Origin: Burkholderiales bacterium
GTDB lineage: Bacteria > Pseudomonadota > Gammaproteobacteria > Burkholderiales > SG8-41
Assembly: GCA_035649495.1 (NCBI GenBank)
Contig: DASRJL010000211.1
Location: 7,713-71,712, forward strand
Length of the DNA stretch: 64,000 nt
Direction of reading: 5' to 3'
Part shown: positions 1-64,000 of the stretch, piece by piece
Position numbering within the stretch: position 1 is the stretch's first letter
How the letters are laid out: each line of letters begins with the position of its first letter
Program-made: the position numbers and the translations under genes
Notes under the pieces: model-generated
What the model saw: the letters and a program-made list of their open reading frames with translations, nothing else
The model's database searches: none
What the model was told of the DNA's origin: nothing

Positions 1-1116
1 TCCCAGGAGTCGGTGGAGCTGGGGCCGTTTGCCCACTACATGCAGAAGGAGATCTTCGAGCAGCCGGGCGCGCTGGGCAACACGCTCGAGATGGTGTTGA
101 ACGCGCAGTCGCTGCAGCCCAACCTGTTCGGCGCGGAGGCCGAGGCGGCCTTCGGCCGGACCCGGCAGGTGCTGCTGCTCGCGTGCGGCACGAGCTATCA
201 CGCCGGTCTCGTCGCGCGCTACTGGCTCGAAGCCATCGCCGGATTGCCGGCGTCGGTCGAAATCGCGAGCGAATACCGCTATCGGGACCCGGTGGCCGTG
301 CCGGGGACGCTGGTGGTGACGATTTCCCAGTCGGGCGAGACCGCCGACACGCTGGCGGCGCTCCAGCATGCCCAGCAGGGCGGGCTTAGCGACGCGCTCT
401 CGGTCTGCAACGTGCCCGAGTCGGCGTTGCTGCGCCAGTCGAACCTGCGCTTCCTGACCCGCGCCGGTCCCGAGATCGGCGTGGCTTCCACCAAGGCATT
501 CACGACCCAGTTGGCCGCCCTTTTCGTGCTGACGCTGGTGTTCGCCAAGATCAGGCGGCGCCTGTCGCCCGAGCGCGAACGGGAGTTGATCGGCCAGCTG
601 CGGCACCTGCCTGCCGCCATGGAAGCGGTGCTGTCGGTGGAACCGCAGGTGCATGGCTGGGCGCGGCGCTTCCAGCCCAAGCATCACGCGCTCTTCCTCG
701 GCCGAGGCGTGCACTTTCCGATAGCGATGGAAGGGGCGCTCAAGCTGAAGGAGATCTCCTACGTGCACGCGGAGGCTTACGCCGCCGGAGAGCTGAAGCA
801 CGGCCCGCTCGCCCTGGTGGATTCCGAGATGCCGGTCGTGACGGTCGCCCCCAACGACCAGCTCCTCGAGAAGCTCAAGTCCAACATGCAGGAAGTGCGC
901 GCGCGTGGCGGCGAGCTGTACGTTGTCGCGGACCGGGATTCCCAGGTCGCAGAGAGCGAGGGCGTGCACGTCATACGCCTGGTCGACCACGCCGGGCCGC
1001 TCTCCCCCATCCTGCACGTGATCCCGCTGCAGCTACTCGCCTACCACGTCGCGCTCTTGCGCGGGACCGATGTAGACAAGCCCCGTAATCTCGCGAAATC
1101 GGTGACAGTAGAGTAG
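1..1116 (+). CDS. glmS: glutamine--fructose-6-phosphate aminotransferase, C-terminal part (5' end upstream of window)
   Basis: Frame 1 is open from base 1. Translation shows the SIS-domain repeats ([19 protein letters not shown]) and the invariant GlmS C-terminus [12 protein letters not shown]. Confidence 0.95.
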
Positions 1117-1171
1117 GTGTCCGTTTAACGGTTGCGATCCCCAGCATTAAGAGCGTGACGGTCGAATAAGA

Positions 1172-1942
1172 CTAGGCACCGCGCCGCGGCTTGCGCTCCG
1201 CGCGAGCGGCAAGGCTGTCGTAAAGCCAATCAGGAAGCACCCGCAGCAGGCGCGCCACGATTGCCATCTGCCACGGAATCACTGCGAGGGATTTGCCGCG
1301 ATCGACGATCGCAGTGATTTTTCCGGCCGCCTCATCCGCGGACAGCATGAACGGCATGGGGTATGGATTCCTCGCTGTCATGGGCGTCGCGATGTATCCC
1401 GGGCATATGGTGGTGACGGTGACGCCGCTGTCTCTTAACTCGACGCGCAGGCTTTCGAGACACGCGATCGCCGCCGCCTTCGATGCCGAGTAGGCCGCGG
1501 CGCCCGGCAGTCCACGGTAGCCGGCCACGCTCGCGATTCCGGCGAGCCTGCCCCGTCCGGCCGCCCGCATCGGGCCGATGAAGGGCTGGAACGCGTTGAC
1601 CATGCCCATCACGTTGATGTCGAAGATCTCGTGAAATGCCGGAATATCCCCGGCATGCTCGGCGAGCGTGCCGACACTCACCCCGGCATTGGCGATGACG
1701 ACATCGGGAGTCCCGTGCGCCGCAATGAAGGCGCGTCCAGCAGTCGAGAGCGCGCCGGCATCGCGCACGTCGAGCGGGTAGACTTCGCACGGCACGGCAA
1801 GCTCGCCGGCAAGCCTTTCCAGTTCGGCTTTGCGCCGCGCGATGAGACCCAGCGTCGCGCCCGCGGCGGCATAGCGCCGCGCGAGCGCGGCGCCCAGACC
1901 GCTCGACGCTCCGGTGATGATTACCCGTTGCGCCCCACCCAT
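1172..1942 (-). CDS. short-chain dehydrogenase/reductase (SDR) family oxidoreductase
   Basis: 256 aa with the N-terminal TGASSGLG cofactor motif and the YSASKAA catalytic motif typical of classical SDRs. Substrate not inferable. Confidence 0.85.
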   Translation of the reverse strand: MGGAQRVIITGASSGLGAALARRYAAAGATLGLIARRKAELERLAGELAVPCEVYPLDVRDAGALSTAGRAFIAAHGTPDVVIANAGVSVGTLAEHAGDIPAFHEIFDINVMGMVNAFQPFIGPMRAAGRGRLAGIASVAGYRGLPGAAAYSASKAAAIACLESLRVELRDSGVTVTTICPGYIATPMTARNPYPMPFMLSADEAAGKITAIVDRGKSLAVIPWQMAIVARLLRVLPDWLYDSLAARAERKPRRGA

Positions 1943-1951
1943 AAGCGATTC

Positions 1952-2095
1952 AGGGGGTGCGGGGAAACGGGAAGGCCAATCGGAACTTCAGGAAGGGCTC
2001 AACCCCGTCCGGAAGTGCCCGGATTTTCAGTTGCGGGGGGTTCGGGGGGAATGGGAAGTCCCCTCGGATTCTCAGGAAGGGGCCCATTCCCCCTG
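1952..2095 (+). repeat. G-rich REP-like structured element, one intact plus degenerate upstream copies
   Basis: 2035..2095 aligns along its length with 9417..9479 and contains an 11-bp stem (2045..2055 with 2083..2093). 1952..2034 holds degenerate copies sharing GGAAG...CGGA(A/T)(T/C)T(T/C)CAGGAAGGG. Confidence 0.75.
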
Positions 2096-2096
2096 A

Positions 2097-2753
2097 TCAT
2101 TTTGTTCCGCGCCGCTGCCGGGCGATCCGCACCAGGTCGTCGAGAACCACGACCATGTCCTTGATCGAAGGCGCCATGCTGCCCGAGGTGATGTAGCGGC
2201 CGTCCACGGCGAGCGAGGGCGTTCCCTCGACGCTGTAGAGTTTCATGGCGCGCACGGCGCGGGCGATCTTTCCGTCCACCTCGGGCGAGAAGTACGCGTC
2301 CACCCATTTCCGCTTGTCTATGCCGTTCTTCACCGCCCACTGCTCCATCACGTCGGGCTTGCTCATGTGGAGCTCTTCCACGTGGTAGCTGCGAAAGACG
2401 CGGGCATGCAGCCGTTCGGCCTCGTTCAGGAGCTCCAGCGTGTAGTAGATGCGCGCGTGCGGGGTCCAGCTGTCCTTGAGAATCGCCGGTATGCGGCGCA
2501 CCGTCACGTCCGACGGCTTGCTCTTGGTCCACGCTTCGAGGAATGGCAGCAACTGGTTGCAATACGGGCAGCCGTACCAGAAGAAATCGATGACTTCTAT
2601 CCGCTCGCCGGTTTCGACCTGCTGCGGCGGCTCGATCAGCCGGTACTCCATGTTCTGGCGCGCGCGCGGTGGCTCCTGGGCAAGGAGCGCGCTGCTCAGC
2701 GCGGCAAGAGGCATGGACGGCAGCGCGAGCAGCAGTGTGCGGCGGCGATTCAT
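2097..2753 (-). CDS. DsbA-family thiol:disulfide oxidoreductase (CPYC active site)
   Basis: Thioredoxin-fold protein with FFWYGCPYC active site and a signal peptide starting at MNRRRTLLLALPS. Start trimmed to that Met; the track ORF runs to 2804. Confidence 0.85.
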   Translation of the reverse strand: MNRRRTLLLALPSMPLAALSSALLAQEPPRARQNMEYRLIEPPQQVETGERIEVIDFFWYGCPYCNQLLPFLEAWTKSKPSDVTVRRIPAILKDSWTPHARIYYTLELLNEAERLHARVFRSYHVEELHMSKPDVMEQWAVKNGIDKRKWVDAYFSPEVDGKIARAVRAMKLYSVEGTPSLAVDGRYITSGSMAPSIKDMVVVLDDLVRIARQRRGTK

Positions 2754-2763
2754 GTGTGCGCTC

Positions 2764-3444
2764 CTATTTTTTCCCCGCGCGCGGCTGGCTGCGCGCCATG
2801 GCAATGAGCTGATCGAGATTTGCGAGGAACTTCTCGTAGTCGACGCTGCCGTTGGCGCCGGAGTTGCCCTTCATCGACGGCGAGATGAGGTAGCGCCCGT
2901 CCACCACCAGGATCGGCGTATGCGGTACGTCGTGGTTGCGCGTCAAGTCGGCCGCCCGCTGTGTGCGGCTGGTGACGGCGAAGGAGTTGTAGGTGTCCTC
3001 GAACTTCTTGCGATCCACGCCTTTGGCAGCTACCCAGTCGAACAGCGGCTTCGGGTCCTTGGCAAGCATTTTGGGATTGAGCGCCTTCTGCTGGTGGATC
3101 GCATTGAAGAGCTCGCGGTGCAGCTTGTCGACGAGCCCCATGGCCTCGATCGTGTAGTAGGTGCGCGCAAGCTGCAGCCACGAGCTGTCGAGCACCGCGG
3201 GCACGCGCCGGAACTCGACGTCCGCGGGCTTGCGCTTCAACCAGGTCTCGAGCGGGGGCTGCAGGGCGTAGCAATGGGGGCAGGCGTACCAGAAGAACTC
3301 GAGCACCTCGACCTTGCCCTTGCTGTCGGTGGGCTGGGGCTGTGCCAGGACCTCGTAACTGGATCCCTTTTCGAGCCCGGCCGCGGTACCGGGCAGTGCC
3401 AGGCACAGGCAGGCCAGCGTCAAGAAGAGTTTCATTGATCTCAT
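2764..3444 (-). CDS. dsbA: DsbA-family thiol:disulfide oxidoreductase (CPHC active site)
   Basis: 226 aa with signal peptide MRSMKLFLTLACLCLALPGTAAG and FFWYACPHC, the canonical DsbA CPHC motif. Alternative start at 3435. Confidence 0.88.
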   Translation of the reverse strand: MRSMKLFLTLACLCLALPGTAAGLEKGSSYEVLAQPQPTDSKGKVEVLEFFWYACPHCYALQPPLETWLKRKPADVEFRRVPAVLDSSWLQLARTYYTIEAMGLVDKLHRELFNAIHQQKALNPKMLAKDPKPLFDWVAAKGVDRKKFEDTYNSFAVTSRTQRAADLTRNHDVPHTPILVVDGRYLISPSMKGNSGANGSVDYEKFLANLDQLIAMARSQPRAGKK

Positions 3445-3457
3445 CGCATCTCACTCG

Positions 3458-4060
3458 TTATTGTTGCCGGGGCCGGTCCGACTCCTGCACCTTGACGAGG
3501 GCGGTGTCGTAACCGTTCTGCTTCAGTGTCTCGCGGGCGCGGTTTAGTTCCTCTATGCTCGCGTACGGACCGACGCGCACGCGGTGCATCACGCCCTTGT
3601 CGGGCAGGTTCGCGGTCTGGATGATCGCCTCGACGCCGACCAGGGCGAGCCGGGCCTTGAGATTGTCCGCGTCGGGCGCGTTCTGGAAGGCGCCCGCCTG
3701 GAGGAAGAACGTCTCACGCTCGCCCGCGGTTGACGGTTTCTGCGTTTCTTTCACCTGCTCGCCGGTCGCCGGCTGCTCGCCCGGGAGGATCTTGTAGAAA
3801 TCGAAGCGGGGCTTGGCGTCCGGGGCGGCCTTGGCCGATTTGTCCTCGGCTTTGACCTCGTTCTTCGCGGCAGGCTGCGGCGCGGGCTTGGCCAGAGGCG
3901 CGCTGCGCGGGAAGGGACTGGGCATCTTGTTGATGTACCACGCCACCCCGAGCGCGATCGACAGGCCCAGCACCAGGCCGATCAGGATGCCGACGAGAAG
4001 CGAGCCGCTCGCCGCACGCGAGGCGGGCTTGCGCTCGGGTTTTTTATAGTCCTTCGACAC
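3458..4060 (-). CDS. SPOR domain-containing cell-division/peptidoglycan-binding protein
   Basis: N-terminal TM helix, a low-complexity Ala/Pro/Lys linker, and a C-terminal SPOR-like segment (FFLQAGAF...HRVRVGPY). Lies downstream of argS, as in Pseudomonas-type synteny. Confidence 0.8.
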   Translation of the reverse strand: MSKDYKKPERKPASRAASGSLLVGILIGLVLGLSIALGVAWYINKMPSPFPRSAPLAKPAPQPAAKNEVKAEDKSAKAAPDAKPRFDFYKILPGEQPATGEQVKETQKPSTAGERETFFLQAGAFQNAPDADNLKARLALVGVEAIIQTANLPDKGVMHRVRVGPYASIEELNRARETLKQNGYDTALVKVQESDRPRQQ

Positions 4061-4108
4061 CCCGTTATCTTACCTCAGCGGGCGTGTCAGGAACGGCGCT
4101 GCGCGCGG

Positions 4109-5764
4109 CTACATTTTCTCGGGCGCGGAGACGCCGAGCAGCCCGAGTCCATTGCGCACGACCGCGCGCACCGCGGCAGCGAGCGCAAGACGGGCAATTT
4201 TCACACTCTCCTCGTCGACCAGGAAACGGGTCGAGTTGTAGTAGCTGTGAAAATCCGCCGCGAGGTCCCGCAGATAGAACGCGATGCGATGCGGGGCGAG
4301 CTCGACGGCCGCCTGCTCCACGATCTCCGGGTACTCCATCAGCCGCGCGAGCAGGACGGATTCCTGGCTCGAGGCGAGAGGTGACTTGTCGGCAGCGGCG
4401 AGGCCGCCGGGATCGCCGCCCCATTGCTCGAGGACGCTGCACACCCGGGCGTGCACCATCTGCACGTAGTACACCGGGTTTTCCTCGCTCTTGGCGCGCG
4501 CCAGGTCAACGTCGAATACAAAATCCGTGTCGGCCTTGCGGGACACGAGGAAAAAGCGCACCGCGTCGCGTCCGACCCAGTCGATCAGGTCGCGCACGGT
4601 GACGTAGGACCCGGCCCGCTTGGAGATTTTTATTTCCTCGCCGCCGCGTATCACCTTCACCAGGCTGTGCAGCACGTAATCGGGATAGTCCACCGGGATC
4701 CCGAGGCCGAGCGCCTGCAATCCGGCGCGCACGCGCGTCACCGTGCTGTGGTGGTCGGTGCCCTGAACGTCGATAACCTTGCGAAAGCCGCGCTGCCACT
4801 TGGTGACATGGTAGGCGACGTCCGGCACGAAATAGGTGTACGTGCCATCTGACTTGCGCACCACGCGATCCTTGTCGTCGCCATAGTCGGTCGTGCGCAG
4901 CCACAACGCGCCGCCCTCCTCGTAGGTCTTGCCGCTCGCGATGAGCCCCTTTACCGTGGCGTCCACCTTACCGTCGGCGTACAGGCTCGACTCCAGGTAA
5001 TAGACGTCGAATTTCACGCCGAACGCCAGCAAATCGGCGTCCTGCTCGGCGCGGAGGTAGGCCACCGCGAACTTGCGAATGGCCTCGAGATCCTGAGTAT
5101 CGCCCCTATCCGCAAGGTAGGCGCGGGCGATGTCCGCTATGTACTCCCCGTTGTAGGCCTCTTCCGGCCACCCGGTTTCGCCGGGGTTGATGCCCTTCGC
5201 GCGTGCCTGGACCGAGAACGCCAGCTTGTCGATCTGCGCGCCGGCGTCGTTGTAGTAGTACTCGCGTGTGACGGAATGACCCTGTGACTCCAGCAGCGCC
5301 GCAATGGCGTCACCCAGCGCCGCCTGGCGCCCGTGGCCTACGTGCAGCGGCCCGGTCGGGTTGGCCGAAACGAATTCGACCTGAACCCTGTTGTCTCCCT
5401 GCGATAACGTCTTTCCGTAAGAGTCGCCCTCGACCAGGATGCGGCTCACCACCTCCTGCTTGTAGCTCGCCCGGAGAAAGAGATTGATGAACCCGGCCCC
5501 CGCGATCTCGGCTTTCTCCAGCTCAGACGTCGCCGGCAGCGCGGCCACCAGGCGCGACGCGATCTCGCGTGGCGGGCGCTTCAGTACCTTGGCAAGCTGC
5601 AGCGCCACGTTGCAGGCGTAGTCACCGTGCGCGGCCTGCTTCGGGCGTTCGAGCAGGAGCGCCGCCGGGACGTGGCCGGGAGCGACCACCTCGACCGCGG
5701 CAGCCAGCGCCCTCGTCAATCGGGTTCTCGCGTCCTCAGGTGGAGACATGCTTGATCCTAGCAT
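4109..5764 (-). CDS. argS: arginine--tRNA ligase
   Basis: Class I aaRS with the HVGH signature ([11 protein letters not shown]) and a typical ArgS anticodon-binding C-terminus ending in M. Start is ambiguous among 5782, 5764 and 5749. Confidence 0.93.
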
Positions 5765-5836
5765 GGCATGATCCGCCCACATTTTCCCTGGGATCTGTGT
5801 TCATCTGTGTTTATCCGTGGCGCAAGCCGCGTTCTC

Positions 5837-7840
5837 TCAGAACTCCAGCGGATCGACGTCGAGCGACCAGCGCGCGCGCGTGGATCGCCGGGCCGCCAGT
5901 TGCCCGCGCCAGGCCTGCAGAAAGCGCTGCAAGCGCGGGCGCGATTCGGATTGGACCAGGAGCTGGGCGCGTTCGCGTCCGGCGCGGCGCGGCAGCGTCG
6001 CCGGCACCGGGTCGTACATCGTGACCGGCAGGTTGAGCCCTCGTCCCAGCCGCGCGGCGGCGGCCAGAAAGTCGAGCGCGACGGCGAGCCGCGGCGCTTC
6101 CGCCCTCAGCAGCGCCTGGTGCACGAACGGCGGGAACCCGGCCTGCCTGCGCTCCGTGAGCAGGTTGTCCGCGAAAGCGCGGTAGTCGTGCCGCTTCAAC
6201 GCCTCGTACAGCGGGTGACCCGGGAATTCGGTCTGGATCAGCACCGTTCCGCGCGTTTCGCCGCGTCCGGCGCGCCCGGCGACCTGCGTGAGGAGTGCAA
6301 ACAAGCGCTCCGCGGCGCGGACATCCGAGCTGTAGAGCAGAGCGTCGGCGTTCACGACGCCCACCAGGTTCAAGTGCGGGAAGTCGTGGCCTTTCGCGAG
6401 TATCTGCGTGCCTACCAGGATGTCGACCTCGCGCCGTGCGATCTGACCGCGCATGGCGGACCAGGCGTCGCGCTTGCGCGTGCTGTCGCGATCGATTCGG
6501 AGCACCCGCGCCGCATCGAACTCGCCGGCGAGCGCCGCCTCGACCCGTTGCGTCCCCTGACCCACCGGCGCGAGATCCTGATTGCCGCACTGGGGGCAGG
6601 CCGCCGGGACGGGCGCCTGGTGACCGCAGTGGTGGCAACGCATCCGCTGATCCTTGAGGTGCAGCACGAGCTGCGCGGCGCAGCGGTGGCAGCCCGCGAT
6701 CCACCCGCAGCTGCGGCAGGCGAGCACCGGCGCGAAGCCGCGGCGGTTGATGAATACGAGGCTTTGCTCGCCGCGCGCCCAGGACCCCCGGATCGCCGAG
6801 AGCAGGCCCGCCGATAGTCCGTTGCGCGAGCGCTCCGCGCGCGTGTCGAGGGATTCGATAGCCGGGGGTGGCGCGCCGATGCGCTGCGTCAGTGGGTGCA
6901 GGGCGTAACGCCCGGTGATCGCGTTGTGGTAGGTCTCCAGCGCCGGCGTCGCCGAGCCCAGCACGATCGGGACGTTGCGCTGCCGCGCACGTACGACCGC
7001 CAGATCGCGCGCCGAATAGCGGAACCCCTCAGCCTGCTTGAACGAAGCGTCGTGCTCCTCGTCGACGACGACGATCCCCAGCCCGGGCATGGGTGTAAAC
7101 ACGGCGAGCCGGGTGCCCAGCACGATACGCGCCCGGCCGGATTGCGCGGCGAGCCAGTGCGCCAGCCGCTCGCTCTCGTTCAAGCCGCTGTGGAGGCAGG
7201 CGATGGGCGTGTCCGGAAAGCGGGCGCTTACCAACGCCTCCAGCTGGGGTGTCAGCGCAATCTCCGGCACGAGCACCAGCGCTTGCCGGCCCTGCGCGAG
7301 GATGAAGGAGATCGCATGCAGATAGACCTCGGTCTTGCCGCTCCCTGCCACGCCCAGGAGAAGATGGGGCTGAAATGCCCGGGAGTTTTCGCAGATATGC
7401 GTAACGGCGGCAGCTTGCTCGGCGGTGAGCCGTGGAGCAGCGGGTGACGGCTGGGCATGCGCCATTTCGGTTCCGTACAGTTGTCGGTCGGCCTGTCGCC
7501 GCGCCCGCTTCCCGATCGTGCGGAGCCGCGCAGGCAGCGCGCCCATCACCACCTCTCCCAGGGGATGGTGGTAGTAGTCGCTCGCAAACTTCAGGAGCTC
7601 CAGATCGGCCGTGCCGAGGCCGGGTCCGTCGCGCAGCACCTCCAGGACGCGTTTCAACCGGGTCGGCGAAATCTCCGAGGTACGGGCGCACTCGATGACG
7701 ACTCCAATCGCGGTCCTGCTGCCGAAGGGCACGAGCACGCGCTGCCCGATATCGTCCTCCGCGACGCCGTCACCCCGATAATCGAACAGCTTCGCCACGG
7801 GCACGTCGAGGGCGATGCGGGCAATGCGGGACTGGTTCAT
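5837..7840 (-). CDS. priA: primosomal replication restart helicase PriA
   Basis: 667 aa with Walker A GVAGSGKTEVY, DEEH box and the Cys-rich zinc-binding insertion (CRSCGW...CHRC...CHHCG...CPQCG) diagnostic of PriA. Confidence 0.93.
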   Translation of the reverse strand: MNQSRIARIALDVPVAKLFDYRGDGVAEDDIGQRVLVPFGSRTAIGVVIECARTSEISPTRLKRVLEVLRDGPGLGTADLELLKFASDYYHHPLGEVVMGALPARLRTIGKRARRQADRQLYGTEMAHAQPSPAAPRLTAEQAAAVTHICENSRAFQPHLLLGVAGSGKTEVYLHAISFILAQGRQALVLVPEIALTPQLEALVSARFPDTPIACLHSGLNESERLAHWLAAQSGRARIVLGTRLAVFTPMPGLGIVVVDEEHDASFKQAEGFRYSARDLAVVRARQRNVPIVLGSATPALETYHNAITGRYALHPLTQRIGAPPPAIESLDTRAERSRNGLSAGLLSAIRGSWARGEQSLVFINRRGFAPVLACRSCGWIAGCHRCAAQLVLHLKDQRMRCHHCGHQAPVPAACPQCGNQDLAPVGQGTQRVEAALAGEFDAARVLRIDRDSTRKRDAWSAMRGQIARREVDILVGTQILAKGHDFPHLNLVGVVNADALLYSSDVRAAERLFALLTQVAGRAGRGETRGTVLIQTEFPGHPLYEALKRHDYRAFADNLLTERRQAGFPPFVHQALLRAEAPRLAVALDFLAAAARLGRGLNLPVTMYDPVPATLPRRAGRERAQLLVQSESRPRLQRFLQAWRGQLAARRSTRARWSLDVDPLEF

Positions 7841-8043
7841 CGTGACTGCTGGCGGGGGTGATAGGTCGGTCGGATCAGGATAGAGACCCCAACGTGTCAG
7901 AGAATCTCTACTATGAAGCGTAAGAACTCAACTACAGAAAAGCCTTTCAAAAGGGACCACTACCTCGACAAGTGAAACGCATTCTTCGAAAGGCGGGCAA
8001 GTTCTTTAGCGGCTACGGGATTTTCTGGTTATCGCCATCACGC

Positions 8044-8052
8044 TGTGGATAA
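8044..8052 (-). promoter_or_regulatory. perfect DnaA-box 9-mer (TTATCCACA on minus strand)
   Basis: The + strand reads TGTGGATAA. A second relaxed-consensus box, TGTGCATAA, lies at 8225..8233 in the same orientation. Both sit in the 420-nt noncoding hemE-priA spacer. Confidence 0.4.
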
Positions 8053-8277
8053 GCCTGTTAATGATTGCCTCCCCGAGCGCTGTCCAGGCCGTCGCTGTGG
8101 CATGGGCGCAAAAAATACGCGATGCCGGAGCGGTGATTTAATAGTCTTATATTCAATGGGTTGCGAAACCTATCGCCAAGGCGGCCGCTGGCGGTCGCGG
8201 TCTGCGCAACATCTGGCGCCGGAATGTGCATAACTCGCCGCCGCCGCTCCCCGAAAAGCCTGAACTGGCGCGGGTTT

Positions 8278-9336
8278 TCAGTGATACGGTCGGGAGAGCT
8301 CGTGCACTGCCTCGACCAGGATCGCGACGTTTTCCGGCGGCGTGAACCGCGATACGCCATGCCCGAGATTGAAGATGTGGCCGCTGCCGCGGCCGTAATG
8401 CGAGAGCACGCTCGCCGCGCCAGCCCGGATCGTCTCGGCTTCGGCCAGCAGCACCACCGGCTCGAGATTGCCTTGCAGCGCCGCGCGGGCGCCCACGCGC
8501 TCGCGCGCGCTGCCAAGGTGCACGGTCCAGTCGATCCCCACGGCGTCGCAGCCGCTCGCGGCGATGGCTTCGAGCCACGCGCCGCCGCCCTTGGTGAAAA
8601 GAATATTCGGCACGCGGACCCCGTCACATTCCCGCGCCAGTCCGTCCAGCACCTGCTGCATGTAGGCGAGGGAAAACTCGCGGTATTCGGCGTGGCCGAG
8701 CGCGCCGCCCCAAGTATCGAAGATCATGACGGCCTGCGCCCCTGCCTCGATCTGGGCATTGAGGTACGCCGTGACCGCGCGGGCATTCACGTCCAGGATC
8801 CGGCGCAAGAGGTCGGGCCGCCGGTAAAGCATCGTCTTGATGTGATGGAAATCCGTGCTGGGTCCGCCCTCCACCATGTAGCACGCCAAGGTGAAGGGAC
8901 TGCCTGCAAAGCCGATCAACGGCACCTCCCCGGCGAGCGCCCGGCGCACTTGGGCAACGGTGTCGAAGACGTAGCGCAACTCACCCGGGTCCGGGACGTT
9001 GAGGCCGTGGATTTCCCGCTCCTCGCGCAGGGGCCGGGCGAGGGTCGGGCCCTCGCCTTCAACGAAGGCCAGGCCCAGCCCCATCGCATCCGGGATCGTC
9101 AGAATATCCGAGAAGACGATTGCCGCATCGAGCGCGTAGCGCGCCAGGGGCTGCAGCGTGACCTCCGTTGCGAGGTCCGGGTTGCGGCACAGGGCCATGA
9201 AACTGCCGGCGCGCGCGCGCGTGGTGTTGTATTCGGGCAGGTAGCGACCCGCCTGGCGCATCAGCCACACCGGGGTGTAGGGCGTCGGCTGCCGGAGCAG
9301 GGCGCGGATGAAGGTGTCGTTCTTGAGTTTGCTCAT
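8278..9336 (-). CDS. hemE: uroporphyrinogen decarboxylase
   Basis: 352 aa with the N-terminal [15 protein letters not shown] motif and full-length collinearity with HemE. Confidence 0.95.
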
Positions 9337-9416
9337 GAACTGACGGCGCGCGCGGAGAAAATCCGAATCATGTAGCTCTTCTCATCCTGCCCCCGCGAGG
9401 ATGGATGCAGTGTAGT

Positions 9417-9479
9417 GGGGGGTGCGGGGGGCGCGGGAAGGGCCCTCGCGAATTTGCAGGAAGGGGCCCGCGCCCCCTG
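9417..9479 (+). repeat. G-rich REP-like structured element, second copy
   Basis: GGGGGGTGCGGGGGGCGCGGGAAGGGCCCTCGCGAATTTGCAGGAAGGGGCCCGCGCCCCCTG. 11-bp stem pairs 9427..9437 with 9467..9477. Confidence 0.75.
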
Positions 9480-9513
9480 CTCCATTATCTCCCGTGGGAT
9501 CGAGAATTGCCGC

Positions 9514-10976
9514 CTAACGCGGCAATTCGGACGATCCCATGAGGAACTCGTCGACCGCGCGGGCGCACTGGCGGCCTTCGCGTATGGCCCATACGACCAG
9601 CGACTGGCCGCGCCGCAGGTCGCCGGCGGCGAATACCTTGGCGGCCGAGGTGACGTAGGAACCCGGCCCATCGGTGGCCGCCTTGGCATTGCCGCGGTTG
9701 TCCTTCGTCACGCCAAACTCGTCGAGCAGCGATTGCACGGGGGAGACGAAACCCATGGCGAGAAGCACCAGGTCCGCGGGGAGCGTGAAGTCCGTGCCGG
9801 GCATCTCCGCCATCTTGCCGTCCTTCCACTCCAGGCGCACCGCCTTGATCGCCTTGACCTTGCCCTTGTCGCCGACAAACGCCTTGCTGGCGATGGCCCA
9901 GTCGCGCTTTACGCCTTCCTCGTGCGATGACGACGTGCGCAACCGCAGCGGCCAGTAAGGCCATGAGGGGTTATTGGGCGGATCGTCCGGCTTCGCCAGA
10001 AGTTCTATCTGGGTAACGGACTTGGCGCCATGCCGATTCGACGTGCCCACACAGTCGGAGCCGGTATCGCCGCCGCCGATGATCACGACGTGCTTGCCCG
10101 TCGCCCACAGGTCCGCCACGCCCTTGTCTCCCGCCACGCGCTGGTTCTGCAGGGGCAGGAATTCCATGGCGTAGTGGACGCCGTCGAGATCGCGGCCCGG
10201 CACCGGCAGATCGCGCGGCTGCTCGGCGCCGCCCGCCAGCACCACCGCGTCGAACTCGGCGAGCATGCTTTCCGCCGGGACGAACTCCACGGCCAGGTCC
10301 AGCACGCCGGAGCCCGGCGCCGTCGTTCCGGCGCGCACTCCCGGGCGAAACGTCACGCCCTCGGCCGCCATCTGCTGCATCCGGCGGTCGATCAGCCACT
10401 TCTCCATCTTGAAGTCGGGAATGCCGTAGCGCAGGAGCCCGCCGATGCGGTCGCTTTTCTCGAAAACGGTGACCGCATGTCCGGCGCGCGCGAGCTGCTG
10501 CGCGCAGGCGAGGCCGGCCGGGCCGGAGCCGACGACGGCCACTTTCTTGCCGGTGCGGCGCGCGGGCGGCTGCGGCTTGACCCACCCTTCCTCCCACGCC
10601 TTGTCGATGATCGCGTGCTCTATCGACTTGATGCCGACGGCGTCGTCGTTGATGCGCAGGACGCACGCCTCCTCACAGGGCGCGGGGCAGATGCGGCCGG
10701 TGAATTCCGGGAAGTTGTTGGTGGAGTGCAGCGTGTCGATCGCGCGCTTCCAGTCCTGCCGGTAGACGAGGTCGTTCCAGTCGGGAATGATGTTGTTGAC
10801 CGGGCAGCCGCTCATGCAGAACGGGATGCCGCAATCCATGCAGCGCGCACCCTGTACCGCAGCGGCTTCGTCCGACAGGCGGGGGATGAACTCGCGATAG
10901 TGCTGCTTGCGCGCGTCCTTGGGCTCGTACTGCTCCTCGACCCGCTCGTGCTCCAGAAATCCGGTGACTTTTCCCA

Positions 10977-10977
<1 letters not shown>
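9514..10977 (-). CDS. gltD: glutamate synthase (NADPH) small subunit
   Basis: Real N-terminus is [12 protein letters not shown]. Fe-S Cys clusters and the FAD/NAD GxGxxG motif ([12 protein letters not shown]) are present. ATG at 10977 overlaps the gltB TGA by 1 nt; the track ORF to 11577 is an out-of-frame read-through into gltB. Confidence 0.93.
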
Positions 10978-15626
<4,649 letters not shown>

Positions 15627-15798
15627 CGTGACCTCGAGTGAATCTCGTGATAACCCAACGGGTTGGCGCAAGAGTTGCTGCGGAGCAACAAACACCTGAC
15701 CCGCCGAGGGGAGCTTGGAAGTCTACCGGCTTATGCCTGACGCATCAACCGGTTGGAGGCAGAAGCAAGCACTAGCTAACCTGCGATGCCGGGATTCC

Positions 15799-16920
15799 CT
15801 AGGTTTCCTCGATCGCGAAGAGCCGCCGATGCTCCACTATGGCGTAGCGGTCGGTCATGCCCGCCACGTAGTCCGCGATGGCCCGCGGCGCGTCGTCCCG
15901 CGCGCGGTCCTGGAATTCCGGAGGCAGCAGGCGCGCGTCGGAGATGAATGCCTGGAAGAGCTCGCTCACGACCCGCCGCGCCTTCATGCTCATGCGCACC
16001 ACGCGGTAGTGGCGATAGAGGTGATCGTGCAGGAAGCGCTTCAGCTCCAGGCTTTCCTCGCGCACCGGCGGGCTGTACGCGATGAGGGGCGGCGCGCGGC
16101 GCACCTCTTCGACCGACCCGGGGGCGCCGGCGCGTATGCTCCGGTCGCTCGTGCGGATGAGATCGGTCACCAGGGTATCGATCATGCGGCGCACTGTCTC
16201 GTGGACCAGGCGCCTTCCTGTGAGCCTGGGGTACGCCTTGAGTGCTGCTTTCATGTGCCGCGCGAATATGCGCACGCCGGCCAGCTGTTCCAGGGTGATC
16301 AGGCCCGATCGCAGGCCGTCGTCGACGTCGTGGTTGTTGTAGGCGATCTCGTCGGCGATGTTGGCGAGCTGCGCTTCGAGCGAGGGCTGGCGGCGCCGGA
16401 TGAATCGCTCTCCCACCTCCCCGAGGAGGCGCGCGTTCCTGAGCGAGCAATGCTTGAGGATGCCCTCGCGGGTTTCGAACGTGAGGTTGAGGCCGTCGAA
16501 CGCGGCGTAGCGCTGCTCGAGGAGATCCACGACGCGCAGCGACTGCAGATTGTGCTCGAAGCCGCCGTAGGGCTTCATGCAGGCGTTCAGCGCATCCTGG
16601 CCTGAGTGGCCGAACGGGGTATGACCCAGGTCGTGGGCGAGCGCGATGGCCTCGGTCAGATCCTCGTCGAGGCCGAGGGAGCGCGCGACCGAGCGCGCGA
16701 TCTGGGCGACCTCCAGGCTGTGGGTGAGCCGCGTGCGGAACAGATCTCCTTCGTGATTGACGAATACCTGCGTCTTGTACTCGAGCCGCCGGAACGCGGT
16801 GGAATGGATGATGCGGTCGCGGTCGCGCTGGTATTCGCTGCGGCGCACTGGCGGCGGCTCGCGGTGGCGCCGCCCCCGGGAGTGCTCGGGGCGCGACGCA
16901 TACGGCGCGAGCTCACGCAT
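15799..16920 (-). CDS. dgt: deoxyguanosinetriphosphate triphosphohydrolase-like HD-domain protein
   Basis: 373 aa with HD-domain residues (RLTHSLEV...[10 protein letters not shown]) typical of dGTPase-like type 2 proteins. Overlaps the aroB stop by 8 nt. Confidence 0.85.
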
Positions 16921-17989
16921 GCGCCAGGACTGCGTCGAGGGCGGCTCGCGGCACCTCTGCGGAAATGAACGCCTCCCCGAGGCGCTTCACGAGTATGAAT
17001 CGCATGCGCCCGCCCTGCACCTTCTTGTCGTGGCCCATCAGCTCGAGGTAGCGTTCCACGCCCAGGTCGGGCGCTGCGGTCGGGAGCCCCGCCCGCGCCA
17101 GGAGCTCCGTGATGCGCTTCACCTCGGGCGCGCCGATCAGGTCGAGCTGCCGGGAGAGACGGGCAGCAAGCACCATGCCCGCCGCGACGGCTTCCCCGTG
17201 CAGCCATTCCCCATATCCCAGTGCGGTCTCGATGGCGTGCCCGAAGGTGTGGCCGTAGTTGAGCAGCGCGCGATCTCCCGTTTCGCGCTCGTCGCGCGCC
17301 ACGATGGCAGCCTTGATGGCGCAGGAGCGCTCGATCGCGTAGGTAAGCGCCTCGGCCTCGCGATTCAAGAGGCGGTCCATGTTGGCATCGAGCCAGTCGA
17401 AGAAGCCCGCGTCCTGGATGATCCCGTACTTCACCACCTCGGCGATGCCGGCCGCCAGCTCGCGCCGGGGGAGCGTCGCCAGCGTGTCGGTATCGGCCAC
17501 GACCGCGACCGGCTGGTAGAACGCGCCTATCATGTTCTTGCCCAGCGGATGGTTGACGGCGGTCTTGCCGCCCACGGCGGAATCGACCTGGGCGAGCAGC
17601 GTGGTGGGCACCTGTATGAACGGCACCCCGCGCTGGTAGACGGCGGCGGCGAAACCCGCGAGATCGCCGACTACGCCTCCGCCCAGGGCGATGACCGTGG
17701 TGCCGCGCTCGGAGCGGTTCTCGAGCAACGCATCGAAGATACCGTTTAACGTCTCCCAGCTCTTGTATTGCTCGCCGTCGGGGAGGGCGATTTCCATCAC
17801 CGTCACCCCGTGCTCCTCCAGGGCGCGGCGCAACGCCGCGGCATAGAGCGGGCCCACGGTTGAATTCGTGACGAGCGCCACTTTCTTCTGCCGCAGGCGG
17901 CCCACGATCAGGTCAGGGCGTGCGAGCAGCCCCGGCCCGATATGAATCGGGTAGCTGCGGCCCTCCAGCGCTACGGTCAAGGTCTGCAC
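16913..17989 (-). CDS. aroB: 3-dehydroquinate synthase
   Basis: 358 aa with the NAD-binding [14 protein letters not shown] motif and metal-binding HTFGHA and HGEAVA motifs. Confidence 0.95.
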
Positions 17990-18006
17990 GGGTGCGCGCC
18001 CCCCTG

Positions 18007-18615
18007 TCAGCCCGCGGGGGCAGGGCTGTCCGAGGGCCTTGCCGCGCCGGCCTCGAACTCGCCCAGCCTGCGTTCGAGCCTGTGCACGAGGCTGCCCGGG
18101 CTCTGGTCGCCCGTATCGATGATGATGTGTGCTACTTCACGGTAGAGCGGATCGCGCTCGGCGTAGAGCCGCTCCAGCGTCGCGAGGGGCTCTCCAGACC
18201 GGAGCAGCGGACGGTTCCGATCGTGGCGAGTGCGGTTCCACAGGTCGGCCACTGCCGCCCGCAGATAGATCACGATGCCGTTCTCGGCCAGCAGTTTTCG
18301 GTTCTGCGGGGAGAGCACCGCCCCCCCGCCGGTGGCGAGGACGATATTGCCGCCTCGCACCAGCTCGGACAGCATCCGCGCTTCGCGGGCGCGGAAGCCC
18401 GCCTCCCCCTCGATCTCGAAGATCACGGGAATCCTGACTCCCGTCGCGCGCTCGATCTCCTGGTCGGAGTCGAAAAAAGCCTTGCCGAGGCGCTTCGCGA
18501 GCAACCGCCCGATCGAAGTCTTGCCGGCGCCCATCAGGCCCACGAGGAAGACGTTCTCGCCGGCGTGCGCGCCGCGCTCCTGCCCGACCCCCGATCCTGA
18601 CCGTGCCTCATCCAT
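18007..18615 (-). CDS. aroK: shikimate kinase
   Basis: Walker [12 protein letters not shown] and conserved ATGGG. Has a roughly 20-aa N-terminal extension relative to typical AroK, so the start may be slightly downstream. Confidence 0.9.
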
Positions 18616-18631
18616 GGGCCGATTTTAGACC

Positions 18632-18659
18632 AAAAAAAAGCGGCCCCAACCGGGGCCGC
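18632..18659 (-). terminator. Rho-independent terminator downstream of pilQ
   Basis: On the minus strand a GCGGCCCC/GGGGCCGC 8-bp GC stem is followed by an 8-U tract (A8 at 18632..18639 on +), 25 nt after the pilQ stop. Confidence 0.75.
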
Positions 18660-18683
18660 CCTTGATTTTGCCCGCCCAGCCGG

Positions 18684-20795
18684 CTACTGAGCCAGGTTCA
18701 GGCCGTCCTTGATGATCTTGGGGGTGATGAAGATCAAGAGCTCGTTCCGGTTGTCGACCTTCAGGTTCTGCTTGAACAGGAACCCGACGTAGGGCAGATC
18801 GCCCAGCACCGGCACCTTGTTGGTCGTCGAGCTCTCTTCCTGGGTGTAGATGCCGCCGATCACGACCGTTCCGCCGTTTTCGACCAGCACCTCGGTCACG
18901 ATCTGCTTGGTGTCGATCGAGGGGCCGGCGAGCGTGACCTGGCCGACGCTGTCCTTGTGCACGTTCAGGTTCATGATCACCTTGTCGTCGGGGGTGATCT
19001 GGGGCTTGACCTTCAACGAGAGCGTCGCTTTCTTGAACGATACGCTCGTTGCACCGCTGGAGGTCGCCTGCTGGTACGGGATTTCAGTACCCTGCTCTAT
19101 CGTGGCCTCGATCTGATCGGCCGTGATCACGCGCGGGCTGGAGATGATCTTGCCCTTGTTGTCGGCCTGCAGCGCGGTCAGTTCGAGATTCAGGAACTTG
19201 GTCGCCTTGTCGTTGAACAGCAGCACCGAGAAAACGCCGGCGGGCGGACTGGTCAAAGCCGGCAGGTTCACCGACAGGCTGTCCGTGAACGCCGCCGCGT
19301 CGGCCGCCTGTCCCGACGTGAAACCGGTGGAACTCAAGGCTCCCCCGGTCAGTCCGCGGACTGCTCCGCCGCCCGAGCCGATCTTGAAGCCCTGGCCCGT
19401 GGTGTCGTTATAGCCCAGTCGCGCGCCGAGGTTGCGGCTGAAGCGGTCGGTCGCCTCCACGATCCGCGATTCGATCATCACCTGCCGCACCGGGATGTCC
19501 ACCCGCTGGACCAGCCTGCGCACCTCCTCCAGCCGCGAGGGCGTGTCCTGCACGAAGAGGGTGTTGGTGCGCGTATCCACCACGGCGCTGCCGCGCTTGG
19601 ACAGCACGCGCTGCTGCGGATCCGACAAGAGCTTCTGCATGTCGGCCGCTTTCTGGTAGTTCAGCTGGAAGCTCTCGGTGCGCGTCGGCTCCAGGTCGGC
19701 GATCTGGTTCTTCGCCTCGAGCGCGAGCTTCTCGCGCGTGGCGAGCTCCTCCCGCGGCGCGATCCAGACCACGTTGCCCGTCTTGCGCATGTCGAGGCCC
19801 TTGCTCTGCAGGATGATGTCGAGCGCCTGGTCCCACGGCACGTCCTTCAGGCGCAGCGTCAGGTTGCCCTGCACCGTATCGCTGGTGATGATGTTGAGCC
19901 CCGTGAAATCCGCGATAACCTGCAGCACGGCGCGCACTTCCACGCTCTGGAAATCGAGCGAGAGCTTCTCGCCGACGAAGCCCGGGCGCACCAGGCGGTT
20001 CGGGTCCTCGATCTGCTGCTTCACCTCGATGATGAAGCGGTTGTCGGTCTGGTAGGCGGTGTGCTCCCAGGTGCCACGCGGCTCGATGACCAGGCGCGCG
20101 CCGGCGCCCTGGCTGAAGGCGTCCACCGTCTGCACCGGGGTGCCGAAATCGGTCACGTCGAGCCGCCGCTCCAGGTTCTTGGGGAGCGCCGTGTTGATGA
20201 AATCGACGACGATGGACCGGCCCTGGACCTTGAGGTCGATGCCGACCGCGCTGTCGGAGAGATCAACCACGATACGGCCTTCGCCGGCTGCGCCGCGACG
20301 GAAATCGACGTTGCGCACGCCGTGGCGCCCGTCGGCTGCCCGCGGCTCGGCGAAATGGGTGGTGATGCCCGAGGGACCCGCGGCGGCGGCGGAGCCCTGC
20401 AGCGTGATGAGGAGCGTCTTGCCTTCGATCTGAGTGTCGTAGGAGAGCGCGCGCGCGAGATTCAGCACGACGCGCGTGCGCTCGCCCGCCTGCACGACGT
20501 TGATGCTGCGCAGATCGCCCTCGCCGATCTCCTGGGTGCCGCGCGCCAGGCTGCTTCCCGTGTTGGGGAAATCGAAGGCGATGCGCGGCGGATTGTTGAT
20601 GGTGAACCCGGCGGGAGGATTCGCCGGCGCCTCCTTCATCGACACCCTGATGACGACCTTGCCGCCGCTCTGGGAGGACGCGTTGATCGCCTCGATGGCG
20701 TTCGCCTGCGCGTGCGCGGCAAGGCTCGCCGCGGACAGGATGAGCGCGAGCCACGCATGGACGAGCGACGTGATGAGTCTGGTTGGGAACTTCAT
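18684..20795 (-). CDS. pilQ: type IV pilus secretin PilQ
   Basis: 703 aa with signal peptide, AMIN-like N-terminal repeats and a C-terminal secretin domain (VPVLGDLPYVGFLFK). Last gene of the pilMNOPQ cluster. Confidence 0.95.
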   Translation of the reverse strand: MKFPTRLITSLVHAWLALILSAASLAAHAQANAIEAINASSQSGGKVVIRVSMKEAPANPPAGFTINNPPRIAFDFPNTGSSLARGTQEIGEGDLRSINVVQAGERTRVVLNLARALSYDTQIEGKTLLITLQGSAAAAGPSGITTHFAEPRAADGRHGVRNVDFRRGAAGEGRIVVDLSDSAVGIDLKVQGRSIVVDFINTALPKNLERRLDVTDFGTPVQTVDAFSQGAGARLVIEPRGTWEHTAYQTDNRFIIEVKQQIEDPNRLVRPGFVGEKLSLDFQSVEVRAVLQVIADFTGLNIITSDTVQGNLTLRLKDVPWDQALDIILQSKGLDMRKTGNVVWIAPREELATREKLALEAKNQIADLEPTRTESFQLNYQKAADMQKLLSDPQQRVLSKRGSAVVDTRTNTLFVQDTPSRLEEVRRLVQRVDIPVRQVMIESRIVEATDRFSRNLGARLGYNDTTGQGFKIGSGGGAVRGLTGGALSSTGFTSGQAADAAAFTDSLSVNLPALTSPPAGVFSVLLFNDKATKFLNLELTALQADNKGKIISSPRVITADQIEATIEQGTEIPYQQATSSGATSVSFKKATLSLKVKPQITPDDKVIMNLNVHKDSVGQVTLAGPSIDTKQIVTEVLVENGGTVVIGGIYTQEESSTTNKVPVLGDLPYVGFLFKQNLKVDNRNELLIFITPKIIKDGLNLAQ

Positions 20796-20810
20796 AGCAC
20801 TACCCTCCTG

Positions 20811-21350
20811 TTATCCTTCCTGCAGCAGCAGCGCGCGGTCTTCTTCCTTCCATTCCCCGCCGCTGTCCTGGACCAGTTCCTTCAACTTGATGCCGGATTC
20901 GGAAATCTCGATGATGCGGCCGAAGTTCTGTCCGACGAAATTGCCCGGCTTGACGCGGAAGAGGCGATTGTCCGGCGTCTTGACGAGCGCGAAGATCTCC
21001 TTCTTCTGCTGCAGCGTGCCGACCATCTTGAGGTTTTCCAGCGGGTAGGCCTCGAGCGGCTCCTTGCGCCGGTTGGGATCCGGGGGCCTGATGCCCCCCG
21101 CGACCGCGGCGGCCTTCGGCGCCTGGATCTGGCGCGGCTTGAACGGGTCGGTCAGATCGTAGGCGTTGTAGGTGAACGGCTCGTAGGGCTGCACCTCGGG
21201 GAGCGGCGGAATCCGCCCGCGCGGCAAGTCGTCGGATTTCTTGACGAACTCCCTCAGATCCGCGTGCTGCTCGCCGCCGCATCCCGCGAGAGCAAACACG
21301 AACGTCGGCACGATGAGCGACAGCACGAATCTCGAAGTGATGCGCTTCAT
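20811..21350 (-). CDS. pilP: type IV pilus assembly lipoprotein PilP
   Basis: 179 aa with lipobox FALAGC, in the conserved position between pilO and pilQ. Confidence 0.88.
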   Translation of the reverse strand: MKRITSRFVLSLIVPTFVFALAGCGGEQHADLREFVKKSDDLPRGRIPPLPEVQPYEPFTYNAYDLTDPFKPRQIQAPKAAAVAGGIRPPDPNRRKEPLEAYPLENLKMVGTLQQKKEIFALVKTPDNRLFRVKPGNFVGQNFGRIIEISESGIKLKELVQDSGGEWKEEDRALLLQEG

Positions 21351-21997
21351 TTCTTACCGCCCTTCTTGGCGGCCGCGGCGGCCTTGCGCTGAGACGCGAT
21401 CTCTTCCTCGTCCAGGTAACGGAAGGTCTTGGCAGTGGCATCCATCACCAGGCCGGGGTCCTTGCCGGCCCCCGTCGATAGCGCGATGTCGTTCAAGGTG
21501 ACGATGCGCGAGAGCTTGCCGATATCGCTCGCGAACGCGCCCAGGTCGTGATAGTTGCCGGTCACCTTGATCGTGATCGGCAGCTCGGCGTAGAAATCGC
21601 GCTGTATCTCGCCCGAGGCGGGCCTGAACAGCTCGAACTGGAGACCCCGCCCCAGTCCCGCCTGGTTGATGTCGGTCAGGAGCGCGTCCATCTCCGACTT
21701 GCCGGGAAGCTGCTTCAGGAGCGCGCCGAACTGCTTCTCGATGTCCTGGAGCTGCTTGCGGTAGGCCGGCAGGTCGATCGCCTGCTTCTTCTTGTCGAGG
21801 AAGGTCGTGCGCAGCTGCTCTTCCTTCGCCTCCTCGCCCTTGATCTTGTCGTACTGGTCCTGCCAGTCGAAGTACCATCCCGCCGTGACGATCAACGCCA
21901 GCACCACGACCAGGACACTCAGCCTGACGACGATCGGCGCGGAGCCGATCCGCTTCGGATCCAGGTAGCGCTTGAGGTCTTCGGATGTCATCGCCAT
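21347..21997 (-). CDS. pilO: type IV pilus inner-membrane alignment protein PilO
   Basis: 216 aa with a single TM helix and coiled-coil region. Position and size fit PilO; 4-nt overlap with pilP. Confidence 0.88.
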   Translation of the reverse strand: MAMTSEDLKRYLDPKRIGSAPIVVRLSVLVVVLALIVTAGWYFDWQDQYDKIKGEEAKEEQLRTTFLDKKKQAIDLPAYRKQLQDIEKQFGALLKQLPGKSEMDALLTDINQAGLGRGLQFELFRPASGEIQRDFYAELPITIKVTGNYHDLGAFASDIGKLSRIVTLNDIALSTGAGKDPGLVMDATAKTFRYLDEEEIASQRKAAAAAKKGGKK

Positions 21998-22003
21998 GGC
22001 GCG

Positions 22004-22609
22004 CTACCCCTTGACTTCCGGTTTCGGGGCCGGCTTTCCGCCCGCCTTCTTCGCGTCGGCCTCGGGCTGCTGGCGGGTGATGTTGATGTTCATGGTGAAC
22101 TCGTTCAGGCGCTGGTTGCCGACCGGCGTCGCCTTGATCTCGACCAGTCCGGGACTCTCCAGGTTGGGCGAGGACTCGAGGTTGCGCATCAGCGTGGAAA
22201 CACGCGCCTGCGACTGCGTGAAGCCGGTTATCGACACCTTCTGGCCGGTCTGCTTGATGCCCTTCAGGTAGACGCCGTCGGGCAGCTGCCGCACCAGCTG
22301 GTCGAGCAGGTGCACGACCTCCGAGCGGTTCGCCTGCAGCGTTTCCACCACGTTCTTGCGGGCGAGCAGCGCCGCGGTCTGCTCCTTGACCTTGTTGATC
22401 TCCTCGATCTGCTTGTCGACCTTGGCGATCTCCTCGGTCAGGTAGGCATTGCGGCTCTGCTGCTCCTCGAACTGCTGGACGAGGGTGTAGTGCACGAATC
22501 CCACGATGGCGGCGCCGATGGCCACGAAGATCCCGAATGCGATGAAAAATTGCTGCTGCTGCAGCTTGCGCCGGATCTCGCGGTGGGGGAGAAGGTTGAT
22601 GCGCATCAT
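22004..22609 (-). CDS. pilN: type IV pilus alignment protein PilN
   Basis: Begins MMRINLLPHREIRR, the conserved PilN N-terminal INLLP motif that binds PilM, followed by a TM helix. Confidence 0.9.
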   Translation of the reverse strand: MMRINLLPHREIRRKLQQQQFFIAFGIFVAIGAAIVGFVHYTLVQQFEEQQSRNAYLTEEIAKVDKQIEEINKVKEQTAALLARKNVVETLQANRSEVVHLLDQLVRQLPDGVYLKGIKQTGQKVSITGFTQSQARVSTLMRNLESSPNLESPGLVEIKATPVGNQRLNEFTMNINITRQQPEADAKKAGGKPAPKPEVKG

Positions 22610-23712
22610 GGATCGAATCTCCGCATCGCCAGGCCGCAGGCCACCATCAGCGACGGCGCATCCTGCGTCAGGTTCTTGGGTCGGATCTTGGAAGACACCG
22701 CCATGTTGGTGAAGGGGTTCGCGACCACCGTGTTCACCTGCGTGCGCTTGTTGACCGACTCATCGACGCCCGGCAGCGCCGCGCAGCCGCCGGAGAGCAC
22801 CAGGTGATTGACCTGGTTGAACTGGGTAGACGTGAAGAAGAACTGCAGGGCGCGCGCCACCTCCAGCCCCAGCATGTCCATGAACGGATGCAGCACCTCG
22901 GACTCGTAGTTCTCGGGCAGCCCGCCGGCCCGCTTCGCCGCTTCCGCCTCTTCGGGAGACAGCCCGAAGCGGTTCTGGATCTCCAGGGTGAGCTGGTTGC
23001 CGCCGAAGGGCTGCTCGCGCATGTAGATCGACTGGTCGTTGCGCAGCACGTTCACCGCCATGACCGTCGCGCCGATGTCGATCATGGCGATGTTCTGGTC
23101 CTTGCCCTTCTCGGGAAACTGGTCCTCGATCAGCTCGAAGGCGGTCTGCGCCGCGAACACGTCGACGTCCATGACCGTCGTCTTCAGGCCCGCCTGCTCC
23201 GCGGCCGCCACGCGGTCCTCGATCTTCTCCTTGCGCGAGGCCGCGATCAGGACCTCCACGTCGTCCGGGCTGTTGGGGGCCGGGCCCAGCACCTGGAAGT
23301 CGAGATTCACCTCGTCGAGGGCGAACGGAATATACTGGTTGGCCTCGGTCGCGACGGCGAGCTCAAGGTCTTCCTCGCGCTGGCCGGCGGGCACCAGTAT
23401 CCGCTTGCTGATGACCGCCGCGTTGGGTAGCGCAAGCGCGAGGTTCTTGACGTTGCTGCCGAGGCGCTTGTGCGCGCGCTTGAGCGCATCGCTGACGGCG
23501 TCGATATTGTTGATGTTGCCTTCCACTACGGAGTCCTTGGGCAACGGCTCGACCGCATAGCGCTCAACGCGATAAATGCCCTTGCCTGCCTCCATGATTT
23601 CCACCATCTTGATCGCGGACGAACTGATGTCCGTACCGATCAAAGGCGGCATCTTGGCCTTGAACAGGCGCTCCAGCGCGTCGAAATTAATGTTAAATTT
23701 CCCTTTGGCCAT
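22606..23712 (-). CDS. pilM: type IV pilus assembly ATPase-like protein PilM
   Basis: 368 aa actin/FtsA-like fold. First gene of pilMNOPQ, divergent from ponA as in Pseudomonas. Confidence 0.92.
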   Translation of the reverse strand: MAKGKFNINFDALERLFKAKMPPLIGTDISSSAIKMVEIMEAGKGIYRVERYAVEPLPKDSVVEGNINNIDAVSDALKRAHKRLGSNVKNLALALPNAAVISKRILVPAGQREEDLELAVATEANQYIPFALDEVNLDFQVLGPAPNSPDDVEVLIAASRKEKIEDRVAAAEQAGLKTTVMDVDVFAAQTAFELIEDQFPEKGKDQNIAMIDIGATVMAVNVLRNDQSIYMREQPFGGNQLTLEIQNRFGLSPEEAEAAKRAGGLPENYESEVLHPFMDMLGLEVARALQFFFTSTQFNQVNHLVLSGGCAALPGVDESVNKRTQVNTVVANPFTNMAVSSKIRPKNLTQDAPSLMVACGLAMRRFDP

Positions 23713-23963
23713 AAATGTATGGGGACACTATCCCATTATTTACATTAAATGCTATCAACAACTATTTTTGATGTAAAGCGTTTCATCGTTTTGTGCCATC
23801 CGGGAACCCAATATAATGTCGCGGTCTGATTACGCATCGTACGTACCTATAGCGTACCGCTCGCTCTGGCGGGTCTATGTGGGAGGCGCACCGTGACGCA
23901 GTCCCGCAGGCAGGGCCTAACCTGTTGCTTTAATACAACACTCTTGCCGTAACGGGCACCCGA
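23713..23963. promoter_or_regulatory. divergent pilM / ponA promoter region
   Basis: 251-nt AT-enriched spacer between divergent genes. A perfect TATAAT lies on + at 23812..23817, with a weak TTGTGC-like -35 about 15-17 nt upstream. Confidence 0.5.
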
Positions 23964-26285
23964 ATGTCATTTCGCTGGTGGACATTTCCCGCGCTGCTGC
24001 TGCTTTCGGCGCTCGCCGCCGGCATCATGCTGCTCGCCTTTGCCGCGGCGATCGTCTACCCGACGCTGCCGTCGCTCGACGTGCTGACCGACTACCACCC
24101 CAAGATTCCGCTGCGCGTCTACAGCGGCGACGGCAAGCTGATCGGCGAGTTCGGCGAGGAGCGGCGGGCCGTGGTCAGCATCAAGGATGTTCCCCAGCCC
24201 TTGATCAATGCCATCGTCGCCGCCGAGGACGAGCGCTTCTACCAGCACCGCGGGGTGGACTACGTGGGCGTGGCGCGAGCCGCCATGTCCAATTTTGTCT
24301 CCGGTGGCGTGCGCCAGGGCGCCAGCACCATCACCATGCAGGTCGCGCGCAACTTCTTCCTGTCAAAGGAAAAAACGCTCACCCGCAAGTTCAACGAGAT
24401 GCTGCTCGCGTTCAAGATCGAGGCGAGCCTGCCCAAGGACCAGATCCTCGAGCTCTACATCAACCAGATCTATCTCGGGCAGAGGGCTTACGGATTCGCG
24501 GCGGCGGGGCAGATCTATTTCGGCAAGCGCCTTACGGATCTGACGCTGGCGGAGTCCGCCCTGCTGGCCGGGCTGCCCAAGGCCCCGTCGCGCTTCAACC
24601 CGGTCGCCAATCCCCAGCGGGCGAGGCTGCGCCAGCAGTACGTATTGCGCCGCATGCGCGACCTGCAGATGATCAGCGGAGAACAGCAGGCGGCGGCGGA
24701 AAAGCAGGTGGTTCACGTCAAGCGGGAAATGAGCGAGTTCGCCGTGCACGCAGAGCACTTCGCGGAGATGGTCCGCCAGGCCGTCTACGAGCGCTACCAG
24801 GATGACGCCTACACCAAGGGCCTGCGCGTTTACACCACGCTGCTCACGACGCACCAGGAGGCGGCCTACCAGGCGGTGCGCAGCGGGGCGCTGGATTACG
24901 ACCGCCGCCACGGTTACCGGGGGCCCGAGGACCATGCCGATCTTCCCGCCAAGCCCACCGAGGAGACGCTCGAGGACGCACTGCAGGACACGTCTGACAG
25001 CGACGGTCTCCATGCCGCGGTCGTAGTCGAGGCGAGCGCCAAGCTGGTAAAGGCCTACCGCAAGGGCGGGGGATGGATCGAGATCGGCGAGGAGGGCTTG
25101 AAGTTCGCCGCGCGCATGCTGGGAGAGAAAGCGAGTCCCAACCAGCGCATCCGGCGCGGCGCGATCATACGGGTGCAGAAGGACGAGAAAGACCGCTGGC
25201 ACATCGCGCAGCTGCCGGCGGTCGAGGCCTCGCTCGTCTCGATGGACACGCGCGATGGCGCGGTACGCGCGCTCGTCGGCGGCTTCGACTTCAACCGCAC
25301 GCAGTACAACCACGTCACGCAGGCCCTGCGCCAGCCGGGCTCCAGCTTCAAGCCGTTCATCTATTCAGCCGCGCTCGAAAAGGGCTTCACGCCGGCGACC
25401 GTCGTCAACGACGCGCCGCTCACATTCACCGCCGCGCAAACCGGTTCCGAGCCGTGGGAGCCGAAGAATTACGACGGCAAGTTCGACGGCCCGATGCGGC
25501 TGCGCACGGCGCTGATGAGATCGAAGAACCTGGTGTCGGTCCGCGTCATGCAGGCGATCACCCCGCATTATGCCCAGGACTACATCACCCGCTTCGGCTT
25601 CGACCCCAAGCTTCACCCGCCGTATCTCACGATGGCGCTGGGCGCAGGCAACGTGACCCCCCTCCAGATGCTCGGCGCCTACGGTGTTTTCGCCAACGGC
25701 GGCTATCGCGTCGTGCCCTACTACATCGAGCGGGTGGAAGACAGCCGCGGCAATGTCCTGGTGCAGGCGAAGCCGAGCGGCGTGGAAAACGGCGCGCAGC
25801 GCGTCATAGACCCGCGCAACGCTTTCATCATGACCAGCATGATGCGCGATGTCGTGCGGGGCGGCACGGCTGCGCGCGCCATGAAGCTGGGGCGGCAGGA
25901 TCTTGCAGGCAAGACCGGCACGACCAACGATTTCATCGACGCCTGGTTCTGCGGATTCAATCCCGGCCTGGTGGCAGTGGCCTGGATAGGATTCGACACG
26001 CCGCAGACGCTCGGCCGTAACGAAACGGGCGGCGCGGCCGCGCTACCCATGTGGATGAAGTACATGGCGGTGGCCCTGCGCGGGGTGCCGGAGCAGCCGT
26101 TCACGCCGCCGACCGGGGTGGTGGCCGCGCGCATCAATCCCGATACCGGGTTGAGGGTGGATGAGGCGGGCGGCGGGGTGCCCGACTTCTTCTACCAGGA
26201 GTTCCTGCCGCCCGAACAGGACAATCTGGCGGGCGGAAATCTCGGCAGCCGGCCGCCGGAAGAAGTCAGAAACCAGCTGTTTTGA
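23964..26285 (+). CDS. mrcA: penicillin-binding protein 1A (bifunctional glycosyltransferase/transpeptidase)
   Basis: 773 aa with an N-terminal TM anchor, GT51 motifs (EDERFYQHRGVD, GASTITMQVARN), and transpeptidase SSFKP, SKN and KTGTT motifs. Confidence 0.95.
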   Translation: MSFRWWTFPALLLLSALAAGIMLLAFAAAIVYPTLPSLDVLTDYHPKIPLRVYSGDGKLIGEFGEERRAVVSIKDVPQPLINAIVAAEDERFYQHRGVDYVGVARAAMSNFVSGGVRQGASTITMQVARNFFLSKEKTLTRKFNEMLLAFKIEASLPKDQILELYINQIYLGQRAYGFAAAGQIYFGKRLTDLTLAESALLAGLPKAPSRFNPVANPQRARLRQQYVLRRMRDLQMISGEQQAAAEKQVVHVKREMSEFAVHAEHFAEMVRQAVYERYQDDAYTKGLRVYTTLLTTHQEAAYQAVRSGALDYDRRHGYRGPEDHADLPAKPTEETLEDALQDTSDSDGLHAAVVVEASAKLVKAYRKGGGWIEIGEEGLKFAARMLGEKASPNQRIRRGAIIRVQKDEKDRWHIAQLPAVEASLVSMDTRDGAVRALVGGFDFNRTQYNHVTQALRQPGSSFKPFIYSAALEKGFTPATVVNDAPLTFTAAQTGSEPWEPKNYDGKFDGPMRLRTALMRSKNLVSVRVMQAITPHYAQDYITRFGFDPKLHPPYLTMALGAGNVTPLQMLGAYGVFANGGYRVVPYYIERVEDSRGNVLVQAKPSGVENGAQRVIDPRNAFIMTSMMRDVVRGGTAARAMKLGRQDLAGKTGTTNDFIDAWFCGFNPGLVAVAWIGFDTPQTLGRNETGGAAALPMWMKYMAVALRGVPEQPFTPPTGVVAARINPDTGLRVDEAGGGVPDFFYQEFLPPEQDNLAGGNLGSRPPEEVRNQLF

Positions 26286-26307
26286 ACGGGTCGGGTCGCA
26301 GATAGCC

Positions 26308-26910
26308 ATGGGCAGGGAATCCGGCCGCAACGACGAGCGGAGCCGCATCGCTCATCTCGCCGCGCGTCTGATGGCGGAGGACGGCATCGAGGACTATTCG
26401 CTCGCGAAGCGCAAGGCCGCGCGCCAGGCCGGGATGCCCGAAAGCCGGGATTTGCCCGGCAATGACGAAATCGACGCCGCGCTGCAGGTCTACCAGGCGA
26501 TTTATCACGCGGGCGAGCACCGCGACCGGCTGCGGGCGCTGCGCGAAAAGGCGGTGCGGGCGATGCGGGAGCTGGCGCGGTTCCAGCCCTACCTGACCGG
26601 CTCGGTCTTGAACGGCAACGCCGGCAAGTACGCGGACATCAACCTGCACGTCTATACCGACAACGGCAAGGCGGTCGAGCTTTACCTCATCGAGCGCGGC
26701 ATCCCCTACCGGGCGACGCAGGTGCGGCTCTACCCGGACGGGGAGCCGTGCCTCGCGCCGGTGTACACCCTGGATGACGAGGGCGTGGCCATCGAGATCA
26801 CCGTGCTTTCCACGCGGGAGCTGCGCGTGCCGGTGAGGACGAGCCCGGAAGGCAAGGCGATCGAGCGGGCGAAGCTTGCGGCGGTCGAACAATTACTCGA
26901 GGAATCGTGA
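26308..26910 (+). CDS. uncharacterised protein with a minimal nucleotidyltransferase-fold-like motif
   Basis: 200 aa starting at ATG 26308, 22 nt after the ponA stop. Central TGSVLNGNAGKYADINLHV resembles the Pol-beta NTase G[GS]-x10-D-x-[DE] motif, but with Asn at the second acidic position. No confident family assignment. Confidence 0.6.
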   Translation: MGRESGRNDERSRIAHLAARLMAEDGIEDYSLAKRKAARQAGMPESRDLPGNDEIDAALQVYQAIYHAGEHRDRLRALREKAVRAMRELARFQPYLTGSVLNGNAGKYADINLHVYTDNGKAVELYLIERGIPYRATQVRLYPDGEPCLAPVYTLDDEGVAIEITVLSTRELRVPVRTSPEGKAIERAKLAAVEQLLEES

Positions 26911-26917
26911 GCCCTGA

Positions 26918-27928
<1,011 letters not shown>

Positions 27929-27996
27929 TTACAAATCTTTGAAAGAGAGAAGTTTTCTGGTTAGCTGTGGCGGGAACTATTGGCCATTATATCCGC

Positions 27997-28114
27997 CTAA
28001 CAAACAGACGGCGTGAGTCGTCTCCCGCTTCACCTCCCTGAGCGGGCGCCTTAATCCAAATTAAGGCATTTTTGCCCCCGGTTTTACTCCCCTTTAACCG
28101 GGGGCTTTTTATTT
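27997..28114 (+). ncRNA. candidate small RNA or terminated 5' leader (three hairpins, intrinsic terminator)
   Basis: No credible ORF. Three hairpins: 28024..28046 with loop UCACCUCCCUG; 28048..28067 followed by AUUUUUG; and 28075..28104 followed by CUUUUUAUUU. Possible sigma70 promoter TTAGCT-18-CATTAT at 27961..27990. The 5' end is a guess. Confidence 0.3.
28075..28114 (+). terminator. Rho-independent terminator (plus strand) in hemB / cytochrome c4 spacer
   Basis: CCCCCGGTT ... AACCGGGGG 9-bp stem with a 12-nt loop, followed by CTTTTTATTT. Confidence 0.7.
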
Positions 28115-28362
28115 ATGGCCACCGCAGCGGCGCTGCCATGGCGATTAAATGAAACCCCGAGACCAATCCCCACCCTCACCAGTTCGACGGGCGTTTTCCG
28201 TGGGCCCGGAAATCCCCGGTTTTCATTAAGGAGTTTGTCAGAGCGAAGCGAGAACAAACTGCTAGGTTGTTGTTATTCGACGCGAAACTGGCGGGCTGGG
28301 CCGCGCCTGCTATACAATACGTGCTCTTCGCAACCCTGCCCGGATAATAACAAGGATCGAGC

Positions 28363-28971
28363 ATGAGTCTTCGCTGGGCCGCCACCTTCCTCCTCTGCGT
28401 GCTGGCCGTTTCAGCGGCGGGGTTGTCCAGAGGTCAGACCGGTCCACAGGTCTGCAGCCCCTGTCACGGCCTCGATGGAAACAGCGCGCAGCCGGCATTT
28501 CCCATTCTGGCGGGTCAGCATGCAGACTACACCGTGAAGCAACTCGGAAATTTCAAGCCCCAGGACGGCAAGCCGGCGGAACGCCCTAATGCCATCATGG
28601 CAGGAATAGTCGCCGCGATGTCCGCGGACGAAATGCGCAATCTGGGCGCGTACTTCGAGAGCAAGAAGCCGCAGCCACGCGCCGCACGCGATGCCAAGCT
28701 CGTCAAGCAGGGTCAGGCCATCTACCGCGGTGGTATTGCCGCGAAAGGCGTAGCCGCGTGCACGGCCTGCCACGGCCCGGCCGGCACCGGGATCCCGGCG
28801 CAGTTTCCGCGCCTCGCAGGACAGTACGCCGAATACACGGCCGCCCAGTTGAAGGCATTCCGCAGCGGCGAGCGCGGCAACGACCCCAACCGCATGATGC
28901 GGGCAATCGCCGAGAGGCTTTCCGACGGGGAGATCGCGGCGCTGGCCGATTACATCGCGGGACTGCGCTAG
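28363..28971 (+). CDS. cc4: di-haem cytochrome c4
   Basis: 202 aa with signal peptide and two CxxCH haem sites (CSPCHG, CTACHG), each followed by the c4-type repeat. Confidence 0.9.
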   Translation: MSLRWAATFLLCVLAVSAAGLSRGQTGPQVCSPCHGLDGNSAQPAFPILAGQHADYTVKQLGNFKPQDGKPAERPNAIMAGIVAAMSADEMRNLGAYFESKKPQPRAARDAKLVKQGQAIYRGGIAAKGVAACTACHGPAGTGIPAQFPRLAGQYAEYTAAQLKAFRSGERGNDPNRMMRAIAERLSDGEIAALADYIAGLR

Positions 28972-29017
28972 CTCAACGAAATGAGGGAATGCTCCCCTCA
29001 TACTCCCCTATCACAGG

Positions 29018-29043
29018 GCGCCTGACCTCATTCAGTCAGGCGC
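29018..29043. terminator. hairpin between convergent cytochrome c4 and hemL (possible bidirectional terminator)
   Basis: GCGCCTGAC / GTCAGGCGC perfect 9-bp stem with an 8-nt loop. No clear U-tract on either side. Confidence 0.4.
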
Positions 29044-29045
29044 TC

Positions 29046-30326
29046 TCAGACGATACTGGCGAAAGCTTTCTTCGCCGCAACCAAAGTCCGTTCCAGTTCC
29101 GGCGCACCGTGCGCCGAGGACACGAAACCCGCCTCGTAGGCCGAGGGCGCGAGATAGACGCCCGCCGCGAGCATGGCATGGAAAAACCGGTTGAACGCTT
29201 CGCGGTCGCACTGCAGGACCTCGGCGTAGGTCGCCGGGGGCGTTTCCCGGAAGTACATGCCGAACATGCCCCCGGCGCTTTGCGCGCAGAAACCGAGTCC
29301 CGCGTTGCGCGCCGCCTGCGTCAGGCCCTCGCATAGCGCGCGCGCCGTGGCCGAGACGCCTTCGAAAAAGCCCGGCGCCTGCACGAGCTTCAGCGTGGCG
29401 AGTCCCGCGGCGACCGCCACCGGATTGCCGGACAGCGTCCCGGCCTGGTAGACCGGTCCCAGGGGCGCGATCTTCTCCATCACTTCGCGCCGTCCACCGA
29501 CGGCACCGAGCGGCATGCCGCCACCGATGACCTTGCCGAGCGTCGTGAGATCGGGTTGAACGCCGTAGCGCTGCTGCGCGCCGCCGGGCGCAACGCGAAA
29601 CCCCGTCATGACTTCGTCGAAGATGAGCAGCGCGCCCTGCGCCGTGCAGCATTCGCGCAGGGTTTCCAGAAATCCTTCCCGCGGCGCGACGAGATTCATG
29701 TTGCCGGCGACGGGCTCGACGATGACGGCGGCGATCTCTGCGCCCGCCTCCGCGAACAACCGCTGCGCCGCCGCCGCATCGTTGTAATCGAGCACTACGG
29801 TGTCCGCCGCGACCGCTCCCGGCACGCCGGCCGAGCTGGGCTGCCCCAGGGTGAGCGCCCCCGATCCTGCCTTGACGAGCAGCGCATCGGCGTGACCATG
29901 GTAACAGCCCTCGAACTTGACGATTTTCGCCCGGCCCGTAGCACCCCGCGCGAGCCGGATCGCCGTCATGGTCGCCTCCGTCCCGGAATTGACCAGGCGC
30001 ACCCGCTCGAGGGCAGGCACGAGCTTCGTGAGCAGCTCCGCCATCTCGACTTCCGCTTCGGTCGGCGCACCGAAGGAGAGGCCTTTTTCAGCGGCCTGCT
30101 GGACGGCCCTGACGACATCGGGGTGCGCGTGACCTGCGATCAACGCGCCCCACGAGCAGACGTAGTCGACGTAGGCGTTGCCGTCGACGTCCCACACGGT
30201 CGCCCCTTTGCCCCGCTGTATGAATGGCGGCGTTCCCCCGACCGATTGAAATGCACGCACCGGAGAATTGACGCCGCCCGGAATGCGCAGCTGCGCCCGC
30301 TGGAACAGTGAGCGGCTGCGCTTCAT
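29046..30326 (-). CDS. hemL: glutamate-1-semialdehyde 2,1-aminomutase
   Basis: True N-terminus is [26 protein letters not shown], with a class III aminotransferase body. ATG overlaps the thiE TGA (ATGA). The track ORF to 30782 is an out-of-frame extension. Confidence 0.95.
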
Positions 30327-30958
30327 CCGGCCTTTTCTCCAAATAGCGCGCTGAATTGCTGCGCAGCGGCCCTGACGTCGGGTGCGCTGAAGAGCGCGGT
30401 GATCACCGATATGCTGTCCGCGCCGGCCGCGATCAGCTGCGGGGCATTGTCCACGGTGATGCCGCCGATCGCCACGACGGGGAGCCCCGGCCGGCGTTTC
30501 GCCTCGCCAAGGATCGAAAGCGGCGCTCCTCCGGAGCCGCCCTTGACGCTGGACGGGAAAAAACCGCCGAAGGCGACGTAGGTTGCCCCCAGCCGCGCGG
30601 CCGCCAGCGCGTTCTCGATCGCCCGGTAGCAGGAAACGCCGAGGATTCTGTCCGGACCGAGCCGGCGGCGCGCGTCCGCGACCGAGCCGTCCTCGCCGCC
30701 GATGTGCAAGCCCTCGGCGTCGACCTCCAGCGCCAGGTCGACGTGATCGTTGATGATGAGCGGAACGTGATAGCCGCGGCACAACCGGGCGAGGCCGCGC
30801 GCCTGCTCGAGCCGCAGCGCGGGATCGGCGGTCTTGTTGCGGTATTGCAGCGCCCGTGCTCCGCCGGCGAGCGCTGCTTCAACCTTGCCGAACAGCAGGG
30901 TGGAATCGGCGAGGTCCGGCGTGATGGCGTAGAGCCCTTGTATTATTGTGTTCGACAA
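30323..30958 (-). CDS. thiE: thiamine-phosphate synthase
   Basis: 211 aa TIM-barrel ThiE (LYAITPD..., QYRNK, IGGI). Lies between thiD and hemL, as in Pseudomonas. Confidence 0.92.
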
Positions 30959-30969
30959 CGTGCGCTCCT

Positions 30970-31836
30970 TCAGGATTTCTCGCCGTTCTCGCTGTCCTCG
31001 CCCGCCTCACTGTCCTCGCGTGCCCAGAACAGGCGGTCGGGAATGTGCTGGCCCATGCCGGGCCGGAACGCCGCTTTCAGCGTCTGCCAGGTGTACTCCT
31101 GCGCATCCTTCACGGCATCGCCGATCTCCAGGCCGTTGGCGATGGTCGCGGCAATTGCGGAAGCGAGCGTGCAGCCGGAACCGTGATAGGACCCGGGGAG
31201 GCGCTGCCACTTATCCTCGCGCACGACGCCGGCCGGCCCGTAGAGCGTGTTGACCACCTGCGGTGTGTTCTCGTGGGTGCCGGTGACGAGCACGTACTCG
31301 CAACCGCCGGCGATGATGCGGCGCGCGCACTCGGCGAGTTCCGGACCGGAGTCCTCGCCTTCTTCGATGGCGATGCGGCGGGCTTCGAGGCTGTTCGGCG
31401 TGATGATCGTGCTCTGGGGTATGAGCAGCTCCTTCAGCGCGTGCAGCATCTCCTCCGGCACCAGCTCGTCGCCCCTGCCGGAAGCGAGTACCGGATCGAG
31501 GATGAGCGGCACATCCGGGTAGTCGGACACCACCTCCGCGATTGCCGCGATCTGCTCCAGGTTGCCGAGGAGCCCGATCTTGAACGCCGCCACCGGCATA
31601 TCTTCGAGCACGCAGCGCGCCTGGTCGGCCACCCATTCGGCCTCGATGACGCTGACGTCGTCCACGCCCATCGTGTCCTGTACGGTCACGGCCGTGACGA
31701 CCGAGAGCGGGTGGCAGCCCATGCTCGAAAGCGTCATGATGTCGGCCTGCAGCCCGGCACCGCCGCTCGGATCAGATGCGGCGAAGACCAGCACGATGGG
31801 AGGCAGCTCGGACATTTCGACGGATCCCGGAGTCAT
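30970..31836 (-). CDS. thiD: hydroxymethylpyrimidine/phosphomethylpyrimidine kinase
   Basis: Ribokinase-fold ThiD (DPSGGAGLQADI, TGTHE, GSGCTLASAIA). Carries an unusual acidic C-terminal tail EDSEAGEDSENGEKS. Alternative start at 31815. Confidence 0.92.
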   Translation of the reverse strand: MTPGSVEMSELPPIVLVFAASDPSGGAGLQADIMTLSSMGCHPLSVVTAVTVQDTMGVDDVSVIEAEWVADQARCVLEDMPVAAFKIGLLGNLEQIAAIAEVVSDYPDVPLILDPVLASGRGDELVPEEMLHALKELLIPQSTIITPNSLEARRIAIEEGEDSGPELAECARRIIAGGCEYVLVTGTHENTPQVVNTLYGPAGVVREDKWQRLPGSYHGSGCTLASAIAATIANGLEIGDAVKDAQEYTWQTLKAAFRPGMGQHIPDRLFWAREDSEAGEDSENGEKS

Positions 31837-31929
31837 CGGCGCAAACCGCTGCCGGCCCGCAACGAGCGTGCTTGGTCGCGGAAGGAGTGATTCGTTAGAA
31901 TGGGATTTTAGCGTAAATCGGACGTTTGC

Positions 31930-32118
31930 ATGCCCAACGGCGACGCGCAGGGTTACAAGACCTACATGTGCCTTATCTGCGGTTTCGTCTACAGCGAAGC
32001 GGCGGGGCTGCCCGACGAAGGCATCGCGCCGGGAACCCGCTGGCAGGACATCCCGATGAACTGGACCTGCCCCGAGTGCGGCGCGCGCAAGGAAGACTTC
32101 GAGATGGTGGAGGTATGA
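31930..32118 (+). CDS. rubA: rubredoxin
   Basis: 62 aa with two CxxC pairs (CLICG, CPECG) and the conserved YxC...GxxPGTxF/W..P..WxCPxCG pattern. Possible promoter TTGGTC-18-TAGAAT at 31872..31901. Confidence 0.9.
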
Positions 32119-32210
32119 AGTTTTGAGTTTTGAGTGTTTAGTTTTGAGTTACCCTTAACACTCCATCGCGCCCACCGGCACTCAAAACTCAAAATTCAAC
32201 ACTCAACACT
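32118..32210 (+). repeat. heptanucleotide tandem-repeat palindromic element (TTGAGTT-type)
   Basis: Units TGAAGTT TTGAGTT TTGAGTG TTTAGTT TTGAGTT begin at the rubredoxin stop. The opposing arm CTCAAAACTCAAAATTCAACACTCAACACT lies at 32180..32210. Confidence 0.85.
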
Positions 32211-32219
32211 GGGAAGCGT

Positions 32220-32603
32220 ATGCGTATATTGCACACCATGCTCCGCGTCGGCGCGCTGCAGCGCTCGATCGATTTCTACACCCAGGTGCTGGGTATGAAG
32301 CTCCTGCGCACCACCGACCGCCCGGAGCAGAAGTACACGCTCGCTTTTGTCGGCTACGACAGCGAGGAGCGCTCCGCGGTGCTCGAGCTCACCTACAACT
32401 ACGGCGTCGACCGGTACGATATGGGAGGCGCCTACGGCCACGTTGCGATAGCCATCCCCGACGTGAAAGCCGCATGCGATCGCGTGCGCGCAGCGGGTGG
32501 CAAAGTGACGCGCGAGCCCGGCCCGGTAAAGGGCGGCACGTCCGTCATCGCTTTCGTCGAAGACCCCGACGGCTACAAGATCGAGTTCATCCAGAGGGAT
32601 TAG
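32220..32603 (+). CDS. gloA: lactoylglutathione lyase (glyoxalase I)
   Basis: 127 aa starting [11 protein letters not shown]...SIDFYT..LGM, with full collinearity to GloA. Confidence 0.93.
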
Positions 32604-32631
32604 GTCCGCAGCCGCCCTTTCGTCGCTGCGG

Positions 32632-33594
32632 CTACTCGATCTTGGCGCCCGACTGCTTCACGACGTCTTTCATCCTGTTGAACTCGGCCTTCAGGTGCCG
32701 GGTGAACTCCTCGGGCGTCTTGTAGGCGGGATCGAGCACCTGCGCCGAGAGCTTCGAGGCGACCTCGGGATCTTCCATCGCTTTCTTGATCTCGGCGCTC
32801 AAGCGGTCGATGATCGGCTTGGGCGTGCCCGCCGGAGTAAACGCGCCAAACCAAGATGTGAATTCGTAGCCCTTCACGGTTTCCGCGATCGTCGGGATGT
32901 TGGGAAACTGGGTGGTGCGCTTGTCCGAAGACACAGCGATGGGCCGCAGGCGTCCCGACTGGATGTGGGGATAAACCTCTGCTATTACCGTGAGCATTGC
33001 CTGCACCTCGCCGCCCACCAGCGCAACGACTGCGGGGGCGCCGCCCTTGAACGGGACATGGGTCATGTTGATTCCGGCCATGTTGGCGAAAACGCTCGTG
33101 GCAAGATGCTGGAAGGCGCCCATGCCGGCCGTGCAGTACAGGATCTGGCCGGGACGCGCTTTCGCCAGCGCGATGAACTCCTTCGTCGTCTTCACCGGCA
33201 GCGAAGGATGCACGGCGAGCATGCCCACTATTCGCGTCAACATCGCTATCCCGTCGAAGTCCTTCAGCTCGTAGGGCACCTTCTGGTAGAGGTGAAAGTT
33301 GTTGAGCATCGTCTGCGAATACACCATGAGCGTATAGCCGTCGGGGGGGCTCTTCGCCGCGATCGCGCCCCCGATCATCCCGGAGGCGCCGGCCCGGTTG
33401 TCGATCAGGAACTGCTGGTTCATCTGCTCGCCCACTTTCTGAAATATGATCCGCGACACGATATCGGTCCCGCCACCCGCGGGAAACACAACGATGACGC
33501 GCACCGGTTTCGTCGGGTATGCCTGCGACCATGCCGTGCCGCAGGCGAACACGATGAGACTCACGAATGCGCCCAGCAACCGAATCGTACTCAT
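32632..33594 (-). CDS. Bug-family (TctC-like) tripartite tricarboxylate transporter substrate-binding protein
   Basis: 320 aa with signal peptide and the YP.KP.R.IV.F.AGG..D motif characteristic of Bug proteins. No adjacent tctA/tctB. Confidence 0.88.
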   Translation of the reverse strand: MSTIRLLGAFVSLIVFACGTAWSQAYPTKPVRVIVVFPAGGGTDIVSRIIFQKVGEQMNQQFLIDNRAGASGMIGGAIAAKSPPDGYTLMVYSQTMLNNFHLYQKVPYELKDFDGIAMLTRIVGMLAVHPSLPVKTTKEFIALAKARPGQILYCTAGMGAFQHLATSVFANMAGINMTHVPFKGGAPAVVALVGGEVQAMLTVIAEVYPHIQSGRLRPIAVSSDKRTTQFPNIPTIAETVKGYEFTSWFGAFTPAGTPKPIIDRLSAEIKKAMEDPEVASKLSAQVLDPAYKTPEEFTRHLKAEFNRMKDVVKQSGAKIE

Positions 33595-33731
33595 GCCGTT
33601 CCTCCTCGCGGTAGGTTCCAGCGGCTTTGCGCGCTGTGACCGTTCACTTTACCGGATTGGCCGGGGATCGGCTGCCCGGACACGGAAAGTGAGCGCGAGC
33701 GCGGGGAAGACGCCGCCAAACATTTAATTTT

Positions 33732-34514
33732 CTACGGGTTTTCCTGCCTGAGGCCTTCATCTGCCAGGCGGACGAAGTCCTCGACGCGCAGGTCCTGCGC
33801 GCGCAATCCCGGGTCTATGCCGAGCCGCTCGAAATCCGCGGGTCCGAACCGCCCCTTCAACGTGTTGCGCAGCGTCTTGCGGCGCTGGGAGAACGCTGCG
33901 GCCACGATGGCCGCGAAGTGCGTCTCGTCGCGCGCCGGGTGAGGCAGCGGGCGGAGCGGGATCATGCGCACGAGGGCTGACTCCACCTCCGGCGCGGGCC
34001 GGAAGGCGGCGGCCGGCACCTCGAGCACGCACTCCATGGCGAAGCGATACTGCAGCATCACCGAGAGCCGCCCGTAGTCGGAAGCGGAAGGCGCAGCGAT
34101 CATGCGCTCCACCACTTCCTTTTGCAGCATGACGTGGATGTCGCGTATCGCCTGCGCGTGACCCGCGAGGTGAAAGAGCAGCGGCGTGGAAATGTTGTAC
34201 GGGAGGTTGCCGACGATCCGGAGATCCTTCCCGAGCCCGCCGAAATCGAACGCCAGCGCATCGCCTTCATGGATCGCGACGCGCGCAGCCAGCGGACTTT
34301 CCCGGAGCCGCGCGACGATATCGCGGTCGATCTCGATGACGTCGAGGCCGTGAACACGCTCGCAGAGCGGTTGCGTGAGTGCTCCGAGGCCCGGACCGAT
34401 CTCGACCACGCGGTCTTCGCGCCGGGGGGCGATGGCGGCGACGAGGGCATCGACCACAGCCTCGTCGATGAGAAAGTTCTGACCGAAGCGCTTGCGGGCG
34501 CGGTGCGGCTTCAC
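33732..34514 (-). CDS. rsmA: 16S rRNA (adenine1518/1519-N6)-dimethyltransferase
   Basis: Begins KRFGQNFL, with the SAM motif VEIGPGLGALT and NLPYNISTP. 4-nt overlap with pdxA. Confidence 0.95.
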   Translation of the reverse strand: MKPHRARKRFGQNFLIDEAVVDALVAAIAPRREDRVVEIGPGLGALTQPLCERVHGLDVIEIDRDIVARLRESPLAARVAIHEGDALAFDFGGLGKDLRIVGNLPYNISTPLLFHLAGHAQAIRDIHVMLQKEVVERMIAAPSASDYGRLSVMLQYRFAMECVLEVPAAAFRPAPEVESALVRMIPLRPLPHPARDETHFAAIVAAAFSQRRKTLRNTLKGRFGPADFERLGIDPGLRAQDLRVEDFVRLADEGLRQENP

Positions 34515-35521
34515 GGCGCGGCGCGCCGCCTGCGGCGGCCGCCGGCGGCATGCGTCCCGCGGCGGCTCGCATGCGCCAGCGCAGCGGCGAGCCGGATCGC
34601 TTCCACCAGGCTGCCGGCGTGCGCGCGGCCGGTGCCGGCGAGATCGAGCGCCGTGCCGTGATCGACTGAGGTGCGGATGATCGGGAGCCCGAGCGTGACG
34701 TTGACCCCACCGCCGAAGGCCGCGTGCTTCAGGACCGGCAGCCCCTGATCGTGGTACATGGCGAGCACGCAGTCATAGCGCTCGAGTTGCGCGGGAACGA
34801 ATAGCGTGTCCGCGGGCAGCGGCCCGGCGAGCGCGTGGCCCTCGCGCCGCAGCTTATCGAGCACGGGAGCGATGACCTCGATCTCCTCGCGGCCCAGGTA
34901 GCCGGATTCGCCGGAATGAGGATTCAGGCCGGCGACCGCTACCCGCGGCCGGCGCAATCCAAAGCGTTCGGCGAGCTCGGAGAGCAGCACGCGCACCGTG
35001 CGTTCGAGTCCCGCGCGGGTGACCCGGCCGGAAACTTCCTTCAGCGCGACGTGGGTCGTGGCGAGCGCCACGCGCATGCCGCCGCCGACCAGCATCATCA
35101 CGACGTGCCGCGCTCCGGTGCGCGCGGCGAGGTACTCGGTGTGCCCGGTAAACGCGATGCCGGCGTCGTTGATTGCGCCCTTGTGGACCGGCGCGGTCAC
35201 CATCGCGGAGAAAGTGCCGTCGCGACAGCCGCGTGCGGCGACGTCGAGCGAGCGCAGCACCGCGGCGCTGTTGGCGGGGTTGAGCTTCCCGGCGATGGCG
35301 GGGACCGCCAGCGGAACGTGCCGTACCAGGAGCCGGCGTCCCCGCGCGGGTGCAGGGTCGTCGGCATCGAAATCGGCAACCGCCACGGCCCTGCGGAGCG
35401 TCCGCGCACGGCTGCGAATCAGATCACGGTCCGCCACGATCACGACGCGTGACGCGAGCACGCCTCCCGCCAGCGCCACGCACAAATCGGGGCCGATGCC
35501 GGCAGGCTCTCCCGCCGTCAC
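34511..35521 (-). CDS. pdxA: 4-hydroxythreonine-4-phosphate dehydrogenase
   Basis: GEPAGIGPD, TGHTE, GLNPHSGE and SVDHGTA motifs. The first canonical start (GTG 35521) appears to truncate the conserved N-terminal strand; see findings. Confidence 0.93.
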   Translation of the reverse strand: MTAGEPAGIGPDLCVALAGGVLASRVVIVADRDLIRSRARTLRRAVAVADFDADDPAPARGRRLLVRHVPLAVPAIAGKLNPANSAAVLRSLDVAARGCRDGTFSAMVTAPVHKGAINDAGIAFTGHTEYLAARTGARHVVMMLVGGGMRVALATTHVALKEVSGRVTRAGLERTVRVLLSELAERFGLRRPRVAVAGLNPHSGESGYLGREEIEVIAPVLDKLRREGHALAGPLPADTLFVPAQLERYDCVLAMYHDQGLPVLKHAAFGGGVNVTLGLPIIRTSVDHGTALDLAGTGRAHAGSLVEAIRLAAALAHASRRGTHAAGGRRRRRAAP

Positions 35522-35535
35522 TGCGATCGGCGGAA

Positions 35536-35640
35536 TGTTGAGTTTTGAGTTCTTGATGTTGAGTTATCGATGCTTGTTTGGTGGAACGGCGGCAGATTGC
35601 TCATTGAAACTAAACACTCAAAACTTAAAACTCAACACTC
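35536..35640 (-). repeat. heptanucleotide tandem-repeat palindromic element (TTGAGTT-type, inverted copy of the 32118 element)
   Basis: Arms lie at 35536..35565 and 35608..35640. The minus-strand reading shares the 19-nt string AGTTTTGAGTGTTTAGTTT with 32127..32145. Lies between the surA stop and the pdxA start. Confidence 0.85.
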
Positions 35641-35651
35641 GGCTTGGCGCG

Positions 35652-36983
35652 CTAGCGCTCTTCGAGCCGCAGTTCTATGTAAGCCCTGTCGCGCAGCTGC
35701 CGCACCCATTCCTGGTAGGACTCGTCGGACTTGCGCGCCCGCAGCGCCATGCGCGCGTTCAGGCGCTGGCGCTCCTTGGACATGTCCTCGTTGCGCCGCT
35801 CGAGGACCTGGATCAGGTGCCAGCCGAAGGGCGACTTCACCGGGTTGCTGACCTCCCCCAGCTTCAAGTCGTTCATCGCGCGCTCGAAATCGGGGACCGT
35901 ATCACCCGGGGAGATCCACCCCAGGTCGCCGCCCTTGGAGGCGCTCGTGTCCTCGGAATGGGCGCGCGCGAGCTCGGCGAAATCGACTTTGTTGTCCAGC
36001 CGCTCCTTCAATCCCACCAGGCGGCGTCGCGCCTCGTCCTCGGAGACGAGCTCGTTGGTCTTGATCAGGATGTGACGCGTTCGGGTCTGGTTCACGATGA
36101 CCGGAGCGCCACCGCTGCCGCGCCTCTCGTTCAGCCGCAGCAGGTGGAAGCCGTTCGCGCTGCGCAGGAGCTCGGTCACCTCGCCCGGCTGCAGTTTCTG
36201 CAGCGCATCCGTGAACAGCGTCGGCAGCCGGTTCGCGTCGCGCCAGCCCATGCTGCCGCCCTGCAAGGCGTCGGGCGCGTCGGAGAACGACGCGGCGACC
36301 TGGCGAAAATCGGTTCCCCCCTTGACCTGGGCGAGCGCCTGCTCGGCGCGGGCACGGCGGGTCTGGATCTGCTCCGGGCTCGCGTTCTCCGGCACCGTCA
36401 CCAGGATGTGGGAAAGGTTGTATTCGTCGCTGCCGCCCGACTGCGTCTGCTGGGTCTTGAGAAAATTGTCGATCTCGCCGTCGGTCACCACGATGCGGTT
36501 GTCCACCTCGCGCTCGCGCAGGCGCACCGTGACGATCTCGTTGCGGATGTCCTCGCGGAACTTGGCGTACGGCACGCCGTCCTTTTCGAGGGTCTGCCGG
36601 AGCTGCGCGAGGCTCAGCATGTTCTCCTCGCCGATACGACCGATGGCCCGGTCGAGCTCCGCGTCGTCCACGCGCAATCCCGTTTCCTTGGCGAACTGCA
36701 ACTGCACCCGGTCGGAAATGATGCGGTCGAGCAGCTGCTTCTCGAGCACGTCGTGCGGCGGGGACGGCGTGCCCTGTCGCCGCAACTGGGCGAAGGCGAG
36801 CTTCATCCGCTCGTCGAGATCGTTGCGCGTGATGACCTCGTCGTTCACGACCGCCACGATGCGGTCGAGCACGACCACCGGGCGCGGCTTCTGCGCCCGG
36901 GCCGGAGACGCGGCTGCGAGCGCCAGCGCCAGCGCCACCGACGAAACGGCTATGGAACGCGCAAACGGCAGGTAACGCGGCAT
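35652..36983 (-). CDS. surA: periplasmic chaperone / peptidyl-prolyl isomerase SurA
   Basis: 443 aa with signal peptide, SurA N-domain and two parvulin domains (the second with GDLGW...F). Sits in the lptD-surA-pdxA-ksgA arrangement. Confidence 0.93.
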   Translation of the reverse strand: MPRYLPFARSIAVSSVALALALAAASPARAQKPRPVVVLDRIVAVVNDEVITRNDLDERMKLAFAQLRRQGTPSPPHDVLEKQLLDRIISDRVQLQFAKETGLRVDDAELDRAIGRIGEENMLSLAQLRQTLEKDGVPYAKFREDIRNEIVTVRLREREVDNRIVVTDGEIDNFLKTQQTQSGGSDEYNLSHILVTVPENASPEQIQTRRARAEQALAQVKGGTDFRQVAASFSDAPDALQGGSMGWRDANRLPTLFTDALQKLQPGEVTELLRSANGFHLLRLNERRGSGGAPVIVNQTRTRHILIKTNELVSEDEARRRLVGLKERLDNKVDFAELARAHSEDTSASKGGDLGWISPGDTVPDFERAMNDLKLGEVSNPVKSPFGWHLIQVLERRNEDMSKERQRLNARMALRARKSDESYQEWVRQLRDRAYIELRLEER

Positions 36984-37004
36984 GGCAGATGCAGAGGCGA
37001 AGCC

Positions 37005-39308
37005 CTATTGATACAGCGCGCCGCGCGATTCCTGGGGCGTGAGAGCGCGCGGATCCCTGACGAAGCCCCCGATGCTGCGGCGCAGCGTTTCCAGCGGATT
37101 AGAGCCCAGCCGGGACACTCCGTTCAACTCGAGCTGCACGAAGAACGTGGTCGTGGTCTGCGAGGTGGCGGTCACGAAGCGGTGGGCTACGACGCGCAGC
37201 TCCCAGCAGTCGCCATTGTATTCAATGCCCGCCAGCGTTTCGAGTGAAACCTTGTCGAGGAGCGAGTAATTCCACCGCCCCAGCAACGTCCAGCCTCCGC
37301 GCACCGGCCACTGGAAGGAAAAGTCGGTCTGCCGGACCTGGTTGAGCGTTTCGCGATAGCTGGCGTTCACCACCTTGCCCGGGGACGGCTGGTAGCGGGC
37401 GCCGGCGTTGAACTTCTGCAGCTGGGAAAAATCGGTGCTGTATTGGACGCCTGCATCCGCGAACCAGTTCCGCCACAGCGTACCGGAGAGCGCGGCGAGC
37501 AGATCGGAGCTGGAGCTGGTGCGCAGGGGCGTGCCGGGAAGGGCCACCTGCTGCGTGCTGAAGTAATAGCGCTGCGCCACGCCCGCCCGCAATATCTCGG
37601 AGCCGGTCGCGGCGTTCAGAAAGCGCGTGCTGACCCCCAGCGTGAGCTGGTTGGCGTCGTTGATGCGGTCCGATCCCGCAAACTGGTTCTCCGAATAGAT
37701 GGTCGCGAAGTTGATGTCCTGCAGACCGGAATCGAAGTTCGGGATGCCGCTCTGGTCGCGAAACGGGATGTAGACGTAGTACGCGCGGGGCTCGATCGTC
37801 TGGATCATCGCCATGTTTCCCAGCGTCGCCTGGCGCTCGAACACGACGCCGCTGTCGACGGTGAAGGTCGGCAACGTGCGGGTGCTGTCCCGGACGCCGG
37901 TGGCATTGGGATCGATGAAGTATTTTGTCAGGTGCATGCCTGCCTTCGGCGTCAAATAGGCGTAGGAGTTCTGCAGCGGGACGCTCAAGCTGGGGTACGC
38001 CAACAGACGGCTGCCGCTCACCAGCGTCGGATGCTGGAAGCCGACGTACTGCGCCTGCAGGTCGAAGTCGGTATTCAGCAGCTCGGGGCGCGCGGCCACC
38101 AGGGTGAGTTGCGGCACGCGGTTATAGGGCGGCGTGAGCGGCGCCGCCGGATCGGGCTGCAGCGTCTGCCAGTGCTGGGCGAAGGCGGTGAACGCATACG
38201 AGCCCGTGTTTCCGGCCCAGGTGCCGCCTTTCGCGAGCGTAACGTCGTTCGGCAGCAGAACCGTCGAGGTCACCGCGACCCGGGTCGCCAGGTCGGTGAA
38301 ATAGGTGTCGTCGGAGACCCGGTTCAGGTTGACCAGGCCCACCCAGCCGTAGGGCAGGGTAGTGTGTTGATGCTTGACGAAATAGGCGTCGCGCTGCTTG
38401 TCGTTGAACTGGCGATCCTGGGGCAGTATCTCGACGTGGGCTTCGCCCTTGTAGTTGGGGTCGAGATAGCGGAACTCGGTGTTCAACTGCGCGCCACGCC
38501 GCGTTATCACGCGGGGCGCGATCGTGGCGTCGTAGTTCGGCGCGATGTTCCAGTAGTAGGGGACGGTCAGCTCGAACCCGCCCTTGGAGGTGCTGCCGTA
38601 ATGCGGCGTGAGGAAACCGGACTTGCGCTCCTGGTGCAGGGAAAAGGAGAGATAGGGCGAGTAGAGTATCGTCGCGCCCATGAACACGATGCTCGCGTCG
38701 TGCGCGATGCCGACGTTGCGGCCCTTGTCGATCTGCACCTCGCGCCCGCGGATGTACCAGTCGTCATCGCCCGGCCCGCAGGTCGTGTACTCGGCGCGCT
38801 CTGCACGATACTGCTTGGGCCCCTCGAACAGCAGCCGCTCGGCCGTGCCGCGCGCGCTGGTGGGCTCGAACGGCTTTTTCTGCGCGGTGGAGGGTTGGGC
38901 CTGCAGCTCCTTGTTCAGCGTGTAGGTCGCGTTGTCCATGAACCCGCGCTCGGTTTCCAGGTTGAACTGCAACCGGCTGCCTTCCATGACGTCGGCGCCC
39001 TGGTCGATGCGCACGTTGCCCCGGGCGTAGACCTCGTCGGTTGGCTTCTCGTGGCGCATCCAGTCGGCGAACACCGCGACCCCGCGCTTGCGCAGCCGCG
39101 CGTTGCCCTCCGCTTCGGTCTCCTGCTCGACGTGGCCGCGCAGAATATCGGCCTCCAGGAAAACCGGAAGCTTCTCGTCCCGGGCCGGCGGCGGCAGTAG
39201 CAGGAGCGTCGGCTGCGACTGGAGCCTGAGCCCTTCCTGGGCGCCCGCCATAGCCGGCAACGCGCACAGGACGGCGAGCGAGATGCTCTGTAGTTTCAGC
39301 TTGTGCAT
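37005..39308 (-). CDS. lptD: LPS-assembly outer-membrane protein LptD
   Basis: True start is MHKLKLQSISLAVLCALPAMAGAQ (signal peptide). Followed by the OstA N-domain and a large beta-barrel. The track ORF to 40193 is a spurious 5' extension antisense to amgK. Confidence 0.93.
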   Translation of the reverse strand: MHKLKLQSISLAVLCALPAMAGAQEGLRLQSQPTLLLLPPPARDEKLPVFLEADILRGHVEQETEAEGNARLRKRGVAVFADWMRHEKPTDEVYARGNVRIDQGADVMEGSRLQFNLETERGFMDNATYTLNKELQAQPSTAQKKPFEPTSARGTAERLLFEGPKQYRAERAEYTTCGPGDDDWYIRGREVQIDKGRNVGIAHDASIVFMGATILYSPYLSFSLHQERKSGFLTPHYGSTSKGGFELTVPYYWNIAPNYDATIAPRVITRRGAQLNTEFRYLDPNYKGEAHVEILPQDRQFNDKQRDAYFVKHQHTTLPYGWVGLVNLNRVSDDTYFTDLATRVAVTSTVLLPNDVTLAKGGTWAGNTGSYAFTAFAQHWQTLQPDPAAPLTPPYNRVPQLTLVAARPELLNTDFDLQAQYVGFQHPTLVSGSRLLAYPSLSVPLQNSYAYLTPKAGMHLTKYFIDPNATGVRDSTRTLPTFTVDSGVVFERQATLGNMAMIQTIEPRAYYVYIPFRDQSGIPNFDSGLQDINFATIYSENQFAGSDRINDANQLTLGVSTRFLNAATGSEILRAGVAQRYYFSTQQVALPGTPLRTSSSSDLLAALSGTLWRNWFADAGVQYSTDFSQLQKFNAGARYQPSPGKVVNASYRETLNQVRQTDFSFQWPVRGGWTLLGRWNYSLLDKVSLETLAGIEYNGDCWELRVVAHRFVTATSQTTTTFFVQLELNGVSRLGSNPLETLRRSIGGFVRDPRALTPQESRGALYQ

Positions 39309-39332
39309 CGGGGGGGGAATGGCGCGCGGCAG

Positions 39333-40397
39333 ATGGTAAAATCGCACAATTCGCACGAGCGCGCAATCGTCTTGGGAACCGTTGCCGATACCCGCCTCGA
39401 CGAGCTTGCGAGCTGGCTCGCCGCGCATCTTCCCGCTCCATCGTTCTCGCTCGCGCCCGCATCGGCCGACGCGAGCTTTCGCCGCTATTTTCGCGCGATG
39501 GGGGGCGGCCGCTCGTGGATCGCGATGGACGCGCCGCCCGGGCGCGAGGATTGCCGGGCGTTCGTGCGGGTGGCGGGGATGCTGCGCGCGGCGGGCGTCA
39601 ACGCGCCCGAGGTCCTCGCGCAGGACCTCGGCCGCGGCTTCCTGCTGCTCACCGATTTCGGCGACACGACCTACCTGTCGGCGCTCACCGAGGCGAGCGC
39701 GCCGCGGCTTTTCGCGGACGCGATCGACGCGCTGGTGCGCTGGCAGCTCGCGAGCCGGCCCGGGGAACTGCCGCCCTACGATGAAGCGCTGCTGCGGCGC
39801 GAGTGCGGCCTGTTTCCCGAGTGGTACATCGAGCGCCACCTGGGCGTGGCGCTCGTCCCCGCCGAGCGCGACACGCTGGCGGAGATGGTGACGGCGATCG
39901 TCACCCGCAATCTCGCGCAGCCCGCGGTGTACGTGCATCGCGACTACATGCCGCGCAACCTGATGGTGACCGATCCCAATCCCGGGGTGCTCGATTTCCA
40001 GGACGCGGTCTACGGTCCCGTTACCTACGACATCGCGTCGCTCATGCGCGACGCGTTCGTGAGCTGGGACGAAGAGCGCGTGCTCGACTGGACGGTGCGC
40101 TACTGGGAAAAGGCGAAGCGCGCCGGCCTGCCGGTCGCCGCGGATTTCGGGTCGTTCTACGCGGATTTCGAGTGGATGGGACTGCAGCGCCACCTGAAGG
40201 TGCTGGGCATATTCGCCCGCATCCGCTACCGCGACGGGAAGAGCGCTTACCTCGAGGACGCGCCGCGTTTCCTGGCCTACGCGCGCGCCGTGTCCACGCG
40301 TTACCGCGAGCTATCGCCCCTCGCGCGTCTGCTCGACCGGTTGGAGGTCGCGGCGGGGAACGGGCCCCTAAGCTCCGCACCCCCAGGCGCACAATGA
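39333..40397 (+). CDS. amgK: N-acetylmuramate/N-acetylglucosamine kinase (aminoglycoside phosphotransferase fold)
   Basis: APH-like kinase (SFRRYFR, HRDYMPRNLM, LDFQDA), divergent from lptD and followed by murU, as in Pseudomonas. Start may be GTG 39303 or ATG 39333. Confidence 0.8.
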   Translation: MVKSHNSHERAIVLGTVADTRLDELASWLAAHLPAPSFSLAPASADASFRRYFRAMGGGRSWIAMDAPPGREDCRAFVRVAGMLRAAGVNAPEVLAQDLGRGFLLLTDFGDTTYLSALTEASAPRLFADAIDALVRWQLASRPGELPPYDEALLRRECGLFPEWYIERHLGVALVPAERDTLAEMVTAIVTRNLAQPAVYVHRDYMPRNLMVTDPNPGVLDFQDAVYGPVTYDIASLMRDAFVSWDEERVLDWTVRYWEKAKRAGLPVAADFGSFYADFEWMGLQRHLKVLGIFARIRYRDGKSAYLEDAPRFLAYARAVSTRYRELSPLARLLDRLEVAAGNGPLSSAPPGAQ

Positions 40398-40422
40398 GTG
40401 AATTGATCGATCGGGTCATGAC

Positions 40423-41109
40423 ATGAAGGCGATGATTCTTGCCGCGGGCCGCGGCGAGCGCATGCGCCCGCTCTCCGATAGCGTACCCAAGGCGATGATG
40501 ACAGCCGGGGGCCGGCCGGTCATCGTGCACCTGATAGAGCGCCTGGCGCGAGCGGGTTTCGTCGATATCGTGATCAACGTCTCGCACCTCGCGGAAGCGA
40601 TAGAGCGCGGCCTGGGCGACGGCGCGCGGTTCGGCGTGCGCATCGCCTACTCGCGCGAGCGCAGCGCGCTCGAGACGGCGGGCGGCATTGCCTATGCGCT
40701 GCCCCTCCTCGGGAATACGCCGTTCGTCGTGGCGAATTGCGATGTCTACAGCGATTTCGATTTCAGCCGCTTGAGGAGCGCCGCCGAGCCGCTCTCCCGC
40801 GGCTCCCTGCTGGCGCATCTGGTCCTGGTGGACAATCCCGCTCACCATCCCGCCGGCGACTTCCGCCTGGAGGATGGCAAGGTGGCGGCGACGGGAGAGG
40901 CAGGACGCCTCACGTTCAGCGGTATGGGCGCGTACTCTCCGGCGCTCTTCGCGGGAATCGCGCCCGGCACGCCCTGCCAGCTGGCGGCGCTGCTCAGGCC
41001 GGCCATGGCGCGGGGCGAGGTGAGCGGGGAGCACCATCGCGGACGGTGGCTCGACGTGGGAACTCCGCAGCGGCTCGCCGAGGTGGAACGCATGCTGGGC
41101 CGACTATAA
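40423..41109 (+). CDS. murU: N-acetylmuramate alpha-1-phosphate uridylyltransferase
   Basis: Begins [23 protein letters not shown], a sugar-nucleotidyltransferase signature. 228 aa, immediately downstream of amgK. Confidence 0.82.
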
Positions 41110-41132
41110 TCAGGCTGGCAACGGGAGCGGGC

Positions 41133-42434
41133 ATGGACATCGAGGTTTTCCAGCGGCGGCGGGCCAGGCTCGCAAAGGAAATGGGCGGCGGCGTGGCGAT
41201 CATTCCCACCGCCCCGGAGCGCGTGCGCAACCGCGATTCGCATTTCCCGTACCGCTTCGACAGCTACTTCTACTACCTCACCGGGTTTCGCGAGCCGGAA
41301 GCGGTGCTCGTGATCGTGGCGGGCGAGCCGCCGCGCAGCGTGCTCTTCTGCCGCGAGCGCAACGCCGAGCGCGAGGTATGGGACGGCTTCCGCCATGGGC
41401 CCGACGGCGCCCGCGCGGATTTCGGTTTCGACGAGGCGCATCCCGTCGCCCGGCTCGACGAGCTCTTGCCGGGACTGCTCGCCGATTGCGGCAGCGTTTA
41501 CTGCCACCTGGGGGCGGACGCCGGCTGGGACGCCCGCGTGGTGGGCTGGTTGAACCAGGTGCGCGCCGAAGCGCGGCGCGGCGTCGCCGCGCCGACGGAA
41601 CTCCGCGACGTGCACGCGCTGCTCGACGAGATGCGTCTGTACAAGGACGAGAGCGAGCTCGCGCTCATGCGACGGTCTGCGACGATTGCCGCCGCAGCGC
41701 ACCGGCGCGCGATGCGCGCAGCGCGTCCGGGGCGGGGCGAGTTCGAGATCGAGGCGGAGCTCCTGCACGAGTTCAGGCGCCAGGGGGCGCAAGGGCCTTC
41801 CTATACCCCGATCGTCGCTGCCGGCGAGCATGCGTGCGTGCTGCACTACGTCAGCAACGACGGCATGCTCGATGACGGCGCGCTCCTGCTGATCGACGCC
41901 GGCTGCGAGCTCGATGGCTATGCCTCGGACGTGACGCGCACTTTCCCGGTGAACGGACGCTACAGCGGGCCGCAGCGCGCGGTATACGAGATGGTGCTGG
42001 CCGCCCAGGCGGCCGCGCTCGCCCAGGTCCGCCCCGGAAACGCGTGGGATGCCCCGCATACGGCGGCGGTCAGGACGCTGGCCCAGGGCATGATCGATAT
42101 CGGGCTTCTCGCCGGCAGTCTCGATGAGGTTGTCGAACGCGAAACCTTCCGGCAGTTCTACATGCACCGCACCGGCCACTGGCTGGGACTCGACGTGCAC
42201 GATGCCGGGGACTACAAGCGCGGCGGCGCGTGGCGCAAGCTCGAGCCGGGAATGGTGCTGACCGTCGAGCCGGGTTGCTACATCCGGGCGGCCGCCGGCG
42301 TGCCGGGCGAATTCGCCGGCATCGGGATACGCATAGAGGACGACGTGCTCGTCACCGACGGCGGACACGAAGTCCTGACCCACGAAGCTCCGAAGACGAT
42401 CGCCGAGATCGAAGCGCTGATGGCGGGCAAGTGA
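41133..42434 (+). CDS. pepP: Xaa-Pro aminopeptidase
   Basis: True N-terminus MDIEVFQRRRARL. M24B motifs present (DSYFYYLTGF, HRTGHWLGLDVHD, EPG, IRIED). The track ORF from 40737 overlaps murU out of frame. Confidence 0.92.
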   Translation: MDIEVFQRRRARLAKEMGGGVAIIPTAPERVRNRDSHFPYRFDSYFYYLTGFREPEAVLVIVAGEPPRSVLFCRERNAEREVWDGFRHGPDGARADFGFDEAHPVARLDELLPGLLADCGSVYCHLGADAGWDARVVGWLNQVRAEARRGVAAPTELRDVHALLDEMRLYKDESELALMRRSATIAAAAHRRAMRAARPGRGEFEIEAELLHEFRRQGAQGPSYTPIVAAGEHACVLHYVSNDGMLDDGALLLIDAGCELDGYASDVTRTFPVNGRYSGPQRAVYEMVLAAQAAALAQVRPGNAWDAPHTAAVRTLAQGMIDIGLLAGSLDEVVERETFRQFYMHRTGHWLGLDVHDAGDYKRGGAWRKLEPGMVLTVEPGCYIRAAAGVPGEFAGIGIRIEDDVLVTDGGHEVLTHEAPKTIAEIEALMAGK

Positions 42435-43585
42435 ATGATTACGACGTTCTGATCGCGGGCGGCGGGCCGGGGGGAGGAGCCCTGGCGCTCGCCTTGCGCG
42501 GAAGCGGGCTCCGTATCGCGGTTCTGGAAACCCGGCCGCGGGAAACCGCGGCCGAGGACCCGCGCCCGCTGGCGCTGTCGCATGGCAGCCGGCTCATACT
42601 GGAACGCCTGGAGCTGTGGCGGGCGCTCGACCCGGTCACGCCTATCGGCCGGATTCACGTGTCACAGCGCGGGGGATTCGGGCGCGTGCTGCTGGATGCC
42701 GCCGCGGTCGGGCTGCCGGCGCTGGGCTATGTGGTCGATTACGCGCAGCTCGCAGCCCGGGTCACGGAGTCGCTGCAGGGCGGATGGTGCGATTATCTGC
42801 CGGGCACTGCCGTCAACCGCGTCAGCCTCGACGGCGATGCGGCGGTCGTGGAACTGGAGCCGGCGCGGGGACGCGTAATCACCGGTCTGCTCGTCGTTGC
42901 GGATGGCGGGATGCACGCGGACGGGAATGAAGCGCACGCCGTCCGCACCGTTGATTACCGGCAGACGGCGGTGACGGCGCGCGTCACCAGCACCGTAGCG
43001 CACGCTCACGTCGCCTACGAGCGCTTTACCCCGGAGGGACCGCTCGCGCTGCTGCCGGCCGGCGGCGATCTCGCGTTGATATGGTCGACGACACCGGAAC
43101 GTGCCCAACGGTTGTGCGCAGCGCCGGACGCCGAATTCCTGGGCGAGCTGCAACAGGCGTTCGGCAACCGGCTCGGGCGGTTCACGGCGGTGACGCGGCG
43201 GGGAATGTTTCCCCTGGCGCTGCGCGTCGCGCGCGACACCGGAGAACCGCGCACGGTGCGTATCGGCAACGCCGCGCAGACGCTCCATCCCGTTGCCGGG
43301 CAGGGCCTGAACCTCGGGCTGCGCGACGCCTGGGAACTCGCCGCGGAGTTGCGGCGTTCCGAGCGCGAGCGCATCGGTGCGCCGGAGCTGCTCGCCAGGT
43401 ATGCGGCGCGGCGGCGCCTCGACCGTGGCGGGGGAATCTGGTTTACCCATGGCCTGGCACGAATGTTTTCCAGCGACCTGGCGCCGCTGCGCGCCGCGCG
43501 CGGGCTCGGCCTGGCGGCGCTCGCTGCTCTGCCGCCCGCGCAGGAATTTCTGGTGCGGCGGATGAGTTTCGGCGCGCGCGGTTAA
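42431..43585 (+). CDS. ubiH: FAD-dependent ubiquinone-biosynthesis monooxygenase (UbiH-type)
   Basis: GTG start overlapping the pepP TGA. Has the dinucleotide motif DVLIAGGGPGG and GNAAQTLHPVAGQGLNLGLRD. The pepP-ubiH adjacency is conserved. A UbiF or UbiI paralogue cannot be excluded. Confidence 0.8.
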   Translation: MNDYDVLIAGGGPGGGALALALRGSGLRIAVLETRPRETAAEDPRPLALSHGSRLILERLELWRALDPVTPIGRIHVSQRGGFGRVLLDAAAVGLPALGYVVDYAQLAARVTESLQGGWCDYLPGTAVNRVSLDGDAAVVELEPARGRVITGLLVVADGGMHADGNEAHAVRTVDYRQTAVTARVTSTVAHAHVAYERFTPEGPLALLPAGGDLALIWSTTPERAQRLCAAPDAEFLGELQQAFGNRLGRFTAVTRRGMFPLALRVARDTGEPRTVRIGNAAQTLHPVAGQGLNLGLRDAWELAAELRRSERERIGAPELLARYAARRRLDRGGGIWFTHGLARMFSSDLAPLRAARGLGLAALAALPPAQEFLVRRMSFGARG

Positions 43586-43872
43586 CGCGATCTCGCCGCA
43601 AAGGCGCGCCGGCTGCAGAAACCGCGCGACCGTGCGGCGCGCCGCGCTTGCAAGTTACGGCGATACTCGCAGGAAATTCTCGAAACGTTTTCACTAAGTG
43701 CTTACTTCGCTTCGTGGTTTACGCGCGTGTACGGAGCGCGTCGCGCGCTTTTGCGTTCGCCGCAACAGGACAAAGAGAAAAGTGCACGATTTGCTTTTCT
43801 TGCGTGCGGCGAGCGATTACAATGGGCGCCCTTCCCCGAAAAACCCCGCACGCTAAAGCCGCAGACGTTTCG

Positions 43873-44877
43873 ATGCTGATAGGCTCCTATCAACTGAAGA
43901 ACAATCTGGTCGTGGCGCCCATGGCGGGCGTTACCGATCGGCCGTTCCGGCAGTTGTGCAAGAGCATGGGAGCCGGCATGGCGGTCTCCGAGATGGTGGC
44001 GAGCAACTCGCTCCTGCGGGGCGCTGAGAAGACGCGCCGCCGCGCCAATCACGAGGGCGAGGTGGAGCCCATCGCCGTGCAGATTGCCGGGGCCGACCCG
44101 CAGATGCTCGCGGAAGCGGCCCGCTACAACGTCGACGAGGGCGCGCAGATCATCGATATCAACATGGGCTGCCCGGCCAAGAAGGTCTGCAACGTGATGG
44201 CCGGTTCCGCCTTGTTGAAGGACGAGCCGCTGGTCAGGCGCATACTCGACGCAGTGGTCGGAGCGGTCGACGTTCCCGTGACGCTCAAGATCCGCACGGG
44301 CTGGGACCGCAACAACCGCAATGCGATCCACGTCGCCAGGATTGCCGAAGAGGCCGGCATACGCGCGCTCGCGATACACGGCCGCACCCGCGCCTGCGGC
44401 TTCTCCGGCGAGGCGGAGTACGAGACCATCGCGGCGGTCAAGCGCGAGACGGCGATACCGGTAATTGCCAACGGCGACATAGGCACGCCGGAAAAAGTAA
44501 GGCAGGTCCTTGATTACACGAAGGCGGATGCCGTGATGATCGGCCGGGCCGCCCAGGGCCGGCCCTGGATGTTCCGCGAGATCAGCCATTACCTGGAAAC
44601 CGGCGCGCACCTGCCGCCGCCGCCCGTCGCGGAAATCCACCGCGTGCTCGTCGCGCACCTGCACGAGCTCTACGAGTTCTACGGCGAATACACCGGGGTG
44701 CGTGTCGCGCGCAAGCACATCTCCTGGTACACCAAGGGTTTGGCCGGATCAGCGGCGTTCCGCCATGCAATGAATCAACTCGAGTCCAGCGCCGCGCAGC
44801 TTTTCGCGGTCGACGAGTTCTTCGGAGAGCTCGCCGGCAGGGGGCAACGCCTGATCTATGAGGTTGAGGCAGCATGA
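43873..44877 (+). CDS. dusB: tRNA-dihydrouridine synthase B
   Basis: MLIGSYQLKNNLVVAPMAGVTDRPFR, then a TIM-barrel Dus with DINMGCP. Stop overlaps the fis ATG (ATGA). Confidence 0.93.
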   Translation: MLIGSYQLKNNLVVAPMAGVTDRPFRQLCKSMGAGMAVSEMVASNSLLRGAEKTRRRANHEGEVEPIAVQIAGADPQMLAEAARYNVDEGAQIIDINMGCPAKKVCNVMAGSALLKDEPLVRRILDAVVGAVDVPVTLKIRTGWDRNNRNAIHVARIAEEAGIRALAIHGRTRACGFSGEAEYETIAAVKRETAIPVIANGDIGTPEKVRQVLDYTKADAVMIGRAAQGRPWMFREISHYLETGAHLPPPPVAEIHRVLVAHLHELYEFYGEYTGVRVARKHISWYTKGLAGSAAFRHAMNQLESSAAQLFAVDEFFGELAGRGQRLIYEVEAA

Positions 44878-45113
44878 ACAACGAGAACGACATGGCCCGG
44901 ATGGTGCGCCGGGCGGTCGAGGGCTATTTCCGGGACCTCGACGGGGAAAAGCCGTGCCACGTCTACAACATGGTGATCCACTGCGTGGAGAAGCCGCTGA
45001 TCGAATCGGTGCTGCATCGAGTCCGGGGCAATCAGAGCCATGCCGCGGCTATGCTGGGCATCAATCGCAATACGCTGCGCAAGAAGATGAGGGCGCACGG
45101 CATCAAGTTCTAG
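44874..45113 (+). CDS. fis: DNA-binding nucleoid protein Fis
   Basis: 79 aa with the C-terminal HTH GNQSHAAAMLGINRNTLRKKM. Follows the dusB-fis operon arrangement. Confidence 0.93.
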   Translation: MNNENDMARMVRRAVEGYFRDLDGEKPCHVYNMVIHCVEKPLIESVLHRVRGNQSHAAAMLGINRNTLRKKMRAHGIKF

Positions 45114-45176
45114 TGAATCGTGAATGGTGAATCGTGAATGGTTTGAACCATTCGCCATTTACCATTTACCATTCAC
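45113..45176 (+). repeat. heptanucleotide tandem-repeat hairpin (GTGAATS-type)
   Basis: GTGAATC GTGAATG GTGAATC GTGAATG, then loop TTTGAA, then CCATTCG CCATTTA CCATTTA CCATTCA. Fills the whole fis-purH spacer. Confidence 0.9.
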
Positions 45177-45180
45177 AGCC

Positions 45181-46752
45181 ATGGTCAAGCTCGCGCTCCT
45201 CAGCGTTTCCGACAAGACCGGCATCGTCGAATTCGCGCGCGGGCTCGCGGGCCTCGGGGTGAGGCTGATCTCCACCGGCGGCACCGCGGCGCTCCTGCGC
45301 GACGCCGGGCTCAAGGTGACCGAAGTCGCGGACCACACCGGTTTCCCGGAAATGCTGGACGGCAGGGTCAAGACCCTGCATCCGAAGGTACACGGGGGCT
45401 TACTCGCCCGGCGCGACGTTCCCTCCCACATGAGCGCCCTGGCGCAGGCGGGCATCGCGGGCATCGACCTCGTGGCCGTCAATCTCTATCCCTTCCGCGA
45501 GACCGTCGCCCGCCCCGATTGCACGCTGCCCGAGGCCGTCGAGAACATCGACATCGGCGGCCCGGCGATGGTCCGCAGCGCGGCCAAGAACTACGAGCAC
45601 GTCGCGGTCGTGACCGATCCCGCCGATTACGAGGGCATACTGCGCGAGCTGTCTTCCGCGGGCGGCAGCATGGCGGCCGCTACCCGTTTCCGGCTCGCCC
45701 AGAAGGCGTTTTCCCATACGGCCGCCTACGACGGCGCGATCAGCAATTTCCTGTCGGCGCTCGGCCCTTCCGGCGAGCGCGCCGCCTTTCCGCAGCGCCT
45801 GAATCTGCAGTTCGAGCTCGTCGAGCCTTTGCGCTACGGCGAGAACCCGCATCAGGCGGCCGCTTTCTACCGCGATCCGGAACCCGCGTCTGCGAGCCTC
45901 GCGCGCTACCGCCAGGTCCAGGGCAAGGAGCTTTCGTACAACAACATCGCCGACGCCGATGCGGCGTGGGAATGCGTGAAAGGTTTTTCCCGGGCCGCGT
46001 GCGTCATCGTCAAGCACGCCAATCCCTGCGGCGCCGCGGTGGGCGCGACGCCGGAGGAGGCCTACCGGAAGGCGTACGCCACCGATCCCACTTCCGCCTT
46101 CGGCGGCATCATCGCCTTCAACCGCGAGCTGGATACGCCGGCCGCTCAGGCCGTTACACAGCAATTCGTAGAGGTTGTAATCGCGCCCGGCGTTAACGCT
46201 GCAGCGGCCGATTTATTGGCGGGAAAGGCCAATGTCCGTGTGCTCATCGTACCCCTGGAAGCTTCGATCACGCATGCGGCTGCCGCGGCGTGGGATTTCA
46301 AGCGGGTCGGCGGGGGGCTGCTCGTTCAGACGCAGGACTCGATGAACCTGGAGGCCGACGGGCTCAAGGTCGTGACCCGGGCGCGGCCGGGCGAAGCGCG
46401 GATCGCCGATCTCGTCTTCGCCTGGCGCGTGGCGAAATTCGTCAAGTCGAACGCGATCGTGTTCTGCGGCGACGGGCGGACGCTGGGCGTGGGCGCGGGC
46501 CAGATGAGCCGCGTCGACTCTGCCCGCATCGCCTCCATCAAGGCGGCGAACGCGGGACTCTCGCTCGCGGGCTCGGTCGTCGCGTCGGACGCGTTCTTTC
46601 CGTTTCGCGACGGCGTCGACGTCGTTGCGGCCGCAGGCGCAACCGCCATCGTCCAGCCGGGCGGCAGCGTGCGCGACGCCGAGGTGATCGCGGCGGCCGA
46701 CGAGCATGGCATCGCGATGGTGTTCACGGGATATCGGCATTTCAGGCATTGA
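45181..46752 (+). CDS. purH: bifunctional AICAR transformylase / IMP cyclohydrolase
   Basis: [19 protein letters not shown]...STGGTA and a C-terminal FTGYRHFRH. Start trimmed from the track ORF's 45124. Confidence 0.95.
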
Positions 46753-48035
46753 TGAAACTCCTCGTCATCGGCTCCGGCGCACGCGAGCATGCATTGGCAT
46801 GGAAGCTCGCTGGCTCCCCGCGCGTCTCGAAGGTGTTCGTCGCCCCCGGCAACGCGGGCACCGCGCGCGAGGAAGGGCTCGCCAACGTGGCGCTCACCGC
46901 GATCCCGGACTTGATCGAGTTCGCGCACCGGGAGGCGATAGCCGTGACGGTGGTGGGCCCGGAGGCGCCGCTCGCCGAGGGCGTAGTGGACGCTTTCCAG
47001 GCCGCCGGTCTCAGGATCTTCGGTCCGACCCGGGCCGCCGCGCGGCTCGAGAGCTCCAAGGATTTCGCCAAGGAGTTCATGGTCCGCCATGACATACCGA
47101 CGGCGCAGTACCGGACGTTTGCCGAAGCCATGCCTGCGCACGAGTACCTCGAGCACGTGGGCGCGCCCATCGTCGTCAAGGCCGATGGCCTCGCGGCGGG
47201 GAAAGGGGTCGTCGTCGCCGCCAGCCTGAAGGACGCACACGCCGCTGTTGACGCCATGCTCACCGGGAAGAGCATGGGTGACGCCGGCAGCCGGGTCGTG
47301 ATCGAGCAATTCCTCGACGGCGAGGAGGCGAGCTTCATCGTCATGTGCGACGGCCGGCACGCCCTCGCGCTCGCGAGCAGCCAGGACCACAAGCGCCTGC
47401 TCGATGGCGACGGCGGTCCCAATACCGGCGGGATGGGCGCCTACTCGCCGGCTCCGGTGGTTACGCCGGGTGTCCACGCGAGGGTGTTGCGGGAAGTGAT
47501 ACAGCCCGTGCTCGACGGGATGGAGAAGGACGGTACGCCGTACAGCGGGTTTCTCTATGCCGGCCTGATGATCTCGAAGGAGGGCGGAATCAAGGTGCTG
47601 GAATTCAACTGCCGCCTGGGAGACCCGGAAACGCAACCCATTATGCTGCGGTTGAAGAGCGATTTCGCCACGCTGATCGAGCAGGCGCTGGCCGGCGGCC
47701 TCGACCGCATCGAAGCCGACTGGGACACCCGGGTCGCCCTGGGGGTGGTCCTGGCTTCCGCCGGCTACCCGGATGCCCCGCGCAAGGGGGACGCCATCCA
47801 CGGCCTGCCGGCGCAGGAGCCGGATTGCCACGTTTTTCACGCCGCGACGGCCATCCGCGGGGAGGAAGTGGTTACTAACGGCGGGCGGGTGCTTACGGTC
47901 ACCACCCTGGGCCACAATGTGAAAACCGCGCAGCGCCGCGCGTATGATATTGTTGGGCGCATACGCTTCGAAGGTATGCAGTACCGGCGCGACATCGGGC
48001 ACCGCGCCGTGGCTACCACCGCCCGCCGTAAGTGA
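46752..48035 (+). CDS. purD: phosphoribosylamine--glycine ligase
   Basis: [19 protein letters not shown] with an ATP-grasp body. ATG overlaps the purH TGA by 1 nt. Confidence 0.95.
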
Positions 48036-48049
48036 GAGAGAGGTGTCAC

Positions 48050-48910
48050 ATGGACCAGGCAGTCTACGACCGCACCGCCGCCGATATCGACAACATCATC
48101 GGGCTGGAGCACGTCAACACCACCATCGACGACCAGCGCCTTGCAACGCTGTTCTACGTCGTCGGTCTGGGGTTCACCCGCGACCCGTACATGTCGGTAG
48201 GCGACGAGAACATGTGGATCAACCTCGGGCGCCAGCAGTTCCACCTGCCGACGCGCGGCAAGCCGCAAGTATTGCGTGGTCACACCGGCGTCGTCGTTCC
48301 CAGCCTGGATGAACTGAAGAAGCGCCTCGAGGGCGTCCGCCCGAAGCTCGCCGAGACACGGTTCTCGTTCACCGAGAAGAAAGACCACATCGCGACCACC
48401 TGCCCCTGGGGCAACGACATCCGCGCCTACGGGCCGCAGGAGCGGTTCGGCGACATGAAGCTCGGCATGCCGTACGTGGAGCTGAACGTGCCGAAGGGCG
48501 CCGCGGCCGGCATCGCGCGCTTCTACAAGCAGGGATTCGGCGTCAAGGCGAAGGTCGAGGACGGCGCCGCCGTCATTCCCTCGGGACGCAACCAGAAGAT
48601 GATCTTCCGTGAGACCGACGGGACTATCCCTCCATTCGACGGTCACCACATCGCGATCTACATCGGGGATTTCTCCGGGCCGCACAAGTTTTTGCTGAAG
48701 CACAACCTCGTCACCGAGGAAAGCAACCCCGACCAGTACCGGTTCAAGGACATCGTCGACCCGGACAACGGGGCGAAGCTCTTCGAGCTGGAGCACGAGG
48801 TGCGGAGCTTGAGACACCCCATGTACGGCCGTCCCTTCGTCAACCGCAACCCGGCGCAGATGCAGCGCACCTACGTTCGCGGCTACGACGCGTTCGTGGG
48901 CGACAAGTAG
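48050..48910 (+). CDS. uncharacterised two-module VOC (glyoxalase/dioxygenase-fold)-like protein
   Basis: 286 aa from ATG 48050, preceded by GAGAGAGAGG. Two segments resemble VOC beta-alpha-beta-beta-beta modules ([26 protein letters not shown]; [18 protein letters not shown]). Family call is by pattern only. Confidence 0.6.
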
Positions 48911-48942
48911 CAACGAGCATCGCGCGGGATACGCGCGATGCT

Positions 48943-49030
48943 AAATCCCAAGCACCAAACTTCAAATCCCAAACTGAATCGATCTTGGGATCTGGAGCTT
49001 GTTTGAGTTTTGGATTTTGTGATTTGGGTG
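48943..49030 (+). repeat. heptanucleotide tandem-repeat palindromic element (AAATCCC / TTTGGAT-type)
   Basis: Left arm is AAATCCC AAGCACC AAACTTC AAATCCC AAAC. Right arm is GTTTGAG TTTTGGA TTTTGTG ATTTGGG. Preceded by an 11-bp GC hairpin at 48916..48942. Confidence 0.8.
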
Positions 49031-49041
49031 ATTGACGGCCT

Positions 49042-49956
49042 ATGGATGTCGAGGCCGTCAGACGGTTCTTCCTTCAGCTGCAGGACACCATCGTCGCGCG
49101 CCTGTCGGAGATCGACGGCCATCCGTTTCTCCGCGACGAATGGACCCGTCCCGAGGGCGGCGGCGGTATCACCCGCCTGATGGAGAACGGCGGCCTCTTC
49201 GAGCGCGCCGGCGTCAATTTCTCCCACGTGCGCGGCGCGAGCCTGCCGCCCTCGGCGTCCGCGGTGCGGCCGGAACTCGCCGGCCGCTCGTTCGAGGCGC
49301 TGGGCATCTCGGTGGTGCTGCACCCGGAGAATCCGCACGTGCCGACCGTGCACCTCAATACCCGGTTCTTCCTCGCGGAGAAAAGCGGCGAGGCGCCGGT
49401 GTGGTGGTTCGGCGGCGGCATGGATCTCACCCCGTACTATCCACGTGCCGAGGACGCAATTCACTTTCACCGCACCTGCCGGTGGGCTCTCGCGCCGTTC
49501 GGCGGCCAGTACTACCCGCGCTACAAGAAGTGGTGCGACGAGTATTTTTTTCTGAAGCATCGCAACGAGCCGCGCGGCATAGGCGGCCTCTTCTTCGACG
49601 ACCTGAGCGAGCCTGATTTCGACCGCGCCTTCGCGCTGACGAAGAGCGTGGGCGAGCATTTCCTGCGCGCGTACCTGCCGATCGTCGAGCGCAGGCGCGA
49701 CGAGCCCTGGGGCGAGCGCGAGCGCGCGTTCCAGGCCTACCGGCGCGGTCGCTACGTGGAGTTCAACCTGGTCTACGACCGCGGCACGCTCTTCGGGCTG
49801 CAGTCCGGCGGGCGCACCGAGTCCATCCTCATGTCGCTCCCGCCGCGCGTCGAATGGCGCTACGACTGGCAGCCCGAGCCGGGGAGTCCGGAGGAAAAGC
49901 TCTACACCGAGTTTCTCGTGCCGCGGGAGTGGGCGGATTTGCAGAAGAAACGGTGA
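49042..49956 (+). CDS. hemF: oxygen-dependent coproporphyrinogen III oxidase
   Basis: 304 aa with [10 protein letters not shown] and the [19 protein letters not shown] motifs of HemF. Confidence 0.95.
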
Positions 49957-49983
49957 CCGGTGACCAGTGACCGGTGCTCAGTG
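49953..49983 (+). repeat. heptanucleotide tandem repeat (GTGACCR-type), left copy
   Basis: GTGACCG GTGACCA GTGACCG GTGCTCA GTG. The first unit contains the hemF stop codon. Confidence 0.85.
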
Positions 49984-50034
49984 CGCTGCGAGATCCAGCA
50001 TGCAAGGTGAAACTCCCCTAGGAAGGGATAAGCG

Positions 50035-51012
50035 GTGAACAAGAGACATCGGGCATCGCTCTTCGCGCTGGCGGTCCTAGCCTGCCACCTGCCTGTACCG
50101 GCCTGGGCGCAGGGCTACCCCGTGAAGCCCGTCCGCTACGTCATCCCCTTCCCCGCCGGAGGCTCGCCCGACCTCATTGCGCGCCTCATCACCGAGCGCT
50201 TCAGCCGGATGTGGGGCCAGCAGGTGCTCGTGGACAATCGACCGGGCGCAGGCGGGACGGTGGGCGCCGCGTTCGCGGCGAAGTCGCCGCCCGACGGGTA
50301 CACGCTGTTTCAATGCAACATCGCGTCCAGCGCGATCGCGGAGTCGCTCTACGCGAGGATGCCGTACGACCAGCAGCGCGACTTCGCGCCGCTCTCCCGC
50401 ATCGGCACGACCGCGAGCGTCCTGGTCGTGCACCCGTCGCTGCCGGCGCGCTCGGTGAAGGAGTTCATCGCCTACGCCAAGGCCCACCCGGGCAAGCTGT
50501 CCTACGGCACGTCGGCTGCCGGCACCTCGCCCCAGCTCTCGATGGAGTTGCTCAAGCTGAGCGCGAAGATCGACGTCGTGCACATCGCATACAAGGGCGC
50601 GCCGCAGGCGCTGTCCGATGTGATCGGGGGCCAGATTCCCGTCAGCGTGCAGACGGCGCCGGGGGCGCTGGCGGCGGTCCAGGCAGGGCGCGTGCGCGCG
50701 CTCGCGGTAACGAGCCTGAAACGCCTGCCGCAGCTGCCCGATGTTCCGACCATGGACGAGAGCGGGCTTCCCGGCTTCGAAGTGACCTCGTGGTACGGCT
50801 TGTGCGCGCCGGCCGGCACACCCGTGGCTATCCTCGACAAGGTTCACGCCGATCTTACCGCGGTCCTGCGCGTGCCCGAGATCCAGCAGCGCCTGAGGGA
50901 CATCGTGGTCGAAGCCGCGCCCATGAGCCGGGAAGAATTCGCGCAGTTCATCCGCGCTGAAATCGCGCGCTGGGCGCGGGTCATCAAGGCTGCCGGTATC
51001 CCGCAGCAGTAG
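50035..51012 (+). CDS. Bug-family (TctC-like) substrate-binding protein
   Basis: 325 aa with signal peptide and the YPVKPVRYVIPFPAGGSPD Bug signature. Confidence 0.88.
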   Translation: MNKRHRASLFALAVLACHLPVPAWAQGYPVKPVRYVIPFPAGGSPDLIARLITERFSRMWGQQVLVDNRPGAGGTVGAAFAAKSPPDGYTLFQCNIASSAIAESLYARMPYDQQRDFAPLSRIGTTASVLVVHPSLPARSVKEFIAYAKAHPGKLSYGTSAAGTSPQLSMELLKLSAKIDVVHIAYKGAPQALSDVIGGQIPVSVQTAPGALAAVQAGRVRALAVTSLKRLPQLPDVPTMDESGLPGFEVTSWYGLCAPAGTPVAILDKVHADLTAVLRVPEIQQRLRDIVVEAAPMSREEFAQFIRAEIARWARVIKAAGIPQQ

Positions 51013-51054
51013 CGTTTCGGGTTCGGGTCTGACCCCGACAGCCGGTTGATTCGG

Positions 51055-52020
51055 TTACTGGACGCGGAGCCCCGCCTTTTTGATCACCGCACCCAGGTGC
51101 TGGGTTTCCGACTTGATCGTCGCCGCGAACTCCTGGGGCTTTGTCCCGACGCTCTCGACACCGGCGTTGAAGAACCGCTGCTTGACCTCCGGGGTATTCA
51201 GCACCGCCACCGCTTCGCGGTTCAGGAGAGCGAGGATGGCGGGTGGCGTGCGGGCCGGCGCCCAGAAACCATAGATCGCTTCGGCGGCATAACCCGGCAC
51301 GCCGGATGCGGCGACGGTCGGCAACCCGGGCGCCAGGGGGGAGGGCTCGGCGCTCGTAACCGCGAGCCCCTTCAGCCTGCCCGACTTGACGTGCCCGGAC
51401 ACCGAACCGGTGGTCGCAAACATCACTTTCACCTGGCCGGCCAGGACGTCGTTCAGCGCCGGCCCCCCGCCTTTGTAGCCGATACGCACGAGCTTGACGC
51501 CGGCCAGCGCATTGAACAATTCAGCGGCGAGATGATTCGCCGCCCCGACCGGCCCGGAGGCATAGTTGATCTCCCCGGGCGCGGCCTTCGCGCGCTCGAT
51601 CAACTCCTTGACCGTATTGGCCTGCAGAGAGGGATGCACCACCAGGATGTTGGGGGAGCGCGACAGCAGCGAGATCGGCGCGAGCTCCTTTTCGTGCTCG
51701 TACGGCACCGGACCCAGGAGGGTCGACACCCATACCGTGTTGTTGTGGACCAGCAGGGTATAGCCGTCGGGCGTGCCCTTGGCGACCGTCTGCTCGGCGA
51801 TGCTGGTACCGCCGCGATTGTCCACCACCACCTGCTGCTTCAGCCGCTCGGTGAGCCCGTGCGCGAGCATGCGCGCGGTGAAATCGATGCCCCCGCCGAT
51901 GGCCGCGGTGACGAAGCGTATCGGACGGTTCGGGTAGTCCTGCCCGTCCGCCGCTACGGCGACAGCGCTCGCACCGGCGAGGAGCAGACAAACGATCGGT
52001 TTAAACCGGTCACTGGTCAC
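51055..52020 (-). CDS. Bug-family (TctC-like) substrate-binding protein
   Basis: 321 aa with signal peptide and a YPNRPIRFV motif. GTG start lies inside the heptamer array. Only distantly similar to its convergent neighbour. Confidence 0.85.
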   Translation of the reverse strand: MTSDRFKPIVCLLLAGASAVAVAADGQDYPNRPIRFVTAAIGGGIDFTARMLAHGLTERLKQQVVVDNRGGTSIAEQTVAKGTPDGYTLLVHNNTVWVSTLLGPVPYEHEKELAPISLLSRSPNILVVHPSLQANTVKELIERAKAAPGEINYASGPVGAANHLAAELFNALAGVKLVRIGYKGGGPALNDVLAGQVKVMFATTGSVSGHVKSGRLKGLAVTSAEPSPLAPGLPTVAASGVPGYAAEAIYGFWAPARTPPAILALLNREAVAVLNTPEVKQRFFNAGVESVGTKPQEFAATIKSETQHLGAVIKKAGLRVQ

Positions 52021-52034
52021 TGGTCACCGGTCAC
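52006..52034 (-). repeat. heptanucleotide tandem repeat (GTGACCR-type), right inverted copy
   Basis: The minus strand reads GTGACCG GTGACCA GTGACCA GTGACCG. The first 20 nt are identical to 49953..49972. Confidence 0.85.
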
Positions 52035-52148
52035 GCGCGGCCTCCGTAGAGACATCGCGAGTATTCCGATTCTTGACGTCGGCCGCGGCGCGCCGCCGGG
52101 GGTCAGATCCCCGCAAGCGGGGCCCCTCTTCCGCCCCTCGACGCACTA

Positions 52149-53225
52149 TCAGGCTGCGGCGAATGCCGTGTGGTGCGGCCCCTTCGATACCGGCGCGAGG
52201 CCGGTGAGCACTTCGCGCCACTCTTCGCCGCCGTCGTCGCTGCACCAGACTTCCCCGGTCGCGGTGGCCCCGAGGAGCGAGAACGACTCGCCCCAGTCTT
52301 CCAGGCACATCGCCTCGAAGGCTGTCCGGAGCGGCGCATCCGGAAATCCCTTGCGTACTACCTGCCACGTCCGCCCGCCGTCGTCGCTCCGGGAGATGCG
52401 GGAGCCGGCGTAATGCTCCTTGTACCAGGCCCCGGGCCGTTTCTTGGCAGAAGCCACGAACAGGAGCTCCGGCCGCCGCGGATGGTGCACGAGGAGATCC
52501 GGATAGCCGCCGATCTCGTGCTGCGGATCCGTCCACTGCTCCCACGTCTTTCCCCCATCGGCGGTCGCGTACATGCCGACCCCCGTCGTGACCAGCATCT
52601 CGTCGGGCTTCTGCGGGTTGATCACGGTGCGATGCACGTCATCGTCCGTTCCCGGGAGGAACTGGAACGTGCGCCCGGCATCGCGGCTCCTCAGCAGCCC
52701 GCCCTGCTCGACCCCGACGAACATCGTGTTCGGATCGTGCGGATGGAATTCGATGTGCTTGGTATGGGCGACGTGCGGCGGCCCCGGGAAATTCCACTTG
52801 GATGTATCACCCGAGCGCAACCCCGGCAGCTCCGTCCAGGTGCGTCCCAGGTCGTCGCTGCAGAAGAGATGCGCGGGCTCCGTGCCGGCGTAAAGGCGCG
52901 GGCCTGCCGCCAGCCGCGTGCACGCGAGGCTGTAGACATCCTGCTCGCTCAACCCTTGATCGCGCCGCTCCCACGTGCGGCCGCCGTCCACGCTGGCGTA
53001 GATCGAGCCGTGGTTCACCCCGGCGAAGACCGTGCCGCTTTCCGGTTCGATGAGGACGGCGTGGATGTGCTTGCCGGCCAGCGTCCGGTCCGCGATATGC
53101 CATCCCGCGCCGTCGGCATCGCGCTCCATGTTCACCACGCCGTTGATGGTGCCGACCAGTACCTGCCGGGAGCGTGCCGGTGAGCGGTAAATCGTGGGTC
53201 CGCCATGCGAAAGGGTTATCGCCAT
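52149..53225 (-). CDS. BNR/Asp-box repeat beta-propeller protein (sialidase-like fold), no signal peptide
   Basis: 358 aa from ATG 53225, with SD GAAAGAGGAGA upstream. Six Asp-box motifs: SVDGGRTW, SDDLGRTW, SRDAGRTF, TADGGKTW, SDDGGRTW, SDDGGEEW. The track ORF to 54674 is an out-of-frame read-through of the MFS gene. Confidence 0.8.
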   Translation of the reverse strand: MAITLSHGGPTIYRSPARSRQVLVGTINGVVNMERDADGAGWHIADRTLAGKHIHAVLIEPESGTVFAGVNHGSIYASVDGGRTWERRDQGLSEQDVYSLACTRLAAGPRLYAGTEPAHLFCSDDLGRTWTELPGLRSGDTSKWNFPGPPHVAHTKHIEFHPHDPNTMFVGVEQGGLLRSRDAGRTFQFLPGTDDDVHRTVINPQKPDEMLVTTGVGMYATADGGKTWEQWTDPQHEIGGYPDLLVHHPRRPELLFVASAKKRPGAWYKEHYAGSRISRSDDGGRTWQVVRKGFPDAPLRTAFEAMCLEDWGESFSLLGATATGEVWCSDDGGEEWREVLTGLAPVSKGPHHTAFAAA

Positions 53226-53305
53226 GTTGTCTCCTCTTTCAAGGCTGTCGGGTCGCGAAGACGCGGCCTTCGGGCGAGACACATTGCGCCGCACCGCCGC
53301 TCGCG

Positions 53306-54607
53306 TCAAGGGTGGGTAGTTGAAGGCAGCACTCGCGGCTGACCCGTCGATCCCAGGTATGCACGGCGCGCGCGGTAGAGCAGAAACGCGACGATGCCGA
53401 CGTTGAGCAGGTTCCATGCCGTGCCGTTCAGGAACGCTGCGCGATAGGAGCCGGTCAGGTCGAACACAGCGCCGCACATCCAGCCGCCCAACGCCATGCC
53501 GAAAAGGCTCGCCATCAGGACGGTGCCGACGCGCGCGCCAGCCTCCCGCGGCGTGAAGTATTCGCGCACGATCAACGCGTAGGCGGGGACGATGCCGCCC
53601 TGAAACAATCCGAACATCGCGGCGACCACGTAGAGCGATTCCACGCCGTTGGCGAAGAGGAACATCAGCAAAGCGACGCCCTGCAGTATCGAGCCGAGCA
53701 TCAGGGTCTTGAGCCCGCCGATGTAATCCGAAATCCACCCCGATACGAGGCGGCTGACGATACCCGCGCCCAGCATGACTGCCAGCATCTCGGCCCCGCG
53801 CGCCGCACCGAAACCCAGATCGGTGCAATAGGCGACGATGTGCACCTGCGGCATCGACATCGCCACGCAGCACGACACGCCGGCCACGCAGAGGAGGCCT
53901 TGCAGCGCGGCAGGCGACAGCCCGAGCGGGCGCGACGGATCCGGCCCTGATCCCCGTTCGTGAGCGAGCGCCGCGCCGGACGCCGCCGACGCAGGGAGCG
54001 GCGCCGCTGCGGGCGGCCGCCGGCGGAGCACCAGCGCGAGCGGCAGCATCGCTAACAGGCAGAACACGCCCATGCCGATGTAGGTCTGGCGCCAGCCCGC
54101 GCTCTCGACGAAGTGCTGGACGACGGGCGCCCACACGGCGCCCGCGAGGTAGTTGCCGCTCATGCAGATCGCCACGGCGATGCCGCGGCGGCGGGTGAAC
54201 CACTGCGACGTGTCGGCCGCGAGCGGCGCGAAAGTCGCACCGCTTCCCAATAATCCCATCAACACGCCTTGCGCCAGGCTGAACTGCCAGAGGCTGCCGG
54301 ACGAACCGGCCGCAACAAAGCCCATGCTGAGAAACACCGAGCCGAGAATGACCGGAACCATCACGCCGAAGCGGTCCGACAGGCGGCCCATCAATATTCC
54401 GCCGAAACCGAAGCCGATCATCGAGAGCGTGTAGGGCAACGATGCATCCGCGCGCGTGACCCCGAACTCGGCCTGTATGCGCGGCAGCACGACGCTGATG
54501 GTGTAGATGCCCGAGCCACCGACGGTCATCAGGGCGAGCGACGCGCAGAGCCGCGCCCATGCGTAGGGGGATTCGATATCCCGGGATGTGGATGCCGGTG
54601 TCTGCAT
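53306..54607 (-). CDS. MFS transporter
   Basis: About 433 aa with 12 predicted hydrophobic helices and the MFS loop motif GRLSDRFG. Start at 54607 (MQTPAST) or 54649. Confidence 0.85.
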   Translation of the reverse strand: MQTPASTSRDIESPYAWARLCASLALMTVGGSGIYTISVVLPRIQAEFGVTRADASLPYTLSMIGFGFGGILMGRLSDRFGVMVPVILGSVFLSMGFVAAGSSGSLWQFSLAQGVLMGLLGSGATFAPLAADTSQWFTRRRGIAVAICMSGNYLAGAVWAPVVQHFVESAGWRQTYIGMGVFCLLAMLPLALVLRRRPPAAAPLPASAASGAALAHERGSGPDPSRPLGLSPAALQGLLCVAGVSCCVAMSMPQVHIVAYCTDLGFGAARGAEMLAVMLGAGIVSRLVSGWISDYIGGLKTLMLGSILQGVALLMFLFANGVESLYVVAAMFGLFQGGIVPAYALIVREYFTPREAGARVGTVLMASLFGMALGGWMCGAVFDLTGSYRAAFLNGTAWNLLNVGIVAFLLYRARRAYLGSTGQPRVLPSTTHP

Positions 54608-54746
54608 GATTCTCAATGATAGGCGAAAGCGCGACGCCGGCGTCCGCACAGTCCCGTGAGGGACGAGCGTCCATCTGTACCTCTCGCTGGAAACCAGGAG
54701 GTCGAAGACGCGTGGGCTGCGGAGGTGGAGCGGCGGCTCGAGGTGC

Positions 54747-56666
54747 TTAACGAATAACAGGCCTCAGCCAGCTCTTCAACGCCCCTATCCGCGAGCGGAT
54801 CCCGTCCGCCAGCGTCTCGGTGATGCTTGCCGTGGCGACCTTGTGCTGCTGCACGAGCTGCGGCGATTGCTTGAAGGACTGGTAGCGTTCCAACGCGGAC
54901 TGCACGTGCTGGGTGAGGAGCTTCATGTTCACGGGCTTGTTGAGGAAGCGGAAGATCTGCGCCTGGTTGATGAGCTCGATCACGAGCTCCGAGTCGGAAG
55001 CTTCAGTCAGCACGATCGCGAGAATTTCCGGGTGGTCCTGCTTCAGGAGCTTGAAGGTGGCGATCGCCTCGTCGCGCGCACTCTCGATGTCGGCCACGAT
55101 GAGCGCGATCTCCTGGTCCGCGAGGATCTTGAATGCTTCGTCGAGATCACCTGCATGCAGCACGGGGCAGGTTGCCGCAAACAGGTGGTGCACCGAGCGG
55201 AAGATGTCGTCCTTCGGGTCGATGACCATGGTCCCGGCGCTCATCTTGCCGGTCGTCGCCACGGGGGCCGCGGCTGCTTCCTGCAGCTCCATTGCGATGG
55301 CGACCGCGTCGCCGACGATCTTCTGGATCTCCTGGTTGTTCCAGGGCTTGGACACAAAGCGGAACACCTCGCCTTCGTTGATGGAGCCCACGATGGAGGC
55401 GAGGTCGGAGTAGCCGGTCAGCAGGATGCGCACCGTGTTGGGCGCGACCTCTTTCAGCTGGCGCAGGACCTGCACGCCGGTCATCCCCGGCATGCGCTGG
55501 TCGCTCACGACGACGTGTACGCCGAACTTCTTGATGAAATCCAGTGCCTGCGCGCCATCGGTGGCCGTGAACACGTGGTAATTCGCCCGGAAGACGGACT
55601 TCAGCGCGGTCAATATCCGCTCCTCGTCGTCGATGAATACGATGCGCGGTTTCTTGCTGGTGTCCTCCGTCGGCGCCGGCGTCGGTTGCGGCGTGGCGTC
55701 CGGCGGCGGTACCGGGCGCATCGGCGGCGCTTCGAGCGGCAAGCCGGCCAGCAACCGCGCTGCCTGGAGCAGGTTGGTGTCTATCCTCTGGGTCGTCACT
55801 TCCGACAGCGCGGCTGGCTCGGGCTCGGGCATCGTGTTGCGTATGCTCCCTTCGATGCCTTTCAGGAAAGCCTCGGAAAACTCGCTCGCGCTCTGGAAGC
55901 GCTCCGACTTTTCTTTGGCGAGCGACTTGTGCACGGCCCAGTCGAGCTGCGCCGAAATCTGGGGATTGATCATCGACGGGTTTGCCGGCCGGTCGTTCAG
56001 CACCGCGCGCATGATCTCGGGATTGCTCCCGGAAAAAGGCCGCTTCCCGACCAGGAGCTCGTAGGCGATGATGCCCACCGAGTAGATGTCGCTGCACGCG
56101 TCGATCTCGGTGCCGAGAAACTGCTCCGGCGCCATGTAGCCGGGCGAGCCCATGATCTCGCCCACCTGCGTAAGCGTCGAGGAATCGAGCCGCGCTATGC
56201 CGAAATCGCTGATCTTGATGCGCCCGTCGGCGTTTACCAGCAGGTTGGAAGGCTTGATGTCGCGGTGCACGACGCCCTGATCGTGCGCGTAGCCCAGCCC
56301 GTCGAGGAGCTGGCGGATCACTTCCCCGATCTCCTTCAGGGCGAAATGCGCCTGCTCCTGCATGTGCTGGAACAGCGACTTGCCGTTCACCAGCTCCATC
56401 ACGATGTAGGCGATGTCGGGATCCTCGCCGTAGTCGTAGATCGCGGCGATGCGCGGGTGGGTGAGCCTGCCGACTGCCTGCGCCTCGTGCCGGAAGCGCA
56501 TCAGCGCGTACTGGAGATTGATCGGGTCGAGCGTGCCCTTGTTGACGGTCTTGATCGCGACCTGGCGATGGATCGCGGGGTCGAACGCGCGGTAGACCGT
56601 GCCCATGCCGCCCTGACCGAGCACGCCCTCGACGCGGTACTTGCCGATGTATTCGGGCAGGGGCAT
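54747..56666 (-). CDS. Hanks-type Ser/Thr protein kinase fused to two C-terminal receiver (REC) domains
   Basis: aa 10-267 carry GQGGMGTVY, AIK, HRDIKPSN, DFG and SPGYMAPE. A Pro-rich linker follows. REC1 is about aa 340-458 (DD346-347, D389, K440 in SKPW). REC2 is about aa 479-595 (D526, K577 in NKPV). Confidence 0.85.
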   Translation of the reverse strand: MPLPEYIGKYRVEGVLGQGGMGTVYRAFDPAIHRQVAIKTVNKGTLDPINLQYALMRFRHEAQAVGRLTHPRIAAIYDYGEDPDIAYIVMELVNGKSLFQHMQEQAHFALKEIGEVIRQLLDGLGYAHDQGVVHRDIKPSNLLVNADGRIKISDFGIARLDSSTLTQVGEIMGSPGYMAPEQFLGTEIDACSDIYSVGIIAYELLVGKRPFSGSNPEIMRAVLNDRPANPSMINPQISAQLDWAVHKSLAKEKSERFQSASEFSEAFLKGIEGSIRNTMPEPEPAALSEVTTQRIDTNLLQAARLLAGLPLEAPPMRPVPPPDATPQPTPAPTEDTSKKPRIVFIDDEERILTALKSVFRANYHVFTATDGAQALDFIKKFGVHVVVSDQRMPGMTGVQVLRQLKEVAPNTVRILLTGYSDLASIVGSINEGEVFRFVSKPWNNQEIQKIVGDAVAIAMELQEAAAAPVATTGKMSAGTMVIDPKDDIFRSVHHLFAATCPVLHAGDLDEAFKILADQEIALIVADIESARDEAIATFKLLKQDHPEILAIVLTEASDSELVIELINQAQIFRFLNKPVNMKLLTQHVQSALERYQSFKQSPQLVQQHKVATASITETLADGIRSRIGALKSWLRPVIR

Positions 56667-56680
56667 GGCGGGAGGCGGCG

Positions 56681-58537
56681 CTAGGCCGCCAGCTCCTCGC
56701 GCGGCGGCGGATTGAGCGGGAGCACTACGCGGAACTTCGTGCCTATGCCCACGGCCGAGTCCACGGTGATGCTGCCCCCGTGCTGCGCGACGATCTTACG
56801 GGAAATCGAGAGCCCGAGGCCCGTGCCCTTGCCGGAATCCCGGGTGGTGAACAGCGGATCGAAAATCCGGGGCAGCACGTCCGGGGGTATGCCCTTGCCG
56901 TTGTCCTCGATCTCCACGGCCACGTGCGCCTCGTCCTCGCGGCGCGTGGTGAGCCTGATCGTACCCCGCTCCGATTCGATCGCCTGCGCCGCGTTGTTGA
57001 TGAGGCTCAGGAGCACCTGGTTGATCTGGGACGGGGAGCACGTGATGGTCGGGATGTCCCCGTAATCCTCCTGCACCGTGTGCCGCTTTACCTCGTGGCG
57101 GGCGATGCGCAGCGTGCTCTGCACGCCTTCGTTCAGGTTGAAGTCCGCCATCCTGCCGCGGTCGAGCCGCCCGAAGTTTCTGAGGCTGACCACGATTTCC
57201 GAGATCTGGTCGACGCCGTAGAGCCCGTCCTGCGCAAGCCTTTGCAGCTCGCCCATGACCTGGTGCTGCTCCAGCTCCGCGACGTGTGCCTGTACCACCG
57301 CCAGCTGCCGGGCGAGCGCGTCGGGCGTCTCCCTGCCCCCCTTCAACAGCGTGATGAGCTTCTCCACCTCGGCGAGCGCCAGCGAAAGACCGGGAAGCCT
57401 GCCCCGCGACGTGGAGAGGCTCCCCTTGACGTAGGCGAGCGGTGTCGCGATCTCGTGCGCGAGGCCCGCGACCATCTGTCCCAGCTCGGACATCCGCTCC
57501 GTCAGCACCAATTGCGCCTCTGACTCCTGCAACCGGCCCGCGGTTTCGGTCAACTCGCGCGTGCGCCCCGCCAGGCGCCGCTCCAGCGCTTCGTTCGCGA
57601 CGTCGAGCCGCCGGTAGCTCGCGATGAGCCGCGCGGCAAGATAGGCAACGAGCACCAGCACCGCGGCTGAGAAGTAGACGAGATAAACCCGGTAGCGTTC
57701 CCGCCAGGTGAGCACGGAATCGCGTTCCAGCGCGTAGGCGCCGGCGACGCTCGTCACCCGCGGGCCGGCGGTGATGAACGCGAGCCGGTCATGAAGCTTT
57801 TCCTCGATCGGCTTGGCGCCGAGCAGCTGTTGCACGTTGGCGTCGAGCCGCGCGAGCCCGTCGCGCACCGCGGCGGGCAGCTGGGCCGCCGCCTCCACCA
57901 GGTCCGCAGCGACCGTTTCCACGCTCTTGCGCTGGGCCTCGCCGGGCGCGTAATAGTATCTCTGCGCTTCCGCCAGCAGGAGCGTCACCGCGTTTTCGGC
58001 CGCGACCAGCCGGTCGCGGTCCCTGAAGTCCTGCCACGACCCGCGCACCAGCCCCGCGATCTCGACGTCCGCGGCGAGCACCCGCGTCAGGGCCTGCTTC
58101 GTCGCGGCGTTGGCGTTGCGGAACTTCTCGATGAGATCGGCTTTCTGGAGGAACGCGGCGGTCAGGTCGGTCATGCTGCGCTTGAGTACGGGGCTGCCGG
58201 TCTCATCCGCCGCGGCCGTCAACGCTTTGCGCAGGCGGTTCACCTGGGGGGTGTAGTCCACCGGGGCCGGCGGCGCGAAGTCGTTGCGGGTGCGCAGTAT
58301 CTCCACGTCCCAGCGCGCGTCGATCTCCTTCAGCTCGCGCATCCAGCCGAGCACCTCGCCCTGGCGCATGGTATCGGCTCCCTGCGTCCTGGCGTAGAGG
58401 ATGAGGAGGATCGCGGCGAGTGCGATGGCGGCCGCGGCGGCGAGCGTGACCGCGAGGCTGCGCGAGCCCCTCAGGCGCGCGAGGAGCCGCGACGTCACCG
58501 CCTTGGCGCGGGCGACCATGGCCGGCTCGTTCACCAA
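56681..58537 (-). CDS. sensor histidine kinase with large all-helical periplasmic domain
   Basis: Two TM helices flank an Ala/Leu/Arg-rich region of about 230 aa. Then a coiled coil, H-box AHEIATPL, N-box LINNAAQAI, and G-boxes DNGKGI and GTGLGLS. No REC or HPt domain. Start may be TTG 58537, GTG 58534 or ATG 58519. Confidence 0.88.
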   Translation of the reverse strand: MVNEPAMVARAKAVTSRLLARLRGSRSLAVTLAAAAAIALAAILLILYARTQGADTMRQGEVLGWMRELKEIDARWDVEILRTRNDFAPPAPVDYTPQVNRLRKALTAAADETGSPVLKRSMTDLTAAFLQKADLIEKFRNANAATKQALTRVLAADVEIAGLVRGSWQDFRDRDRLVAAENAVTLLLAEAQRYYYAPGEAQRKSVETVAADLVEAAAQLPAAVRDGLARLDANVQQLLGAKPIEEKLHDRLAFITAGPRVTSVAGAYALERDSVLTWRERYRVYLVYFSAAVLVLVAYLAARLIASYRRLDVANEALERRLAGRTRELTETAGRLQESEAQLVLTERMSELGQMVAGLAHEIATPLAYVKGSLSTSRGRLPGLSLALAEVEKLITLLKGGRETPDALARQLAVVQAHVAELEQHQVMGELQRLAQDGLYGVDQISEIVVSLRNFGRLDRGRMADFNLNEGVQSTLRIARHEVKRHTVQEDYGDIPTITCSPSQINQVLLSLINNAAQAIESERGTIRLTTRREDEAHVAVEIEDNGKGIPPDVLPRIFDPLFTTRDSGKGTGLGLSISRKIVAQHGGSITVDSAVGIGTKFRVVLPLNPPPREELAA

Positions 58538-59234
58538 TTATTCACCCAGGTAGGCCCGTCTGACGTCGGCGTTGGCAAGCAGGCGCGGCGCCGTATCGGC
58601 GAGCGTGATGGTCCCGCTCTCCATGACGTAGCCGCGATCGCAGGTCTCGAGCGCGAGCTTCGCGTTCTGTTCCACCAGCAGCAAGGTCACACCCTCCCGC
58701 GCAACGACGCGGATCGTTTCGAAAATCTTCTGCACCATGAGCGGCGCGAGTCCCATGCTCGGTTCGTCCAACAGCAGCAACTGCGGCCGGCTCATCAGCG
58801 CGCGCCCGATCGCGAGCATCTGCTGCTCACCGCCCGACAGCGTGCCCGCGCGCTGGCGGCGGCGTTCGGCGAGCCGGGGAAATACCGCATAGATGCGGTC
58901 GAAATCGGCGGCGACCTGAGCGCGATCGCCACGGCTGTACGCGCCCATGTGGAGGTTCTCCTCTACCGTCAGAAGCCCGAACACGCCCCGGCCTTCGGGC
59001 ACCAGCGCCAGCCCCCGGCGCACCAGCTCGAAAGCCGGGCGCCCGGTGATCTCCGTGCCATTATAGTGGATGCGGCCCGCAACTGGTTTAAGAAGCCCCA
59101 CTAAGGTCTTCAAAGTGGTGGTTTTTCCGGCTCCGTTTGTCCCGATAAGTGTCACAAGTTCACCATTTTTCACGTCGAGATCTATGCCCTTCACGGCCTT
59201 GATCCCGCCATACGAAACGGTAAGCCCCCTGACC

Positions 59235-59242
<8 letters not shown>
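58538..59242 (-). CDS. livF: branched-chain amino acid ABC transporter ATP-binding protein LivF
   Basis: 234 aa with Walker A GTNGAGKTT, signature LSGGEQQML and Walker B LLLLDEP. Confidence 0.9.
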
Positions 59243-60019
<777 letters not shown>

Positions 60020-60023
<4 letters not shown>

Positions 60024-61120
60024 CCGCCCTTTCCGGCCGCGGTGTCGGGCGAGGTCGACAGCTCCCGGCGGCGCGTCGCGGACGGCCACAGCCCCGAGGG
60101 CCGCAGCAGCATGACCAGGATCAGCGCCAACCCGAATACGAGGAGCCGCAGATCCGTCGGGTCCCGCAGCACCTTGCCGAAGAGAAGCTGCTGGAGCGGC
60201 CCCAGGTAGCGCAGCGCTTCGGGCAGCACGACCAGCAGTACCGCGCCGAGCACCACGCCGGGGATGTGACCCATGCCGCCCAGGACCACCATGCACAGGA
60301 TCATGATCGATTCGATCAGGGTAAAGCTCTCGGGGCTCACGAAACCCTGGAACCCCGCGAACAGGCCCCCCGAAACGCCGCCGAAGCTCGCGCCCATGGC
60401 GAACGCGAGGAGCTTCACGTTTCGCGTGTTGATTCCCATCGCGGCCGCCGCCACTTCGTCCTCGCGTATCGCCACCCAGGCCCGGCCAATCCGCGAATTC
60501 TCCAGGCGTATCGAGACGAACACGACCGCGAGCGTCAGCGCGAGGAACAGGTAGTAATAGTTGTATACCGGCGGAAAGCCGAGACCCAGCGCGGTGTGCG
60601 TCTGCGCGAGCGAGAAGCTCCCCAGCCGGATGGGATCGATCAGGTTGATGCCCTGCGGTCCATTGGTGATATTGACCGGCGCGTTCAGGTTCACCAGGAA
60701 GATGCGGACGATCTCCCCGAAGCCGAGCGTGACGATCGCGAGGTAGTCCCCGCGCAGCCGCAGGGTGGGCGCGCCGAGCAGCACGCCGAACACGCAGGCG
60801 ACGCCCGCGCCCAGCGGCAGCAGCAGCCAGAACGGCAGGTGCAGCCCGAACTGGGGCGAGGCGAGGAGGGCGTAGAAGTACGCCCCGACCGCGAAGAAGG
60901 CGACGTAGCCCAGATCGAGCAGGCCGGCGTAGCCCACCACGATGTTCAGGCCCAGCGCGAGCATGATGTAGAGCAGGACGAACGCCGCGATACGTACCCA
61001 CGCCCGGCCGAACGCCCAGTCGGCGAAGAACGGCAGCGCCAGCAGCAGGACCGCCAGCGCGGCGAACGCGATCCACGCGACCCTCGGGTCGCGGCGGAGT
61101 TTTCCCCACTCACCAATCAC
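60020..61120 (-). CDS. livM: branched-chain amino acid ABC transporter permease LivM
   Basis: 366 aa polytopic membrane protein of the LivM type. GTG start lies inside a heptamer array. Confidence 0.88.
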
Positions 61121-61135
61121 GAATCACCAATCACG
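61107..61135 (-). repeat. heptanucleotide tandem repeat (GTGATTS-type) at livH-livM junction
   Basis: The minus strand reads CGTGATT GGTGATT CGTGATT GGTGAGT. Occupies the 18-nt livH-livM spacer and the livM start. Confidence 0.8.
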
Positions 61136-61138
61136 CCG

Positions 61139-62068
61139 TTACGAGCGTTCGGCGACTCGTTCGCCGAGGAGGCCTGACGGGCGCAACGTCAATACCAGGA
61201 CCAGCACCAGGAAAGCGAACACGTCCTGGTAGTGGCTGCCGAAAAAACCGCCCGTCAGGTCGCCGATGTAGCCGGCGCCCATGCTCTCGATGATGCCCAG
61301 CAGCACGCCGCCCAGCACGGCGCCGGTGAGGTTGCCGATGCCGCCCAGCACGGCGGCGGTAAACGCCTTCAGCCCGAGCATGAAGCCCATGAAGTAGTGC
61401 GCGACGCCGTAGTAGGCGCTCACCATCAACCCGGCCACGGCGGCCAGCGCGGAGCCGATCACGAATGTGAGCGAGATGACCGTGTTGATGTTCACCCCCA
61501 TCAGGCCCGCCACCTCGGGATTCTGCGAAGTGGCGCGCATCGCGCGGCCGAGCCGCGTGCGATGCACCAGCACGAGCAGCCCCGCCATGATCGCGCACGA
61601 CAGGAGGACGATGAAGATCTGCAGGTCGCTCACGGTCGCCCCGGCGAAATGGCGCGGCGTGGCGGGGAGCAGTGCGGGAAACGAATGATAGTTGCGGCCC
61701 CAGATGATCATCGCCAGGTTCTGCAGCACGATCGACACGCCGATTGCCGTGATGAGCGGGGCGAGGCGCGGCGCGGCGCGCAGCGGCCGGTAGGCGACGC
61801 GCTCTATCGTATAGCCGAGAAGCATGCACACCGGCATGGCCACCAGCAGGCCCAGGGCCGCGATCGCAGGTCCGGGGAGCGCGACGCCGCTCCCGACCAG
61901 GAGCTGTATCGCAGAAAGCGCCACCAGCGCGCCGATCATGACCACCTCGCCGTGCGCGAAGTTGATGAGCCCCAGGATGCCGTAGACCATCGTGTAGCCG
62001 AGCGCCACGAGCGCATAGATCGCGCCCAGGACGAGCCCGTTGATCAGTTGCTGGATGAAGATGTCCAT
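61139..62068 (-). CDS. livH: branched-chain amino acid ABC transporter permease LivH
   Basis: Starts MDIFIQQLINGLVLGAIYALVALGYTMVYG, the canonical LivH N-terminus. Start trimmed from 62086. Confidence 0.9.
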   Translation of the reverse strand: MDIFIQQLINGLVLGAIYALVALGYTMVYGILGLINFAHGEVVMIGALVALSAIQLLVGSGVALPGPAIAALGLLVAMPVCMLLGYTIERVAYRPLRAAPRLAPLITAIGVSIVLQNLAMIIWGRNYHSFPALLPATPRHFAGATVSDLQIFIVLLSCAIMAGLLVLVHRTRLGRAMRATSQNPEVAGLMGVNINTVISLTFVIGSALAAVAGLMVSAYYGVAHYFMGFMLGLKAFTAAVLGGIGNLTGAVLGGVLLGIIESMGAGYIGDLTGGFFGSHYQDVFAFLVLVLVLTLRPSGLLGERVAERS

Positions 62069-62069
62069 C

Positions 62070-62099
62070 AAAAGCGAAAACGGCACCCGAGGGTGCCGT
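62070..62099 (-). terminator. intrinsic terminator/attenuator between livK-like gene and livH
   Basis: ACGGCACCC / GGGTGCCGT 9-bp stem with a 2-nt loop. On the minus strand it is followed by TTTTCGCTTTT. Confidence 0.7.
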
Positions 62100-62129
62100 C
62101 CGCTAATCCAGGCAGGATCATCGACGCTG

Positions 62130-63425
62130 CTATTTCTTCTCCGCGGGCGGGGCAGCAGGCGCGGGTGCGGCGGCCGGCTTGTCCGCTGTCGGGGCCGCGG
62201 GGGCCGCCGCAGGCGCGGCGGCGGCGGCGGCTGCTTCGCCTCCCACCGTCGCGAGGGATTCCCACTTTCCGCTCTTCACGACGTACAGCGTGATCGGCCC
62301 GTTCCTGAGGTCGCCTTTCTCGTCGAAGCCTATGGGTCCCGTTACGCCCTGCCGGCTCGTCTTCGCGAGTTCCGGCAGGTATTTCGCCGGATCGGTGGAA
62401 TTGGCCTTCTGCATCGCCTCGATGAGGGTCATCGTCGCATCGTAGGCGTACGGCGCATAAATCTGGATCTGGCCGTATTTGCCGGTGAACTTGTCGCTGA
62501 ATCCCTTGCTGCCCGGCATTTTCTCCAGCGGCAGCCCCGGCGAGGAGGCGATCACGCCCTCCGCCGCGGGTCCGGCGAGCTTGATGAACTCCTGGCTCTG
62601 CGCGCCGTCGCCGCCGAGGAACTTCGCCTTGACCGCGAGCGACTGCAGTTGCGCCGCCATCGGGCCTGCCTGGGCGTCCATGCCGCCGTAGAAGACGAGG
62701 TCGGGCTTCTTGCCCTTGATCCCGGTGAGAATGGCGCGGAAGTCGGTCGCCTTGTCGTTGGTGTACTCGCGCCCCACGATGGTCGCGCCGCCGGCCTTGG
62801 CCGCCTTTTCGAACTCATCGGCGAGGCCCTGGCCGTAGGCCGTGCGGTCGTCGATGATGGCGATCCGCTTGGCGCTCATCGGCCCGACCGCGTACTCGCC
62901 CAGCACCTTGCCCTGCTGGGCGTCGTTCGCCATCGTGCGGAATATCGACTTGTAGCCCTGCGCGGTGACCGCGACGGCGGTGGCGGACGGCGAGATCTGC
63001 GGAATGCCGGCATCGCTGTAGATCTTCGAGGCCGGGATGGTCGTGCCCGAGTTGAGATGTCCGATCACGCCGGCCACCTTGGCGTCGACGAGCTTCTGCG
63101 CCACCACCGTGCCGGTTTTCGGATCGGCCTGGTCGTCCTCGCTCACCAGCTCGAACTTCACCTTCGCCCCGCCGATCACGAGGCCTTTCGCATTCATCTC
63201 CTCGATCGCGAGCCGGGCGCCGTTGTCGTTGTCCTTGCCCAGGTGCGCCTGCGGACCGGTGAGCGGCGAAACCTGTCCGATCTTCACCACCACTTCGGGT
63301 GGCGGCTTGGGGGCTTCGACTTTTGCAGCGGGCGGCGGTGGCGGCGGCGGTTCCTGTCCGCAAGCAGCGATGAAAACGGCAACCGCAAGACCCAAACCGG
63401 CGTTCAGCAACCGTCTGCGGACCAT
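62130..63425 (-). CDS. branched-chain amino acid ABC transporter substrate-binding lipoprotein (LivK/LivJ-like) with Pro- and Ala/Pro-rich tails
   Basis: 431 aa with lipobox IAAC, a poly-Pro linker, a type I periplasmic binding fold, and a 37-aa C-terminal Ala/Pro-rich tail. Confidence 0.88.
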   Translation of the reverse strand: MVRRRLLNAGLGLAVAVFIAACGQEPPPPPPPAAKVEAPKPPPEVVVKIGQVSPLTGPQAHLGKDNDNGARLAIEEMNAKGLVIGGAKVKFELVSEDDQADPKTGTVVAQKLVDAKVAGVIGHLNSGTTIPASKIYSDAGIPQISPSATAVAVTAQGYKSIFRTMANDAQQGKVLGEYAVGPMSAKRIAIIDDRTAYGQGLADEFEKAAKAGGATIVGREYTNDKATDFRAILTGIKGKKPDLVFYGGMDAQAGPMAAQLQSLAVKAKFLGGDGAQSQEFIKLAGPAAEGVIASSPGLPLEKMPGSKGFSDKFTGKYGQIQIYAPYAYDATMTLIEAMQKANSTDPAKYLPELAKTSRQGVTGPIGFDEKGDLRNGPITLYVVKSGKWESLATVGGEAAAAAAAPAAAPAAPTADKPAAAPAPAAPPAEKK

Positions 63426-63467
63426 GTGTCCCCCCGGATAAATGGTTGTTGCTACTGGGAAAAGTCG

Positions 63468-63496
63468 ATTATCCGCAGCGCTTAGGACGATGTCAA
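63468..63496 (-). promoter_or_regulatory. near-consensus sigma70 promoter for the liv cluster
   Basis: The minus strand reads TTGACA, a 17-nt spacer, then GATAAT. The -10 element is about 43 nt upstream of the ATG at 63425, and a GGGGGG SD-like run precedes the start. Confidence 0.55.
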
Positions 63497-63500
63497 TCCG

Positions 63501-63821
63501 CTACTTGAGCGAAAGTATCCAGGCGACGATCGTCTTGATGTCGGCGTCCTTGACGTGCGCATTGGGCGTCATGGGAATGTCGCCCCAAACGCCCTTGCCG
63601 CCCTCCTTCACCTTCTTCTCCAGGTTCGCGGCGGCGCCCTTGTCGTTGCGGTACTTGTTCGCGATGTCCTTGTAGCTCGGCCCGATCAGCTTCTTGTCCA
63701 CGGTATGGCAGGCGAGACAGCCGCTCGTCTTCGCGAGGTCTTCTGCGCCGGCCTGGGCGCGCGCTTCGAAGCCGTACGTGAGGACGGCCGCGGCGGCGAG
63801 CGCGACTGCGAGAAATTTCAT
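63501..63821 (-). CDS. class I monohaem cytochrome c (c551/c552-type)
   Basis: 106 aa with signal peptide, CLACH haem site, GPSYKDIANKY and a distal Met (IPMTP), similar to Pseudomonas c551-family proteins. Confidence 0.88.
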   Translation of the reverse strand: MKFLAVALAAAAVLTYGFEARAQAGAEDLAKTSGCLACHTVDKKLIGPSYKDIANKYRNDKGAAANLEKKVKEGGKGVWGDIPMTPNAHVKDADIKTIVAWILSLK

Positions 63822-63868
63822 TTTGCAGCTCCTTGATTAAGAATGAGGGGAATTCTACCGCAACGGGT

Positions 63869-64000
63869 TCAGGGTTCCTTCCCCGCGAGCACGCGGTCGA
63901 GGTCGACCGCGTCCCCTATCGGCGGCAAACAACTAACGCCCCGGCATACCCAGGCGTTGACAGCAGCGCCGTCCGTCGCGGCGGGCTTGTCCAGAACGGC
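63869..64000 (-). CDS. 3' end of a gene continuing beyond the window; C-terminus resembles thioredoxin-domain DUF255/YyaL proteins
   Basis: A 44-codon open frame runs to the window edge and ends ...NAWVCRGVSCLPPIGDAVDLDRVLAGKEP*. The VC..xxC.xP..D pattern is typical of the YyaL-family C-terminus. Only a fragment is visible. Confidence 0.4.
   Translation of the reverse strand, partial: AVLDKPAATDGAAVNAWVCRGVSCLPPIGDAVDLDRVLAGKEP

Follow-up and report, generated by a model that had tools for sequence, protein, structure and literature searches.

A conserved gene pair predicted to link a sensor histidine kinase to a Ser/Thr kinase with two receiver domains, next to liv-type transporter genes of a soil Burkholderiales

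In a soil Burkholderiales genome, the gene of a membrane sensor histidine kinase (HK) is followed directly by that of a Hanks-type Ser/Thr kinase carrying two receiver domains (REC1 and REC2), and we consider it fairly probable that the two form a conserved two-gene two-component system in which the output of the response regulator is a Ser/Thr protein kinase. Judged by its domains, the 639-aa kinase-REC-REC protein is the predicted response regulator of the pair. If true, this would connect in series the two principal phospho-signalling systems of bacteria. No characterised bacterial member of the architecture turned up in the literature searched; a preliminary description of this DNA had likewise named none. 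Positions refer to the window, the whole stretch of 64,000 nucleotides that was analysed. The preliminary description had given both ORFs at the right coordinates, to which we add that both genes lie on the minus strand, as do all the features listed here:

54747..56666, minus strand: gene of the 639-aa Hanks kinase, linker, REC1 and REC2 protein (ORF, translation, Pfam)
54750..54881, minus strand: C-terminal helical tail, residues 596-639 (model and alignment)
54882..55235, minus strand: REC2, residues about 478-595 (second Response_reg stretch, AF2 fold)
55314..55643, minus strand: REC1, a canonical receiver, residues 342-451 (best Response_reg stretch)
55653..55856, minus strand: Pro-rich linker, residues 271-338 (composition, AF2 confidence)
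55896..56639, minus strand: Hanks-type Ser/Thr kinase domain, residues 10-257 (Pkinase, E 2.6e-56)
56681..58537, minus strand: membrane sensor HK gene (ORF, translation, Pfam, alternative starts)
56711..57034, minus strand: HATPase_c catalytic domain, residues 502-609 (PF02518, E 1.1e-28)
57404..57484, minus strand: DHp H-box region, residues 352-378 (HisKA match)
57689..58366, minus strand: periplasmic DAHL all-helical sensor, residues 58-283 (PF19443)
58538..59242, minus strand: livF (Pfam, gene calls)
59235..60023, minus strand: livG (Pfam, gene calls)
60020..61120, minus strand: livM (Pfam, gene calls)
61139..62086, minus strand: livH (Pfam, gene calls)
62078..62101, minus strand: G+C-rich hairpin with a trailing T-run, between livK and livH
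62130..63425, minus strand: livK-like substrate-binding protein (Pfam, gene calls)
63468..63496, minus strand: sigma-70-like promoter match upstream of livK (TTGACA-17-GATAAT, 11/12)

The HK comprises 618 aa if translation begins at a TTG and 612 aa if it begins at the ATG at 58519. Its periplasmic sensor belongs to the DAHL family (E 1.5e-17; 64.5 bits, cut-off 38) and is flanked by two hydrophobic segments (TM1, 25-54; TM2, 282-309; hydropathy). The HisKA match falls marginally under its threshold (26.2 bits against 26.9), with H361 in AHEIATPL as the predicted phosphoacceptor; the H-box motif is kept in every partner HK with readable sequence. The HATPase_c domain shows the N, G1, F and G2 boxes (N514, DNGKG545, FDPLFTT559 and GKGTGL569), so that the expected set of HisKA, HATPase_c and a periplasmic sensor family was recovered. 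The system contains no HPt domain and the HK has no receiver of its own, which would make this a plain two-component His-to-Asp pair; of the phosphorelay proposed earlier, the two-component pairing stands, but not a multistep relay. No other receiver and, as had been stated, no DNA-binding response regulator was found within 10 kb on either side or among the window genes scanned, leaving the kinase-REC-REC protein as the only candidate partner of the HK. The window yielded neither an FHA-domain substrate nor a gene for a PP2C phosphatase.

The adjacency of the two genes recurs in related genomes: of the independent loci whose upstream sequence could be read, all 14 (L001-L008, L084, L085, L086/L087, L088, L089 and L090; 35-80% identity) have an HK gene immediately 5' of that for the kinase-REC-REC protein, at spacings from an overlap of 4-11 nt to a gap of 28 nt, and the arrangement is therefore far beyond chance. 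A Lysobacterales locus (L030) encodes a related HK followed by a stand-alone REC-REC protein, 47% identical to those of the window in the HK catalytic core and 55% in REC1, indicating that the HK/REC-REC couple predates the kinase fusion or exists independently of it.

The gap between the HK stop and the kinase ATG is exactly 14 nt, and the livF TAA is directly followed by TTG, with GTG at +3 and ATG at +18 as further candidate HK starts; the spacings described before (14 nt, and 0-18 nt after the livF stop) thus hold. Gene calls on identical contigs bear out livK-H-M-G-F, the HK and the Ser/Thr kinase as one contiguous co-directional string, in which the HAAT-family (liv-type) ABC transporter genes span 58538..63425. 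A 624-aa ORF in this region was rejected as a separate gene, being an over-extended frame of livG. Terminator-like sites were found at neither the livF/HK nor the HK/kinase junction, and cotranscription of the pair with the importer is, judging from the sequence, probable both here and in close relatives. The site at 63468..63496 is a candidate promoter of the whole string, but is suggestive only, as the region contains one match and chance alone would give 1.1.

Given the probable cotranscription, the cue of the HK may be a solute carried by the importer, and a clade-specific tie of the pair to the availability of amino acids or solutes is plausible. The link had been proposed from the window alone and is weaker than that suggested: liv genes flank the pair in the window's clade (L001-L008) and in one distant locus (L088), but are missing next to it in L084, L086/L087 and L090. 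A rival reading, somewhat less likely than not, is that the liv adjacency reflects operon packing without signalling meaning, with DAHL directly sensing an unrelated periplasmic or membrane cue and no amino-acid role at all. The loci without liv neighbours fit this; the liv proteins, moreover, have their best NCBIfam matches in Liv families but all under the equivalog cut-offs, so the transporter substrate is not established, and no ligand is assigned to DAHL. Against it, the HK start follows the livF stop without a gap, the liv-HK-kinase order persists between 80% and 62% identity and reappears at 41% (L088), and signalling from a binding protein through a helical-bundle sensor has precedents in GlnH-GlnX and XylFII-LytS (PMC9769921).

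The kinase-REC-REC protein itself, of which an identical copy (P0001) is present on 13 metagenome or MAG contigs, has the N- to C-terminal order of Hanks kinase, Pro-rich linker, REC1 and REC2. Pfam returned the anticipated Pkinase match and two Response_reg stretches (E 7.2e-31), and every motif quoted earlier is in the translation (GQGGMGTVY, AIK, HRDIKPSN, DFG and SPGYMAPE; DD346-347, D389 in VVVSDQRMPG, K440 in SKPW, D526 in IVADIES and K577 in NKPV). Hydropathy revealed no transmembrane segment, and the protein is predicted to be cytoplasmic. The linker is 21% Pro and has a pLDDT below 50 in the AF2 model, except in a single short, conserved helix near residues 297-306; an alignment of 69 sequences shows no variation at T292, Q293, D296, L299 and A303, nor at W633 in the C-terminal tail, for which the model gives helices at 581-607 and 617-628. 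In the full-length model the domains are not confidently placed relative to one another (pTM 0.50).

Within an alignment of 120 homologues (63-100% identical), the catalytic residues of the kinase domain are invariant, which agrees with its description as complete by motif: these are the G-loop, K39, E61, H134-R135-D136, N141 and D154-F155-G156, and T166, P180-E181 and R256 are invariant too, whereas the activation-loop residue T164 is T in 106 of the 120. The REC1 active site (D346, D347, D389, T417 and K440) is invariant in all 120, and D389 is the predicted phosphoacceptor. The kinase catalytic residues and this quintet are largely retained in representatives down to 35% identity. The closest structures to REC1 are the receivers of HupR (2jk1, the best, E 2.7e-23), of HD-domain proteins and of an adenylate cyclase, all taken as regulators with enzymatic outputs. 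REC2 adopts a CheY-like fold in the AF2 model, has a weak VpsR-like Pfam match at 491-587 and conserves D526 (117/120), T554 (115/120) and K577 (117/120), but its acidic Mg2+-binding pair is lost (D/E/G/N/A at 483, A/P/S/R/E/T at 484). Both receivers are hence present with the residues first noted but are not equivalent: only REC1 is canonical, and REC2 is probably an atypical or pseudo-receiver and likely an adaptor. In the AF2 model of REC-REC (pLDDT 82.5), the best PDB match spanning both receivers is PleD, at a TMq of 0.42-0.46 and an rmsd of 8-11 Å, values by which a PleD-like stem is not demonstrated.

From the observed domains, the intact active sites and the strict HK/kinase-REC-REC adjacency we infer a scheme, which extends to phosphotransfer itself, to whether control activates or inhibits, to the way in which the protein dimerises, and to ligand and substrates. 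The HK would sense a periplasmic cue through its DAHL domain, on which the LivK-like binding protein possibly docks to report its solute, and autophosphorylate on H361; the phosphoryl group would then pass to D389 of REC1. With REC2 beside it as an adaptor, like the second receiver of PleD, phospho-REC1 would change the conformation or oligomerisation of the REC1-REC2 stem, which may set the proximity of the PknB-like kinase domains and so control both how far the activation loop (T164/T166) is autophosphorylated in trans and how far substrates are phosphorylated. The same wiring could operate with the opposite sign, the unphosphorylated protein being the active kinase and phosphorylation of REC1 by the HK turning it off, or the HK acting mainly as a phosphatase. 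The sequence itself does not fix the sign of control, and an entry of HupR, the closest solved receiver, is titled 'inhibitory phospho-state' (2vui); we nevertheless regard this as unlikely, since phosphorylation is activating for most receivers whose output is an enzyme (PleD, WspR and CheB, for example).

Least probable, in our view, is that REC-REC is the effector through protein-protein contacts and the kinase an accessory input or scaffold, which could have Ser/Thr residues of the receivers or of the HK as its targets, or just mediate dimerisation, with phosphorylation of downstream targets not the main output: the stand-alone REC-REC protein of the Lysobacterales locus would fit, as would the tandem-receiver regulator DrdR, which works through binding PilB and PilT (PMC13507683), the response regulators WalR, CovR and DosR, phosphorylated by Ser/Thr kinases according to titles cited in PMC6213207, and the distant members P0128, P0145, P0164 and P0178, whose kinase motifs are degenerate while REC-REC is conserved, so that catalysis is not essential in every lineage; however, the invariant catalytic residues of the 120 window-clade sequences, together with the kinase being the most conserved part (mean identity 78%, against 75% for REC1 and 64% for REC2), argue for selection on catalysis.

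Read as a two-component system with a protein kinase as output, the pair resembles several known systems in part. The Caulobacter protein PleD (REC-REC'-GGDEF) has a tandem receiver stem, only its first receiver a canonical phosphoacceptor and its second an adaptor, and controls an enzymatic output through dimerisation, as proposed here; the output in our case is instead a Hanks kinase, placed N-terminally and joined by a roughly 70-residue Pro-rich linker, the sequence identity is 17-20%, and the two receivers do not take up the mutual orientation seen in PleD. REC1 is of the sequence type (VSDQRMP...LTGYSD...KPW) of HupR and the RpfG/NosR-type REC-REC-HD-GYP proteins; HD-domain protein and HupR receivers are its best single-domain PDB matches, and a NosR-family NCBIfam model covers both receivers at 211.6 bits, under the family cut-off of 400. 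The 639-aa protein, however, has no HD-GYP or DNA-binding domain. Its nearest catalytic domains among solved structures are those of PknB and PknA (E about 1e-51), in whose family a TxT activation loop, also present here, is autophosphorylated after dimerisation. Unlike PknB-type kinases, it lacks a transmembrane helix and PASTA or another extracellular sensor; with the NCBIfam PASTA-kinase model it reaches a score of 292, short of the cut-off of 450, and the match is confined to the kinase domain.

A bacterial pathway in which HKs cooperate with Hanks kinases is that of Myxococcus EspA/EspC and PktA5/PktB8. PktA5 and PktB8 are separate membrane kinases without receivers, and their coupling to EspA/EspC is genetic, whereas the kinase in the window carries receivers and is soluble by prediction; the HK catalytic core scores 166 and 133 bits with the EspC and EspA models, far under the cut-offs of 1200-1400. 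Eukaryotes link two-component systems to protein kinases, as from ETR1 to CTR1. Another such link leads from Ssk1 to Ssk2 (mentioned in PMC8510515), and fungal Rim15, a Ser/Thr kinase of nutrient signalling, has a C-terminal receiver (PMC8510515). The placement of the output N-terminal to the receivers, which had been described as inverted, is thus unusual but not without precedent. Rim15 shares two-component input into a Ser/Thr kinase, but is a eukaryotic kinase of the AGC/Greatwall type; its single receiver is often a pseudo-receiver, and it has neither a tandem receiver nor an adjacent cognate HK.

In GlnH-GlnX-PknG, an actinobacterial pathway for sensing amino acids, a binding protein signals through a helical-bundle membrane sensor, whose periplasmic domain is a tandem four-helix-bundle, to a Ser/Thr kinase, carrying nutrient status to the cytoplasm (PMC6069109; PMC9769921). 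The cluster in the window likewise combines a periplasmic binding protein, a membrane sensor whose periplasmic part is all-helical, and a soluble Ser/Thr kinase, although the components are not homologous, the kinase fold excepted. GlnX has no HK module, PknG has no receiver and the two are coupled by protein contact, whereas here a true HK is paired with a receiver-bearing kinase and transmission would occur by His-to-Asp phosphotransfer.

Translation of the region confirmed that the two genes reported in the preliminary description exist and that both lie on the minus strand: a membrane histidine kinase (HK) with a periplasmic DAHL domain and, immediately downstream, a protein in which a Hanks kinase is followed by a Pro-rich linker and two receivers, REC1 and REC2 (hereafter kinase-REC-REC). 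The local map, based on gene calls from three metagenome contigs that encode an identical kinase protein, is as follows.

62130..63425, minus strand: livK-like binding protein (gene calls on the contigs encoding the identical kinase protein)
61139..62086, minus strand: livH (gene calls, same contig set)
60020..61120, minus strand: livM (gene calls, same contig set)
59235..60023, minus strand: livG (gene calls, same contig set)
58538..59242, minus strand: livF (gene calls, same contig set)
56681..58537, minus strand: histidine kinase, 618 aa counted from TTG
54747..56666, minus strand: kinase-REC-REC, 639 aa, ATG start
139 nt: gap between kinase-REC-REC and the MFS transporter gene
53306..54607, minus strand: MFS transporter (gene calls)
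52149..53225, minus strand: BNR/sortilin-like protein (gene calls)

Possible starts for the HK follow the livF TAA at once (TTG), at +3 (GTG), or at +18 (ATG), and exactly 14 nt separate the HK TAG from the kinase ATG, as had been described. Neither the livF/HK nor the HK/kinase junction contains a terminator-like site. Just upstream of the livK-like gene lies a near-consensus sigma-70-type match (TTGACA-17-GATAAT, 63468..63496, minus strand); since chance alone would yield about one in this region, it is only suggestive of a promoter. Between livK and livH, a hairpin rich in G+C is followed by a T-run (62078..62101, minus strand); a hairpin after the binding-protein gene is often seen in ABC operons. 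Two longer reading frames were rejected as genes based on gene calls and Pfam: the 624-aa frame at 59235..61109 (minus strand) is not a fused livM-livG but an over-extension of livG, with livM in another frame, and the 841-aa frame at 52149..54674 (minus strand) is not a large BNR protein but an over-extension of the BNR gene, with the MFS gene in another frame. Over-extended frames of this kind are typical of high-GC DNA.

The N-terminal domain of kinase-REC-REC matches the Hanks-type Ser/Thr kinase profile Pkinase (PF00069) at residues 10–257 with 191.4 bits (cut-off 31.7; E = 2.6e-56), and its nearest solved relatives are mycobacterial PknB and PknA (E about 1e-51). Conservation was assessed over the 120 best homologs, which share 63–100% identity, a length of about 620–670 aa and the same architecture. 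The catalytic residues are all present and invariant in 120/120 (Gly-rich loop G17/G19/G22, K39, E61, H134-R135-D136, N141, D154-F155-G156, P180-E181, and R256), as is T166 of the activation loop; T164 of the same loop is kept in 106/120. The protein has no transmembrane segment. Its linker (residues 271–338, 21% proline) is disordered apart from a short helix at residues 292–306 (55749..55793, minus strand), in which T292, Q293, D296, L299, and A303 are invariant, and the C-terminal tail carries an invariant W633 (54768..54770, minus strand). The linker helix and W633 may be docking or autoinhibitory elements. A full-length AF2 model folds the three domains without a confident arrangement between them, and we therefore draw no geometry of autoinhibition.

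Two receivers had been proposed downstream of the kinase, and Pfam does find Response_reg in two stretches, best at residues 342–451; they differ in quality. REC1 has the complete active-site quintet D346, D347, D389, T417, and K440, invariant in all 120 homologs, and is of the sequence type VSDQRMP...LTGYSD...KPW, which it shares with HupR and with the receivers of HD-domain and cyclase enzymes. REC2 retains the phosphoacceptor-equivalent D526 (117/120), T554 (115/120), and K577 (117/120), but has lost the Mg2+-binding acidic pair, a loss the preliminary description missed: across the 120 homologs, D/E/G/N/A occur at position 483 and A/P/S/R/E/T at position 484. The fold is nevertheless CheY-like in an AF2 model of REC-REC (pLDDT 82.5), with an additional weak VpsR-like match at 491–587 (Pfam). 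Because the receiver fold is present but the acidic pair is not conserved, REC2 is best regarded as an atypical or pseudo-receiver.

The HK has the features of a class I sensor histidine kinase. Hydrophobic segments at residues 25–54 and 282–309 provide the two transmembrane segments flanking a periplasmic sensor, which matches DAHL (PF19443), a Pfam family of all-helical periplasmic sensor domains, over 226 residues (58–283; 64.5 bits, cut-off 38). The H-box histidine is H361 within AHEIATPL, a motif kept in the partner HKs; the N, G1, F, and G2 boxes are present (N514, DNGKG, FDPLFTT, and GKGTGL), HATPase_c scores 100.3 bits (cut-off 26.4), and HisKA falls marginally below its threshold (26.2 bits, cut-off 26.9). 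The pair had been read as a phosphorelay; however, Pfam detects neither a receiver nor an HPt domain in the HK, and none is encoded by the neighboring genes, so that a multistep relay is not borne out. Since both are lacking, the system is, as predicted from its domains, a simple two-component pair.

The adjacency of HK and kinase holds in the related loci examined. Eight Burkholderiales or betaproteobacterial MAG loci from the GTDB species set (L001–L008) carry a 62–80% identical homolog, full-length or truncated by the contig end; the order livF, DAHL-HK, kinase-REC-REC is found in 8/8, and the entire livK-H-M-G-F string wherever the contig is long enough. The family is large and abundant: full-length clusters with at least 63% identity number more than 120, and other representatives reach down to 35%; an exhaustive search using representatives at 50% identity gave at least about fifteen further full-length clusters of the same architecture at 35–56% identity. 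Contigs of six of these lineages (L084, L085, L086/L087, L088, L089, and L090) were examined, and all six encode a homologous HK immediately upstream, with the two genes ranging from overlapping by 4–11 nt to lying about 30 nt apart and with the H-box SEKMSSLGQMVAG-AHEINTPLAYVK kept wherever that stretch is available. An HK thus lies directly upstream of kinase-REC-REC in 14/14 independent loci. Of the distant loci, L088 is the only one in which liv genes adjoin the pair; L084, L086/L087, and L090 have unrelated neighbors. Given the invariable HK and the patchy liv flanks, the conserved unit is the HK and kinase-REC-REC pair, and liv linkage is a trait of the window's clade. Genes downstream of kinase-REC-REC are not conserved, and the MFS and BNR genes, which other species do not keep, were discarded as candidate substrates.

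The contig CAZQJF010000423.1 (L007), labeled uncultured Streptomycetaceae, encodes livG-livF-HK-kinase at 80–88% identity to the Burkholderiales window, and the label is probably a binning error. The HK is split in L002 (8187..9978), and in L090 (5221..7143) kinase-REC-REC is split into a 205-aa Pkinase and a 380-aa REC-REC piece; both assemblies derive from long reads, and frameshift error is the most likely cause rather than real gene fission.

A Lysobacterales MAG (JANMUE010000337.1, 6766..10146; L030) encodes a related HK and, after it, a stand-alone REC-REC protein of 316 aa. This HK has a Cache-like periplasmic sensor, a HAMP-like region and a catalytic core of 47% identity, and the REC-REC protein is 55% identical to the window protein in REC1. 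The HK/REC-REC partnership thus exists without the Ser/Thr kinase, which supports the two being cognate and suggests that the kinase was added to an already existing tandem-receiver regulator. When the REC-REC half was searched by itself, the matches were mostly fragments of kinase-REC-REC family genes on short contigs and gave no picture of which other outputs occur; relatives are indicated by L030 and by the NCBIfam NosR-family match only. The nearest kinases outside the family come from Competibacteraceae, Rubrivivax, and Burkholderiaceae MAGs and share 45–48% identity over the kinase domain; they were checked and carry no receivers, and the kinase–receiver fusion is therefore specific to the family. 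These are soluble kinases of about 470 aa (L010, L011, L015, L019, L027, and L029; match at about 10001–11400) with two C-terminal tandem repeats of the motif LxxxLGPxAxxLVxxA in place of receivers.

The pair lies within a conserved housekeeping region rather than an island, as shown by the pilMNOPQ operon and gltB. The remainder of the window encodes argS, priA, hemE, gltB, aroKB, pilMNOPQ, mrcA, hemB, thiDE, ksgA-pdxA-surA-lptD, pepP, purH, purD, and hemF, and with a flat GC content (0.63–0.69) a mobile-element origin is unlikely. The type IV pilus assembly operon pilM-N-O-P-Q is complete and adjoins aroK-aroB (18684..23712, minus strand), with gltB at 10977..15695 (minus strand). Three paralogous TctC/Bug-family periplasmic receptor genes (32632..33594, minus strand; 50035..51012, plus strand; 51055..52020, minus strand) within 64 kb fit the known expansion of the family in Burkholderiales. 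The window genes scanned (all but about 1.1–2.1, 9.3–11.0, 28.0–30.3, and 43.5–45.1 kb) include none for a PP2C phosphatase, an FHA protein or another response regulator.

The abutting liv-type genes suggest that the signal could be the transported solute, which might be read through docking of the LivK-like binding protein on the helical sensor; a binding protein acts via a helical sensor in GlnH-GlnX-PknG and XylFII-LytS (PMC6069109; PMC9769921). The link to amino-acid availability proposed earlier stands only in part: livF does abut the HK in the window's clade, but the linkage is absent in other lineages, and every component scores below its NCBIfam equivalog or subfamily cut-off for a LIV-I branched-chain amino-acid transporter (score/cut-off: LivK-like 237/477, LivH 245/379, LivM 306/366, LivG 273/362, LivF 281/441). 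The proteins belong to the HAAT family in the wider sense (Pfam Peripla_BP_6, BPD_transp_2, ABC_tran, and BCA_ABC_TP_C). Both observations weaken the solute reading, and that the liv adjacency carries no signaling meaning is a serious alternative, to which we assign a little less than an even chance.

The most economical reading of the pair is a five-step scheme. The DAHL domain would sense a periplasmic cue, the HK would autophosphorylate on H361, and the phosphoryl group would pass to D389 of REC1; these steps are predicted from family knowledge and strict synteny. The REC1-REC2 stem would then rearrange or dimerize, and this would alter both the output of the kinase and how its PknB-like activation loop is trans-autophosphorylated (T164/T166), two steps we infer from PleD and from the activation of PknB by dimerization. 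In its fullest form, this would be a bacterial two-component system with Hanks-type Ser/Thr phosphorylation as its direct output: the DAHL-HK, sensing together with the LivK-like protein, would phosphorylate REC1 and so switch the fused kinase on or off, turning extracellular amino-acid or solute availability into a cytoplasmic phospho-Ser/Thr signal in a module widespread among uncultured soil Burkholderiales; we offer this version tentatively. Control could have either sign: phosphorylation of REC1 might inhibit the kinase, as could be read from HupR, the closest solved receiver, one entry of which is described as an inhibitory phospho-state, although we regard this as rather unlikely. A role of REC-REC as the actual effector, with the kinase as an accessory, seems less likely still, because no segment is better conserved in the window's clade than the kinase, even though the distant members P0128, P0145, P0164, and P0178 conserve REC1-REC2 with degenerate catalytic motifs (HRD to HAD/HGE/HGA and DFG to GFG/DLA; in P0128 also VAIK Lys to Arg) and are probably pseudokinase lineages.

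Two-component systems and Hanks-type kinases are usually seen as parallel, with cross-talk only, the known form being phosphorylation of response regulators by Ser/Thr kinases. In this pair they appear to be hard-wired in series, such that the HK would control a Ser/Thr kinase via its fused receivers. If phosphotransfer does gate the kinase, the pair would be a compact, tractable model of receiver phosphorylation controlling a protein kinase, would identify an input signal of a bacterial Ser/Thr kinase, a long-standing gap, and would extend the outputs of response regulators by one class; as to the signal, the close linkage to liv in the window's clade offers a hypothesis that can be tested. 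For synthetic biology, the module could also serve to convert His-Asp into Ser/Thr signaling. Database labels for bacterial family members read only "protein kinase," "response regulator" or "RpfG family," and full-text literature on DAHL, Pkinase plus receiver and REC-STK architectures yielded no characterized bacterial kinase-REC protein; the response-regulator censuses by Galperin, which reportedly list rare REC–protein kinase fusions, lay outside this search. We consider the module real, abundant and conserved, with a predicted function and a clear, testable mechanism, but not a new principle: eukaryotes are known to place Ser/Thr kinases under two-component control, and enzymatic outputs are familiar among response regulators.

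Among known systems, PleD (REC-REC'-GGDEF) is the top PDB match over both receivers (Foldseek with the REC-REC model, about 280–299 columns), although the superposition is poor (TMq 0.42–0.46, rmsd 8–11 Å); the tandem topology is common to both, and PleD-like packing is a candidate arrangement; the PleD-like pattern, in which only the first receiver is canonical, fits the degeneracy of REC2. The RpfG/NosR family (REC-REC-HD-GYP) is matched in the receivers only, below the family cut-off (NF053512, 211.6 bits, cut-off 400), and neither Pfam nor NCBIfam finds an HD or HD-GYP domain in kinase-REC-REC. Likewise, the PASTA kinases (PknB/Stk1; NF033483, 292, cut-off 450) are matched in the kinase domain only, and their membrane anchoring has no counterpart in a protein without a TM segment. 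In fungal Rim15 the kinase also precedes the receiver, whose function is unstudied (PMC8510515). If the scheme proposed here is true, the module would be a His-to-Asp-coupled counterpart of nutrient signaling by GlnH-GlnX-PknG and Rim15.
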